Source: Marsupella aquatica (lineage: Eukaryota > Plantae > Marchantiophyta). From it: a stretch of 64,000 bases of DNA. Positions 1 through 64,000 of this stretch are shown piece by piece. The stretch is taken from assembly GCA_973895155.1 (NCBI GenBank), contig OZ316898.1, positions 9,561,761 through 9,625,760 of the forward strand, in the 5' to 3' direction. Both the position numbers and the translations under genes were made by a program. The notes beneath the pieces were generated by a model. That model was not told the origin of the DNA. It was given only the letters and a program-made list of their open reading frames with translations, and did no database searches. Each line of letters begins with the position of its first letter. Position 1 is the stretch's first letter.

Positions 1-81
1 GGAAGGAAATATGATCAAACAACACCGGCAGGATGCTCTCAAACTTGACGTAGAATCTCATGCAACTTACCAGCCTTTCAG

Positions 82-287
82 CTTCGCTCAATGCGCACGG
101 GTGTTTCAGTGGTTCTATCTGGCTGCCATATATACAGGTCCCGCCACCAAATTATCCATTTGAGAAATCGTTTACCAATTCAACTCCAGTTCAAGAAACT
201 GCTCCTACCCCTAGATTTTGGATGGACAGGAATGTTAAGGATGATTATTGCAACATTTGCGACAAAAGTGTATGCCGTTTCCAATGA
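82..287 (+). CDS. Possible terminal exon of an unidentified gene that starts upstream of the window
   Basis: A pyrimidine-rich acceptor (cctttcag) precedes a stop-free frame ending in a Cys cluster (DDYCNICDKSVCRFQ*). No family recognised. Confidence 0.25.
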
Positions 288-2287
288 AATCTGTCAAGGA
301 AAGAACCGTTGGCGACGAAATCAATGTTCCGGAGCGCGATTATATATATATATGCGATTGAAAGCCGTGTCCAATGCATGATTCATGCATCCACTACTGA
401 CTACGCGCCTAGCGAGAGCCGGATTGGATTCCTTTGGGCCAGCCCGAGTCTACGGTTGAGAATGCAATTGTGGGGTGCGAATCACCAGCGTGGAGGTGGT
501 GACTTCAGACAAAGTGATCCAAGGCACTTAAGTCAACCTCACTTTGCTCATCACTCGGGAAAGAATCCGCAGCTTTGGAGTGATACTTGTATACAATCAT
601 GTTTACAAACTAGTATATCATAATTTGGGGATTTTGTTAGTATCAGTGATCTCATTAGTTCACCATATGGGGCCATGCATATATGGGCTAAAAAGTAGAT
701 CTGGGTGAGATCCTCGTTTGACCAAAAATTGCACCTAAAAGTAGTTCAGATATGGTTTTAAACAAAATAACCAAAAACTGCTACTGTACATTCTAGGCCC
801 GTGCCAGGGTCCCCGATGGGTAGTGAGTGGGAGAGCCTTCGGATCAACATTCACCTAGGCAAGTGAGCGGTGTCCAGTTAGGAGGATGGGGCGGAGAGCC
901 CAGTCCTTTTAGGCTCGATCTGTGGCAGCTGGGGTTTAACGTTGGTATCAAATAAACTTTTCCAAACAAGTTGACAAAAGTGAGGACGGGTACGTAGGCA
1001 TGATTTAGACCTTTGGGCCCCATAGACGAACAATTTGACTTTTGGGCCCAATAGACGAGCAATTTGAGAAGGTGTATCTGCAATTAATTAAGGCAACATT
1101 TCGGTCCATTCACTTCAGTGCATTGCCACTAGCAGTATCTAAAGTACCCTAGGCTCACCAACAATCCTAATCTAGACTTTTGAGATGCCCATATTGCAAA
1201 ATCTCAGGGTCCCATGACCTACACTCTAGACTTGCTTTTGACCTTTGGAGTGATACTTGCAGTGCCACAGGCATATTTTCCGACCAGTAGACTAAGGTAG
1301 GCGTGATGGTTTTTCTCTCAATTCTTAGTCACTTGGAAATCCAGCCATCTCATGAGTGGGTCCTACTACATCCATTGCGGAAAGTCGTATCGGGAACAAT
1401 ATTGAGCTTAGTTATGAAATTAATGAATCTTTTCATGTCAAGAATATTCAAATATGCCACTAAGTACCTTGGATAAATCTATCAGTTCCTTTGTACAGTA
1501 TTTCATTGTGAATATGCCACTTTTGCCATCGCCTATTTATCTCACTAGCTCCGACTACTCGTTCTTTGAACGTCAATAAAGGTGAGGACAAACAAGTGCC
1601 AAAGACTAAAAAGTGCCAAAGACAAAAAAGACTCAGGAAAGTAATAAGAGTAGTGTATGAAAAGACAAAAGACAACTTAGGGAAACCCCACTTGAGAAAT
1701 TTTGCCAGACAAAACTAACTTGATGGCAAAATGGTTCAAGTGGGGGAAAACCCTAAATTTTATTCAAATGGTGGAAATTTGAACAAAAGGTATGTTATAT
1801 GGCTTGTAGATGTCAATATGACATACAACAATAATACCATATGATAGTCTCCATGAAGTAGTCCATTGTAGAGTACACATATATTGCTTGAATATTACAA
1901 AGTGCACCATTTGCTTTGAGCGTAGAACCGGCCAAGCAACCAAAATTAACCACTGCAAACACCCATAGGATAAGCCAAAAGGAAGGTCATTGATAAGAGG
2001 AAATCAAATGCAATACGTCCCATCTAGAATGAGGAATGTAGAGAGAGTGGAGTAAGCAATATAAAGCTCTTCAAAGGATTCCAAGTACTAAGAAGGTCCA
2101 TGCCATTGAAAGATCTAGGGTCAAGTTAGCATTGAATTGAAATGAATGAAGAAGGAATATTTACCTGTTAAATGTCAAAAGAATTGCTTATTGAAGCTCG
2201 GAGTAGAGAAGTTGTTTTGTCAATGCATGGGCTCATGCTAGTGTAAGCAAGAGATGAATGAATAGGCACCCTCCCAACATCATGCAA

Positions 2288-5200
2288 TCATCTCAAAATC
2301 TCACGGTATACAACATTCCTTGTGTAAAGGTCATGCTTATCAGGATATGCATTCCTTGATATCATAATGCGAATGCCACTCCGAGCACCAACCCTAGACA
2401 ATGCCACATATAATTGACCATGCGAGAAAACAGGGTTTGGTAGAAATATCCCAATCTTTGCCAAGGTTTGACCTTGAGACTTATTGATGGTCATACCAAA
2501 GGCAGCACGGATAGGAAACTGAAATCGTCGAAGATCGAATGGTAACCCTGAGTCAGATGCAATAAGAGGAATGCGTGGAATAAAAACACGATCTCCGATG
2601 TTCTTCCCTGTGATAATTTCTGCATCTATGACATGACGCCCAAAACCACGAACTATCAAGCGAGTGCCATTGGCTTGTCCTTTTGACCCATTCATGTTTC
2701 TCAAAAGCATGATGGGTGCACCAATCTTAAGGGTCAACTTGTGTGGAGGTAACCCCGATGGCAACAATGTATTGAGGAACTCTGTGGGATACATGAAAGC
2801 ACTTGCTTCATTGGGAATTGAATCTGCACTCAAAAACTCATGTTCCTGCAAAAACTCATGAATAAAAATGGTAAAAAAGTTACTAACTTTCATTGAAAGA
2901 ACTTCCCTTGAAATACAACATTTAAAGTTCTTAATGTTGCTAGTGGTAAGGAATTTACCTCTCCAGGAAAGCCACACATCACCTCCTCATTGACCTTATC
3001 CACATCTTTGTTTGTGGTGGTCAAGATAGCTCTATCTTTTAGAAAGTTAACATTGTTGAAGTTCATTGGATCTGAGGCATAGATCTCAACAATAAGGTCA
3101 CTAAGATGGTCAGTTGGCATTATCAAGTCATGCGGTAAACAAATGACATCATCGCCCAAATCAGGCTCTGTTGGCAAAGTCCCCTCTCCAATTGCTAGTA
3201 ACCAATCGCTAAAGCCTTGTTGCTCAAGCGCCTCTTGTCCTATATATATAAGAAAATCCAAGAAAGTTGTCAAAAGTTTTGAAGCAAATTATACATACTT
3301 TAGTATAATTTTCCTTATTCCAACATTGAGAAGTTATTAGTGCTAAAATAAATTAACATTTCAAAAACTAAGTGAAAATATAATTCTAGAAGGATTATAA
3401 TTATAACACACTAAGTATAATTTAATATACATTTGAAACAATGATTGATAGTAAAACATACCTTCTAGTGTTTTGACTCTCATGTTCTCACTTAGCCTCA
3501 TCATTTTCATCTTTGACCATATAGAAGATCTTTTGAAGGTGGCTCGAATGATGGCTGCTTGATCTCCATGTCGAACAACAGGAAGCACTTGGCGAAAATC
3601 ACCACCAAAGATCATTAATTTTCCCCCAAATGGCAAGTTGCACTTCATGATATCTTGAAGTGTCCGACTAACAGCCTCAAAAGCATGTCTATGAGTCATG
3701 GGTGCTTCATCCCATATGATCAATAATGCAGATCGGATCAAGCGTGCAACTTCACTTTCCATTACTATGCTGCACACAATCATCACAAAAGTAATCAGGA
3801 AAAAACAGAATTCATATATTATCCTCCAAACCAATAGCTCGGAATTCCACATAATAGTATTTTTCATAAACTCAATCTCACTATGAACACAATTTCAGCT
3901 TCTTACTTGCAAGTAGAGCTTTCGTGAACAATGAGTGGAATCTTGAAACGTGAATATGCCGTGCGACCTCCCTGTAATAATAAGGCTGCAATCCCCGATG
4001 ATACCACGGCAAGAGCGATATGCCCCTCACATCTAACCCTTGCTAGTAGAAGATTATACAAAAATGTCTTTCCAGTTCCACCTGGTCCATCAATAAAGAA
4101 TAGATGCTCCTAGATGAATTAAAAGCTATGAGTTAGACATGAGAAGCATTGATAGTGTGAAAATAGAAAATATCATTATCATGCCAAAATACATTAAAAT
4201 CAATGTATATACTTACCCGAGGAGATTCACCTTGCAATATGATCTCACAAACATCATTCACTTGTTGCCAAATTAAATTTTGTCCATCATTTAACTTGGC
4301 TTCTCCTTCCAATGCACATGCACATAGTGCAACACGATCATATGAGAGCTCCTCTAACTCCAAATGAGAATGAGTCTCTTCATTGCAAATAAAATTTGCT
4401 TGATACATGTCAGAAAAATGAGAAAGCCTTTTGTTGTGATCTTGTAAATAATGGTCAATTTCCAACAATGCATCATTGAGTAGAGCATGTTGAGGAAGAT
4501 CAGATATTCCAAATTCCTACATGTACAATGTAGTTGACCAATGTTAGTTTGTGAAATAAATATAATATTAGAATGTACATGTCATGTAAGGAAAAAACTT
4601 GATTTGTGTAAAAAATAATACCTGATGTCTCAAATACAATAGATCTTCGGTCATTGATGTTACAAATTGATCCCATAACTCTTTAGGGTGTGCAGGTGTG
4701 TTGTAGAGAAGAATGATGGCAAAAAGTTGACGGACTGCACGCCCAGTCCGAATCTCTGAACATTCTCTCAAACAATCAATAACCTCTGTATCATGATCTT
4801 CCAAGAGCCCCAACTTAATTGCTGCCTCCTTAAAAGTGGGCATGACCATGCCATCAATTGTTTTTAAGCTATCATATCCCCTAGTCCCTTTAATATGATG
4901 AAGAAGTAATCGCATCCAATGACGTTCTCCTTCACCTGCACAATAAAATTGTATTAAAGCATAATAAAGTTTTAAAATAAATAACAATGAATTCAATTCT
5001 TTGAGTGTTAAGTCAAGATGCAATCATACCTGGATGAGTCAAATATAACCGACCAATAGGATATCCACAGCCTTTTATCTTTTTCTTACGAACAATCCAT
5101 TTCTTTTGGTTTTTGTTCCAACTATAATGAAGTGGAAACTCATGGTATTTATGTTGTCGTGCCCTTGGATCACTAACATTCATTGCAAACCATTCTGTCA

Positions 5201-8200
5201 ATGTGGTTGCCACCCTCCGTTGCAAAATCTCCTCGGTTGTAACATTCTCACTAAAAACAATACTTTGCTCATTCTCAAGATGAACAGATAATCGAACAAT
5301 ACTTGGCTCTTCTAAATGCAATCGAAACTTGAAAATGCGCCAACATGCTTCAACAGATGAGATATATCTGTACATAAAAAACATTAGTAAGATTTGGAAA
5401 ATCCTCAAATAGAACCAAATAACAATTGTAAAAAACTTTTAATAAACTTTAAATTATTGCAACACTTAAAATTAACAAACTAATATGAAATAAAAACATA
5501 TAATAAAATAATTATCGTGCATCTCGATATTCCAAGACCTCATCTAGTGCTGCCTCCATCCCAATTGTGCCACCAGTTCGTGACAATCGGACCAAAACTG
5601 CATCGGATCCCTTATATACATATTTGTAAATGTACTTCACAGCCGCAATGCCATTGGTAACTTCTAGATTTATATGGCAATCAAAAAGTGTGCACAATAA
5701 TCTATTGTATGGCACCACCCAACGATTATCCAAAAAACAATTTTTCTTCTTCACCGTATGACCATCATCTCGTCTGCAATATTTAAGGTAGAAAAGTAAA
5801 TATAAGAATTATGTCCACAATTGAAAAATAATATAAAGATATTAATTAAAGCATGATATACAAGTAATTGAAATCAATGTCACACCTGCGATATGTAGGG
5901 TACCCATCCTCGCTTAATGTGGTGTGGGTTGCAAAAGGCTTGGGAAAACCTTTTGAGCACACTCCATTTTTCATGCATGGAGCATTTCGCATTTGAACAC
6001 CACATGGTCCGTGCATCATGCAAGTAACAACAGTTTGATAAAGACTTGGATGTAAAATAGGATCTGGTATTTCCGCAGAAATAACATCATCAATATGGGT
6101 AGCATTTTGTGGTTTGTCCTCATAACCCATGCACATCAAAAGATGAATGTGTGGCAAACCTCTTTTTGGGAATTCTATAGTATGTATCTTTGTCACACAC
6201 TTACCCAAAATCTTCTGATTTTTTAGCAGATCTAACAATGCCTTCTTCTTCAGTTCAAACACTCGAGCAATCAAGTCAGAACGATTAGCCGCTTTTTGAT
6301 TGCTACATACCAATTCGTCTGTGATCTCCTTCCACGCAGGATTGCATGTCATTGTCAAGAAAAAATCAGGCTTGCCAAAATGCCTAACAATAGCCATGGC
6401 ATCCTGAAATAACTGGTGCATATGGCGTGGACCCCCTATGAAGCTTGAAGGTAAGATGATGCGTCTTCCAATGTCTGCTGCATCATGATCATGCCTCGTC
6501 ACTGCATCTTGAACCCCTTGATATAGATGCACCCTCAATTGAGGTTGATGGGTACGTATGTAGGTCAACCTCTGGCTCTCAATAGTGGCATAAACATCCA
6601 CCATGTACTCTTGATAAAGCCGATCAAAACGTGTCAACCTACTACCATCCATGCACATTGTAGGATTATCCTCCCTTGTATGAAATCTAAATGAAGCAAA
6701 CTCCAAAGAGGTTACATTCTTTGTCCCTGTATCTGCATGTGTATCATTATCCATCATGTCGTTGTAGGCTCTCCCATGAATAATAGCCTCCACCACACCC
6801 TCTTCACTTTCCATAGCAACATTCTCTTCTACTATAGAAGAATTACGTTTCTGAATGCCTATATGCCATCATGCCTCACCGTATGGAAATAGTAGAACAA
6901 AATGCAAAGGAATATATGCCTGATTCAGGTCAAATATACGACGAACTCCTCCTCCATGCAAGTATACAATTATATCACGTGGACCAACTTCCTCACTTCC
7001 ATCTCTAGGAATAATGGCTGCGACCTCCGATGCTACCGGCAAGTTATAACGTCTAGCATCAAGACCTCTCTCGCTAGCTTTTAGTACTATGCGCATATTT
7101 TGACTACCAACCTCACATGCTATAGCTTGAAATAATCTCACATATGCATTATGCTCACGCATAAGATTCTGTAATCCTCTCAAGGTCTCAATCTCAATAC
7201 CATCAGTAATAACCCTTTCTCTATTCTCTATTTTGTGCTCAGTGTCATAAATATAAAGTTGAGCAAATTTTGGGGGTTGTCCTACCTCAGGATATAGAGG
7301 ACCAATAGAATGATAGATCCCACCTTGAATGCGAAGATGTTTTATGCCACCATGTACTTCTCCAGACATGTTAGCACCGGTGGATGCAAGCTGAAGTGCA
7401 GAGTTATAAGCTCGAATGTGACTCAAAAACCTTTTACTAGTTGGTCCCTCATCTGAGACCAATGATGCCAAGAATGGAGGAAGAGATCGCAATGGTGGTA
7501 AATCCACCCTACCATGATTACAACACTTGCCAAATGGAGAGTCTTTGAATTTTGTAGAACTTACTTTCTCTCGGGCCTCCAATGCAATGCCTTACAAAAT
7601 GGGCATACCACATTCATCCGCCCAAGGTAATGATGACCACTCTCTTGATTGATTTGACCTTGTAGCTTCAAGTGAAACACATGTTGTTGATCAAATATGC
7701 GACGACATGCTATGTTGCTGAAAAAATGAATAGCTAGTGTTAGTTAAATCATATTCCTAATTAAAAAACCAACTCAAAAACTCAATCAATCCTCTAACAA
7801 CAAATAATTTCACAAAATAAAAAACTAAATAATATAATTAAAAGTCAAACAATAAGGCTATAAGTTTAATCTATCCACTAAAATTCAACAAATGTTAACA
7901 TACATAGTTGGGAGGCGTGCGATACGACTTGTGCGTTGAGGTGGTGGGTTGATCTCGATTTGTGAAGGCACTATGATATCTTCATCTGGAAGCGGTCCCC
8001 TATAATGAACAAAAACAACATAAACTATTATTTTCAATTCAAAACTAAAAATTTTACTCACAATTAATATGAAAATAATGAATTTAATTCATACCTAGAG
8101 GTAGACCCATGTTGTATCACAGGGGGGACTATTTCTTCAGCAATATTTTGAGGTTGGTCAGTCCTCATTGCACGTCTATTTCTTTGTCCCTCTGCTCTAT

Positions 8201-9305
8201 TTGTTCATCTCGAAGGGTTCTTCGAATGAGTGGCATGGGTAATCTGTAAAAATATCAATCATTCACAATTATTTTTAAAATATCAATTATAGTCATGTCC
8301 AAAAAAAATTATATTATAAAAATATAAAAAGTTATAATATAAAAAAACTTACGTCGGAGATGGATCATTTGCAACCAATGTTAAACATTGATTTGAAATA
8401 GGGTATGGAGGTTCTGGAACATTATCACCAATAAATGGGTCCCTATATACATCAATATAAATTTGCGTTAGTGATATAAAATTCCTTAGACCACTTGACT
8501 TCCTAAACATGAGGATCAAAGAGCAAGTCTTTTCTAGACGTGAATTATTAAATTTGTAACAAAAGAAACTTACATGGAAAGTGGTTGTACATCTTCACCA
8601 ACTGGTAACTCCCTATAAAATACATTTTGATAACAAATATATATTAACAACCAATATTGTTTGTACATCAATACTATAACCCATGCAAAAATGCATTAAA
8701 TTTATAAACAAAATTAAATACCTGATATGAAGCACTCGTGCATCCTCTAGAACGACTATAGTGTTTGCTGTTACTTTTTTAATTGCTCGTCGCTCCTGTT
8801 GTTGTTTAGCCCGCTTGGCTGCTCTATTCGGCTCACTAACTCCTTTGTCCACTTGTACATGTATATTTTTAGCTTTTTGTCGTGCACGCCATTCTCGCAT
8901 GTATTTTGCTCTATTGGCTCTTCTAACTGTATCAATAGTATCACCAGGTCTCAACGATACTCGTGCTGGTCCTTCAAACTCGTAGGGCTCCTCAATTTCA
9001 TATGAGAGATCTACTCTTGCGATCGGAACACTTCCTTCTTGTCTCGGTTCATTGATGAGACTATGTTGCCTACCATCTCTAATAAGGGTATAATCAGCAG
9101 ACCTAAACATAAAATGAACATTCAATTAGATATAAGTTACTTTAGAAAGTAAACAAAATTTAATTGTTAATTTTTATATAGAATAGAATAGAATGAATGA
9201 AAACAATAATGTTAGTTATATTCATATGCAATACCTTGTGGAAGAGTGAACTTGTTCAATGGTGGACAAATTAGTAATGTCATTAAGGACCCTTTCGTTT
9301 GCCAT
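2288..9305 (-). pseudogene. Helitron Rep/PIF1 helicase (RepHel) gene, multi-exon, inactivated
   Basis: Helitron N domain RIILPSSFIGGPRHM...FGKPDFFLTMTCNPAW. HUH motif IEFPKRGLPHIH and catalytic-Tyr motif KYIYKYVYKG. Walker A DGPGGTGKT (~4065-4095), IIWDEAPM, FGGDFRQVLPV, QFPIRAAFGMTINKSQGQT, VFSHGQLYVALSRV. In-frame TGA at 6869-6871 (FPYGEA*WH) and a frameshift at ~7570. The start position is approximate. Confidence 0.92.
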
Positions 9306-10860
9306 TGTTGAAAATCTATTGATCATCAATTATCTACAAATACAACACGACACATTCGATAAGAAATTGTATCAAGTATCAAGAATATCTCAGATTTATT
9401 CATAAATAGTTTAATAATACATGACATGATGTAATGTCATACAAAATCATGTCTAGCATGATCTCAACTACGTTATCCCTGGCCTTCATCAACTACTGTC
9501 CTAATTGTCTTCTTGACTACTCTATAATTAGTGACACAACCCCTAGCCTGATGCCAATGTCTCTACAATAATCACCTATAGATGTTACTATCTTTGTCTT
9601 TCCATCTGTTATAGCACATCAGGGAATCACATCTTGTCTACTCTCTATAGTGTTTGCTCAATTTTGTCTCACACCAGTCAAGCACTATCTTTAGTATCGG
9701 AAATGGGAACTGCTAAGATAAGCATTGAAACTACCTCCAAGGCCATATAAAGTCCCACTAACAAAGTTCCGGGGCGTATGTCCCCTTTAAAAATAAAAGA
9801 ACAGGAGTGTCACATTGGCGACAATATGATGCTTGCACCCATGACTGCAAATCTGGAATGATAGCACTGCGGGGTCCTCCATCATGCTGGATGAATGAGG
9901 AAAGTGTAATGAAATTATGATGAAATTGCTCCCATTCAACAAATCAGTTCATCAGCTCCGACGTCCCATAGCCTGAGATCTCACAATACCCGAGACAACA
10001 CCATCTAGTAATAGAGTACCAAAACAAAAAGAAACCAAGTGCATCAGCCATAAAATAATGAAGAAAGTGTACAGTAACAACAATGAAAAGCAACAATTTA
10101 TTCCTGACGACTCCAACAATTTATTCCTGACAACTCCACTGCAGCATTTGGTCCTTTTCAGAATATTAATTATTTGGATAGGGATCTAAAGAAAGGGATC
10201 TAAAGAAAGGCAACACAATCAGCCGAAAGTCTAGAATCTATACTGTTTAGACCTTAGTACATAATATATTAATCATTAAGATTGCTTGGAAAGATTCAAA
10301 TAGATTGTTTGCTTACCAGAATTCACTTAGCTTGGACCTTGATCCACACGAACACTTTAGCTCCGTCTGCCTGCACCAAATTCCACAAAACATCATAAGA
10401 GACAACCACAGTATCCTTTCTCAGCTAGCTTTGGGAATATAGCTGGCTCTTCACTCGATTGAAATCTTAGAAAGGTCATGCAGTTTTTCACACTTTTCAA
10501 TCTCAGGCTTTCTCTCTTTCTCTGCTCTTCATCTCTCTAGTCTCTGCTGCACCCGATCTTCAACCTGAATATTAGTGGTCTGGCCTCAATATTTAATAAT
10601 TTACAGACATCAATCTATCAGCGTAAAAATTTCACTTACATTGGGGCAGGCTGGATGCGTCAGTTTTCAATCAGCAGGCTGGATGGTTCAGTCTTCAATC
10701 AGCTGCAAATCACTCCGCTGCAGTCCAAATACAACACAGACTTGGTCTTGGGTTCTTCCCCTTCAATAAATGCCCAGGAAGGCATGAGCAGGGCCGAGTC
10801 TGAAGCCGTTGTGTTGGATCAAAGGGAGCCCTTGATTTTGCCCTGGCAGAAAGCCGTATT

Positions 10861-11006
10861 TTGCAAATCCTGAGATAAGCCCCTTTTCCTAGCTTGAGTA
10901 CTGCTGGCAAACTCGACAGCTGATACTGAACCTTTGCAAATCCTGAGATAAGCCCCTTTTCCCAGCCTGAGTACTGCTGGCAAAGTCGACAGCTGATGCT
11001 GAACCT
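10861..11006. repeat. 73-bp tandem duplication inside the Helitron
   Basis: ttgcaaatcctgagataagcccc...tgaacct occurs at 10861-10933 and 10934-11006. Confidence 0.85.
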
Positions 11007-11895
11007 AGTGAAGGCGTAGGAAATTGTCTTTCAGGCATACTTCATGGAGGAAATTAAAGAAAGGAAGGGACGTGTCAAATCTCCATCAAAACCAAAAACA
11101 TATTCAATTCATGTCGTCTATTCAATTCATGCTGTATCCTAAACCCCAGCAAGCACATTCCGCCAATTTCCATTTGTGCAACTAAGAGCTGAAGAGAGAG
11201 AAAACGTAGTGTCATCGTTTAGCTCCTTTCCTCTCCTCTCCTCTCCTCTCCTCTGCACTATTCTCTCCTGTGCACGCTCTTCATTTGAGTAAAATGAAAG
11301 GGGCAAAATATTTACAATCTATTCTCTACGCATAGCTACTGATGGAAATGGAGAGAGACTGGCCTGTCTAGCTGAGCTGCCCGAGACAGTGAGACAAAGG
11401 GCAGAATGAGTTCAAATGAGTTGCAAAATGCGTTCTTAGGAAGAATACCTGATACAGAAGAGTTTCGAACTTGTTCCCACTTTTTGTTGGAAAGAAGATT
11501 CCGATTGTTGACCATTACAAAGCGGTGACGCACAACAGACAGAGAAATGTTGCCAATAGCCAATGTACGTAGTTGAAAGAAAGGAATTCGAGCAAGGGAG
11601 AGACTCTCGCTGCCTCGCTCGCTGCTAGCCAAAGAATGCACAATGCTTGCAAGGGAGACACTCTCGCTGCTAGCCAAAGGATCCGGCGTCGATAAATATC
11701 ATGTCCACGGTTCCCAGCAAGTATATACTTGCTACGTTTTTGGTGCAGCACCATATACCTGCAAAGGATTTGGCGATCGATAAATCTCATGTCCACGGGA
11801 ACACATAGTAGTCCATTCACGGAGAACTCCAGAAATAAAAGGGAGGAATTCAAAATCAAACGGAGAACTTTAAACTTCCCTTGCATTCGATAATT

Positions 11896-12060
11896 AGCTC
11901 CCACCCTTTCCCGTTTGCCATCGCCAGATCCAACTTCCCTTGATTCACTCATAGCTCCCACGCTTCCCCGTCTGCCATCGCCAGATCCACATAGCTCCCA
12001 CGCATTCCCATATGACATCGCCAGATCCAGCAGCTCCCACACATTCCCGTTGCCAGACGC
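11896..12060. repeat. Degenerate ~40-55-bp tandem repeats in the Helitron 5' region
   Basis: About four copies of agctcccac...ccc...catcgccagatcc. Confidence 0.7.
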
Positions 12061-12413
12061 ACTGCGCCGCCCTCTTTGAGATAGTTTCAAACCTATTCCC
12101 CGCTCCCCATTCTGCACAAAGTTACTCCCCCCTCACTTTTTCACCCACACCCCCAATTTACGTACGCCCCCCAATTTAGTTACGGTCTAGAGGCTTCACT
12201 CTAGGCCGTAGGGCGTGAACAGTAGCTTCTGTTCGCGCTTTACTAGTAAGATGACATAATTGAATGAACAACATCATTTCCTGTCTGCCATTTCACACGT
12301 ACCACGTACTACTCCTCCGCCCTGGCTTCTGCCCCCTGCCCCGCCGTGTGTGGAAGCAATTTCCACTACCGCACCTTGTTTTCCACATTGCCATTCAAGC
12401 AAACCCAATCTCT

Positions 12414-13544
12414 GGAGATATATGCTTGATGGGCCCCCTGTGAACCTTTCTTACTTGATGGGCCCCTAGGTAACTTTTTTAACCAAATAGGACCCTTCTT
12501 AATGACCAGTACACCTGTTCTTGTGTGGTGCCTACACCTGTCCTTGTGTGGTGCTTACTATGTACAGTGACTCCAGGCAAACTGCATGGCTGAACCGTGC
12601 GACCGACCCTGCATGGTCGACTGAGAAACCACGGAGTTTATTCAGGAGAAACCGCGAAAAGTGACTGCCGCTGTCGAAACTCTGATTTGAAGACAATATG
12701 CATTGTCTTCAGATTCAATGGGTTAATGCCTGAAGACACAATGGATTATGTCTTCCCGTGTTTCAAGGTTTAGGGTGTACCCCGACACCTTTGGGTTTGT
12801 CTTCTTTTGAAATTGTTTGTATGCATTGCACAAGGGAGTATCACCATTTTTTGAGCACATTTGTCAATCATTTACGATTTTTGTTGTGGCGGTAGTGGGC
12901 AAATTTTGAACATTGAATTTGAATATTCTTTGTGGACATTTGGAGGTACCCTACACTGACGTTGACAGTCGCATATGAAAACATCGTGAAAAACATACCT
13001 AATGACTACCCCGCGATACGGTGAAAATTTGAACCCAAAAACATAATCCATATTGTATTCAAGTCACATTTTGGGCAGCGGCGTTAGCTTTTGGCAGTTC
13101 TCCCACATCATCTCCGCGGTTTCACCTGTTTCTCCCACATGTTTCTTTGACCATGCAGGGGGGCCTCCCACACGGTCCAATAGTCACAAAAACCCATACA
13201 AGCAAACCTAATGACTACCCCGTGATCGGTCAAATTTTGAATCCGAAGACATAATGCATATTGTCTTCAAATCACAATTTTGACAACGACAATCACTTTT
13301 TGCGGTTTCTCCTGAATACTCTCCGTGGTTTCTTGGTCGACCATGCAAGGTCAACCGCACAGTTCAACTGTGCAGTTTGCCTGGAGTCACTGTACATAGT
13401 AGGCACCACACAAGGACAGGTGCAGGCACCACACAAGAACAGGTGTACTGGTCATTAAGAGAGGTCCTACTTGGTAAAAAACGTTACCTAGGGGCCCATC
13501 AGGTAAGAAAGGTTCACCAGGGGGCTCATCAAGCATATATCTCC
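12414..13544. mobile_element. Non-autonomous long-TIR (foldback/MULE-like) element
   Basis: 12414-12717 is the imperfect reverse complement of 13237-13544 (GGAGATATATGCTTGATG...CATCAAGCATATATCTCC). An internal direct subrepeat of ~210 bp starts at ~12995 and ~13205. No clean TSD. Confidence 0.7.
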
Positions 13545-15569
13545 CCATTCAACTTTCCAAACCTCCTTCCACTTGCATTGCCCAAACCTCAAACCGAATC
13601 TCTGCCAAATGTCAACTTTTCGAACCTCCTTCCACTTGCATTGCCCAAACCTAGTTCCCTCCAAATGCCACCAAGTACTTAGAACTATTGGTGGAGCATT
13701 CTTCACTGCCTTTGTAGACTATTGTTAACTTACCAAGATTTATCTGCAAATGATGCATGTATCATTCCTGCCTCTATTGAAGATTGCAGGTTCACAGTAG
13801 TTACCTAGTCACAGCCTGCACGGATAGGAGGATAAATGAAGTGGTGCGGGCTGTGAACAAAGCTGGTTCATAGTAGTTACCAAGTCACTATACGGATAGC
13901 GGGATGAATGAAGTAGGTGTAGGCTGTGAAGCTTGATTTGCCATATGCTAGACCTTTGAGTGCTGGAGGAGACTAGAAAATGCAGTGACCGACCTCATTG
14001 CACTGGTAATCCTAGAGTAAAATTTTCAAAGTTGCGAAAAAATACAGCACGGTCCATTCAAATTTGTGCTGCCGCATTGCAAATTACCCACACGTAGAAG
14101 CAGCATTGCTTGTGAATGACAGTATACGTGGAGGATCAATGTAAACAAGTATATAACATGCAATCCACATTTGCAAAACTCGACAGGCTTGGGCACACGT
14201 GACCACAATTGGAAAGAGTCCAAGTCCACTTGACATTATTTTACTGTCTTTGCGGCTGCGTGTCTTTCGGGCGTCATGTTCAGACTCAGCTGGATTGCCT
14301 GAACCTTTGCTACATTCAGGTACAACATTTTGATATTGCCCCGGGCTTCTCGACTGCTCTCTATATTGAACCCCCACCTTTGCTTTTCGTGGAGTAAACC
14401 TGGTGGGAGGCGCTGGTTCTCCACCGTTGGATTTTCTTTTTGTGCCACATGAAGCAAGGACCATAGGAACGGAGGGACCCGACACTACTTTCGTGAGGAC
14501 CACATCATCAACTTCAGTGGGCTGGGTCACCCCACTTGGCGAATGCGGCTTGGGCACATACGATCGTGGAGAGGGCAGAGCCAATACGGGAGTGAGTAGA
14601 CAGGGTGCGTTGGGAAGAGGGGGCGGATGACTTGGCCGGGGACTTGGCACATCCTTACGGGCTGGTGGTGGTGGCAGAGCAAGAACCGAAGGGTTGGGTT
14701 CAGGCATGGGGCTGACATGTAAGACAGGACTCTGCATGTCAGTTGGGTGGGGGGACGGAGTGGAAGACCTCCACATAGCCAATCTTTTGTTGGCAACCTG
14801 ACAATAATTGACGATGACAAAGTGAGTTACAAAGCGAGTGACAGAGTGAGTTACAGTAACAGAAAATGATTAACATTGTAAACTCATAGAAGTTATTTAC
14901 TTAATACGAGAAATCCCTAATCTGGATGAACACCGTAATTCCTGCCATAATCATGCACATTGTAATAAAACACTACTTTAAGACATGTAAACTGTGGCAA
15001 GGGAAGTACCTGATTCTTTGTTCGCGCCATAAACCCTGACACCTGCAAGTGATTTCGTGCAATCATAGTACGTGCTTAGTAAAATTTCAGGAAATGAATA
15101 ACAATGTACGTTCCAGTTATTCAATTTTGCATGGAGTCGAACAATGATGGTATACAGTTCCAGGCAAATACATATGTGCCAGACAATTGATTCATGGCAA
15201 AACCGAGTGAGTTCTAGGCATACAATAAAATGTAAGGAATGCAGCAAAAGCGGATGAAAGGAACGGTGAACAGTATGCAGGACACCGTGTTTGAGATAAA
15301 TATTTGTATGCTGCAAATTTAGGTATACAATAGTCCTGCCACTCGAACAATGAGTGTTCATTCAGGAGCTTGCCAGAGACAAAGTTCCTTCGAAAAGGAA
15401 GTTCCTTCCAAAACGACTAAGTTAATCAAACGCTAAACTCATTCTAGAACTACCAGTTGCACCCAGAGTGCACATCCAATGATGAACTGAAAACTTCTGC
15501 TAGGCATCGGACAATGGATGACATTGTGCCTTGGGTTTCTGAAAAGTCATCATCGTCACCGCCTTCCTC

Positions 15570-16345
15570 CTATACCGCCTGTGAGGAGTCTCCTGTGGTC
15601 GAAGTCGGTGTGGTGTGCGATGCTGCCTGGGTTTCGCTTATAGGTGATTGTGCGGTCACCATGGATGGGGTACTGTTGTTTTTTGTTGCAGGGGAGGAAT
15701 CTACAACTCCCGAAGCAAGTGGAACAAACCTGGGGCCATTGGAACATGGTAAACGTGGAGGGTGTGCCCTGCGTGGAGCTCTGGAGCTGAGCCGTGTCAC
15801 AGGCGCTGTAGGGGTTCGAGTTTGAGTCCAAAGATGGGATTGTGGCAGGGTACTAGTTGATGCTACAAGGTCCAACTCATTGATGGACAGTATACCACGA
15901 TTCATCCGAAAAACAACATTGCAAAGGGGCGCACCCTTCACCGCATCATGGATTAACTGGAACTGATCCAGTGGATCCATACAGGCTAATGCAGCTGCGG
16001 ACAGGCCCAACAAATTTTGTGCTGCATCCCAAATAGCGGCCCGCAAAGCTGGCTTCCCTAGTTAGGTTCTAGTGAACCATCGGTTAACAACAACTCGAAC
16101 CGGAAGAACTTGCTATATGTCCCATTCTGCAACGCATCATGCTTGCAATGCTTCTGCCTTGGACCTTCTATTAAAATTTTGCACAACCCTCTTGGAATGA
16201 CCTCTATACAACCTCGATATAGGAACTTTTTTGGAAAAGGATTTGGGGCAATGAAATTGAAAACAACAACACTACATGGACCTATGTACCCTGTCTCCTC
16301 CCTCATCACAGCTGCTTGCACATCAAACAGAGTTGGCATCGACAT
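15570..16345 (-). pseudogene. RPA1 C-terminal OB-fold/Zn-ribbon-like ssDNA-binding protein, frameshifted (Helitron-type RPA)
   Basis: FLYRGC...CK...HCKH...FFRFELLLTDGS then, after a 1-nt frameshift at ~16058, LRAAIWDAAQNLLGLSAAAL. This matches the Rep_fac-A_C pattern (YxxC..C..l.l.D.tg...a.llG.sA). A Pro/Ser-rich tail follows and may continue in 14084-14782. Confidence 0.6.
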
Positions 16346-17106
16346 TGAATTTCTCTTACCGGTTCGCGCTATGAACCCTTCAGATGAGACTTGAAAATGC
16401 CTAGTTCTCTGCGCAATTCAAACAGCGTTTAAGTGAATACTAACTCACCCTGCAAAAATACCTGAACATTGGAAGCGCATCGTGAGGGAATGGTTTGTAA
16501 TGCAAACACTAACCAGATGCGCATGGACCTCGAATGTCGGCTGCCAAAACGTTGATTTGCAGAGTATGCAATAGGGCTTGCACTATCCTCAAAAAGGGTC
16601 GCGCGGGAAGGAATGTTCTGGACTCCAATTGCCTTCTTAGGTATTGCATCCCTTCAACTCGTACCCCTGGAATACAGTCCCTTTTGCATACATCGCGATG
16701 GAGTGTAAATCCAGGCGACCCAAGAGGGGGATTTTAGCACCGGTGCAATCGGGGGTGCGGGCCCGGGACGGGTTTTCATTTCAATAGGGACAGTTTGGGG
16801 CATGCTTTGGGGACAGGTGCGGGAGTGCCATGGCCGATAAGGGACATGCTGCCCGAATAGTGTACGGACTGCCCAAAACCGTGAAGTGATGTAACCGCGA
16901 CATTCAACACTATAATACCCTGTAAACCCTCCCTCTCGCCTCATTAATGTGCATCGATATTTGGAATTGCGCTGAATATCACTAATGAGGAGGATCAAGA
17001 ATGATGCGTCTCCCTCCATTTTTTGAAGTGGCTTGATTATTTCCCTTGTCACAGAAAATGGTATATTTCGGAAGACTATCCCCATAAAAGTGACCTGAAC
17101 TTGTAT

Positions 17107-17360
17107 TAGGGATGGGAAGACTATCCCATCCCTATAAAAAGTGACCTAAACCCCGACCTAGCCTTATGCTACATTTTTTAATAGGTAGATTTTAAATCTA
17201 ATCTGGCCGGGCCTTGTATTATAGTTTTTAATAGGTAGATTTTAAATCTAAAGTGGTCTGCCCTGGTATTTATAGTTTTTAATAGGTAGATTTTAAATCT
17301 AAAGTGGCCTGACCTTGTATTATAGTTTTTAATAGGTAGACTTAAAATCCAACCCACTAG
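17107..17360. repeat. Hairpin plus 50/51-bp tandem repeat (3.5 copies) with internal palindromes
   Basis: Perfect 11-bp stem tagggatggga/tcccatcccta (17107-17134). Unit ...tttttaataggtagattttaaatcta... with period 50-51 from 17175 to 17350; each complete unit contains the palindrome TAGATTTTAAATCTA. Confidence 0.85.
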
Positions 17361-17789
17361 TGTGACTCTGGTGAGTGAATAGGAGGTTCCGGGTTATGAG
17401 CCAACAACGGTGACAGCAGGAGTGACATGGGCAAATAATATATTTAAGGACAGTCACAGAATTGTCCAAAATTCATAAGTGCAGCGCGCGCATGTGGAAT
17501 TTCCTTTTATTTATTCAGCTATCTCAAATAGGAAGTAAACGGCAGGCCCCAGCAAGATCTTGTCAAATCATTGGGTCCCAGGCAGGTATCCATTTGTTGT
17601 GCCTAGTAAGGGAGAACAAATTAAATCTGCCACAAAAGAATAATAATTTAGAAAATATTACACGTACTAGCTAGGTATCATAGAGCACAGATCCTTTTCA
17701 AAGACAGTTCTTTTGTTTGTACCTCTTCATAGGAAATGATGAAGAACACTTAGTAGACTCTCCCCACCCCAATCGTGACAGGGACCCAC

Positions 17790-17945
17790 ACCAGGAGGGA
17801 GAGAAGGTAAAACAGGGCCACAAAATAGAAAATGGCTATCCACAAAATACATTCCACCCACACACATATACCTGTGTGAAGAGAGGATCAAACCTGTGAC
17901 CTTTCAGATTGAGGTTCATCCCCTAGCCAAGTGACCTAAGCCACT
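17790..17945 (-). mobile_element. Putative degenerate tRNA-derived SINE
   Basis: The minus strand has A-box-like AGGTCACTTGG and B-box-like GGTTTGATCC, followed by cacacaggtat...gggtgg, which resembles 48725-48860. Confidence 0.3.
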
Positions 17946-19093
17946 TGGTTCCTTTTCAAAGGTCTTATGGAGGTCATTGTTTGGGTGTGAGTTCCTAGAG
18001 CCTTGCTAACATGAAAATGGATCTATTAAAAGTGTAAACGATGCTGGTTAGATTTTGGTGTATGGAGTTAATTCCAATCCAAAGCCTCTCATGGTGCCGC
18101 CATAGAATTTTGGATTTGCTTAGATGGGACCGATGCCTCATCTAATGGCTATAGACAGGTACTCTTCACAGCCTGCGGTGCAAAGTGAAGCCTATGTAAG
18201 CTGGGATGTAATTCTTGTCAGACAGGAAGAAACACTATGGGTGTGTGTTATCTTTTGTACTAGGTGGTTATCATTTCCATAACCTGGAAAATTTATGGAG
18301 TAATTTTTTTAACCCGGTAATTTTTTTTCATGACAATATTACTTATGATAATGATGGAGGCCACGGTTAGTAATCCCAAACCAAAAAGTCATTACCCTAT
18401 ACATAATTGAAATGGGGTGTGCTGATGGAGGGTTGAGGATGGGTGGAGGGTTGAGGATGAGTCTCAGAATATACTGACCCTCTATTTATGTTCAAAGATC
18501 AAACGGGCCCTTCCCGGGACACTTAGTCTAGCTGGCGTTTTGGAGCACTCTCTGATTAATATCATGTTCTCACTGAGCTCACCATACGAATCACAAGATT
18601 TATTCAGGCACAGGGAGCTAAGAACTCGGACATTAGCGAAGAAGATGGAGAAGAAAATGAATACGATCATTAGTACCAAAGTCCAATATTGGGCCACCTT
18701 AATGTCTGAGCGATGCATAAGCTCAAATGGGAGCTCACTCGGAACCTGATCGACTATTTAACTCACTTGAGGAGCGAGAATAGCACTCAGCCGAGTGACA
18801 AATCCTGCAGGCTTTATATCAGACATTAGAATTTGTCCTTCGGACTGTGCCTTCCAAATGACAAACAGCCTCCTAGACAGGATGTATGAAATGCTTCCTA
18901 TCTACGCATTCATTCAAATTTGCTCGACAGACAAGATCAAGTTCTAGCACGGAGAATACTCCAGAATTTCTCGTTCCGGCAAAATCTCTTCGTGCATAAA
19001 ACATGAAACTAAACTATATATAAACGATATAAAATTAACACTAGGGACTCCATAACTGCACCCGAGATTGGACTCAAAAGTGTGGTTGCTTTA

Positions 19094-20416
19094 TCAAGTC
19101 GTGTATCCAGCAGGTGACAGAAGCGCAACCTCATCGATCATAGGCCCGCAAGAGTCATTGAAGTTAAGGCTGCTAAATGAAATTGATGTAACGTTTGTCA
19201 AAGCCCAGAAGGTAACAGTGTGAAACTGCCATAGACTTCCTATGTTGATGCTGTTTGAGCTTGACACATTCATGGTGAAGGTCTGTTGTAACTCAGGTCC
19301 GGCATTCGGTACTCCTGCTGTGACGTTGACAACTGTAGAACTCGCGTTAGTTACCCGCACCATCAACCGAGCTTCGTCGTACGTTGGGCTGCATTGCCAT
19401 GTTGGCCGGGATTCTATGTACAACTGTGGGGGAAACCCATTGAAGTAGAAGGAGAGAAGGTATTGACTTCCCACCTCCGTTGCAATCGTTTGACTGACCT
19501 GACCCCAGTGATCAGCGTCTGAGTGAGTATTCAAATGAACGCTGTATGATCCTTCAGCAGGTGCAAGCAACCCAGATTTCACATAATCAATGGGGCCATA
19601 GTCAATGACCCACCCACAGAGGGAGAAGTAGCTGGGTGTCGCTTGGGTCCAGTCGTTCCAAGCAATATTAGATCCGGCTTGAATTGTGCTTCTTTCGAAA
19701 CCTCCGTTGACAATTTTACCAAGAGACGAATTGGCGACCTTGAGCAACCCCTCGACCGTGAACCTGTTAGTAAATCTGTCAATCAAGTTCCTCCCGGACA
19801 GAAATGTGAACTCAGAAGTATACGAATAGCCTGGAACTGGGACGCCCGAGAGGGATGAGTTGAGAGTGATATCGAATTCATAAACTTGACTTGTAGGATT
19901 CGTCTCCTTGTTTGGCAGTTCTCCCACCATAAACAACTGCTCCCCTTGTGGCCTTGGCAATGCGCTGATCACACGGCTGCCACTCCTTCTCCACTGTTGA
20001 CTAAGTGCAGAAGAATCGCAAGGGCGCAATTTCAGTACACCCAGAGAATCCCAAGTGACAGCATCGATGCAAAGAACCTGAGTCAGATTTCCGAAAACGA
20101 TGGTTTGTGAAGGTTCGTGGTAAGCCCACATCTCGTTATGTTGAACTCCATCGCACCTGTAGGTGCCAATTGTGAGGTTCCAGAAAGGGCCGTTTGCTAG
20201 ATCTGCAGCAGTTCGAGTATAGCGAGTGTCATATGTCAACCCGTTAATGCAGTACGTGCAGTAAGGTTCAGAACCAGGACTGTAGGTGCCACTGGCAAGC
20301 CACCCGAAGTCGTAGTCTTCGGGGTTGGAGCTGTAGTTCCAGACCGCTTGGACGCGCGAAGGCAGCAAGGAATTGCATGTCCACGTGAGCACCAGCACCA
20401 TCCAAAACATCGTCAT
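19094..20416 (-). CDS. Secreted ricin-B-lectin-like + DUF642-like protein (ectodomain-only paralogue of the kinase at 29426)
   Basis: Intronless 440-aa frame from the first ATG (20416). Signal peptide MTMFWMVLVLTW...VQA. Ricin-like YRCDG..NEMW / LCID...LKLRPCDSS..SQQW. DUF642-like IVNGGFE...GW...IDY...EGSYSVHLN...QVSQTI.T..G..Y.LSF...CGPMIDEV. Ends TGA TAA with no transmembrane or kinase domain. Confidence 0.85.
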   Translation of the reverse strand: MTMFWMVLVLTWTCNSLLPSRVQAVWNYSSNPEDYDFGWLASGTYSPGSEPYCTYCINGLTYDTRYTRTAADLANGPFWNLTIGTYRCDGVQHNEMWAYHEPSQTIVFGNLTQVLCIDAVTWDSLGVLKLRPCDSSALSQQWRRSGSRVISALPRPQGEQLFMVGELPNKETNPTSQVYEFDITLNSSLSGVPVPGYSYTSEFTFLSGRNLIDRFTNRFTVEGLLKVANSSLGKIVNGGFERSTIQAGSNIAWNDWTQATPSYFSLCGWVIDYGPIDYVKSGLLAPAEGSYSVHLNTHSDADHWGQVSQTIATEVGSQYLLSFYFNGFPPQLYIESRPTWQCSPTYDEARLMVRVTNASSTVVNVTAGVPNAGPELQQTFTMNVSSSNSINIGSLWQFHTVTFWALTNVTSISFSSLNFNDSCGPMIDEVALLSPAGYTT

Positions 20417-20887
20417 GACATCTACAATCGGACCTTTCGTATGATTGGGGTTGGCCAGTGTGCAATCGGCAAACGAACTCCAAGCTACAGAGTTGCTATT
20501 TCTATCTAAGTGTCGATCAGTGTCCCACCCCACAGTCCACTCTGTCTGATTTGAGAGGCCGGGGCACTATTTGCCCATTCACGTATGGTAAGCCCTTGAC
20601 GAAGCATAGCATTGACGAGTAAGACGATCCAAATGTGGAGTAAGTTGGTCTCAAGTCGAGATGTGCAAGATCACAACGACCAAAACTGCGTGGGCCATCG
20701 GAAACTACTCGGCAGTTAGTGGCTGCAATGTGGCAAGGAAAGTCGTGAGAATTTTTCCTGTTCATCTTGTTATCTATGCTGACTAGGTATGTAGCCTGAC
20801 AATTCGCATTTCGTTTAGGGAAAATGGTCTCTCGGGATGGCCACTGTCTGAAGCGGACCAGTCACTCGGCGCTCAGCATAATTTGTC

Positions 20888-21299
20888 AGAACTTAAAGCC
20901 GGGATAGACACAAACCTTTGAGAAAAAGCCAACTTAAAGCCGGGATAGACACAAATGTTTGAAAAAAAGCCCCTATGGACAAACACAACCTGAATGGACA
21001 CAGAACAAACCTAAGATTGTGCTTGTATAATACACTTTTCACTTGTGCTCCAATGGTGACCTGTAAGGAGCTGTTTGACTGGGAGTAGGAGATTTTTGGT
21101 TGTTTTTTCCCGTAGTCTGTCCAGCAGGAGCAATGGAGGAGGTTAAACGTACTTAACATAATGTCTTGGCTAGCTTCCTTTCATAAGACACCTGTAATCC
21201 ATTTTGGGTGTCATTAGGGATTGGTGTTACACTGTCAACAGGCTATGTCCATCGGGGTTGTCCCTGCAAACATTTGTGTTTATCCCGGCTTTAAGTTCT
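20888..21299. mobile_element. MITE, 412 bp, with 8-bp target-site duplication
   Basis: TIRs AGAACTTAAAGCCGGGATA...TATCCCGGCTTTAAGTTCT, flanked by AATTTGTC at 20880-20887 and 21300-21307. The left TIR is internally duplicated. Confidence 0.85.
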
Positions 21300-22177
21300 A
21301 ATTTGTCTTGATGTTAATATCTTTTACTATTCTGAATGGCTTACGTAGCAAAGAGTATTAATTATGTGGGGATTAAATATGCCAATCATTCCGTCAGATA
21401 GGAAAATGAAGGGTCACGATGAAGGGAAAATATGGGGTGCCTGGTGAAATCAAAGAGTTGGTTCCATTGAGTGATAGTTACTCATCTAGAAATGAAAGCT
21501 TCGAAATTGGGGGAAATAGGGGGTGGCCTGACCAACTGTGACTAAGAACAACTTGTACAAGTGACTTCACATTGACACTAAGTCATTTCTATATCACTCC
21601 TTGTGCTTCGTGTCAATGTTAGTAAGTTTAAATTGGTTGAAGAGGTTTTTTGACAAGGGAATAACAGTTATTGTGTATCTTTGGTAACCACGAATTATGG
21701 TAATTGTGGTTTAAACCAAGGCTATTTATCTACACACAGCATAGCATTTGGCAGCAATGCTAGGGAAGATCCTAGATTCTCTCAAATCTTCCAAGTCATT
21801 GGACATAGACTTGTGATTGGAAAGCCTTTTCCTGCCATGTGCCCAGAGAATGGTGTTCTAGATATTAACCGGGCTCATGACTTGGCCTGAAATTGTCTTG
21901 TTGTCTGATATTGATTTTTAATATTAAACATTTCTGTCCATTTTGCAAGGCTCACAAATCACGTTTTTCAACAACTTTACATTTCAATTACTATCACGGA
22001 TAATGCCACATCTTATTCAATGAGCACACAAATAATGCCACCCAAAAATTAACATGGGTAAGCCTATATCATGGGAGGCGTTCGAGTGGTGATGCAAATA
22101 AGATTCATGTAGTAAGCCTCACAAGACCTGAACGACCCTAGACTCGTTCACGTAGTAGTGGGCAACCAAAGAGAGAA

Positions 22178-22800
22178 GCTCAGTAGCAGCTCCAAAGCTT
22201 GAGATTTAATGCAAAGACAGCGGAAAGGCATCAATAGTCACTGTGCTTCTGTTGAAAACTTCCTTGCTTCAATACTGTAGGTGAAAGACTTCGAAGACTC
22301 ACGTTGATCGTCCAAAGTCTCATAGCGGCAATGAGTCACGTGTACTACAGTAGCCTCCCAAGACCTTAAAGACCGTGCTAGACTCCTTCGTGTAAAACCC
22401 TAAATGCTAAACCAAAGATAGGCTCAGAATTTGTCGTTTTTAGCTAGTTTGGCTAATGTCAGCTTCTCCAAGGAGGAGATATTGTTTATCAGTTTTACTG
22501 AGTTACTTCATATATCCCTAGATTTCTGGACAATGGCGAATGGGGTCCATGATTTGGTGTAAAGTGGCTAACATATATAACAAAGAATCTAAGTGACTAT
22601 TGGTGTACAGTTAGCAAAGTGGGGAACACTTTTTGAGGATGTGTAATTTGGCGAGTTTGGTGAAAATACGCTTACTCAGAAGCAGCTCCAAAGCTCAAGA
22701 ATTCGTGCAAAGACAGCTGACAGGCACCAATTTTCCCCTTCTGCTGACAAATTCCTGGTTCCCGACTATAGGTGAAAGACTTCGAAGACTCATGTTGATC
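22178..22800. repeat. Diverged ~130-bp direct repeat (two copies)
   Basis: agcagctccaaagct...taggtgaaagacttcgaagactca.gttgatc at ~22178-22309 and ~22674-22800. Confidence 0.7.
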
Positions 22801-23104
22801 TTTTCAAGAGTACCATCGAGGAGGGCACCGTGGATGCCATCCTCAAGATCCGGGTCAAGTAGAGTAGCTTTTGCTCCAGAATGATTGTTCCTGCCAATAA
22901 ACAGTGTGTTCTGTGTGCTGCCTGGCTCCACCACAAGTCCAACAAGTCGACAAGTCTTTGGGAAGTGAGTTGTTCCTGCTCATGGTGCAGACACGTAGTG
23001 CTCGTTGATTGGGATTTTGAAAGAATTTTTTAATGGAGACTTGGACGGTGATTTTGTTTCATGAATGGGTGGGGTCAACCAAGGCTTGCAAGTGGCCAAA
23101 TTAC

Positions 23105-23410
23105 TCGAGGGGGGGGGAGTGCGCCACCTTCGGTTTCGTAAGGGTGGCTTTACAAGAACTTGGGAGCAACAATTTATTTTTTTCTTTCTAAAGTGTGAAA
23201 TGCAATCTAACCTTTCATATGTGGGAACCGGTCACATTTCACTCTACATGATCTTGGTATCACAATCAAGCATAAATATTACCCAACCTAGTCACCTGTC
23301 AGTGGGCGGCCCCTGGTGGATCCCATTTTTTGCTGTGATGTGTGCAAGATTTGTTGTTAAAAACTTAGACCTCCTTGTGAGGTGGTCTAAAAACGTGGAG
23401 AAAATGGCTG
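23105..23410. repeat. Dispersed repeat family A, copy 1
   Basis: Shares ggtggctttacaaga and agacctcc...gaggtggtctaaaa blocks, in the same order and spacing, with 40610-41230. Confidence 0.55.
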
Positions 23411-24239
23411 CTTCTTTTTAGGGAATTGCATTGATTACTTCCTAACCTGACCCATTTTGGCTCAGGGTTTTCAATTTTGTGTAAGATGGTCATCAGCTCT
23501 GCTTTGGATGGAGAGACACTGAATTGCCCCACCCTCTTGTAAAGCCCCCTTAATGGCAAAAATTGGTCAAATTCCAACTCACTTAAACCACACTTGTCTT
23601 ACAAAAGCTCCCTATTGCTCATTCCTGAATAGTGTACTTGCCATAAATGAAGGTGTCCACTTTATATTGTGAGCTACAGGTAATTGCGGTTTAACATCCA
23701 CTTAGCTTTTATAAGAGCATCTCGAACCCAAGGGGGTTTTGCTTATTTGGTACATTATATATTCAGTCTGACAATTATATATTTAGTTCACTTACTTTAC
23801 GTGTCATTAGGAGTCAACTGAAAGGCAGCCCCAACCTTGATGGGGTAATTTCCCTACACAGCAGGTATCAACATTTGACAGCCATAGATTGAGATCTTGA
23901 AAACCTAGCAACGAGCCCACTAAGGAGTCAAGTAATGTATAATCTCCCATATACAGATCCAATAACCCCATTACTAAATTTATCCTTTTCCCACCTACAC
24001 ACACACTAGACAGAATCCCTCCCTCCTCCTACTCTCCCTCCTTCCTGGCCATTCCCTCTGTCCTTTCAAGTTTGTAAAACCACAGTGTGAGGGATGTTGG
24101 CAAAGTCTTTATTTGGATGGTTGATGTTTTACCACTTTAGTGAGAATCATTCACCCATGTAAGACATTTTTTCTGTTTTAAAAAGAGAAGGCTTTCAAAG
24201 TGAGATTTGAACCCAAGACCACCAGGCTACTTGAAGTCC

Positions 24240-25075
24240 AAACCTCTCTTGTACTTAATTTGTGACCTCGCCCTGAAAGATCACTTTAGGGGGGCTTCTT
24301 GCCCTAGCCACTAGGGAATTTCTTCAAACACTTGGGATCTTCTTAGGAAGCTCACCTTAAGAGGAACAATGAAGGTCACTTTTTATCTACCTGGAAGCTC
24401 CCTTCTTGGACTATCTTGTCTACTTCTCCAGTTTACTAAAGGGATTTTTCTAGTGGTTTTCTGCTGTAAGAACGGCAGGGAACCAAGGCCAGAATGAATA
24501 CCTTTAATATTGAAATCAATAGTCCTTGTTTGCAAAGAGATAAAAGTCTTCACGTGGACTTTCTTGCTAGTAAAGTTCCCGAGTGTGATCTTCGTGGAAG
24601 GTCTGATGCTGGACTTTCATGCCATAGCCAATGTTGCAAAAAAAAACGAGGAGAACCACTGCCTGGGGGCTGGGGTGACCTAAGTCCCGGATACCTCACT
24701 TATTTTTGCCCAACCCATCATCCGACAATCATGTACGAATAAATAAGGTTTTCATTGGACTTTGTAAGTGGAAGACTTATGATCAGAGATCATTAAGGTT
24801 GTTTTAATCTGATTTTGAGGATTTTCAAAACAAAATTAGGGAATGTTCCTACAATCTAGCCTAGAATATTCAAATTTTGGGGGGATTTTAATTTTTTTTG
24901 GACCCCCTTGGAGTGAGGTCTTGACACCTAGGTATCAAGTTCAATCCTCAACCAACCAATTTGCTCCACACTTCTGATGTACATGGGACTTATAGGTTAA
25001 TGCACTCTGACTTGCATGCAACAGCTCAAACATTCTTAAGAGGGTTTGATTTACTCGGGCCTCTTGTCAATTTCC
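24240..25075. repeat. Dispersed repeat family B (degenerate TE), copy 1
   Basis: Collinear blocks shared with 38520-39112, e.g. tctacctggaagctccc..cttggactatcttgt, tggactttcttgc and aaccaaccaa.tttgctccaca. Confidence 0.65.
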
Positions 25076-27200
25076 TATTATTTAGTGATATATCCTCCTA
25101 CACCCCTCCTTTGCTTTACCACACTTTTTAGTTTGATCTGACTAGCTTTGTGTCCAGTCGATCTTGGAGTTGACTTGGGGGTTTCATTTCCACAAAAATG
25201 ACACATCATGTGCGACGAAGGAGAGGGTCGTTTCATTGGTTCAAAGGAAAGACTTAAGAATTTTCTCAAAAGAATAGACATGGTTGACAAAATTAGGGTT
25301 TAGGGTCTAATTACTCTTGTGACAGGCTGGAGCAAGTTTGGTTCTAAATATATATAATTTTTCATAGCTTTCAAGCTTTTTTGGCAACAAAATATGGTTT
25401 TTGGCTAGAGGTTTTTGTAGCCAGGTCAAAGCTTGCACAAAAATAAATATTATCCCCCATTTTCCCTTCTTCTCTTTCCCCACCTCAGTGTTACTTTTTT
25501 CATGTACTCCACTTTTTCCCATTTGTCTTGCTTTTCGATCTCTTTTATCTGTCCAACTCTTTTTTCCTCCGGGCCAGGTTCTCTCTATCTATTCCCTCTT
25601 TATTATGAGCTTGCGCCTCCATCCCATGCGTAGTTTCTTATTCTCTTGGGAGGATAATAATGCTTAATATGTATTCCCCATGAAAAGGTCACATATACAC
25701 TTCGATATAACCCCCAAATATGGTACTTTTATGTGTGATTGTGAGTCCCTCACTTGCAAGCAGACAGTATCTGCATAAAGACGTACTACATGTACCGTTC
25801 TGTCATTTGATTACTTGCACCTCAAGTGAACAAAGTGTCAATTTGATTTGTGTTGGCTCAAAGAGCATCCTGGTTTTTATGTTTCCCAATTTTCACTCAT
25901 AAATTTATTTTTCCGGTCATTGTATGCAATTTTGTTTTTTCAGCGAAACCTTGAAATACTTCATTGATAGTCCAATACTCATTAATTCACGATACCACCA
26001 TTGTGGCTTTCTTACGTAGAACAAAATGCAAGGGAAATGTTTTTTAAATCGTTGAAGGTTGTTGACTTCGTGTTCACGAGAGGATAATATTTGGAAATTG
26101 TTAAAGTGTGCTGTCAAGTTGTGTTATGCATGCAACCAAAAAAATCTTGGATTGGTACTCTAAAGTTTTAGGTGGCTGACTGTTTCTAATAAAGTGACCC
26201 TATCAATACCTTGTCAATGCAAGAAAGCTTGTATCCTTTAAGATTCCTCTGCGCTCGCTTCCCTAGTTCCCTGTCACTTGTTTCACTATTCACCTTTACT
26301 GATATTATATTATTATATTTTTCAACTAAAAGGTTGATACTTGCAAGGCTTCCCTCTTTGTTTACTCTTTGGCTCACTCCAAGAATATTTGAAATATGAT
26401 TTGTTTTTTAATTTTTTTTCTAAACTTGCGCAAAGTCAGGTGGCAGTACAGTACTTTGGTGGACATAGATGTACGGCATGTACTTTGGTGTACATTGACG
26501 TACTGAATGTATTCTGGTGCAAGTGTACAGTGGCCATAAAGTGGGGTAGGTACCATCATACAAGAGGGAGGGTGAGGGGAAGCCTTGAGATGGTTGCGGT
26601 TCAGCTCATGTGTTTTCATGGTGCTCTTCTTAACAAAAATTATTACAGGTCATGCTTAACCATAACTTGCTCTATAAGGGAAGTGTCCAAAACTTCCCTC
26701 TTTTTTCACAATTCAATCAATGTTTTACTCTAGCATGTCAGTTTGCTCTACAATTTCAGAAAATTAATTCCATTTAATGGTAACTACTGGTAAATTGTAC
26801 CTTTTGAAGGGCAGTTGTGATTTACAGTCTAGCCTTCATGATGTAGGTAAACTGGAACCACAACTGAAGCTTATTTGTTTAGTAACAATATATCATGATA
26901 TTTAAACTATACTTGCGATGCAAGTAAGGATCAAAGGATGGGAGATTCCGAACTGTAAACAGAGACGGGATTCATGAGTCAAGAAATGACTGAGGCCCTT
27001 CCAATAGATTCATGCACACATATGTACAGCCTCAAGGAGCACTCACTTGGCTCCTGAGCTGCTGGGTCATGCAAAGCTTGCACGAAGGAAATGTCTTATT
27101 GGAGAGGGAGAAACAGTTGTAATAAAATATTAGCGACATATTTTTCTCACCTCAGCAACTTCTGTGCAAAGCAGGCAACAATTAAGGTAGTTACCTAGTA

Positions 27201-27413
27201 CTAGCCCAATTACCCGTTCCTTGAACGTAAACAGATAAGAAGAAAAAAAATTTTGCACAATAATATTTCTATGCTATTTTGTTAATCCTCATTTTAAGTG
27301 TTTTTTAATTGAGATTCATAATCACTTTTTCTGTACTGGGGTAACGGTCTAGATGCTTCACTCTAGACCCTAGGCCCTTAAGAGTAGACTTCATTCGCAC
27401 TTTTATAGTAAGA
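27201..27413 (-). mobile_element. Non-autonomous mini-Helitron (213 bp)
   Basis: Minus strand A|TCTTACTATAAAAGTGCG...cgttc-aag-gaacg hairpin...GGTAATTGGG CTAG|T, inserted in an AT site with no TSD. The 5' ~70 bp are homologous to 12180-12251. Confidence 0.85.
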
Positions 27414-27780
27414 TTAGTATGCATTTGATGGCTGGTTGTTGGTCCCTCCTTTCAAGTTTGGGAGGAAGAGCTTAAGTTTGGCATTAGATATTAGAGTATA
27501 TGATAAATAGCCACATTTACATCATTGGGTAGCACGCTAGTGGAGGTCTTGCATTGGATTGGGATCCGGAGGTCTAGGGCTTCAGCCTTGCACTCAGCAT
27601 GTGCCTTTTCATAACGATGCAAGCGAGTTAAAAGAGGCTCAGGGAAGGGCCTGTAGCTCAGGTTTGAGTGTTTGCTATTATTGCAACTATCCCCAATACC
27701 CTCTAGCTTGGGTTTCAGTGTTTGCTATTATTGCACCTAACCTGATCGACTACCAGTGTCTATACATAGGAACGGCTCTC

Positions 27781-28655
27781 TGTACCTACTGTAGACTCCC
27801 ATGCACACCCCTCCCCACAAGCATATTTGGTCTGAATGTCAATTTTCAAGAGGAATTTCACCCTATGCTTCACTTTAAGGAGTAACTCATGAATTTCATG
27901 GTATACGCTGATGTCCCTGTACTTAGACTCCCATGACCACCCCTCACAAGCATACTTGGTCTGAATGTGAAATTGCAAGAGAAATATCACCCTCTGTTTC
28001 ACTTTGAGGAGTCACTCATGAATTTCATGGTATTTGATGGCAAAGACTTTGGTGTCACAGCCGTACCTAGACTCCCATGTCCACCCCTCATCACACGCAT
28101 AGTTGGTCTGAATGCATGTGAAATTGCAAGAGAAATATCACCCTATGCTTCACTTTAAGGAGTAACTCATGAATTTCATGGTAGGCTTTGGTGGCAAAGA
28201 CTTTGATGTCACAGCCGTACCTAGACTCCCAGGTCCACCCTCATCACAAGCATACTTGGTCTGAATGTGAAATTGCAAGAGAAATATCACCCTATGCTTC
28301 ACTTTAAGGAGTAACTCATGAATTTCATGGTAGGCTTTTGATGGCAAAGACTTTGATGTCACAGCCGTACCTAGCTAGACTCCCATGTCCACCCCTCATC
28401 ACAAGCATACTTGGTCTGAATGTCAAAATTGCAAGAGGAATTTCACCCAGGCCTATGGTCCACTTTAAGGAAGTGTCCCCTGAATTTCTTGGTAGACTTT
28501 GATGGCGAAGACTTTGATGTCCCTGTACCTAGACTCCCATGTCCACCCCTCATCACAAGCAAACTTAGTCTGAATGTCAAATTTCCAGAGAAAGTTCACC
28601 CTATGGTTCACTTTCAAGAGTATCTCATGAATTTCATGGTAGACTTTGATGGCAA
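27781..28655. repeat. Satellite-like tandem array, ~150-bp unit, ~6 copies
   Basis: ctgaatg anchors at 27832, 27961, 28108, 28261, 28416 and 28570 (periods 129-155). Most units contain the palindrome CATGAATTTCATG. Confidence 0.92.
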
Positions 28656-29425
28656 ATTACAATTACAGTCGAGAAGAGCCAAATGCCTATGCGCTGCATG
28701 ATTATAATGAGGGGGCCCGATGTGAGAACAGAGCTAGAAATCGATGGCGAGGCACTGACTGCGAGGTGGAGTATAGTATAGATTTGATTTGTCTCTATCA
28801 CCAAGCCACTTGATAGCGAGCTAATTGGCTGATATGTGATGATTGTCATGTGAGTCTCGTAAAGTTGAAATCCCAATTATTCGGAAGCACGCTTTCCACA
28901 GAATGGTACAGTGACCAACCTGACCTTGCGAAAGAGCTAGTCTACACTAGCTGATCCGTCGATTTAAGCCAAGTTTGTCAATTCATTAGATCTCACTTGC
29001 TCCCACGCAGGAATATCGGGAGGAATATGATACCTGGCACTCGGAGACCCGTTCAGCGATGGCTTGCACTTGGAGACCCGTTCAGCGATGGCTTCAGCAG
29101 TCTGGCAATAGTTAAACCTTCTTGTTTTGTATGTCAGATTCGACGACGTGGTTATCAGAAGCAGCTGTCGAAACCGGGCCTTGTTCGATGCATGCAACTG
29201 AATTCTCAAGCTCAGAGAGTCAGAATTCAATTCGTGTCATTCCCATCTGAAACCAAATGCCTGATCAAATGAATTGTATCGGTTGGCTGAGTTCAATTTC
29301 CGACCATAGCTAGCAGTCTTAGGTGCGACGGCCCGTAGATCTTCCGCAGGTTGCCGCTTGGTTGAGCAGCTGGAGCGAGCAGCAGCTGCGTGAACTGGCG
29401 GACAAGTGCAGCCTCCGTGTGTCCG

Positions 29426-32211
29426 ATGGCCACCTCGAATCAACACGCTGGCGACATGGCACATCAAATGCTCTACTTGTTGTGGCTTTTGCTGGCGTTC
29501 AGCTTGATGTGCACTCCCTTCTTGCTCTGGCCCGTTCAGGCGAATTGGAACTATAGCTCCAACCCGGCTGATTACGACTTCGGCTGGTTAGCCAATGGCA
29601 CAGATCATAGCGGTCCGGAGCCGTACTGTACGTTTTGCATTAACGCATTGACATATGACACCTCCTATAATCGAACAGTTGCAGATGAAGCAAGAGGCCA
29701 TTACTGGAATCGCACAATTGGCACTTATAGGTGTGATGGCGTTGAAGATAATGAGCACTGGGCTTACCACCAACCCACACGAACCATCGTCTTCGGAAAT
29801 CTTACTCAAGTTCTCTGCATCGAGGCTAGCACTTGGACTACTCTGGGTCTACTGAAGTTGCGGCCCTGCAATTCTTCTGCGATCAGTCAACAGTGGAGGA
29901 GGAACGGCAGTCGCGTGATCAGTGCATTGCCAGGGCCAAATGGGGAGGAGCTATTCATAGTGGGAAAATTCCCTGACAAGAACACGAATCCTACTACCCA
30001 AGTTAACATAATACAAGTGACGTTGCAGTCATCCCTCGCCAGTACCTCAGGTCAAGGGTTTTTCTTTTCCTCTAATTTCATATTTCTCTCCGCAAAGGGC
30101 TTGATCGATAGGGCTACCAACAGATTCACAACCCAAGGGTTGCTTGAAATCACAAATTCCTCTCTGGATAATATTGTGAATGGAGGTTTCGAAAAGAGCA
30201 CTATTATAGCTGGATCTGACATTACTTTTAACGACTGGACCCAACCGGTGCCCAGCTATTTCTCCCTTTGCGGATGGGTCATCGACTATGGTCCGATAGA
30301 TTATGTCAAATCTGGATTGCTTGCACCTTTTGAAGGCTCATACAGTATACATTTGAATACTCACTCAGATACTGATCACTTTGGTCAGGTCAGTCAAACA
30401 ATTAGAACGGAGGCGGGGAGTGAGTACCTTCTATCGTTCTATTTCAACGGCTTTCCGCCACAGTTGTACATAGGGTTGTCTCGGCCAACATGGCAGTGCA
30501 GTCCAACGTACAACGAAGCTCGGTTGATGGTGCGGGTAACTAACGCGAGTTTTACAGACAAGATCTCAGCAGGAGTTTCAAATGACCGGACTGAATTACA
30601 GCAGAACTTTAGCATTAATGTAGCCAGGTCAAACAGCCTCAACATAGGAAATTTATGGCAGCTCCATTCGGTAAAGTTCAGGGCCTCGACTAATGTCACC
30701 ACGATTTCCTTCAGTAGCCTGAATTTTAATAACTCGTGCGGGCCAATGATAGATAACGTCATCCTGAGACGTCTTAAGCCACGATCTTTCTGGGAAAGCA
30801 AGACATTTCAGGCAGTTGTTGGATCCGTTGCTGGACTTGTTTTTCTCATGGCATTTCTTCTTGGTATTGTCGTAGCGAGGAGGAGGTTCTGCTTGTCTGA
30901 GGAAGACTACTCTGACTTGTACAAGACTGAGAATGCAAGAATATTTTCTGTCAAAGAGCTGAGCGCCTCCACGAAGAAATTCAGTGCTGTTCTGGGAGAG
31001 GGGGCATTCGGTACTGTATACAAAGCTGATTTTCCAGATGGCACAATAGGTGCAGTCAAAGTGGAGAAGCTGAAGCAGTTTCATCTTTCGACCAAAGTTC
31101 TCGCCTCGGACGAAATTGCTGTTTTACTCAGAGTTCATCACCGCAATTTGGTGAACTTGACGGGCTTCTGCATTCACAAAGGTTTGTAGCTTACTCCCAA
31201 TCGATCTCTCGGGGAGTCCCTCTCCAAACTACACCAACAAGAATGCTAGAGGTCTAAGTTTGGTTGCATCGGGGCTCAGGGAGTGATATAGTTTCTCGAG
31301 CTCTTTCAAAGCTTTTAAGAATTGAGGAATGGTGACTGTATGACCCGTTAAAATATTGCATTGTACGAATTTGTGCAGGGAGACATATGTTGGTATTTGA
31401 GTATCTTCCAAATGGAAGCCTCTACGATCGACTCCATCAGTCTGTCATACCGGTGTCTGCCGCAGATATAATGAATTCCGTCGAACTCCGTGACCTATAC
31501 GCGAACGTACTCCCGTGGCACACGCGGGTCAAAATTGCCTCCAACGTGGCCTATGGCCTTGAATACCTCCACCACGATGCAGATCCTCCGATTGTGCATA
31601 GGGATGTGAAGTCGCGGAACATCCTACTCACAGCCACGGATTCAGCTAAGCTTGCTGACTTCGGGCTTTCCAGATCTGCTCCTTTAGATGCCACAAAGTT
31701 CGAGTCCATCGAGACCATGGTGAGAGGCTCAATTGGGTATTTGGATCCACAGTACTTCCAGACTGGAGTCTTCTCTTCCAAGAGCGATGTGTACAGCTAC
31801 GGAGTTGTATTACTGGAGCTCATCTCTGGCCATCAAGCCATCCACAATGCCGCTGCACTCACCTACTGGGCAGCTCCCTTCATGACGAGCCCATCCCTGT
31901 ATCACGAGCTGGTGGACAAGAAGCTTAGAGGAAAATACGAACCGGATGAGATGGCCTCTCTAGTTGAACTGTCGATTATGTGCACGCAAGAAGACAGTAG
32001 AATGAGGCCCACCATGCGGCAGGTCGTTGCGTTTCTCAATGCCCGGGGCCTTGAAGTAGCTGGAGGTGAATCTCACGAGCAAATAGAGGCCCCGTCCATA
32101 TCAAGGGAGGATTACCATAAGATGAAGCCAATGTTCACAGATTTGGAGGCGTTGCCGAACTTCTCTGGTAGTAATGAGAACATTTTCTTCAGCCCACAGC
32201 CTAGAGACTAA
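29426..32211 (+). CDS. Receptor-like Ser/Thr kinase (RD type, RLK/Pelle) with ricin-B-lectin-like + DUF642-like ectodomain; 2 exons
   Basis: Exons 29426-31181 and 31379-32211 (GT..AG intron 31182-31378; joins as GFCIHKG-RHMLVFEY). Signal peptide ending VQA and TM AVVGSVAGLVFLMAFLLGIVVA-RRR. Kinase motifs GEGAFG, AVK, HRDVKSRN, DFG, GSIGYLDPQY, KSDVYSYGVVLLEL and RPTM. Confidence 0.93.
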
Positions 32212-33289
32212 AATTTTGCATCATCAGGAGATGCACATGCACGATGATTAGTACGACTGTTGAGGAGCTTGACACACGCAAAAGAGATGCTTGGAAAGCT
32301 ACATTTCCATAAAACAGTTCACTTAATATGTGATACCAACATCATTCAAAGTATTTGTTCGAGAGAGATTGTATCGGGGATTGTATTTTGATGTAGAAGC
32401 ACAAAGAAAAAACTTCCATATCATGGATTTACATTGATCCAATATGGGTTGAGATTTAGTTGAATAGGACGTGTAGAACGTCGCTCATGTGTATTTCGAA
32501 GAGACTTGAATTTGGAAGTATAATGTAAATTTGTTTTTCTGAAGAAGCTTACCATGGTGGAGGAAAGTCACGGGATATTACTTGGATTAGAAACAAGATC
32601 TTCTTGCTACAAGGTCCACATATTGTTTACCAATTATCGTAACTTCTGTGAACTAGTTGGTTACGGTAGTCCCTTCAGACGACTCAGCTCGTTCAGGTAT
32701 GGCTGTGTATTCAGCCAAAGCTGTGTGTATGAGAGAATCAGCCTTCTGTTATGTGAATTTGGCTGTCTCTAGGATCCACTTCTCTTGGAGTGAGACATTG
32801 GCCTTCAACCTGAGCTTTTATCATTTTTTGGGTTACTTGGGACTCATCTTTTGATGGAAGTCCTTTGAATGGATAAGCACCAGGTACCATCCCAAAGAGT
32901 CACTGACAGTATTAGTCCTTGGGAGGTTGTAATATACATTAACAACGATGATTGGAAGGCCCTGATAAAGAGTAGCTTTTCCATTTCCAGCCCTTTTCTC
33001 CCAACCATCTGGACTTTTTTTGGCCATCTGCACTGTATATTTGCACTGTCAGCATTTTGGGTTTCTGATGATTAATGGTCTCGGGCCTTGTCCTCTTTCT
33101 TGAGGTTAAGCATCCGTGAAGCAGGTACAGTGTCAGTTTGGTGAGCTCTTTTAAGCCCAATTTTCGACTTGAGTGAGTCTAGCCAAACGGATTGATTAGT
33201 ATGGGACCGCTTAATGCAAGCCAGATTGATCATGGGGACCCAGGAGAAATCATGGGCTGATCATGGGGACCCAGGAAATCATTGGCTGG

Positions 33290-34461
33290 TGCATTACCAG
33301 TGTTGAGTTGTAAACTAACATAATCAGAAAATAGATCGCGATAAGTACAACAGCGGTGAGTGGCGCCCGATTCAGCAATCCAAAGATGAGAACCTGGAGA
33401 AGTAACAGACGAACGTAGAGCAGAGATGGATCGTAAAGAAATAGAACAGTCGAGTCCGTCTAGAATACCTAGGCGCATCCTGAGTGGAGACCAAAGGTGC
33501 TGTGAAGCGGGCAAGCTGGAAGATTTATTGATCAGGCGTTCTTGAAGTGCAGGATTGGGTAGCCAACCTCTGCGACGGAGAAGAAGAAAATTGGTAAAAA
33601 CAGAGCTCCTCCCGATGACGAGGAGATTACAGTAGGAGCAGTATGCCAAGCAGGAGAGCGAGGACTACAGGAAGTAAGGATAGCAAGTTCAGCAGATTTA
33701 AGGGCAACCCGGGTTTCTTCACAAATTCAAGCATGAGGGTATCCGCGATGGCAGGTTCTTAGGATCCTGACGAAGCTGTTGTCGTTTAATCATGGGAAGC
33801 CCAAGATAACAAATGAGACTCCAAATGTGAATGAATTGGATACGATCCGGGATGTCCAATTTAAGAGAGATGCCTCGATCCAAAGCGGCCTGGTACGTTG
33901 CACAGAAATTCTCCAAATCAGTGCCTTTGTGACATAAGTGTTGAAAGTGGATCACTTTCCATAGAGATGCATAAGCCAACTCTCTCATATGAAGAGGCAA
34001 GTTTGACCCAACTTCTGAGCAGTGGTGACCGTTTCAAGAATATCTTGAATATGAGGACTGCAACTGGCAATAGTTGCAGTTCAAGCAAATGCAGCATAAG
34101 CTATCAAAATCCAAAGAAATTCAAGAAACAAACAGTCCTTCAATTTCGTCAATGTGCTCGACTGGAGGAAGAGCAGTGCCGTCAACATTGCCCTATACCA
34201 CCAGAATCAATTGCAGATCGGCACAGATGCCACCAATTCTTGTAATTGGTAGATCCTTCAAGGTTGGGAATAAATTGAATGTTGACGTAGGATGAAGAAC
34301 CTATCATGAAGGAAAGCTTAAAAGAGAACTGGACAGAGAGTATCGAGAGAACGATCTGTGTCTGATTGCTAAAACATCAGAAAATGGCATATAATTTACG
34401 ACGCATGCACCTGAGTGACACAGAATGAATGCAAGTCCCTTATAAATTTCCTGCTTCAACA
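33290..34461 (-). mobile_element. Truncated, decayed Ty1/Copia retrotransposon (putative LTR + gag + start of protease)
   Basis: Protease-like LWIAESGATH..C..RDLFSDY (D>E). Frameshifted CCHC knuckle CSYCNLPRHREELC at ~33600-33640 and a gag-like frame at 33719-34000. A 182-bp TGTTGA...TCAACA segment at 34280-34461 is the candidate LTR. Confidence 0.7.
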
Positions 34462-34745
34462 CAAAGGGAACCAGCACATTTAGTTTCCCGAAGGGGAAGC
34501 GGTGAAGCACACAACCACTTGACACAACCTGTTGCCCACGGAACAAACAGCAGAAAAGTTTGTCTCCTAATAAAGAGTCCATCCCTCGTATCTAAAACTG
34601 ACGAGGGCTACAACTAATCGAGTCCCTATCTAGTCCCCAACCGAGAGGCACTTGAGAGAAAGAACAGGATCAATTGAGTCCCCACACAACGTTTTAGTGA
34701 ACAACGAGGGCAAGTAACCCTTTCACCAACTAAGCCAATCTTGAA

Positions 34746-36311
34746 TCATCCAGCGTCAAGACTGTCAAGATTTATAGGATCTTTGCTCATTACTCTAGTC
34801 AGGCGATGGACAACAATGTCTATACTAGTGAAAAACGAAACGAATCCTAGCCCGAAACCTGTAATAAAAGGATTCTTGCCTAAGTATCCAAGGGCTTCGA
34901 GAATATCCACGATGACGGCAAAATTTGTATCTACCTTTTCATCATTGAGACCCCGGTCTCTCTCGTTCAAGATGGACGTCCTCGACTTTTCCCCGAAATC
35001 ACAAGGCAAGTCGAATCGCCCCAATTTAGCAAGCTCTTCCTCCAGGTCTCGAAGGGAATCTGCTCTCACCTTTTCATACTCTGTCTCAGTCTCCTCATCA
35101 TCGTCATCACTCGAAGGAAATTCTGCGGTCAGAAAGCTGCTACAGCCTTCGAAACTTTTCCGTAAATGAGAAATGTTCTGTTGTAGCCAGGTCTGGTCCG
35201 CGTTGGAAATTACAATGCTCAAATGGTGGCTGATTTTATTTCCGAACACGGCGAAAAGCAGCTTAAAGAATTTCCATAGGCGCACCTCTAACCTGTCTAT
35301 TCGGTCCTTCTTCAGGACAAAAAGATACTGGGAGAATGTCCCTTCCTTCAACTCCACAAAGTTCTTGACCTTCTGTTGCGCGAATGGTGTTGGGACGGTG
35401 CTTGCTTCCGATTCGGGTTCTCCGAAGCCTGGAGTGTCGATAACATACCATCCTCGGCCTTCACCACTTGCGACTCCATCTGTTCCTCCTCTGATGCCTG
35501 AACTTGCCTTGAAGTTAGTGGAATTTCGGTCAAGCTTTCCCAAGGTAAGCATTTGTGCAAGAGTCGACTTTCCACTCCCGGTCCTTCCAAACAAGATGAC
35601 TCTTTCGGGACTCCAGGGCCCAAAGCGGTTTCTTCCTAAAACTCTTTCGGAACGACAGCCCATTCCTGACCGTCTGAGTATGCCGCACCAACTTGCGTTG
35701 CTTGAATCTCCTCTGTCGAAGGTAGTCTGTTCGTTCCTCAGAAAGAAAGCGGGACACATCTTCCAAATGCTTTCAACGAGCGTCCCCACCAACGCTTCTG
35801 TCCTAAAGTTTGAGCTTAGGACGCTTTTCGACTTTATCTCGTGTCTGCGCAAACATTTTTCAAGTTGCTGTTGCGACTCGAGACTCAAGCCATTGCTAGA
35901 CTCCGTGATCACAACTGTCATTATGTCCTCGTGATTTCCCCAAATCAGTCCCAAGACATCCAGCCAACAATTGTCACTGAAAACATTCGCATTACAGGGC
36001 TCCTTTACGATGGCATTTGTGGTCACACATATCACAATTACCATCTTCCCGAGAATAACTCTTCTTAAGGAATTTTGGGAGATCCATCGTCTCGCAATTA
36101 GAGTCGGGCTCCTACCCTGAACGTTTCGCAGAGCTAACGTATCAACGACTTGGACTCCAGATGTGTGGGTCAGGATTCGGACCCCAGCCAACGTCTTGTA
36201 TCTCTCCCAACTTCCACCTTTTGTGAGACAGTCGGCCACGAACGTTTTCTCTTCTTCCAAATTCCCCACGACTAAAATGACGGTATTTCCCGAATCATCA
36301 GTATCCTCCAT
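34746..36311 (-). CDS. Intronless P-loop GTPase (AIG1/GIMAP- or MMR_HSR1-like) with a degenerate N-terminal G-domain
   Basis: 521-aa ORF. The C-terminal domain has G1 GRTGSGKS, G2-like T, G3 VIDTPGF and G4-like ISNAD. The N-terminal domain has degenerate VILVVGNLEEEKT and VQVVDTLAL. Hydrophobic C-terminal stretch. Confidence 0.8.
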   Translation of the reverse strand: MEDTDDSGNTVILVVGNLEEEKTFVADCLTKGGSWERYKTLAGVRILTHTSGVQVVDTLALRNVQGRSPTLIARRWISQNSLRRVILGKMVIVICVTTNAIVKEPCNANVFSDNCWLDVLGLIWGNHEDIMTVVITESSNGLSLESQQQLEKCLRRHEIKSKSVLSSNFRTEALVGTLVESIWKMCPAFFLRNEQTTFDRGDSSNASWCGILRRSGMGCRSERVLGRNRFGPWSPERVILFGRTGSGKSTLAQMLTLGKLDRNSTNFKASSGIRGGTDGVASGEGRGWYVIDTPGFGEPESEASTVPTPFAQQKVKNFVELKEGTFSQYLFVLKKDRIDRLEVRLWKFFKLLFAVFGNKISHHLSIVISNADQTWLQQNISHLRKSFEGCSSFLTAEFPSSDDDDEETETEYEKVRADSLRDLEEELAKLGRFDLPCDFGEKSRTSILNERDRGLNDEKVDTNFAVIVDILEALGYLGKNPFITGFGLGFVSFFTSIDIVVHRLTRVMSKDPINLDSLDAG

Positions 36312-36385
36312 CCCTCCTCCTGCTGCACCTTTGCTTTGCCTCTGCTAAGTCTGGCCTGAGTGGGGCTCTCGTTCTGGTGCGTTCC

Positions 36386-36628
36386 ACGTACATAGTTTGC
36401 GAAAGTGCTTCCCCCACCTCACCTCAACCTCACCACCCACGAAGTGATACCTGACTGATTAGACATGTCCGAAAAAGCTAAGGAAATCAATAGACCCGAG
36501 GTGTTCCTCGGAACGTACATAGTTTGCGAAAGTGCTTCTCTCACCCTCACCTCAACCTCACCACCCACGAAGAGATACCTGACTGATTAGACATGTCCGA
36601 AAAAACTAAGGAAATCAATAGACCCGAG
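36386..36628. repeat. ~127-bp tandem duplication upstream of the GTPase
   Basis: acgtacatagtttgcgaaagtgcttc...aaggaaatcaatagacccgag occurs twice. Confidence 0.9.
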
Positions 36629-37298
36629 ATGGTTCTCGGAGAGAACAGCCACCGCTGAGCTCTCGGCCTACATAGTCAAGTGTTAATTGACTCTCGCTGA
36701 TTGATTGCTTATACCCTGAGTTGCTATACTAAGTCCAGCAATTGAACAGACTTGATTGAGTTGCTGGGCCGCAGAACAAATTAAGCTCATGATTCACGAA
36801 ACGATTGCGCTCGCTTCAAAGCCAATCTCGATCGATTTGTCGTCGACGTTTTCCTATCGGTTTGCCTGGACAGCCGTCTCGTACCTGAATCTCGAGGAAT
36901 CGTGCAGGTAAACCAAATTCAGTCCTCTAAACTCACACTTCCAAAAATTATGGGTCGTCAGTTGTTTCTGTCAGTGGGGTTTGCTCTCGAGACTACGGTA
37001 GTCAGTGAAATCACGACTGAACCTTGAGGTTTTGGAAGGCGAAGGTGAAGGTTTTGGGTGTCTTTTGTTCTGTCTGGGTGTGCTTTATACTGTAGTATTC
37101 TGGGAGAGCAAGGTCACTTTGCGTAGCTCCCGTTTGACCTGCCTCCTTTCACTGTATATTACATTTTTGGCTAGCAAGGTCACTTTGCCGACCATTTGAC
37201 CAGCCTCCTTTCACTGTAGATTAAATTTTTGGGGTGCTCGATGGCAGGCATACTGGGTCCGGTTGGCATAATGGGGTCCCCTAACTGCCCATCAAATT

Positions 37299-37415
37299 AT
37301 GATATGTGATTATGGTTTACCACATCTATCCATCCATAATAAATTTGGTTGTTTCCTATGATATGTAATTATGGTTTACCACATCTATCCATACCATAAT
37401 AAACTTGGGTTGTTT
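37299..37415. repeat. ~59-bp tandem duplication
   Basis: atgatatgt.attatggtttaccacatctatccat...ataataaa occurs twice. Confidence 0.85.
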
Positions 37416-38006
37416 TATTTGAATCAATGAGTGCACACTCACAGGTCTCATAACTACACATCAAAATATAACAAATAAAGTATGCAAATTTTAAGTCTTT
37501 TGCCATTAAAGATTTTCTAATTGACAATATTCCCACAATTTCTATTTATATTTATAAAAATGTTATAGTTTTGTATATGGATGACAAGTTCCTCAAGGTA
37601 ACCAGAGGAACTATATATAAAAATTGTGACATTTTTGTAAATTCAACAAAAACCGTGGTAGTATTATAAATGCAAACATCTTTGGTGGTACTTAAAAGCT
37701 GATAAAGTATGTCCAGTATCTCTTTCATTTTATAAAAAAATAAATCTGGGTCAGTTGCCTAGTGGCCTCAGAATTAGTGTAGCGCACAAACCAAAAGGGT
37801 CTAGAATGAATTATTCTAGAAAAGGAGAGTTGTTAGATCTGGCATTGCTCCCTCAGCTAAATATCTCTTCATTTATGTGGCTGGTTCATTCAGAGTTACT
37901 ATAGTCACAAAGAAAAAGTTTCTAAAACATGAATATCAGTCGCTAAATTCTCTTGGATGTAAGGAGAATCTGGCAATTGCTCTCTCAGTAATAATTTCCT
38001 CTATTA

Positions 38007-38251
38007 GGGTGTCTCAAAGCTGACACATTGATGGACCCTAAACTCCCTAGTTAGGGACACAAAAAACCACAGACCACTAAATTCATAATTCATAACTTTT
38101 GCTATAAGGATTGGTCATGTGTACCATTACCATTACTCGCTGTAGAGGCTGGTGAGGGAAAAATAGAAAAATTACACAACCTTGTGAGAAAGTGAAGGCC
38201 ATTACTTTATAGTTGAATGCCATCTTGTAATTTCTCAGCTTTGAGACACCC
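38007..38251. mobile_element. MITE (Tc1/mariner-like), 245 bp
   Basis: Perfect TIRs GGGTGTCTCAAAGCTGA...TCAGCTTTGAGACACCC, flanked by TA (TATTA on both sides). Confidence 0.8.
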
Positions 38252-38519
38252 TATTATTGCCCTATTGTTGTTATAATTAGTCTGGAGAAGAAAAAGTTGG
38301 TAAAACGTTGGTTAAAGATAGAAAGACTCACAACCCCTCTAACTCAGATTATTAATACTTTCAAATGCAATTCCCCCACCCCTTCTATAAAGGAAGTGCG
38401 ACCATGCACAATCCTCCCATTAGGATAGATACATTTGACATGTCCAAGAGGAATGTTTATGTCATTTTTATGAGAGAAAACAAGTTGCAGTAAAAACGCA
38501 ATAGTTAGAGCATTTTAAG

Positions 38520-39112
38520 GCCAAACCTGTCTCGTATTTTGTGAACTTTACCTGGACGCTCACTTTGGGACTTTCTTGCCCAAGTCATGCACTGGGGATT
38601 TCCACATTCACTTGGAATCTTCCGTGGAAGCTCACTTGGGAAACACAAGGGATAGTTATTTGTGATCTACCTGGAAGCTCCCTCCTTGGACTATCTTGTA
38701 CTCCTCAAATTGTTTTAAGGATTTGTTTGTTTGTTTGTTTTCGTTGGAAGAACGGCCAACATGCAACCAAGGCCAAAAAAAAAACAATTGTTTTAACGGT
38801 ATTGAGGTCAATGTCCCTTTTGAAAAGAAAAAAAAATGCTTAAAATGGACTTTCTTGCCAAAGCACTTGTGAGGATCTTCGGGGGAAGGTCTCTTGCTGG
38901 ACTTCTTGCAGCAGTCATTGCAAGAAAATCAAGGGAACCCACTTGAGTGCAACCCCTGGGGTCCCTTGTCAGTAGGTATTACGTTCAGTCCTTAACCAAC
39001 CAAGTTTGCTCCACAGTCCTGGTGGACGTGGCAATAGGTTCTACTCTTGCACGCAACTGCTTCAAAACATTCACTAGACCGATTAAGCCGTTAAGGCCCC
39101 TTGTCAAATTAC
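38520..39112. repeat. Dispersed repeat family B, copy 2
   Basis: Collinear similarity with 24240-25075. Confidence 0.65.
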
Positions 39113-40409
39113 CCTTAGTGACCCTCCTAGATGCTATTTATTCTTTACTAGGCTTTTCAGTTTGTTGTTTAATAGGGCTTGAGTTCTATAATTGACATTT
39201 TTATTTTTATTTTTACTTTTTGGACCCTAAACACAGTCCATTCTCGCCAATTCTGATTTTTTAAACATACTACGTGTAGAAAAGAGGCACCATTGCATGT
39301 GATAATGCTTGATATATGCCCATGTGTCGTGCTGTGGTAGTTGCGGCAATGTTATCAATGGTGCAGGCTCAATACTTGTCCAGCTCCATGAAAATGTTGA
39401 TGGAAGGCAAAGAACTGCAGGTGGTTGTCGGTGCAACAATACATGATCGTGTGGTGCACATAATGTTGATGTGGGACAAATAATTGCAAGTCAGGCAAAG
39501 AAGTCTTATCATTTGCAGCTATGTGATATTTTTAGTCATATATTTACAAATGACTAAAAATTTGTAACATATGACTAATTGTAACATATTTTTATTTTTA
39601 TATAATAGGTGGATTTGATGCTGCCAAAAAAAGTTTTTAGCAAACAACTGGGATTTCTCTCTCCTTTTTTTGGTTTAATTTGTAAACAGACCATGATCCC
39701 CTTTTTAGGCAGGGTTGTATATTGTGGTAACTTGATGATGAGTCTCTATTTACACAACTATTGGTTAAATTCAAGTGTGTAGATGTTTCTTCTCAATGGA
39801 GGCTACACATGAATGAAGTTAATCACAGATGAACCAGAATAAAAACAGAAGGCTATTTGGACTCCACAAAGTCCTCCACTCTTTGAAATAGAGCTCAATA
39901 TCTTTTGAATCATGATCCTCATATTATTTGGTGTGACAAGGGGGCCCTCCCAATCAATAGCAATGAAAACTCCCAAGGTAGTGGAGCCTCCACTGACTGA
40001 AGTGTTCAAGACAGGGTTCTGGACTTGTTGGGCTTTTCTTTCTGGTTTGTTTCCCCCTTTATTGGGTTTCTTGGGGTTTCTTGCCTATGGGACAGTACAT
40101 TCACTTGAGAGCAGAATTCAGGCTCAACTTAGACTAAAAATGTTATAGCATTATTTTTGAATAAAATCATGAATTAGTGTTATTTGGACCTCGATTTAGA
40201 CTAACCTGAGTGGACGGATAGTGGAAGAAATTTCTTTTCAAAAATTGACAAAAACTATTGTTACTTTAGACTCAACATCAGGTTCATAAAAATTAGACAG
40301 TCTTTTAAATTTTAGCATAACACTAAGTAAGGTGAACACTCAGGTAGGGATATTTGCTGGTGGGGGCGTCTTTTGTTCATTGGCATTGTTTTATAAATAT
40401 ATCTAGATT

Positions 40410-40542
40410 AGATATATAACTATCACATCTTTTGCAGTCACCATGGGAACGTGTTGCGTTCAGGGGGTCCAAAAAAGATATATAACTATCACATCTTTTG
40501 CAGTCACCATGGGAACGTGTTGCGTTCAGGGGGTCCAAAAAA
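40410..40542. repeat. Perfect 66-bp tandem duplication
   Basis: agatatataactatcacatc...cagggggtccaaaaa starts at 40410 and 40476. Confidence 0.92.
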
Positions 40543-40609
40543 GCCCAGGCGCCACCACGCATTGCAGTGCTGATGGTGGGAGCAAAACAACATCCTAAGA
40601 TTGCAGAAA

Positions 40610-41230
40610 AGGGGGGGGGGGGGGGGTGACAAAAAAAACAAAGGGGAGTCCATGGATTGACGCCTTGGGCTGTGAGTTTGGTGGAAGTTCCTTTTCTTCA
40701 ATTTAAGGTGGCTTTACAAGACCTTGAGGCCAGTTTGAGTATATTTTTTATCAAATCCCTGTGTCATTTAACATCCTAAAAATAGTGGAGGCGCCTGAGG
40801 AGGGTTTGAAATCATTTTATGCTTCCCCCCACTCCCCCTTTTGTCGCAGCAAATGGTGCTGAAATTATTTACTGGAAGACAGGTTTGGGACCCACTCCAC
40901 CTGACAGTCACATAGTTCATTGGCTAAGGGACTTTCTTATTATTTCAAGAGGAATGAGGGGCATGTGTGTCTTGGGTAGACCAAGCGAATTAGCGAAAGG
41001 ATGACGAGACCTCCAAGAGAGGTGGTCTAAAATCTTGGACAAAAATGTACTCCACCTAAGCAAAAATTAGACCCCGCTCCCTTCTTCCATGTAAGGTGGT
41101 CTAAAATCGTGGACAAAAATGTACTCCACCTAACAAACAATTGGGCCCCACTCCCTTCGTCCATGTAAGGTGGTCTAAAAGACAAAAATGTGCTCCATAT
41201 ACCAATAAATTGGGCCCTACTCCCTTCCAT
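40610..41230. repeat. Dispersed repeat family A, copy 2, including ~73-bp tandem repeats (3 copies at 41020-41235)
   Basis: ggtggtctaaaa...gacaaaaatgt.ctcca...ctcccttc..ccat occurs three times; blocks are shared with 23105-23410. Confidence 0.7.
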
Positions 41231-41606
41231 TGTAACATTTGTAAGATTGGCAGGTTCCTTGAAAGTGCTCCCAAACACTTTGTAAAGTGAATAGTAACAG
41301 TTTCTCCCCATCACATCCGGAGACAAGGAAAACCGTTGTCCGATGTTCGATTTGACACGAGGGAAAAAATATATCATCTCCAGGCATTTCTCGCTTGTTT
41401 AGTGACTTGCATCTGTAGAAGGACCAAATTGTTGAAACTTTCAACAGCATGGAATCGAATGTAGGACCTCCCGTGTACATTGTAGTGTGCTCTATCGCTG
41501 AGTTACAGGCCCTTCATGCCCCCGCATCCATGATCAGTTCCGGTGTAGTTCATTTCCCAACACAAACCACAATTCGGACCAATTAAATTCAGCAAGACCT
41601 GCCCAC

Positions 41607-41782
41607 ATGATTGAAAGTTAGACAGTGAGTTAGATTTCCGCTGCCTATATGATTGAGAGTTAGACAGTTAGATTTCCGCTGCCTATATGATTGAGAGTTA
41701 GACAGTTAGATTTCCGATCATATATGAATGAGAGTTAGACAGTTAGATTTCCGATGCCTACATGATTGAGAGTTAGACAGTT
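41607..41782. repeat. Minisatellite, ~38-bp unit, ~4.5 copies
   Basis: atgattgagagttagacagttagatttccg..gcctat repeated. Confidence 0.9.
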
Positions 41783-44700
41783 TGAAGCATATGTGTAATT
41801 TGTGCGAAATTGACGATCAAAATCGGGGTTGAAACTAAAGCTGGAGCCTCATCCACATGCACAATTGACTCGGCACTATCATTTTACATCGAAACAATCG
41901 TCGATGCAGTTTTGGGATGGATCAAAAACAGACTGCAGTCGTAGGAGCGATTGAATGATGTGTCCTGTCTCCGAATTGAACGGCGGAGACACTTCAATTC
42001 GCTGGACCGTATTTTGAGGAGAAAGTATTGATTTGGGACTAAATGTGACAACGTGGGGACGTACTAAACAACATTCCTCATAACTAATCAATAAAAGAAA
42101 TCAATCAAAGTTCTTCCGTGTAATTTTCCAAGAGAACTGCAGCCTATACTGGCAGATCAAATTTGAATCAATCGAACATGTCCTCGACTTCATCTACGTC
42201 CTTCCATTTACATATTCAGGACAGTCCCTTCTCCACTTTTTGAGTGCTGCCGAGCTACGTGCAATTTGAACGGCATGTTTCAGCCGATGATACCTTCAGA
42301 TCGTCGTATCTTCTTTCTCTTCCCCTTGTATGACTTATCTGCCTCAACACCACAATAATTAAAGACATTTCGATTGCCTCATATATCTCCAGCTACATCT
42401 TGCGAGGTGTCGGAAACCTCCTTCTAAAGCTTGTGAGAAGCCTGTTGCCTTGAGCATTTTTCTCGTCTTGTACAGCTTCGGTATGATTTCTGTACGCTGC
42501 GTCTTCATTCATGTCACCGCAGTTGTTCTGGACAATGGTGTAGCGGTCTCACTATAGACAGTCCCTAGAGCCACTATGCTTAATACACTCTTCTCACGAA
42601 CTTTAGGTGCTGAATACCATCTGCGTGTCACCGAAACAAGTATCAAGCCGTGTACCTTTCCCAAAACCAGCAAGGTCGTCCCTATCCACCCAGCCAGGAA
42701 ACTAACCCGCGTGGAAAGCCCGATTTCCCGACTCTGTCCGAATGGTTGTGGTAAAATTCCGTGAAACTCTCCTGGCAGGGTAGGAGTTACGCCTGTGCAG
42801 TTGGTCTGCCGATAAATTGTGTCGTTCCCAGTGCTTCCGACTGCAGCATGACGGACTACATTGGAGTATGTATTCGGGAATACTCCCGACGGCTAGCCCA
42901 TAGTGTATTGGCAGCCCCACCTCCTGGTGCTATTTGATGCGTTGTACAATCGTGTCTCTGTTTTGTTCGAGTTTGTGTACTGTGTATGTTTGGAGGTTGT
43001 ACAAGGAGAGAGCCCAGTACAGATGCTCACGAAATGACTGTCTAGCCTGTGTTGAGTTTTTTCTGGGTAGACTTTGTTGAATTTCCCATGCGCCTTTGTT
43101 CAACTGCGTTAAGTAGGAATGCTTGGTACTTCAGTTCTGGCTGCTTCAGCGTGTCCACACATTAGATGCTGGAAACTCGATCGAGGTTATGGGCAGAAAG
43201 GCGACCCGTGGGAAATCAACAGTCTGGCCATGCCATAGGATGAAGTCCTGCAGTCGGAAGTGGCTAAAGCTTCCGAGTCTAATGGTTCGGAAAGATCGCT
43301 GGGTATCCTGTACACAGCGACGTATAGCCAGCGATGTCCAGATGAGCAAACCGGGCATGTTAAGCTCACAAGCCTACTACCTCGCTTTCGGACGACTGCT
43401 ATTCACATCTTTGACTGCTGAGTGTTCAGGCAAGTGAACCCATAACTGCTGTGACTTTGGTGCTATGCGGATTATCCCTAGTACTCGGACACAAGCCCAG
43501 TGCTGTGTTTCTGTATAGGCCTGGAGCTCAGCGTTTGTGGTGCTTGCGGAGAAGTCCCACAATAGTACTGAAATTAATTAAGAGCGAGATGCAAGAACAA
43601 AGAGACCGTTGAGTTCTTGTGAGCCCCTACGAGCATGTGAAATTCAGTGAAGGTCGAATAGAAAATGTTCGTGGACCTAAATACGCATGGCACAAGGTAT
43701 GCTGGGATGAGATGATTTGGCATCTGTGGACTACCTGATTCTCTCCAGTACAGCCTCCTTCTAATCGTTCTTCAGCAACTCGCTTCTGACTGGACAGCAC
43801 GGCCTCTATGTTGGAGAGGGTCTCTCCAATATACAGGCTGGCTTTTCAGAATCAAATTGCCTTTGTTCAATAAACTGGGGGGGGGGGGGGGTTGAGCCTG
43901 GAGAAGAGACCATCCGAGCTGGCGATTAGAACTCCTACTCACCTGAAAATCTTTTCCATTAATAATATCAGCATTGGATTTAGATACATTTCAATTGATG
44001 GTGTATCTATCCCAAGAAACTTCCATTTTGCGTTATTGTGGATAATTTCAAATCAATACTGTATTTCGTTCATTTGTTCCGAAACTTCTGCCGAAATCCT
44101 TGGCGTTATTTCTTCGACCTGTTTGTTTTGATTTCTTAGCCTCATTGCAAGTTAGCAATATCCACAAACATGACTTTTATTCAGTAACTCGTGTACTGGA
44201 AATCCTCAAATAATAGTCCCACAAAGGACTAAGCACGTTCTGCTCGAACACAACGTTCTTCCGAGACCCTACTTAGCTCGACAGTACTTACTGTCCAGTG
44301 AACTCGGAGGCTCTCAGGATGTAAACTCATCCTCACGCATCTTTCAGTGAATTCAAAGAGATCTATCAAGTGGGCTCATTTGAGTCTGGGACCCAATTAT
44401 CCCTATATTCGAATTCTTGTATGGACCTCGTCTTCATCGTCAGCTCTGCGTCTGCTGAAAGACAGCCGAGGTTTGTGAGGTGCCTTGTCTGCTCTAGCTC
44501 ACACCTTGATCACCGCCCTAGTAGTAGGCACCTGAAGGTGAGGCAAGAATTCCTGCGAGTCAAATATCGAGTAGTCAGCTTAAAAATCTCAGACAAATAA
44601 TATTACAACAGAGCTTTCAACCTAAGCAATATCTTTCCTCACGGGTTTAATATTCACATTGTGTCAAGATTTTATCCCAATTGCAACCCTAAATTTAAAA

Positions 44701-45872
44701 TGCATTGAGTTCAATCTTGTAGATAAACGCACTTTCTCGTGCAATTATCTACACTAATTGCTCATGCACAGCTTTTGCATATAGTTTTGCCATTTTACAA
44801 TCTCAGCACTCACGTATCACACAAGCATCGCATTCCAGCAGTTTGAAGCAGCGAAGGCAATATATCTCAAGGCCTTAGATTTGCTCTCTGGGCCATGCTC
44901 TTTGGAAACCTGACCCTCCTACACACCATCATATCGAAGGGAGGTGTTGAGGAACACGAGAGCCCACGATACCGATGAAATGGCAACTGCATTGTCTTTA
45001 ATTCAGGTGCAGAACAAAGAAGTGGCATTCCATCTTGGGAAAAATGAGGCAGAAAGCGACAGTGCCAATGGAAGGAGACTATGGGGCCAACTGGTAAGAG
45101 GTTCATTTACCACAGAACACAGAAACCTAATCACAGTTAATTCTTGCTCACAGTCGAACTCAATACAAACCATGGATCAAAATATCAACAACCGGTAAAC
45201 ACATTTAGAATCATTTACCATGTTCGCTCCAGTCACATTTGAGCTCAACTTGGAGTCAAGAGCGTAAGGATGTCCACGTAGACCCACAAAAGGGACTCAG
45301 AGACATAGCCCACAAACAGCCAAAGGGTTGCATACCTGGCTGTAAAAAGTCTCCAACGGAGTAAAGGCCAATATCCCTCAGCGGTAAAGTTGAATTTGGG
45401 AAGCCAAACCCTGCCCAGTCCCTTTCATGGCCGTCATTGTATATGTTGCCTCTCTACAAGACAGCTGAATTTCAAACTTATCCTACAAACTGAGATTAAT
45501 CGTTCCTCAGAAAGTGCTCCAATTCAAGCACGATTTTCTAATTCAATGACATTTATAGTGGTTGCTGAACTATGTGTATCCCACAAAGGGAATTGAGAAA
45601 TATGGCTGCAGAACCTATTGTATAAGTGTATACTTTGCCCACAGTGCCCCCTACAGAAATTTTGGACTCCACTCCATCAAGACCCTAGATAGCGGAGCTT
45701 CTACAGAATTTGACATCCTTGAAGAATTAATACCATTAGCACAATGTAGGTCAAGTTTAAGCGAACCGCAACATCAACGAGTATCTGGAGATGTTCCCGG
45801 GATTCGTCAAACGTCCTCCTTCAAACGGCTGGTGCGCAATTCAGTAGAGACAGTAGTCCTCATCAAATCCAA

Positions 45873-47681
45873 TCAATTATGCAAAACCTGCCTTTCATCT
45901 TCCACAATCGTGGGCTCATCAAAACCATTACTTCCAGAATCACTTCCCTTTCCATGATCATACACGTTCTTCTCTCCCATACTATCCTGCTCCACTTCCT
46001 GAGATAAACCTAAGAGCCTGTAGGTAATTGCATTAGGCTTGCATCCTTTTTCTTTCATTGCAGCAAATACTCTTGATGCTTCTATCATTCTGTAATTATC
46101 AACCAACCCACCAATCAAGGTGTTGTAGGTGACTTCATCAGGACCAAAACCTTCCTCCTCCATATAATGAAAGAGTTTCCATGCCTCGTCTACCTCATTG
46201 TAATTCAAGAAGCCATTGATTAGAATGTTGTACGTAATCCGATCAGGGGGGCAACCCCTCAGCGCCATCAGATCAAACACATTGCGAGCCGCTTCTGTTT
46301 TCCCGCACTTGAAAAGTCCGACAATGAGGGAGTTATACGTGACTACATCGGGGGCAATTCCCTTGTCTTCAAGTTCATCAAAGATCTTGAGTGCTTCCTG
46401 CCACCGGCCTGCATGACAAAGTCCATGAATTATGGAATTGTATGTTACTCTGTCAGGAGTGCAACCCTTCTCCGTCATCTCAACAACCACCTCTGAGACT
46501 TCTTTGAACAACCCTGCCTTGCAAAGCCCATTGATGACAGAGTTATAAGTAACTCGGTCAGGAATACATTCCTTCTGCCTCATCTCGTTGAGCAGCTCAA
46601 AGATATCGTCAAATAGCCCCGCTCTGCCTAGTCCATTGATAAGAGTGTTGTACGTGTATAAATCAGGGAAGCCCTTCCTTTCCAGCACTCTAGTGAGCTT
46701 AAGCGCAGCACCTACTTTCTTCTCCTTACAAAGCCGGTCTACGAGAACGTTGCACTCAAGATTCCTTGGGGTCAGCCCCTTAGCAATCATCTCTTCCAGA
46801 AGGATAAGGGCAAGCACTAGATTCTTATTGCCGGGTCCTACATTTTTCTTGTCAATCAAGTTCCAAAACTTAAGGTTATACGAATGGGAATTATGCTGGA
46901 ATTCTGGCTGCCTTCCAGCCCAGTTGAAAAAGTGCTCGACTTTGCTTGGGTTCTTCTGTAATTTCATGACTTCTGCAACAATGTGAGGGTTCAGCTTCAT
47001 GCCCAAATGCTTGAGCAACGCTGTAACCCTTTCTTCTCCTCCCACCTCTTGAAACAAGACATTTATCTTTCGTGCGACTAATTTCACCACTTTAGGATAA
47101 TAATTGCCCTCGAGAGCGAAGTCCAGCTCAGGAAACAGCTCCACTGTGATCCTCTCAGTCTTCAAGCTGTCATAAATGGACGCTTTCAGAGCTTTCGGGT
47201 CCACGTCGTCTTCAGATTGACCCACCTCCGACGATGCCTGCACTACTGAACTGCTGAACCTCCAAAATTGTCTCCCAAGAGTTTTTGCCACACAACAAAA
47301 CTCATTTCTGTTGGGAAAACCAGAAGTCCCCAACGGAGCTGTAATGCATCGTCCCAAAGTAGAGCGTTCCAAAGTGACACCTGGACACTTCCATGGGAGT
47401 GAAAGTCCGGCAATCCCAGCTGAAACTGAGGTCAACATTGCTGAATGTTGCACACCAATCACACACTTCCACTTACAAGCATCAGTACGACGGCCAACCT
47501 CTGATGAAATGCAATCCGTTACAGAAAAAACGATCGGTGAGCTGAATGAGTTCCTCTCACTCTGCTTGTTGTACGTTGACAGGAAATGTACAGAGGTACG
47601 AAGCTCGACGACGCCGTAAAGTGATTGCAGCCTAGATTTTGAGCTTATTCTGAACTTCCGAGCCAAACCAAAAAACTGCAT
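45873..47681 (-). CDS. P-class pentatricopeptide repeat (PPR) protein, probably organelle-targeted
   Basis: Intronless ORF with ~8 tandem 35-aa repeats (e.g. VTYNSIIHGLCHAGRWQEALKIFDELEDKGIAPD). The real start may be ATG 47438 (MLTSVSAG..., transit-peptide-like, downstream of a plausible acceptor at ~47501). No E or DYW domain. Confidence 0.92.
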   Translation of the reverse strand: MQFFGLARKFRISSKSRLQSLYGVVELRTSVHFLSTYNKQSERNSFSSPIVFSVTDCISSEVGRRTDACKWKCVIGVQHSAMLTSVSAGIAGLSLPWKCPGVTLERSTLGRCITAPLGTSGFPNRNEFCCVAKTLGRQFWRFSSSVVQASSEVGQSEDDVDPKALKASIYDSLKTERITVELFPELDFALEGNYYPKVVKLVARKINVLFQEVGGEERVTALLKHLGMKLNPHIVAEVMKLQKNPSKVEHFFNWAGRQPEFQHNSHSYNLKFWNLIDKKNVGPGNKNLVLALILLEEMIAKGLTPRNLECNVLVDRLCKEKKVGAALKLTRVLERKGFPDLYTYNTLINGLGRAGLFDDIFELLNEMRQKECIPDRVTYNSVINGLCKAGLFKEVSEVVVEMTEKGCTPDRVTYNSIIHGLCHAGRWQEALKIFDELEDKGIAPDVVTYNSLIVGLFKCGKTEAARNVFDLMALRGCPPDRITYNILINGFLNYNEVDEAWKLFHYMEEEGFGPDEVTYNTLIGGLVDNYRMIEASRVFAAMKEKGCKPNAITYRLLGLSQEVEQDSMGEKNVYDHGKGSDSGSNGFDEPTIVEDERQVLHN

Positions 47682-48724
47682 CGACTACTCACTGCATCGC
47701 CAAAATTGAAATCATCGAATTAGCGTCATGCTATACCTATACAGAAAGAGCATCGTCCACTCCCCATATCCACAGCCTCATGTACCACAATGGCTTGACC
47801 TCGACTCGACCCTAGTCTAATGCCGAAGAACCAATTTTCAATCATGAAGGTGCGACAAGAATCCCCAGCGATTCATCACACAAACGCACTTTGATATGTC
47901 ACAAAGATCTGTGTTGAGAACCGCTACGAACATGCTCTTATTCTGACGTTCTTTCAATCCAATCTTAGATTCTCTTCACCCAGAGTTTCCCAACCGCAAG
48001 CACGACAGTTGCATCACCGTCAAAACCCTAAACCCTTTCCCACCTTCACCATCATCAGGTGATCTGCTCAGCTCAGTAGCAGGATTGGGAAGGTAAGAAA
48101 CACCCAAGTCGATCGTACTAAGTGCACGACTCTTGAATGTGGACGACAAGAGGAGCAAGGGTGCAAAGAATTTTTGTAACAAACACAGGACAGTGGAAAG
48201 TCTGCCTGCCTGCCTGCTCGACGGCCGAAAGATCCGCTACAAAGCAGCACAGTTCTCCGGACCCCAACTCTCAGCGCGCTCATAAACGGCAGCAGAACCT
48301 GCCTCACTCCTTGAAGCTCTCGAAAGCAGGAGTCTGAGGTTCCCAGAAAGTATTCGATTCCTGCTGTCCCCGAACAACCGCGCCGGCGACTTCGAGAGTT
48401 GGCAGATTCCGCCTCCTGTCACTCGGATTCTCATCGAGGTGATCGAACCCAAATTCACTCAATCTCGTACCTTTCCAGAGACAAAAAATTGGCTCCAGTG
48501 CAGGGAGTGGGGAGGATGGAGGACCCACAAATCTTAAAGCACTGTTTCGGAGAAGAATCCAGCCCACCAGAAGAATCCAGCCCACCGAGCAACCTCAAGG
48601 CTGAAGGGACGAATGAATGAACCAGATTCAATGTCAAAAGTGAGGCCATAACTGTGATCCGAAACCGAGACTGAGGACAACATTTTCATTTCTACAGTGC
48701 TTTGATGAGAAACCATCGAATGAA

Positions 48725-48860
48725 CCAACTGGCTGTGGTCAGTTGACCAGGGGCTTAGAACCAAGACGTCTCAGGTTCAATCCCCCTCCACACAAGGGGT
48801 ATCTATGGGTGATTGGGTGGGGTGTAATGGTGGGACTATTGGTTTCTCCTCAGGGTCCTG
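48725..48860 (+). mobile_element. Putative tRNA-derived SINE
   Basis: A-box-like TGGTCAGTTG and B-box GGTTCAATCCC at tRNA-like spacing, but no complete cloverleaf. Confidence 0.35.
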
Positions 48861-48921
48861 GTAAGTGCACATCAAAATATGACATATATGGTGTAGGACA
48901 TCATTCCATACTATGATAAAT

Positions 48922-49182
48922 TGCATAAAAAACAAAAATAGAAAAAAAGATTGGAAAAGCTACCCAACCTACTAAATCTTTTACGTAGATATAGGGATAA
49001 AAAGCTATTTTATCTATGGAAGAATTGATACCTAATGGACTGTTGGAACCATATTGATGCAATGCAGCCAGATGAAGAATACTAACACCTGCTATTACAA
49101 AAGGAAGTAAGTAATGGAGTCTACAAAAACAATTTAAGGTCGCATTGTCTACGGAGAAGCCACCCCAAAGCCAAGTTACTAT
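48922..49182 (-). pseudogene. cob: NUMT: internal fragment of mitochondrial apocytochrome b
   Basis: [72 protein letters not shown]. About 260 bp, abruptly truncated at both ends, with substitutions at conserved sites (NRFFSLH > NCFCRLH). Confidence 0.95.
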
Positions 49183-51596
49183 AAATAATGTCCCCCACAA
49201 CAGGTATTGCACTAGCTAAGCTTGTAATTACCGGGTTTCAAGGCAATACAAGAAACCATGGAATGGGACTAGGCACCTGGTTACTTGACTGTTGACTGTC
49301 TACAGTGTTTGTTTACCCTTGCTTTGTCCAGGACTTCTGGTGTGACTCTTGCTAGAGCTCCAACCCACAGGAAATGTGTCTCTAAAATAGACGGTCTCAA
49401 ACATGCACCCGTGTTGCTCTTCCCGCGCAGGAGAGGGCCTACCCTAAACTGTCCACCTGAGTTACAGTACTTTAAAAACGTGTGTTCCTCCCAATCCCTC
49501 CTTGGTGAAACATTGCCGGTGAGCTCTAACACAAGATGACGAAACTGCCTCTTGAGAAAAGCTAAAGCGGTGTCCCTCCCAATCCTTCCTTCATGAAAAT
49601 CACCACTGAGCTCTAACACGGGATGGTGAACACAGCCTCCTGGGCAAGGCCGAATCAGGATCGGAAAAGTGAGTCTGAGTTAGCTTCAATTGACAACCCC
49701 TAGTAGGGCACCTCAACTCTTTCGGTTTTGGCTCTGGTCATGGTCACACACAATTTTCCGACGGAAAGTAAAGTGGCGGACTCACAAAAGCTTGTCCTAC
49801 CACTTGTGACCAACTTATGTACCTCACACAGGTCTCACACTTTTGGGCTGCGGATAGTTTTGTGCTCCTTGAGACTCATGCCCTACTACGAGACAATGCT
49901 TCACCTACCACAGCCATGACCAACTGGCTTTTGGTCACCATAGAATGAGTGAAGTGAGAATGGTGTCTTTTGCATGCCATTGCTCCTGATCTTGTCTAGT
50001 TTCTACCCTTCCTGGCTATGTCATGCCTTTGTACATTTGTCAGCAATTATAACTAGGTCCTCTCACACCTTGGTGACCTCCTTCCAAGGGGGGGGGTTCC
50101 ATAACATGCATGCACAATGTTTTTGAAGAATAAACACATAATATATTATATGAAATGGGAATAACATATGGTTTTAAGAAAGCCATATAATTCAATTATC
50201 AAAATTTTATGAAAACACCCCTAATGCTTTCCACAAAAGTTTACAAGTCTTTCACTAAACCAAATAAAAAACCCCTATACTTATTATTGCCTGAATATGG
50301 GTCGAAAAAACCCTGGGGTCAAAACATGGTCATAATAGTAAAGTAAGGCCAAAAATATTAAATGGTTTTATGGGTGGGACAAAAATTACTAGCTACCTAC
50401 ATACTCGTGGGCCTCACTATATGGAGACCTCCCCAGCACCTGTGATGTTTCTAGGCCACGGTTCCCCTAAAATGTAAGAAACAAATTTATTCCTTAACCC
50501 CTACAAAGTTAGAATACTCTTGAAATATTCTCAAATGTTGATTAAAAAGACCCTAATATTCTTATAAGTCTCAAAATTGAATTTAAAAGATCATATTGTT
50601 CTTCTGCAAAACTTCTTAAGTCTTCCCTTAGAACCATTAAAATGGCCATATCCTTCGTCGCACGTGATGTGCCATATTTGCGAACATGAAACCCCTGAGA
50701 CTATGTATATGTCATAAAAAGATCCGACATCCAAATTAATCACAGCCATAGTAAGACCTTGATCGTGTCAATGTTTTGACACATCCTTGCTAATAGGGTT
50801 TCTCAAAGCTTCAAATGTGTGGATGATGGCTTTTGGCTTAAACAAATGGCGGGAGAAATGGCTCTAACATTTTCATAGGGTTGAATCAGCAAAAGGTTTT
50901 ATTTGTGTATTTTTCACTGACCTTTATAGTGACTTATGACTTCGGTATGACTTATGGTCATGGCATATGACCAATCTTTATGGCAGAAGTTATGGACAAT
51001 GAATTTGGTAGTCCTTAACTTTTTATGTGCCTTATCTTAACTATCAAGTTACTTAAGGTCTCTCCAGTTTTTTAGGCTTGAGGCCTGCTAGTGGCTGAAT
51101 TACTTTTGACTACCCTACACTCAAATACGAGTTCAAGTTTCTGAGTCCCAAAACAACCATCTACTACGTACAGGGGTATGCAGCTACAGTAGTCCATTCC
51201 TAGTTGTCTGTCAAAAATTGTAGTCCATCTGGACTTATTTTCTCTGTCAATGGCATTGTTTTTTCTTCCTTCACATAAAAATGTCAAAGTTTATTCACCT
51301 CTAGTTGCTACTTGCTATGGGGACTGGTTTGGGGTTTTTTGGCCATAGAGCACTCTTTCATCAGCTCTCACCCTCCTCTGATCTTGCCTGCCAGTGAGTT
51401 TGAGGGCTCAACCACAAAGCATTCCATGGGCCCCTTGAGAACCATTTCAGGGACCAGTACATATGGTGCACCAGCTCCACCGACAGCACTTTCGGTTGAC
51501 GGTCCTGAAAGCTGGAGAACAAACGGGAGAACAAATAACGCTTCCTCTCTGCTCATGGCTGCAATTAATTTTCCCGGATAGTGGAAGGCTTGGCTA

Positions 51597-52307
51597 CAGT
51601 CTTCCCCCGAACACAGTGCCCAGGCACTATATTCGAATAGTGGGACATGGGGCGTTATATTCGAATAGTGCGCCCAGGGCATTGTGTTTGAGTTTTGACA
51701 CTATGTTTTGGAATTTTTTTACCTTGTGGCGTTGTGTTTGAATTGTGGCGTTGTGTTTGAATAATGACATTGTGTTCAAATTTAACCATTGTGATGAATT
51801 TAGGATGTAAGCAAGAATGATAGGCATAGAATTTAGGGTGTAAGCAGGAATGAAAGGCTAATGCTTCCGGACCATTTCCTCCTGGCCAAATTTGGTGAGA
51901 CAAAATAAAATAACGGCTTAGAAACTCATTCTCTGATTTCTATGGGTTTGCACATGGATGTAACTATTTGCATAGTTGTCAAGTGCCATTTCAATTGGGT
52001 ATGTAAGGGAAATATTGCTCCTAGCATTGTTGTCAAGATGTGAAGGTTATCAACAGCTTTTTGTTTACTTTGCTTATGCTTTGATTGTAATTCATGAACT
52101 TGCACTTTTTGTGCTCAATGCTGTCAAGATTAGAAAAAACTGAAACACAACCCTGAATATTCAAACACAATGCCATATTCGAACACAACGACCGGGCGTT
52201 GTGTTAAAATGACGTTGTGTTCGAGTTAAAACTACTTTTTCTTACCAAGACTAAAAAATTTCAACTTTTGAACACAACGCCTGGGCGTTGTGTTCGGGGG
52301 AAGACGG
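51597..52307. mobile_element. Non-autonomous pogo/Tc1-mariner-like element, 711 bp
   Basis: TA|CAGTCTTCCCCCGAACACA...TGTGTTCGGGGGAAGACGG|TA, with subterminal gcgttgtgtt/aacacaacg repeats. Confidence 0.85.
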
Positions 52308-53091
52308 TAGCCTTCCAGGGGAAGACGGTAGCCTTCCACCCTGTACGTCGAGTTGAGGATCACCCTTAAACAATTGTGGCTTCACATTGGCTCCAAATAA
52401 CACGGATGTGTTTGAGGGCTAATGGAACTCTCCTCTTAAGCTCTTTTGATAGTTCAGCCCTGAAGATAACTGCCTTTTTGCCCTTTTTTTTTGATGCGGT
52501 GTTCAGCTGGCCCTTGTTTCTTGCTTGCTGGCTGCCTGGCGGGCATTGTCTCTTTCCTCTACATAAATGTGTTGCTTGCTTCCCGTCATCCGTGGGCTTT
52601 TTGAGGAACAAATAGAAAAATCGTTTGAACAGTTTATTCACATGGACTCAATGAAATGCTTACTGCAGGTAGCAACTCTAAAGATCTCTACTATAGATCA
52701 CTGTCTCTTAAGAATATTAAAGAATGAAAGTGATGCTCCAATGGACCTAGCCTGTGAACCATGCAACCCTCATGTACCATGACACCTTTTACACCTCCCC
52801 TCATTTTACACACCTTTCTTGAATGTGTGGAAAAGATATTTACAGATTTCCCCTTTAAAAACAATTTAAAAAATAAACAATCAAAAACCCCCTAAATAAA
52901 TCTGATGGTACCCACTTGTATCCCATCAAAATCACCGGACAGGAAGATTACGTGTGCGGGCACACTTTTTGCGTCCACCACTTTTTTCTGGGATTGTCTT
53001 TGTTGGCAACCTCGCTGAATGGAGAGATTTGAGGTGCCCTAGGTATTATAGTGGTTTGTCTGGGACCTGAGGCAGAAACGAGAGATTTGAG

Positions 53092-53193
53092 ATCCCTATT
53101 TTAATGGTTGATTGCTCCTTTCCAGATGATGATGCATCTCAGATCCCTATTACCAGTGGTTAATTGCTCCTTTCCAGATGATATTGTATCTCA
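53092..53193. repeat. ~51-bp tandem duplication abutting the stop codon of the fungal-type gene
   Basis: atccctatt...tggtt.attgctcctttccagatgat...atctcag occurs twice. Confidence 0.85.
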
Positions 53194-54462
53194 GATATGG
53201 GGTAAGAAACTGCACCAATTGACAGCCTGATAAATCACAGAAGGAAGCGCTCTCAAGGTGAGGATCGACTCGGTTAGGACCACCGTGCGAACCACCATAT
53301 ACGCACCAACAGGCGGCCCACAGAAACACAACTGTGCCCAAAACGGCATCACCGCCACCAGCTCCCAAAGTGACGAAGCCCGTGCTTTGAAGAGCTTTTC
53401 TGCAATGAACGGCGCGAAGTACGATCCCAGCGGCAAGGCTAAGCCATACGCACTGATGAGCCCAAATTCGATGAAGTTCGATATCGTCCACAGAAACCAC
53501 TCGATCCTGGAAGGAAACGACATCGTCCACGCTACCGCGACCTGTAGTCCGTAGTACATAAATTGGAAGAAGCTCAAGTACACAATCATACCCCAGCCGA
53601 TACCTTCAGCCGGGATAACCTTGCTGTCCGCCAAGGCTTCGCCCCTCGCTCCTGCTTCATCCCCGAAACCGAACATGACACCATAGACGAATCCAAACGC
53701 GAACCAGAATGGCCTTATCAAGCTCCTCATGTCTGGTGGCCGTTTGACGAAGTCGAGCGGCGTCCCCTTGTAAGGTCCTTCGGCACCCACATCGCGCCGC
53801 ACCTGCAAAGCCGGGGTGTCCATGCTTAGCACCTGCGGGTAGTTTGGGTCCAACGGCTTGTAGTACCAGAAGAAAGAGGTGTGCAGAGCGCACAAGATGA
53901 ATGCCAGCGTTGTTAGTTCCAGCGGCGCGAACCCGATGTTCGCCACTCCGCGCCCCAAACAATTTATAGAGAACCAGGCCATTTGAACGGCTGTGAAGGC
54001 GCGCGCAAGTTCGTCTGCTTTATTCACGTTGCGGATGTCGTCGGTACTGATCTGCGGCATGGGTAAGTATTTGTATTGCACCAGATATGCCAGCTGCTGA
54101 CTGTCGACAGGGAATGGCTCGATGTCCGGAGGTGCCACCTTAATCCCGCGCATGTTGGCAAAGAAGCCATGGCGCATCGTCCACTCATGGTGACCTATCG
54201 CGGCGAATTTGGAAACGGACTGCCGTGCCGAGAGCCATTCCTCGGCTGCTGTGGCGACGACGACTTCGGGGAAGAAAATAGTAAACACCTGCCAGCGGAA
54301 CTTGTACAACCCGAAGCGCCAACGCTGCTGCGGGAGGTTGAGGCACAGCGACGTCCAGGTGCAGAGGTAGATTGTGGCGAGGCTGCTATACAGAATATTG
54401 ATGGTGCCACGAGTGGTAGGCGGCGACCTCCAGCCCCGATCCACAGAAGGGTTGGTGTCCAT
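53191..54462 (-). CDS. Fungal-type uncharacterised multi-pass membrane protein (candidate horizontal transfer)
   Basis: Intronless 423-aa frame from ATG 54462. Motifs GWRSPPTTRGTINILYSSLATIYLCTWTSLCLNLP, IFFPE, WTMRHGFFANM, NKADELAR...Q..WF, LELTTLAF..C...FWYYKPLD, AW..SFPS.IEW.LW and LRALP..IY..VNW..FLPHI*. I recognise these as a filamentous-fungal hypothetical protein family. About 7-8 hydrophobic segments; more GC-rich than the flanks. Confidence 0.8.
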   Translation of the reverse strand: MDTNPSVDRGWRSPPTTRGTINILYSSLATIYLCTWTSLCLNLPQQRWRFGLYKFRWQVFTIFFPEVVVATAAEEWLSARQSVSKFAAIGHHEWTMRHGFFANMRGIKVAPPDIEPFPVDSQQLAYLVQYKYLPMPQISTDDIRNVNKADELARAFTAVQMAWFSINCLGRGVANIGFAPLELTTLAFILCALHTSFFWYYKPLDPNYPQVLSMDTPALQVRRDVGAEGPYKGTPLDFVKRPPDMRSLIRPFWFAFGFVYGVMFGFGDEAGARGEALADSKVIPAEGIGWGMIVYLSFFQFMYYGLQVAVAWTMSFPSRIEWFLWTISNFIEFGLISAYGLALPLGSYFAPFIAEKLFKARASSLWELVAVMPFWAQLCFCGPPVGAYMVVRTVVLTESILTLRALPSVIYQAVNWCSFLPHI

Positions 54463-54592
54463 GTGTCTTTGTCTGGAAGAAGCGGTGACAAAGCCATTGT
54501 GGATCAAGATTACAATCAAGCTCTGACCTTATACACGCAGGCGATCGCAGTAATGCCTTGGTTGAATCGTCTAGAAGCATGGAGCCTGGGAT

Positions 54593-54960
54593 GAACTGAG
54601 AAGGAAAGAACCGACACAGCATTTTGTCAACATGATCAGATCCCTCAGGAGAGAACACAGTTCTTCCCTATATAACAACAACGGATAAGAGTGAGTTGAG
54701 TATGCGGTTCCAACCCCATTGACGAACTGAGAAGGGAAGAATCGACATAGCATTTTGTCAACATGATCAGATCACTCAGGGGAGAAAACAGTTCTTCCCT
54801 ATATAATAACAAACAGATAAAAGTGAGTTGAGTATGGCGGGCCCGAAATGAGAAGGAAAGAATGGACATGGTATTTTGCCAACATGATCAGATCACTCAG
54901 GAGAGAACACTGTTCGTTCCTATATAATAACAAACAGATAAGAGTGAGTTGTGTATGGCC
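54593..54960. repeat. ~120-130-bp tandem repeat, 3 copies, upstream of the fungal-type gene
   Basis: gagaagg.aagaa...attttg.caacatgatcagatc.ctcagg...cctatataa...gagtgagttg occurs three times. Confidence 0.9.
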
Positions 54961-57638
54961 GGTATGCTCTTCCAACCACTTGACCCGCTTTAAGTTGTTA
55001 TTGTACGAGGTCAATTATTTAACATTAGTAATATTTACATCACCTAAACGTCGCTGGCTGCATACACACAAGTCAATTATAATTGCTTCGTTGCCCATGC
55101 ACCAGTGGTAAAAGACGGTGGACCCATGGGATTCTCTTCGTCAAAAACGTCAGCGCGTGATTCAAACGAATCGTCCAGAGTCTAATCCGAAACAGTAAAA
55201 GAACCTCTATGAATGGAGCGAGGATTCTCTCTAGAGAATCTGTCTTCGTTTGCTCCACGGCCTCCACCAGACCCTTGGGATTGGGTGTGATTTCTCTCCA
55301 GATTGACATTGCTAAAAATGGTGGACCCAATAAAGACTTTGTGGCAACCTAGAGGGACCACGCAAGACTCTCGTGCCACCGGTTGGAACGACGAAACTTT
55401 CTTCACGCAGACTATAACGAAACTCGGTGAAATCGTTTTGATAAATCAGCAAGCATTAAATAACTCGTTATCAGATACACTAACAGTCAGATGTTATAAA
55501 TTATTGTACCAAAAACTATATTGTAGTACAAGGTCTCACTCTTTTATAGTGTGTTTGTCTATTGGGCCCCCAAAAGTAAAGAATTTGACAAAGAGAATGA
55601 ATAAACCAAAAATTAAGTTTAGTGTGCACGGAAAAGTGACACTATGTTCCAAACAAGAAAAGGGAGCTATTATCTTGGGAGGGAAGCTATAATTATAAAA
55701 ATAGTTGCTAACTAAAGGATAATTGTCATGCCCTAAGTGTTGTTTTTTTGTTTATTTTCTTTTGGGTTTTAGTCAAATTCATGGGGCCACATTGAACCTT
55801 TGCACACCATCCCCCACATTTCCTGTTTTTTAGGTGAAGTGTACATCTCTTTTTCCATTTGTGAGTGCAAGGCAAATTATTGTAGCAAATGGGGCCAAGT
55901 TCAACCATGCAGGTGCTTCTTTTCGGCCCTCATTAAACTTCACTTATCTTTTTCTCCCATTTTATTTTATTTGCATTGCGCAACATAGTGTTTGTTTGCA
56001 TGGAGTTTTCTGTTTTGCTTGAATAGATATTTTGCCTTCCCCATGAGATTAATCTTCTTTGCAACTCATTGGCACCGTACCACAGTCAGTCTTTTGTGTC
56101 AACCTACACACAAGCCTAAACTGTCCACATTGACTGTACCTTGCACACCATTTGGGGTGGTGGCTTTCTTTCCTCGTGATTGAGGGTGAGTGGGAAGGGT
56201 GGGAGTTGGATGGCCAGAAGGACTGTCAGGAAAGGGGAAAATGCAAATGCAAATTCACTTGTGCCTTGGCCTTGCCTCCCCTCTCTGACTGGCTGCCTCC
56301 CTCACATGGGGAGGGCTTGGGTGTTTCACTTTTATAAAAATGACACATCAAGTGTGAAGATAAGATTATTTTATTGATTCTAAGAGAAAACTTACAATTT
56401 TTTTGGGAAGAACATGCATTAAGGTTTTTAAACTCCAATTATTAGACTTACAAGAATATTAGGGTCTCTTTAATCAAATTTTTTGGAAATTCCAATTTTG
56501 TAGGGGTTAAAAACATTTTTTTTGTTCTATTTAGGCTGTCCAAGGCTTAACAATGTAGCAGTTGAAGGGGAGGCCCCTATATAGTGAGACCCCTGAGGGG
56601 GAGGGGAGGAGAGGAGAAAAAAAATGTTCCATGACCCTCCCTCCGTCTAGCACAAATCTCAGGGCTGAATTTGCAACCCATGACGTGGTATACTTTGTCA
56701 AAATTTCACACATGCAGGTGTAATACGCTATTGAGGTCACATGTTGCATGTTAAGCGGAACAGAGAAATTCTGCTGTTTTGAAGCTCACAAGGACTATAA
56801 GAAGCAAATAACCATGATCATGGACAAAGGTACCGTCCCCCTAGTTACTCTCGGGTTTAGCACTCTTGATGAGACATCACCATGGTTAGCTTCAGCTTTC
56901 CGTTAAGCCATTGTTAGTGCTTACGGTCACATATTTGAGACCGTCTGATGAGTTCAGTATGATTGTGCATCTGCAAGTGCAGCGTGCCTTGATAGCAGGG
57001 TGAATGTGGCTAGTAGGGTTAACTAGGGTTCAATAAACATCTGAGGACAAATCAAATAAAAGAAAAGGAACCCATGAAAGAACTGAGGGTAGTTTTATGC
57101 CTCAACAATGGTTGACAATCTAAGTAAACGACAACAGATTCTTCAATATTATTATGCAACTGTGATATTAAAAAACCACCTGATATATGTTTTCCATATG
57201 ATCCCACTTGGTCGTATCGTGAGCAGGGACACACATTTTGAGATTCCATATTCAGAGGAATGCTCTGATGTAAGGTCGATAATAAAAAACCATCTCCATG
57301 AATGATGAATGAATAATCATTTATTTTATGACTTGTTCAAATCATCCTTCTCCTTCTAGACAGAAAGCCAGGGGAGAAACTTCTCTCTCCCCTCAAACAA
57401 TGGAACTGTAGCTATGATTCTCCCTCATACAACTAATCCCTGGGGATCAACACTCGTATTCTATAATACGGAAGCTGACATTTGATTCAGGTCCCAAATT
57501 ACAGTCTCAAACTATGTCTACAATTCTCGGGGTCTTCTGCTTTTCTCCACATCCAACTTGGAATTCAATGCATTACCTTCCAGCTTGCTGAGAACTGCTG
57601 GGAATCATGTCTAAACCAGCTATTGTACGGGCTCCACT

Positions 57639-60600
57639 TTAAAGATCGGAGGAGGTGGTCAGGGGGCAGATAGGGGCGAGGCTGGCATCACATCCTCCAA
57701 CATCTATGAACTTTCTGTTTATGTTGAAGCTGTCATACACCGAACCATCCTTGGCATGGATGAACTCAACGTCAAGGTTCTCGGAGTCTGCTGAAGTGAA
57801 TTTGAGATACCCCCACTCCAGGGAGTAATCCTTGACCAGACTCCAGGTGACGTTCAGAGGGCCATACGGTTCCGTATTCCTGCCTGCAGTTCCAGCTACG
57901 ATGTGAATTGTGGCATTGTACTGGCCTGAGTAGTTTATTGTCTCGTCTCCCACACATTTATCCTGGATGATGCCAAGAAATTGATTAGACACAACCAGAT
58001 CTCTAAACGGAAATTCCGTCTCTTTCGAACCGAGCTGTGATCCTCTGAACTTACTTTGTACAAGGATTTATTAGAATTTCCTTCATTGATTCCAATCCCT
58101 GAATAGTTTTCTGAGTGGGCTAATAAACATAGGATTCTTTCTGTGGTCATCTTGGAACAACGCAACTTATGGGCTCCTAGATAGATCGATAGTTCTTGAA
58201 AGAGTGGAGGATTTTCTGACACAGAGCTCTCACTAGCCAGTCAGCTCAAACTTTTACTAACTATAACTTCATGACCCAATGCTCTCTGATTCATAAAAAT
58301 GCAGTGTAATATTTGCTAATCCATCCAAACTATAGTTGGGATGCGACAATGCCGGAACCATGAAGAGAAGAAGATATGTACCAGAAACACAGGGCAAGTT
58401 CGCTCATAGTGATGGACATGGCCATATGTGGCAACGTCGACTTTGTACTTCTGCCAGAGTTCCTCCAAGTTTTCCCTGGCAAAGGGTTCACCAAAAGTGC
58501 CAATAGCCTGGTACTCTGAGCCCGAAGAGTAACCTAGGACCCTGTGTGCAACGAAGATCAGCCAGGGTTGAGCCTGCCTGTCCACAGATGCCAGGCACTC
58601 CTCTAGAAAGATGTACTGCTCGGTGCCTTTTCGCCAATCGAATTCGGAGTTGGCTACACAGAAGTGAAACTTTCCGTAGTCTGCTGAGTACCTATGATCA
58701 TCAAACAGTGCCAGCAGCTCGATTAGATTGTGACTAGATTTATCAACTTCTTAATGTGATCAAATTGAATTTTCCAAATGAATAGATCATATATAGCTAA
58801 GAAAGCGTCTTTGACAACTGTTACAGAACTTCAATTTAATTTATGTTTCTATCGAATAACAACCTTCCAACAGATCATCCCTAACAACATTTGTTCACCA
58901 TTCCCCCGTGACAAACAAAAGCGTACGACTACTGCCCGTGTGCTCTTAGCTTACAAAGGTAAACTTTCTAGTCACAATGGTTGACCTGTAGTTTACCTTA
59001 GTTTCACTCTCGAAACGGACTGAGGCTAATTCACTACGAACGAGCTAGCTGCTTCAGGCTGTAAATTCTTACCAGTACTTGTCCTTATTCTTGGTGGGCG
59101 CCTTGAACATGGTCGACATTACGGCACCACATTCTCCTCCAGAGTCTAAGGTAACATAGTAGGAGCCTGAACCGGGCCAGTCTCGCTCATGATTACCACT
59201 GCCAAGCAATGAAATCAGAGTATGAGCATAACAAACCTAATACCTTGAGCTCATACTGTACTCTGGTCTCTTGGGTCAATGCAGGTCCATCATACATTTT
59301 GTGCTATAGGCTAGAACAAATATTTCAGGTATGTTTAGGATGAGTGTTATCGGTTTGGTTATTTCTCTCCACAGCTCTACTAAAATCTGTGCAGCTTTAA
59401 TTGATCATCACTGGCATAAACACCCATACTGAGATGTGTTTATCCAGAAGTTAAAGGCTCATTGGGGAGTCAGTAACTTACGCTGAAAGCAACCAGGGCA
59501 CACGGTTTGTAACGTTGGAAATCTGATCAGCGTATTGTTCCCATTCAGCCAAGTACCCATTAGCATATACAATATCTCCATTGTGGATGACCAGGTCTAT
59601 GTTGTCGACGTCTTTCACCAGCGAATCTGTCACGATCAGCGCTCCGTTGTCGGTATTATGGTACTCCATGGATCCATCTCGTTCATGCTGCGTGTAAACC
59701 ACAGAAGATAGCTTATTCATGTGTACCTAAAAACCCCCGCTTCAAGGAAACTGAGGTTCTGCACATGATAATGACGATTGCTGACAGACAATATGCAGCA
59801 AAAATTGGTTTTTGTGCCCTCCACAAATATCCAACAAGCTGATTTGACTTAGCTTAAGGTTTTCTCCAGTCTGTAGTGCAACCCGAAACATATTTAAAAG
59901 AATTACATTGGGCATGAAGCAATCATGGACAACTAATTAAGTGCTTGAGGTACATACCTTCCCCATGTCACCAAAGATGACCACCCGTTGCAAAGAGTCT
60001 TGGCCTGGGTAAGGGGCAGTCTTGAAGGTGTTCGATGGGCCCCACACGTATTGGCCAGTCTTCAGCACCTTATGAGCCACCTTGTAAGAGTATCTGCAAT
60101 TTGGCGGCAGACTCGATCAGTTCCCAGAAATCTAATTTCCATTTATAATCAACAGAGCACTTCTCAACGACGGTTATTAATTATATTGAGGTCAGGTAGG
60201 GAAAAACAAGAGGTTGCTTTGTCCCATCCTTACTTGCTGGTGGGCCACAAATTCTTCATGAAAACTGTGTGGGTGTAGCCAGGATCTCTCCACCCCACCG
60301 TAGAAGCAGGAGCTCCTGCACAACCCTCTCAAATTCAGCTCTTCTAGTTGATTGATCCATTGCATCTGTCAGTGCATGCTCCAAACATGGCCTTGTTTTA
60401 AGCAATCAACTCTAATACATATGTACATTCAGCTTCTGTTGAGTGCTGGGTAGAGACGTACCGCAAACATCAGATCTGGTGTAAGTAAGAGTAACACCAA
60501 CTGACATTGTCCAATCCACGTCTTCTTCCCACTTAAACAGCACAATTGGTCTGGCTTCTGCATCGCTGTAGCCACTTGTCCATGTCAAAGTCATCTGCAA

Positions 60601-62249
60601 CATTGACGTTGACCAAACTTCAGACTACACAACTACAGTTGTTGGTGTACAATATCTCCAATCATGAGATCTCTCCGTTTTTTGGCTTGAAAGATGAAAT
60701 TTCAGTGTTCAACATAAATAAAACTTTACTAGCACATCACGAGTCAAGGTAACTGAATTCCTCTCTCACAGAATACTTCGAACCAATAAGTTGGTCGGTC
60801 GTCTGCTCTATGAATTCTTTCACTCAAAGGAAGATGAATCACCTCGTTCCATTCCTTTCCCAGGGATAGCCTTGGCCACACAGGAGCTTTAGGGTCCTTG
60901 AACTGAAAGGTATTGGAGACCGCTTCCAGAACAGGCTGATCATAAAAACAAAGCGGGAAACAAAATTCAGCGCTTAGAGATCATTTTGTTAATTTTCGGA
61001 ATGTTAGATTAGGACAGACTCTTGTAGAAATGTATCCTACTCACAACGCCTCTATCGATGCATCATCACAGCTCGAAGAGTCGACAGGAGACTGAAATAG
61101 TTTGGAGGTCAAACTAAGGAGGCTAGGAAAAAAGGAAGAGGTGTGAGCAGCTCACATTGGTAACACCACCAGAAAAGAAACCAAAAGCATAATCATAGCG
61201 CTGATTGATGACCAAGAATGTGAGGCTCCCTGAGCCTGTCTTCACGTAATTCGAAGAAGAGTAGTTGGCGTATTGGAACTGCATCCAAACGAGCCAGAGT
61301 CACCAGTGAGAATATAGTAAAAGCCATCTTTACCAAGATGGTAGAAGGGCCTTCACCCGCAATTCAAACCCGAAAGTATGAGCCTACAGCCTAGCTCGTC
61401 AAGATAAAGCTACCTTGATAGGTGCGTTGCAGATAAAAGGGGCAGCGTCGTTTGCAGTCGTCAGGTTCTGATCCTGAAGGCATTCGCCACCGCTGTAATT
61501 GCAAGTTCAGAGGAACTGCAACGTTATAATCGCGAATCATAAATGTGATTAATAGTAGATTGGCTTAGAATTGGCCGCATGCACAAAACATTCGTCCGAT
61601 TGCAAAGTTGGGTGAAACCCAGGATTCCCGAAACGCATTCAACATAGGACCTTCAGCTGCCCGGTGCGGAGTCTAATCCCAACCATCGGACAGACTCAAA
61701 GTCCCACACGTGCAGCACAGTGGCTTAGCGAAGTGATTAATGTGAAAGGGATACTTACTCGAATTTTGCTGGGCTGAACAGCGCAACCCAGTCACTAGCA
61801 GCGGCACCTGATTTCTTCGTGTAGCTTACTGTTACCCATTCCTGTGTCTCCCCCTAAAATTTCCACAACATACAAACAAAAAAATTAATCTGAGTAGTTA
61901 ATGAGCAGTCCCAAGCCAAGAGGCTCGTCTGGGTACTAAACACATCACTAAACAAAGAGGTGAAGAGACTGGCATGGAGCTCGATAAGTCTGTCAGCAAG
62001 GAAGTCTCCAGATTTTCTTGGTCTTACATTGGCACCGAGAAGATTAGGAGTTGCTGTGATGCTGACGTTGGTACTCATAGAAGTCAGTTGTCGATGAAGG
62101 TGGATGGTGGACAGAGGTTGACCCTCATCATATCTGGGCTTCAGAGAATAGCGAGTCGTCGCCTTGGCGTCTCCTCCGTGCACCAGAAAAGTCACAAGAA
62201 GAATGCCTATGGTCACACCCATGAGCGCCATTCGAACTGACCAACCCAT
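57639..62249 (-). CDS. Purple acid phosphatase / nucleotide pyrophosphatase-phosphodiesterase (PAP1/24/27 group), 12 exons, 642 aa
   Basis: Exons 62249-62028, 61853-61759, 61492-61414, 61278-61156, 60935-60843, 60594-60462, 60315-60234, 60093-59958, 59687-59482, 59198-59073, 58691-58382 and 57962-57639, all GT-AG and in phase (1929 nt). Signal peptide present. Metal-binding motifs GDMG, GDIVY, GNHE, VAHR and GHVH are intact; INQR, PRL, GWRDPG and DSGGECG are also present. Confidence 0.95.
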
Positions 62250-62972
62250 GCCGTCGATCTACCTGCAAGGAAGCGTCCAAGTAGCCCCATCGGCCATCTT
62301 TCCATCAAATCATGAAGCTCATTCAAAATTTAACTCGCTCGCCATTGCCAAAATCTACGAAGCATCATCTACTTAATCTCGATCAAACCTGCTACTAAAA
62401 TAGAATGCGGCCGGATCCCGTCAAATGCTTCCTCCATTGTATTCGATCGTAGTGCTTCTCTTAGATGGTTTGCTCTCAAGGGAAAATATGAGCAACATGC
62501 TCTGTACTTCAAAGGGTGTGTAGCCCGTTTAGCAAGTCGCTATAAATTGCAAGTTTCTAGCTAGAAACTTGCAATTCAACGGAACGGGAAGGCTGGATTT
62601 CGTGCACCGTAATGGCATTGCAATCGGCCTCCATTTCTACACCTTTCCGTGCACATTGTGACCAGTGAAATGATTTTCTAATTCTTTGATCGAACCCCAG
62701 TTTTAGGTCTTAAGGGCAACTGCTACTCTGACTGTACTCAGCTATTATAACTTCTTCCGCAATAACTGCTTGCCATTTTCTCTCTTTCAGTCTAGCACTA
62801 CAGTAGTAGATACGGACCTCCAATATAAGTGGCCCACTGATTTGACAGTCTAGTTCTAGTCACATACTTTGCAAAGCTTAACACGATGGTCGAGACGCTC
62901 GATGTTCCTTCTCTCTCAATTAAGAATTGTTTAAGAAATCATTTGCTGTAGTCAGCTACAATATCAGAAGTA

Positions 62973-62974
<2 letters not shown>

Positions 62975-63006
<32 letters not shown>
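62975..63006. repeat. (TC)16 microsatellite
   Basis: Read directly from the sequence. Confidence 0.95.
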
Positions 63007-63008
<2 letters not shown>

Positions 63009-64000
63009 ACTGCATGCCGAGCAGTGATCTAAGGCAATCATCCTTGGATTGGCATTAGAGCTGGACAGCAATTGGTCCACAAAGAGTCTGCAACTGTCCA
63101 ATTTGAATGTCGGTGCACGTACAGCTCATCAAAGCTCAACTTCTACCAAAAGAATGATGAACCAGGAGTGGTCGAGGGTGAGAACTGATGCCATGACAGA
63201 GTTTTAAATGAGGTACTAAGGGGCACCAATTTTTAAAAAATTGTCAGCCCCGCGGCCTTCGCAGCGCCGAAAATCTCAGCCGAACTTCTCGGTACAAAGC
63301 ACGAATCTTTGTTAATATCAACTGAGGACAGATTTGGAATCTCATCATTAACGTAAACTCCGGAATCTCACCATTCACGACAATTTGATACAACCCAAAC
63401 AAATTCAACGCAGCAATAATCTATTAAACTCCTAATTAAGAAGCACAGACTAGATTGTCCCTCACCGAGCTGGACTTTCAAACATATGAACCAAGTCTGC
63501 TCGATCCTCCAGTAGACTTGCCTTGACGGTCGATAAAAAATCACTACACTGTCGGAGATCTGACGTGCGACGGCGAAGCTAAAATCGACTCATTGGAAGG
63601 CATGCTTTGATCTCATGTTCAGAGCATCAAAGCCACTGCAACTTCCGACTTCTCTCAATCAAGCCCCCAAATTCAATTTAAGTACACTCAACTCAATTCA
63701 AATCAATTCTAGCGGCAAATTTCAGAATGAGTCCTCCTATGCACGAGCTTGGCGAAGCCCGAGCTCGATCTCAACGGTACGAAGCAAAGTCTACTACTCG
63801 GGATTTCCAAATTCTAATCCGAACTCCGAAATCAGACGTAGGAATCCCACTCGAAGGGTTTACTTATCCTGTACTTCTGTTGGAAGTTAGTCAGAGGAAT
63901 ACCGTACTCGAGAAAATGGGAACACAGTCCGTAAAGGGCCGTAGAGGGGACGTACAGAACGCCTTTTCCTGGTACCTGACTATGCATGTCAACAGGAGAC

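Follow-up and report, generated by a model that had tools for sequence, protein, structure and literature searches.

A 64,000-nucleotide window from the liverwort Marsupella aquatica (GCA_973895155.1, contig OZ316898.1, forward-strand positions 9,561,761 to 9,625,760) contains an intact, selectively maintained gene, not a dead duplicate, that encodes a match to the ectodomain of a neighboring receptor-like kinase (RLK). Our best explanation, to which we assign a probability of roughly 0.6, is that this gene is a receptor-derived, secreted twin kept by selection, which binds the same class of glycan as the receptor and tunes the receptor's access to its ligand.

The twin is a single exon on the minus strand (19094–20416). 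Its frame runs uninterrupted from the ATG for 440 codons to a TGA, with a TAA directly after it (tga taa at 19096–19091). The first-pass annotation had described a gene with its own signal peptide that stops just after its DUF642 domain, and this description held. The predicted signal peptide (MTMFWMVLVLTWTCNSLLPSRVQA; 20345–20416, minus strand) was called by eye, with cleavage after VQA placed by the −3/−1 rule; hydropathy was scored as well, and the structure model has a hydrophobic N-terminal helix at residues 3–16. The product has ten N-glycosylation sequons, and the mature protein has eight cysteines, all of them conserved in five out of five family members, in line with the earlier remark that the cysteines were retained. 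The twin has no membrane anchor; its hydropathy peaks at 1.0, compared with 2.6 at the transmembrane (TM) segment of the RLK. We infer from the sequence that the cell exports it to the wall or apoplast.

Structure prediction (pLDDT 76, pTM 0.78) gives the product two modules of carbohydrate-binding type, a beta-trefoil followed by a DUF642 jelly-roll. The first (residues ∼31–208; 19793–20326, minus strand) is a ricin-B/CBM13-like lectin domain, predicted to fold as a beta-trefoil whose three lobes each carry a motif of the Q/x-x-W type; W39, W97, and W142 (motifs FGW, EMW, and QQW) are invariant, and Q140 nearly so. Pfam scores for Ricin_B (PF00652) were 25.2 bits for the twin and 25.9 for the RLK, both just under the cut-off of 29, which was passed by the relatives P0011 (32.6) and P0018 (29.3). 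The modeled trefoil matched 4owj (Z 14.1, rmsd 3.0, 129/131 residues), followed by dozens of trefoil lectins. The second module (residues ∼231–435; 19112–19726, minus strand) is a galactose-binding-like, CBM-like beta-jelly-roll. It was recognized by Pfam as DUF642 (PF04862; score 46.6 bits, cut-off 27, model positions 3–156 of 157, residues 274–471 in the long ORF translation), as was the RLK, whose match also exceeded the cut-off, and this part of the model matched the CBM61 structure 2xom (Z 13.7, 141/145 residues) as well as CBM4 and CBM16.

The neighboring receptor lies on the plus strand. Exon 1 (29426–31181) encodes a signal peptide, beta-trefoil, DUF642, TM segment (∼30818–30880), juxtamembrane region, and kinase N-lobe. 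It is followed, from a GT donor at 31182, by a phase 1 GT..AG intron of 197 nt (31182–31378, plus strand), and exon 2 (31379–32211, plus strand) encodes the remainder of the kinase, which is of the RD type (HRDVKSRN, DFG), followed by a C-terminal tail. The exon junction falls between HKG and RHMLVFEY, as it does in P0001 and P0003. The two exons were queried one by one, and Pfam assigned the kinase to PK_Tyr_Ser-Thr (E 6e-33).

Pairwise comparison confirmed that the twin is collinear with the RLK ectodomain up to CGPMID. At the DNA level, 20409–19133 and 29478–30754 (plus strand) are 77% identical, with homology ending at CGPMID, just short of the receptor TM segment, so that the twin is a paralog of the ectodomain only. 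BLASTP of the twin against RLK exon 1 gave 68% identity over 458 aa (signal-peptide region included), rising to 73% (295/403) in the mature ectodomain; over the first ∼130 mature residues, identity was 76% (99/130), matching the three-quarters estimated earlier by manual alignment. The two genes are transcribed divergently, as first noted, with 9.0 kb between their start codons (20417–29425). This spacer contains a 150-nt tandem array (27788–28668); its ORFs had no Pfam match, it had no similarity to the corresponding spacer of Calypogeia fissa, and an Rfam scan of 12–36 kb gave no match.

The genome of C. fissa carries an ectodomain-only ortholog of the twin (P0002; 428 aa), which is 78% identical, has the same truncation point, and is also a single exon. 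P0002 (plus strand, 8382226–8383512) shares a contig with the kinase ortholog P0001 (plus strand, 8405226–8408182), the two lying in tandem on one strand with a gap of 21.7 kb. The twin coding sequences are 80.6% identical between species, while the flanking DNA is unalignable; around the twin, neither blastn nor tblastx found any noncoding sequence or neighboring gene conserved between the species. The only syntenic neighbor is an AIG1-type GTPase gene beside the RLK (34707–36390, minus strand), downstream from the receptor in both species, and the M. aquatica window lacks the Kelch genes that C. fissa has between P0003 and P0002. Linkage of the twin to its closest kinase gene is kept in both species (9–22 kb) but may be a mere residue of local duplication. 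The head-to-head layout, initially given weight as a candidate module, is not conserved, and a shared regulatory unit is unlikely because the two species differ in how the genes are oriented and how far apart they lie. In an expression look-up (by exact sequence and in 90% clusters), neither twin was found beyond the C. fissa genome assembly, and transcript-derived assemblies in the collections searched held neither the M. aquatica twin protein nor P0002.

We considered whether the twin ORF continues into further exons of a longer receptor gene, or its product is attached to the membrane in some other way such as a GPI anchor, and find this very improbable. No kinase or TM remnant was detected in the 19 kb downstream from the twin or in the C. 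fissa flanks: tblastn with TM, juxtamembrane, and kinase queries gave no match better than E 0.4 across window positions 1–19133, the 9-kb spacer, and the 10 kb to either side of P0002, and a search at a threshold of E 1e-3 was likewise negative. There is accordingly no candidate exon downstream for the splicing onto a TM or kinase exon that had been raised as an objection. Because the ectodomain, TM segment, and N-lobe share one exon in the RLKs, no ancestral splice site would lie at the end of the twin. Moreover, both orthologs stop 10–18 codons past CGPMID, and their tails are short and polar with no hydrophobic GPI signal.

Selection was assessed by pairwise codon comparisons. Between the M. 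aquatica and C. fissa twins, dN was 0.10 and dS 0.80–0.82, with an omega of 0.124 by NG86 (bootstrap CI 0.086–0.172) and 0.158 by maximum likelihood, significantly below one (LRT 140, p ∼3e-32). The claim that purifying selection keeps the frame open is therefore upheld; in a neutral simulation at d = 0.8, ∼15 in-frame stops were expected, and the probability of seeing none was ∼2e-7. For the M. aquatica twin compared with its own RLK ectodomain, the ratio, which the first-pass annotation expected to be well below one, was 0.21–0.26. Constraint on the kinase ectodomain orthologs was weaker (dN/dS 0.21–0.23) than on the twins. The idea that the soluble copy is the diverging partner was not supported, since the receptor is the faster of the two; most of the difference lies in the beta-trefoil, where dN was 0.252 in the receptor and 0.090 in the twin. 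Since the receptor trefoil has changed 2.8 times faster, the two trefoils may no longer share a binding target. DUF642 omega was similar in the two genes (0.121 in the twin, 0.135 in the RLK). A relative-rate test with P0003 as outgroup reached significance in C. fissa (21 versus 41, p 0.011) and fell short of it in M. aquatica (22 versus 29, p 0.33).

Phylogenetic analysis placed the twins of the two species as sisters (support 100/97) beside the RLK pair, nested within RLKs of liverworts, ferns, and Ginkgo. Because the fern, Ginkgo, and other liverwort RLKs branch outside, the twin is a truncated derivative of the receptor and not its ancestor, which overturns the suggestion that it represents an ancestral secreted lectin that gave rise to the RLK. 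It goes back to the duplication of an RLK with the beta-trefoil + DUF642 architecture, after which the copy lost everything from the TM segment onward; this truncation predates the split of M. aquatica and C. fissa. A Helitron at 2.3–7.6 kb of the window was evaluated as the creator of the copy and rejected because the twin is older than the species split.

The pair also bears the marks of gene conversion. A tract of 79 nt in the twin (19333–19411, minus strand) is 94% identical to its RLK counterpart (30479–30557, plus strand), while its flanks are 74%–77% identical. Within the tract, the twin and RLK differ at 5/75 sites in M. aquatica and 20/75 in C. fissa. Same-species sites form a run of 10 (permutation p 0.0025), and same-species patterns are in excess overall (43 versus 11), although part of this excess reflects third-position composition (GC3 of 0.52 versus 0.59). 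At 10 sites of the tract the M. aquatica pair agrees with the C. fissa twin and at five with the RLK, a nonsignificant difference that, if anything, points to the twin as donor. In M. aquatica the two genes still exchange sequence. This prompts another reading, in which the twin is a nonfunctional partial duplicate whose frame is repeatedly repaired by conversion from the functional RLK. The single tract and the same-species excess speak for such repair, but we hold it to be highly unlikely: it predicts that each twin resembles the RLK of its own species, yet the twins are closest to each other; beyond the tract, the twin is just 74%–77% identical to the RLK; the part of the excess that is compositional and the direction of transfer that the tract sites tentatively suggest both weigh against it; and the twins have a lower dN than the RLK orthologs (0.10 versus 0.19), with an omega of 0.12 at a dS of 0.8.

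What the twin does can be approached from its relation to the receptor. Because the DUF642 modules of the two proteins are equally constrained, the twin would be expected to share a class of glycan ligand with its neighbor. It could then tune the receptor's access to ligand, whether as a buffer or competitor or, as SLG does for SRK, by presentation. A possible but distinctly less favored alternative is that the twin is an independent secreted wall lectin, with a structural or enzyme-regulating role, taken on after truncation, like that of canonical DUF642 proteins toward pectin methylesterases (PMEs), and that it lies near the RLK only as a relic of tandem duplication. Stronger purifying selection on the twin than on the RLK ectodomain, the unequal divergence of the trefoils, and a gene order in which neither orientation nor spacing is conserved are all consistent with this, as is the interaction with PMEs described for the wall-located DUF642 proteins of seed plants (PMC13516882). 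Against an independent lectin stand the equal constraint on the DUF642 module in both genes, the conversion tract, which shows the genes still interacting at the DNA level, and the domain content of the twin, with one DUF642 and a trefoil in place of the canonical two DUF642 domains. Extending the preferred reading of a receptor-derived twin, we speculate, more doubtfully still, that the pair forms an old, conserved two-part sensor of wall or microbial glycans in leafy liverworts, in which the slowly evolving soluble lectin captures or presents ligand and the faster receptor reads it out. If true, a bryophyte would have evolved an SLG/SRK-like or soluble-receptor logic on its own, and from a receptor family that flowering plants have lost.

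The analogy to SLG/SRK and to secreted DUF26 proteins (CRRSPs) and their kinases (CRKs), drawn in the first-pass annotation, is apt as a kind, the twin being an ectodomain paralog of an RLK. At the Brassica S locus, the secreted glycoprotein SLG matches, in collinear fashion, the ectodomain of SRK, a tightly linked receptor kinase; the pair arose by duplication, with gene conversion and with selection on the soluble form. The liverwort twin is likewise collinear with the ectodomain of a linked receptor kinase, derived by duplication, marked by conversion, and kept by selection. It differs in having a beta-trefoil + DUF642 in place of the G-type lectin, S-domain, and PAN modules, in showing no sign of a polymorphic recognition locus at the pair, in an orientation that varies by species, and in its liverwort host. 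Like the CRRSPs born from CRKs, the twin is a secreted lectin-like ectodomain alone; for DUF26, however, the secreted form is ancestral overall, whereas the RLK architecture is the older in the twin's family. Rice XA21D, a receptor-kinase paralog without TM and kinase that is predicted to be secreted and keeps partial resistance, has itself been compared with SLG (PMC8872720). The twin shares with XA21D the loss of TM and kinase and the predicted secretion, but XA21D has an LRR ectodomain and is a recent truncation in a rice cluster, whereas the twin is old and common to two species (dS ∼0.8).

Canonical DUF642 proteins (BIIDXI, TEEBE, OsDFOT1) are secreted wall proteins tied to polysaccharide binding and PME regulation; their signal peptide is followed by two DUF642 domains in tandem, and the family is described as spermatophyte-specific (PMC13516882). 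The twin has a DUF642 fold and a predicted signal peptide in common with them, but it falls outside that family, which lacks both the beta-trefoil and kinase relatives; the twin has one DUF642 behind a beta-trefoil, kinase relatives, a liverwort host, and a distant sequence relation (a Pfam E of only 4e-12).

The twin thus adds a further instance of a known plant route to soluble receptor relatives and does not reveal a new principle. It does offer a natural experiment, with two lectin modules in membrane and soluble forms, both kept across a dS of ∼0.8, and the soluble form gives a handle on the ligand, as it could easily be expressed for glycan arrays. The pair also lets one ask whether RLK duplication recurrently yields favored soluble twins outside seed plants. 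Ectodomain-only members of the family have not been reported in the literature, and sequence searches recovered none besides P0002. RLKs with a beta-trefoil + DUF642 ectodomain are themselves essentially undescribed: our literature search found no paper combining ricin-B, DUF642, and kinase, and a DUF642-kinase class in ferns and Taxus is mentioned in one sentence (PMC12512272). Those are full receptors, whereas the twin is the ectodomain alone, although the parent family is common to both. The beta-trefoil + DUF642 family is tiny, with 105 matches among 1.84 billion proteins; Marchantia was not represented among the matches, and the complete Ricin_B + DUF642 + kinase architecture was found in P0011 (Pteridium), P0018 (Adiantum), and P0088 (Ginkgo).

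The ectodomain-only gene (the twin; 19094–20416, minus strand) lies within a minus-strand ORF spanning 19094–20533. From its ATG at 20416 it runs for 440 codons to a double stop (tga taa, 19096–19091, minus strand), and its product begins with a hydrophobic leader, MTMFWMVLVLTWTCNSLLPSRVQA. BLASTP aligned the twin to the ectodomain of the receptor kinase gene (RLK; 29426–32211, plus strand) at 68% identity over 458 residues; among mature residues, identity was 76% for the first 130 and 73% across all 403 that aligned, and all eight mature cysteines were conserved in five out of five family members. DNA similarity (77%) was confined to 20409–19133 and 29478–30754, stopping at the CGPMID motif directly before the RLK transmembrane helix (VGSVAGLVFLMAFLLGIVV; hydropathy 2.6). 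After its leader, the twin had no segment with hydropathy above 1.0. The first-pass annotation had described the twin relative to the RLK ectodomain accurately in all checkable details (ORF, identity, cysteines, and end point).

Pfam placed DUF642 (PF04862) above the cut-off in both proteins and Ricin_B (PF00652, a beta-trefoil) slightly below it in both; other members of the RLK family passed the Ricin_B cut-off. We modeled the twin with AlphaFold2 on a 14-row alignment of the family (pLDDT 76, pTM 0.78), and the model had two domains. Residues ∼31–208 matched beta-trefoil lectins over their full length (4owj, Z 14.1, 129 of 131 residues, with dozens of ricin-B/CBM13 entries ranking after it), and residues ∼231–435 matched carbohydrate-binding jelly-rolls (CBM61, Z 13.7; also CBM4 and CBM16). 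W39, W97, and W142, one in each trefoil lobe (FGW, EMW, QQW), were invariant, and the twin carried 10 N-glycosylation sequons. The twin product therefore combines a leader with two modules of lectin-type fold and has no membrane anchor; it bears the hallmarks of a secreted glycoprotein and would presumably be secreted.

The RLK consists of two exons separated by a 197-nt GT–AG intron. Exon 1 (29426–31181, plus strand) encodes the leader, both extracellular modules, the transmembrane segment, the juxtamembrane part, and the kinase N-lobe; exon 2 (31379–32211, plus strand) encodes the remainder of an RD-type kinase (HRDVKSRN, DFG). The junction, between HKG and RHMLVFEY, is the same as in annotated relatives. 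In the RLKs, the boundary between ectodomain and transmembrane helix falls inside an exon, and therefore no splice site was inherited at that point, which argues against the twin ORF being the first exon of a longer gene. Moreover, no tblastn match to the transmembrane, juxtamembrane, and kinase parts had an E value below 0.4, whether in the 19 kb downstream of the twin, in the 9-kb spacer, or in 10 kb on each side of P0002, the Calypogeia fissa ortholog of the twin. We consider the longer gene very unlikely.

A word-based search picked up just four close relatives, each of them in the leafy liverwort C. fissa: the RLK P0001 (865 aa, 73% identical to the window RLK), the ectodomain-only P0002 (428 aa, 78% identical to the window twin), and two more distant RLKs, P0003 and P0004. 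The C-terminal ends of P0002 (...CGPMVDEVALQVV) and the window twin (...CGPMIDEVALLSPAGYTT) coincide. The database lacks the window's own proteins, so the window belongs to a different genome. HMMER, run exhaustively against 1.84 billion representatives, yielded only 105 matches at E ≤ 1e-3. Those spanning both modules were RLKs from ferns (Pteridium, Adiantum), Ginkgo, C. fissa, and two Logan contigs, and P0002 was the sole complete ectodomain-only relative; a few matches (P0012, P0025) lie on contigs of 1–2.6 kb, too short for classification. In a maximum-likelihood tree, the window twin grouped with P0002 (support 100/97), the twins' sister group was the window RLK with P0001 (83/86), and these four genes (90/92) were nested among RLKs. 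Because of this nesting, the RLK architecture is old and the twin a truncated derivative that predates the split of the two species; the earlier suggestion of an ancestral lectin from which the RLK was built is rejected. Truncation could have occurred by partial duplication, or the whole gene could have been duplicated, with a stop codon then arising and the downstream sequence decaying; neutral sequence is past alignability at dS ∼0.8–1.2.

Two relatives have unusual forms. P0008, another C. fissa RLK of the family (696 aa, separate contig), has a DUF642 match beginning at model position 48; its ectodomain looks shortened, perhaps because of a deletion or an annotation error. A Logan relative (SRR33208280, L006:3005-4739) was called as three successive ORFs of 172, 159, and 227 aa, covering in order the trefoil, DUF642, and the kinase start, so either the gene is broken or the assembly contains errors.

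Between the window and C. fissa, the twin coding sequence was 80.6% identical, and spacer and flanking DNA had no similarity. We estimated dN/dS (omega) over ∼400 ectodomain codons by NG86 and maximum likelihood, with likelihood-ratio tests (LRT) against omega = 1. Twin orthologs (dN 0.10, dS 0.80) gave omega 0.125 (NG86) and 0.158 (ML; LRT 140, p 3e-32); RLK ectodomain orthologs (dN 0.195, dS 0.92) gave 0.21 and 0.23 (LRT 103, p 3e-24); and twin versus RLK inside the window gave 0.21 and 0.26 (LRT 87, p 9e-21). The value near 1 that the first-pass annotation had named as counting against its proposal was not obtained, and its inference of purifying selection is confirmed, more strongly than it had proposed. 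That the twin is a dead copy is also highly improbable: At the observed synonymous divergence, neutral simulation predicted ∼15 in-frame stops (chance of zero ∼2e-7), yet the frame is open, and the single indel between twin orthologs is in frame. The twin is an intact, RLK-derived gene under constraint. Its omega was lower than that of the RLK (codon bootstrap intervals 0.086–0.172 and 0.152–0.291; P = 0.0055), a difference located in the beta-trefoil (0.115 vs. 0.295). There, dN was 0.090 in the twin (19793–20326) and 0.252 in the RLK (29500–30030), 2.8 times faster, and DUF642 omega was alike (0.121 and 0.135). The receptor's lectin lobe may be under diversifying pressure.

Informative sites among the four ingroup genes supported the orthology grouping 60 times, the same-species grouping 43 times, and the third arrangement 11 times. 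The excess of the same-species pattern over the third arrangement (binomial p 1.4e-5) is partly compositional: GC3 was 0.52 in the window and 0.59 in C. fissa, and third positions made up 30 of the 43 sites. Ten same-species sites formed one unbroken run (permutation p 0.0025). A repeat finder independently detected a 79-nt stretch (19333–19411 and 30479–30557) at 94% identity between flanks of 74%–77%, differing at five of 75 sites in the window pair and 20 of 75 in the C. fissa pair. We read the run and this stretch as one short conversion event in the window lineage; sites favored the twin as donor by 10 to five, a non-significant margin. The preserved frame cannot be put down to conversion, since each twin is closer to the other twin than to the RLK of its own species.

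On C. fissa contig CBCUJL010000007.1, P0003 (8348999–8352461, followed by Kelch genes), P0002 (8382226–8383512), and P0001 (8405226–8408182) all lie on the plus strand, with an AIG1 GTPase gene on the minus strand (8409847–8411397). The window shares the RLK–AIG1 neighborhood, and its twin lies 9 kb from the RLK on the opposite strand. In both species, the twin is therefore linked to the kinase paralog it is closest to. Linkage is conserved and head-to-head orientation is not, so the head-to-head module put forward earlier does not hold; a shared promoter at 9–22 kb separation is not plausible. The window AIG1/IAN-type GTPase gene (34707–36390, minus strand) is intronless and syntenic with the 516-aa C. 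fissa gene adjoining P0001.

SLG/SRK is a known example of a secreted twin of a receptor kinase. XA21D is predicted to be secreted and has been compared to SLG (PMC8872720), and beta-group CRRSPs were "born from partial duplications of vCRKs," and their tandem copies undergo gene conversion (PMC6368629). Given these precedents, the twin is a further case of a known kind, in an under-studied plant lineage and a little-known receptor family, which has a one-sentence mention as "DUF642-kinase" in ferns and Taxus (PMC12512272). Our literature search found no paper combining ricin-B, DUF642, and kinase. Canonical DUF642 wall proteins, described as seed-plant specific, differ from the twin in architecture (PMC13516882).

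The twin and the receptor might bind glycans of one class, and the twin could modulate what the receptor sees, as buffer, competitor, or presenter. A decoy or co-receptor role is a candidate function. Equal constraint on the two DUF642 modules favors such a shared ligand class. We give roughly the same odds to the twin being an independent lectin with a wall function, which the faster receptor trefoil and the unstable gene arrangement would allow, and against which stands that equal constraint.

Several repeats surround the two genes. The spacer holds a tandem array (27788–28668; about five units of ∼150 nt, 66%–92% identical) 0.8–1.6 kb upstream of the RLK start, with no Pfam or Rfam match. 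Three 50-nt tandem units lie downstream of the twin (17170–17352), and a 41-nt duplication (20890–20971, 93% identical) lies ∼470 nt upstream of its ATG. A 75-nt sequence occurs in the same orientation on either side of the twin (12179–12252 and 27341–27414, 81% identity) and may be a small dispersed repeat. Finally, we noted a degraded Helitron split across several ORFs (2288–7582, minus strand), with Helitron_like_N (5846–6814, E 2e-54), PIF1 helicase (3361–3867, E 4e-35), and Pif1 2B (2288–2977) domains.

What the first reader, a model, noticed from the sequence alone, without database searches (positions are those of the whole stretch)
29426..32211. Receptor kinase with an unusual double carbohydrate-binding ectodomain (ricin-B-like + DUF642-like)
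Seen: signal peptide, then a module with ricin-B/QxW-type signatures (YRCDG..NEHW, LCIE...LKLRPCNSS..SQQW; ~29720-29920), then a single DUF642/galactose-binding-like domain (IVNGGFE...CGPMIDNV; ~30170-30765), a TM helix and an intact RD kinase. The whole ectodomain lies in one exon. Established: the canonical plant lectin RLKs are G-, L-, C-type, LysM and malectin-like, and plant DUF642 proteins are kinase-free cell-wall proteins, usually with tandem domains. Inference: this is a lineage-specific glycan-sensing receptor class built by domain shuffling. The kinase resembles the URK-1/At1g49730-type clade (GxFGTVYKAxFxDG, HHRNLVxLxGFCI) and has an insert of ~20 aa before LPW. The DUF642 part also resembles bacterial single-domain 'choice-of-anchor C' domains. 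I do not recall this architecture as a described class, but could not search.
Basis: partly seen in the sequence, partly recalled or inferred. Interest (0 to 1): 0.88.

Follow-up and report, generated by a model that had tools for sequence, protein, structure and literature searches.

The report
Liverwort receptor kinase, trefoil plus DUF642
This is an intact liverwort receptor kinase gene whose outer part joins a ricin-type beta-trefoil to a DUF642 jelly-roll; the same build occurs in ferns and gymnosperms, so it is an old, almost undescribed family of plant surface receptors, not a local novelty.

Summary
Window 29426-32211 (+) is a two-exon gene (GT..AG intron 31182-31378, in frame). It encodes a signal peptide, an N-terminal module, a DUF642 domain (Pfam 48 bits, cut-off 27), one membrane helix and an RD kinase with all catalytic motifs.

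The ricin-B match falls below Pfam's cut-off here (25.9 against 29). An AlphaFold model built on a 34-sequence alignment (pLDDT 84) shows a complete beta-trefoil (Z 15.8 to a Vibrio R-type lectin, about 14 to ebulin and GalNAc-T2). It also shows a CBM61/CBM4-like jelly-roll (Z 14).

The same architecture occurs in Calypogeia fissa (ortholog about 70-74% identical, same intron, same neighbours), ferns (Pteridium, Adiantum, Ceratopteris) and Ginkgo. Their kinases form one clade, next to SPARK/URK receptor kinases.

Glycan sensing is plausible but unproven, because the canonical ricin sugar-site residues are only partly kept. The only trace found in the literature is a passing mention of "DUF642-kinase" in a 2025 fern paper.

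RNA evidence could not be obtained. The scan noted this family before: another member about 10 kb upstream of the window (s1-769972), and this gene together with its secreted twin (s1-771441).

The parts
29426..31181 (+). Exon 1: start codon, signal peptide, whole ectodomain, membrane helix, juxtamembrane segment and kinase N-lobe up to ...GFCIHK plus the first base of a Gly codon
   Evidence: ORF and translation. The N-terminus MATSNQHAGDMA parallels C. fissa P0001 MTIFNRYAGDMA. The donor GT lies at 31182.
29468..29542 (+). Hydrophobic core of the signal peptide (residues 15-39, MLYLLWLLLAFSLMCTPFLLWPVQA)
   Evidence: Read from the sequence. No predictor was run.
29552..30100 (+). R-type (ricin-B/CBM13-like) beta-trefoil, residues about 43-225. 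Core motifs are ExW (110-112), QxW (155-157) and a degenerate third (F218).
   Evidence: AlphaFold model with pLDDT 84.4. VIA-align gives Z 15.8, rmsd 2.5, 130/133 aligned to 4owk_F, and Z about 14 to ebulin B, SNA-II and the GalNAc-T2 lectin domain. Pfam Ricin_B_lectin scores 25.9 bits, below the cut-off of 29. Invariant family residues are listed. ESM Atlas gives ricin-B clusters at 0.95.
30161..30775 (+). Single DUF642 / choice-of-anchor-C-like jelly-roll (residues about 246-450), from NGGFE to CGPMID
   Evidence: Pfam DUF642 48.3 bits against a cut-off of 27. NCBIfam choice_anch_C 69.3 bits, below its cut-off of 120. Fold match to CBM61 2xom_A at Z 14.0 with 141/145 aligned, and to CBM4-2 at Z 13.3.
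30812..30877 (+). Membrane helix AVVGSVAGLVFLMAFLLGIVVA, followed by RRRF
   Evidence: Read from the sequence.
30980..31181 (+). Kinase N-lobe: glycine loop GEGAFG, lysine in GAVKVEK, alpha-C glutamate
   Evidence: Pfam Pkinase and PK_Tyr_Ser-Thr on residues 519-584. Motifs.
31182..31378 (+). Single intron (197 nt, GT..AG, phase 1)
   Evidence: Sequence. C. fissa P0001 has an intron at the same place with the same flanks, AAAG|GT...GTGCAG|GGAGACA. Locus L003 shows the same split. There is no RNA evidence.
31379..32211 (+). Exon 2: kinase C-lobe (HRD at 31597, DFG at 31657, GYLDPQY at 31735), liverwort-specific insert at 31435-31518, C-terminal tail and stop codon
   Evidence: Pfam PK_Tyr_Ser-Thr 114.6 bits. 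Motifs. dN/dS is 0.15-0.18 against C. fissa.
19094..20458 (-). Context: a paralogue encoding only the signal peptide, trefoil and DUF642 domain (no membrane helix, no kinase). It is about 65-68% identical to the receptor's ectodomain and is transcribed divergently, with the two start codons about 9 kb apart.
   Evidence: tblastn and ORF. The counterpart P0002 lies about 22 kb from P0001 in C. fissa. dN/dS is 0.26-0.29.

Best explanation
Shown: this is an intact two-exon gene for a type I receptor kinase, under purifying selection. Its ectodomain is a complete R-type beta-trefoil followed by one DUF642 jelly-roll of the CBM4/CBM61 kind. After that come a single membrane helix and an RD kinase with every catalytic motif in place. 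It belongs to an old, unnamed land-plant receptor kinase family found in leafy liverworts, ferns and gymnosperms. The family's kinase clade sits beside the SPARK-domain (URK-type) receptor kinases and zygnematophyte LRR receptor kinases.

Inferred: the two carbohydrate-module folds bind a glycan, either a wall polysaccharide such as a galactan or hemicellulose chain, or a microbial glycan. Binding would then switch on the kinase by the usual receptor clustering or co-receptor route. The neighbouring secreted twin may act as a soluble partner or competitor.
For: Gene model: ORFs, in-frame GT..AG join. The intron position and splice flanks match the annotated C. fissa ortholog P0001 and locus L003.

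Domains: Pfam and NCBIfam results.

Folds: AlphaFold model with pLDDT 84.4 and pTM 0.85. The trefoil scores Z 15.8 and the jelly-roll Z 14.0, each covering almost the whole target domain. Foldseek gives the same families, and ESM Atlas points to ricin-B clusters.

Selection: dN/dS is 0.21-0.25 for exon 1 and 0.15-0.18 for exon 2 against C. fissa.

Orthology and synteny: the twin gene lies upstream and an AIG1-type GTPase gene lies downstream on the minus strand in both genomes.

Family range: Calypogeia P0001-P0005 and P0201, Pteridium P0008, Adiantum P0011, Ceratopteris P0024, Ginkgo P0013, P0031 and P0280. In two of them (P0008, P0031) the ricin-B hit exceeds Pfam's cut-off.

Kinase tree: the family is one clade with SH-aLRT 95, joined at 93 with SPARK receptor kinases and charophyte LRR receptor kinases.

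Possible sugar site: in the alpha subdomain, D87/E88, Y101 and N109 align with D458, Y471 and N479 of the GalNAc-T2 lectin domain. That alignment is weak (E 0.04).
Against: No RNA data could be obtained, so neither expression nor the splice is shown directly.

The Pfam ricin-B score for this protein is below the curated cut-off.

The canonical R-type sugar sites are eroded. In the beta subdomain this gene has LCIEA where its relatives have LCxDA, and LKLRPC sits where ricin has an aromatic platform. The gamma subdomain has no QxW (the comparison with ricin is from my own knowledge).

A shared fold does not show function. No ligand, partner or phenotype is known for any family member.

The structure is a prediction from a shallow alignment: about 17 family sequences plus bacterial DUF642 domains.
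Confidence: 0.6

Rival explanations
1. The ectodomain keeps carbohydrate-module folds but recognises a protein or peptide instead, or works mainly through pairing with the secreted twin. On this reading it is not a lectin receptor.
For: The canonical sugar-site residues are only partly retained: E for D in LCIEA, no aromatic residue in LKLRPC, and a degenerate third repeat. Beta-trefoils and jelly-rolls also serve as protein binders (my knowledge). A conserved neighbouring ectodomain-only paralogue exists in two liverworts.
Against: Both modules find carbohydrate-binding domains as their best structural matches, with near-complete coverage. The alpha subdomain of the liverwort members keeps an acidic-aromatic-Asn set. 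The DUF642 signature residues NGGFE and CGPxID are invariant across the family.
Confidence: 0.25
2. This is a recent, lineage-specific invention of leafy liverworts made by domain shuffling.
For: The word-based search found only Calypogeia fissa proteins. Published surveys that included Marchantia, mosses and angiosperms list no ricin-B/kinase architecture, and one found DUF642 receptor kinases only in ferns within its data set.
Against: The exhaustive HMMER search found the same trefoil + DUF642 + kinase build in Pteridium, Adiantum, Ceratopteris and Ginkgo. Their ectodomains align along their full length with shared invariant Cys and Trp residues. Their kinases form one clade with the liverwort ones. 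Taxus has a DUF642-kinase.
Confidence: 0.05
3. The gene is silent or decaying, an unexpressed duplicate in a tandem cluster, and the model is an annotation artefact.
For: There is no RNA evidence. It lies in a cluster with paralogues. A Helitron-like element lies about 22 kb upstream. A related locus from another run, L004, looks broken into three ORFs.
Against: About 860 codons are uninterrupted across two exons with canonical splice sites. All catalytic motifs are intact. dN/dS is 0.15-0.25 against the ortholog. Intron position and gene order are conserved.
Confidence: 0.05

Closest known systems
Plant lectin receptor kinases (G-type, L-type, C-type, LysM, malectin/CrRLK1L classes)
   Same: The layout is the same: signal peptide, carbohydrate-module ectodomain, one membrane helix and an RLK/Pelle kinase. 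The presumed logic is also the same, with a glycan sensed outside and phosphorylation inside.
   Different: Pfam detects none of those lectin domains here. The ectodomain is instead an R-type trefoil plus DUF642. A survey of lectin domain architectures in 21 plant and algal genomes lists no ricin-B/kinase combination.
SPARK-domain receptor kinases (URK-2/SPARK-I including ARK1/ARK2, URK-1, RKF3; PMC8237591)
   Same: They are the nearest angiosperm kinases, at 41-43% identity over the kinase domain. With the zygnematophyte LRR receptor kinases they share an SH-aLRT 93 clade in which the order of the three groups is unresolved.
   Different: There is no SPARK domain (PF19160) in this ectodomain. 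I did not establish which of URK-1, URK-2 or RKF3 is closest, and At1g49730 itself was not compared.
Plant DUF642 cell-wall proteins (tandem two-domain, kinase-free, e.g. Taxus P0136)
   Same: Both match Pfam family PF04862 and share the NGGFE...CGPxID signature. Both are extracellular.
   Different: The receptor has one domain, not two, and it is tethered to a kinase. Similarity to the canonical plant protein P0136 is weak: E 7e-4 in phmmer, and no BLAST hit at 1e-5 in the reverse direction. Metagenomic proteins that JGI/IMG names choice-of-anchor C (P0010, P0015-P0017) and a Thermoanaerobaculia DUF642 protein (P0009) score better, at E 1e-9 to 1e-12.
R-type lectins / CBM13 (ricin B, ebulin B, SNA-II, GalNAc-transferase lectin domains, Vibrio hemolysin lectin)
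   Same: The predicted fold is the same, at Z 13-16 over about 125-130 residues. There are two (Q/E)xW core motifs. Two Cys pairs appear to sit at the positions of the ricin intrasubdomain disulfides; this is inferred from sequence only.
   Different: The Pfam score is below the cut-off in this protein. The third repeat is degenerate and the sugar-binding triads are incomplete. No plant R-type lectin described so far is fused to a kinase.
DUF642-kinase proteins noted in ferns and Taxus chinensis A0AA38CBH3 (PMC12512272)
   Same: They are very probably the same family. The fern members found here (P0008, P0011, P0024) carry DUF642 plus a kinase.
   Different: That paper only lists the DUF642 HMM among 'other' receptor kinases. 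It does not mention the trefoil, bryophyte members, a structure or a phylogeny.

Membership tests
RLK/Pelle receptor kinase | Signal peptide, a single membrane helix and a cytoplasmic Ser/Thr kinase domain with catalytic residues | tested here: met
   Pfam finds the kinase on both exons. GEGAFG, the AVK lysine, HRD, DFG and the hydrophobic segments are read from the sequence.
RLK/Pelle receptor kinase | Kinase domain nests among plant RLK subfamilies in a tree | tested here: met
   In a quick IQ-TREE of 38 kinase domains the family forms a clade (SH-aLRT 95) inside plant receptor kinases, next to SPARK receptor kinases. Only exon 2 of the window gene was used, because the exons were not joined.
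R-type lectin / ricin-B (PF00652, CBM13) | Pfam PF00652 at or above the gathering score | tested here: not met
   This protein scores 25.9 bits against a cut-off of 29. The cut-off is met in relatives P0008 (32.6) and P0031 (32.1).
R-type lectin / ricin-B (PF00652, CBM13) | Beta-trefoil fold | tested here: met
   In the predicted model, Z 15.8, rmsd 2.5, 130/133 aligned to 4owk_F, with dozens of R-type lectins at Z 13-14.5.
R-type lectin / ricin-B (PF00652, CBM13) | Three QxW repeats and an Asp-aromatic-Asn/Gln sugar site in at least one subdomain | tested here: inconclusive
   ExW (110-112) and QxW (155-157) are invariant, and the third repeat is reduced to F218. The alpha-site candidates D87/E88, Y101 and N109 align with the GalNAc-T2 site residues only in a weak alignment. 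The beta site lacks the aromatic residue and has E in place of D.
R-type lectin / ricin-B (PF00652, CBM13) | Measured carbohydrate binding | not testable with these tools
   This needs recombinant protein and a glycan array or ITC.
DUF642 (PF04862) | Pfam PF04862 at or above the gathering score, with a jelly-roll fold | tested here: met
   48.3 bits against a cut-off of 27. Fold match to CBM61 and CBM4 at Z 13-14.
Plant DUF642 cell-wall proteins | Two tandem DUF642 domains in a secreted protein with no other domain | tested here: not met
   The receptor has one domain and is fused to a trefoil, a membrane helix and a kinase.
Choice-of-anchor C (TIGR04362) | NCBIfam score at or above the cut-off | tested here: not met
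   69.3 bits against a cut-off of 120.
SPARK / URK-type receptor kinases | SPARK domain (PF19160) in the ectodomain | tested here: not met
   No PF19160 hit at E up to 1. Only the kinase is related.
G-, L-, C-type, LysM and malectin lectin receptor kinases | The corresponding lectin domain in the ectodomain | tested here: not met
   The Pfam scan of exon 1 at E up to 1 lists only DUF642, Ricin_B_lectin, CBM_4_9 and the kinase models.

The most novel reading that the evidence does not exclude
This is a sixth, ancient class of plant lectin receptor kinase, with an R-type trefoil and a DUF642 module. It arose before liverworts and vascular plants split, was kept in leafy liverworts, ferns and gymnosperms, and was lost in angiosperms and apparently in Marchantia. 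It senses a wall or microbial glycan. In liverworts it works together with a conserved, neighbouring secreted copy of its own ectodomain.
Probability: 0.3. Interest if true: 0.7.

Novelty: new variant of a known kind. Interest (0 to 1): 0.55.

Why it matters
Plant surface receptors are classified by ectodomain, and the lectin-type classes are treated as a closed list: G, L, C, LysM and malectin. Here a well-supported two-module ectodomain made of carbohydrate-binding folds is tied to an active-looking kinase. It is conserved from liverworts to gymnosperms, yet absent from the flowering-plant models on which the list was built.

If it binds a glycan, it adds a receptor class and gives the poorly understood DUF642 domain a signalling context. 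It would also be a case of an old receptor lost in angiosperms. The fern and Ginkgo members with non-RD kinases (HGD/HSD) hint at an immune role there. The conserved secreted twin in liverworts offers a testable receptor-plus-soluble-partner pair.

Tried and rejected
1. AlphaFold on the single ectodomain sequence gave pLDDT 33 and was useless. It was replaced by the run on an alignment.

2. The profile search with alignment A1 was swamped by kinase words. It added nothing beyond the Calypogeia proteins and did not even return the fern and Ginkgo members used to build it.

4. I did not search or fold the joined (spliced) protein. Exons were handled separately by reference, and C. fissa P0001 served as a full-length proxy for the kinase search.

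5. phmmer of the trefoil against PDB sequences gave only marginal hits (best E 0.009, GalNAc-transferases). Sequence alone would not have settled the fold.

6. I did not build a DUF642-domain tree to decide between a plant and a bacterial origin, because only one canonical plant DUF642 protein (Taxus P0136) was in hand. The origin stays open.

7. Complex prediction for receptor and twin was not run. I do not claim that they bind, and being neighbours is not reason enough.

Full report
**Observation**

The region holds a long ORF (29390-31189) and a second ORF (31387-32211) on the plus strand. A GT donor follows base 31181 and an AG acceptor ends at 31378. Joining 31181 to 31379 keeps the frame and reads ...GFCIHK-G-RHMLVFEYLPNGSL.

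Pfam on exon 1 finds:
- DUF642 above the curated cut-off (48.3 bits against 27, residues 250-447).
- Ricin_B_lectin just below its cut-off (25.9 against 29, E 1.2e-5, residues 91-165).
- The start of a kinase domain.

Exon 2 carries the rest of the kinase at 114.6 bits. NCBIfam gives choice-of-anchor C at 69 bits, below its cut-off of 120.

Several features can be read directly from the translation:
- A hydrophobic signal peptide (residues 15-39).
- Twelve N-glycosylation sequons and eight cysteines in the ectodomain.
- A membrane helix (463-484) followed by RRRF.
- The kinase motifs GEGAFG, the lysine in GAVKVEK, HRD, DFG and GYLDPQY. The last has Gln where most kinases have the APE glutamate, and this is shared across the family.

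Each exon was used by reference.

**Fold**

A single-sequence AlphaFold run failed, with pLDDT 33. With a 34-row alignment of family members and bacterial DUF642 domains (A2), the ectodomain model reached pLDDT 84.4 and pTM 0.85.

Structural alignment gives two clean domain matches:
- Model residues 4-186 form a complete beta-trefoil. The Vibrio vulnificus hemolysin lectin 4owk_F scores Z 15.8, rmsd 2.5 Å, with 130 of 133 residues aligned. Ebulin B, SNA-II, an earthworm R-type lectin and the GalNAc-T2 lectin domain score Z about 14 at 12-21% identity.
- Model residues 207-411 form a jelly-roll like CBM61. The galactan-binding module 2xom_A scores Z 14.0 with 141 of 145 residues aligned, and CBM4-2 scores Z 13.3.

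Foldseek ranks the same families. The ESM Atlas feature search returns ricin-B clusters for the N-terminal module.

**Is the gene real?**

The indirect evidence is good.

- The closest protein is Calypogeia fissa P0001, 865 residues long. It is 70% identical over the ectodomain, 74% over exon 1 and 80% over exon 2.
- The annotated P0001 gene has one intron at the identical place, with near-identical flanks: AAAG|GT...GTGCAG|GGAGACA.
- A more distant relative on a Logan contig (L003) is split after the same FCxxxG.
- dN/dS against C. fissa is 0.21-0.25 for exon 1 and 0.15-0.18 for exon 2.
- Gene order is conserved. An ectodomain-only paralogue lies upstream: window 19094-20458 on the minus strand, and P0002 about 22 kb from P0001 in C. 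fissa. An AIG1-type GTPase gene lies downstream on the minus strand in both genomes.

An earlier follow-up note on this genome (s1-763463) calls it a liverwort, which fits.

**Family and range**

The word-indexed search found only C. fissa proteins. The exhaustive HMMER search of 1.84 billion representatives found full-length matches covering both ectodomain modules in several other plants:
- Pteridium aquilinum, P0008 (a transcript-derived ORF, so the family is expressed in ferns).
- Adiantum nelumboides, P0011.
- Ginkgo biloba, P0013 and P0031.

Ceratopteris richardii P0024 matched over a shorter stretch and carries only DUF642 and a kinase by Pfam.

All of these carry DUF642 and a kinase. 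All except the N-terminally shorter P0024 also have a ricin-B hit, and in P0008 and P0031 that hit is above Pfam's cut-off. A further, more divergent Ginkgo member (P0280) and another C. fissa paralogue (P0201) came from the kinase search.

The nine-sequence alignment A1 shows invariant residues through both modules: W54, P66, C68, C71, C103, G105, E110, W112, Y114, C131, A134, C148, Q155, W157, F218, then NGGF 252-255, C282, W284 and so on to C438-G-P.

In a tree of 38 kinase domains the family is one clade with SH-aLRT 95. It joins SPARK-domain receptor kinases and zygnematophyte LRR receptor kinases at 93. At1g49730 itself was not compared.

The fusion is therefore old, predating at least the split between liverworts and vascular plants. 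It is not lineage-specific.

Two further differences within the family:
- The liverwort proteins and Ginkgo P0280 are RD kinases. Pteridium P0008 and Ginkgo P0013 and P0031 have HGD or HSD, so they are non-RD.
- The liverwort kinases carry an extra stretch of about 15 residues before LPW.

**What does it bind?**

This part is inference. Both modules have carbohydrate-binding domains as their best structural neighbours, and the DUF642 signature residues are invariant.

The classical ricin sugar sites are only partly kept (the ricin motif comparison is from my own knowledge):
- In the beta subdomain the relatives have LCxDA but this gene has LCIEA, and LKLRPC sits where ricin has its aromatic platform.
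- The gamma repeat has lost QxW.
- The alpha subdomain of the liverwort members keeps an acidic residue (D87/E88), Y101 and N109. These align with D458, Y471 and N479 of the GalNAc-T2 lectin domain, but only in a weak HMMER alignment (E 0.04).

I put glycan binding at roughly 55-60%. A protein or peptide ligand, or a role centred on the secreted twin, is the main rival.

**Origin of the DUF642 part**

Outside the family, the best phmmer hits are mostly metagenomic proteins. JGI/IMG names four of them choice-of-anchor C (P0010, P0015-P0017), and P0009 is a Thermoanaerobaculia DUF642 protein. These score E 1e-9 to 1e-12. The top non-family hit, P0007 (E 7e-15), carries no name.

The one canonical plant wall protein in the list, Taxus P0136, scores only E 7e-4. 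It does not find the receptor family by BLAST at 1e-5.

However, pairwise scores are not a phylogeny, and I leave the origin open.

**Literature**

A full-text search found one trace (PMC12512272 and its preprint). That fern immune-receptor survey lists the DUF642 HMM among unclassified receptor kinases and points to a Taxus DUF642-kinase in InterPro. It does not mention the trefoil, bryophytes or any analysis.

The survey of lectin domain architectures in 21 plant and algal genomes includes Marchantia, two mosses, Selaginella, two ferns, Picea, Ginkgo and four angiosperms. It lists no ricin-B/kinase combination (PMC6362431 Table S3). The ricin-B/CBM13 network study does not describe one in plants. 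Other searches found nothing.

**Verdict**

I rate it a new variant of a known kind, a receptor kinase with a new ectodomain class. It is of moderate interest.

The scan has seen the family before. Another member lies about 10 kb upstream of this window (s1-769972), and this gene with its twin was noted as a pair (s1-771441).

Noticed in passing
window 19094-20458 (-): A paralogue encodes only the signal peptide, trefoil and DUF642 domain and ends ...ALLSPAGYTT, with no membrane helix and no kinase. It is about 65-68% identical to the receptor ectodomain, with dN/dS 0.26-0.29. The same pair (P0002 and P0001) lies about 22 kb apart in Calypogeia fissa.
   Followed up: partly
window 34746-36311 (-): An AIG1-family GTPase ORF of 521 residues lies just downstream of the receptor gene. 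A 516-residue AIG1 gene sits in the same position and orientation next to C. fissa P0001, so microsynteny is conserved.
   Followed up: partly
window 2288-7582 (-): Helitron-like remains: an ORF with Helitron_like_N (185 bits) and another with a Pif1 2B helicase domain.
   Followed up: no
window 45873-47681 (-): An intron-less pentatricopeptide repeat gene of 602 residues (PPR_2 350 bits).
   Followed up: no
window 53191-54519 (-): An ORF of 442 residues with no Pfam hit at E 0.001.
   Followed up: no
P0008, P0013, P0031 (fern and Ginkgo family members): These members have HGD or HSD in place of HRD, so they are non-RD kinases. The liverwort members and Ginkgo P0280 are RD. The whole family has GY(L/I)DP(Q/L)Y in place of the APE glutamate.
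   Followed up: partly
L004:3005-4739 (Logan SRR33208280): A relative of the family appears as three consecutive short ORFs: a trefoil piece, a DUF642 piece, and a DUF642/kinase piece. It could be a broken copy or an error-rich contig. The organism is unknown.
   Followed up: no
L003:1075-3919 (Logan SRR33208241): A distant family member (P0020, 29% identical) from an unknown organism has the same two-part gene structure, split after FCxxxG. A PC-esterase-like gene lies nearby.
   Followed up: no
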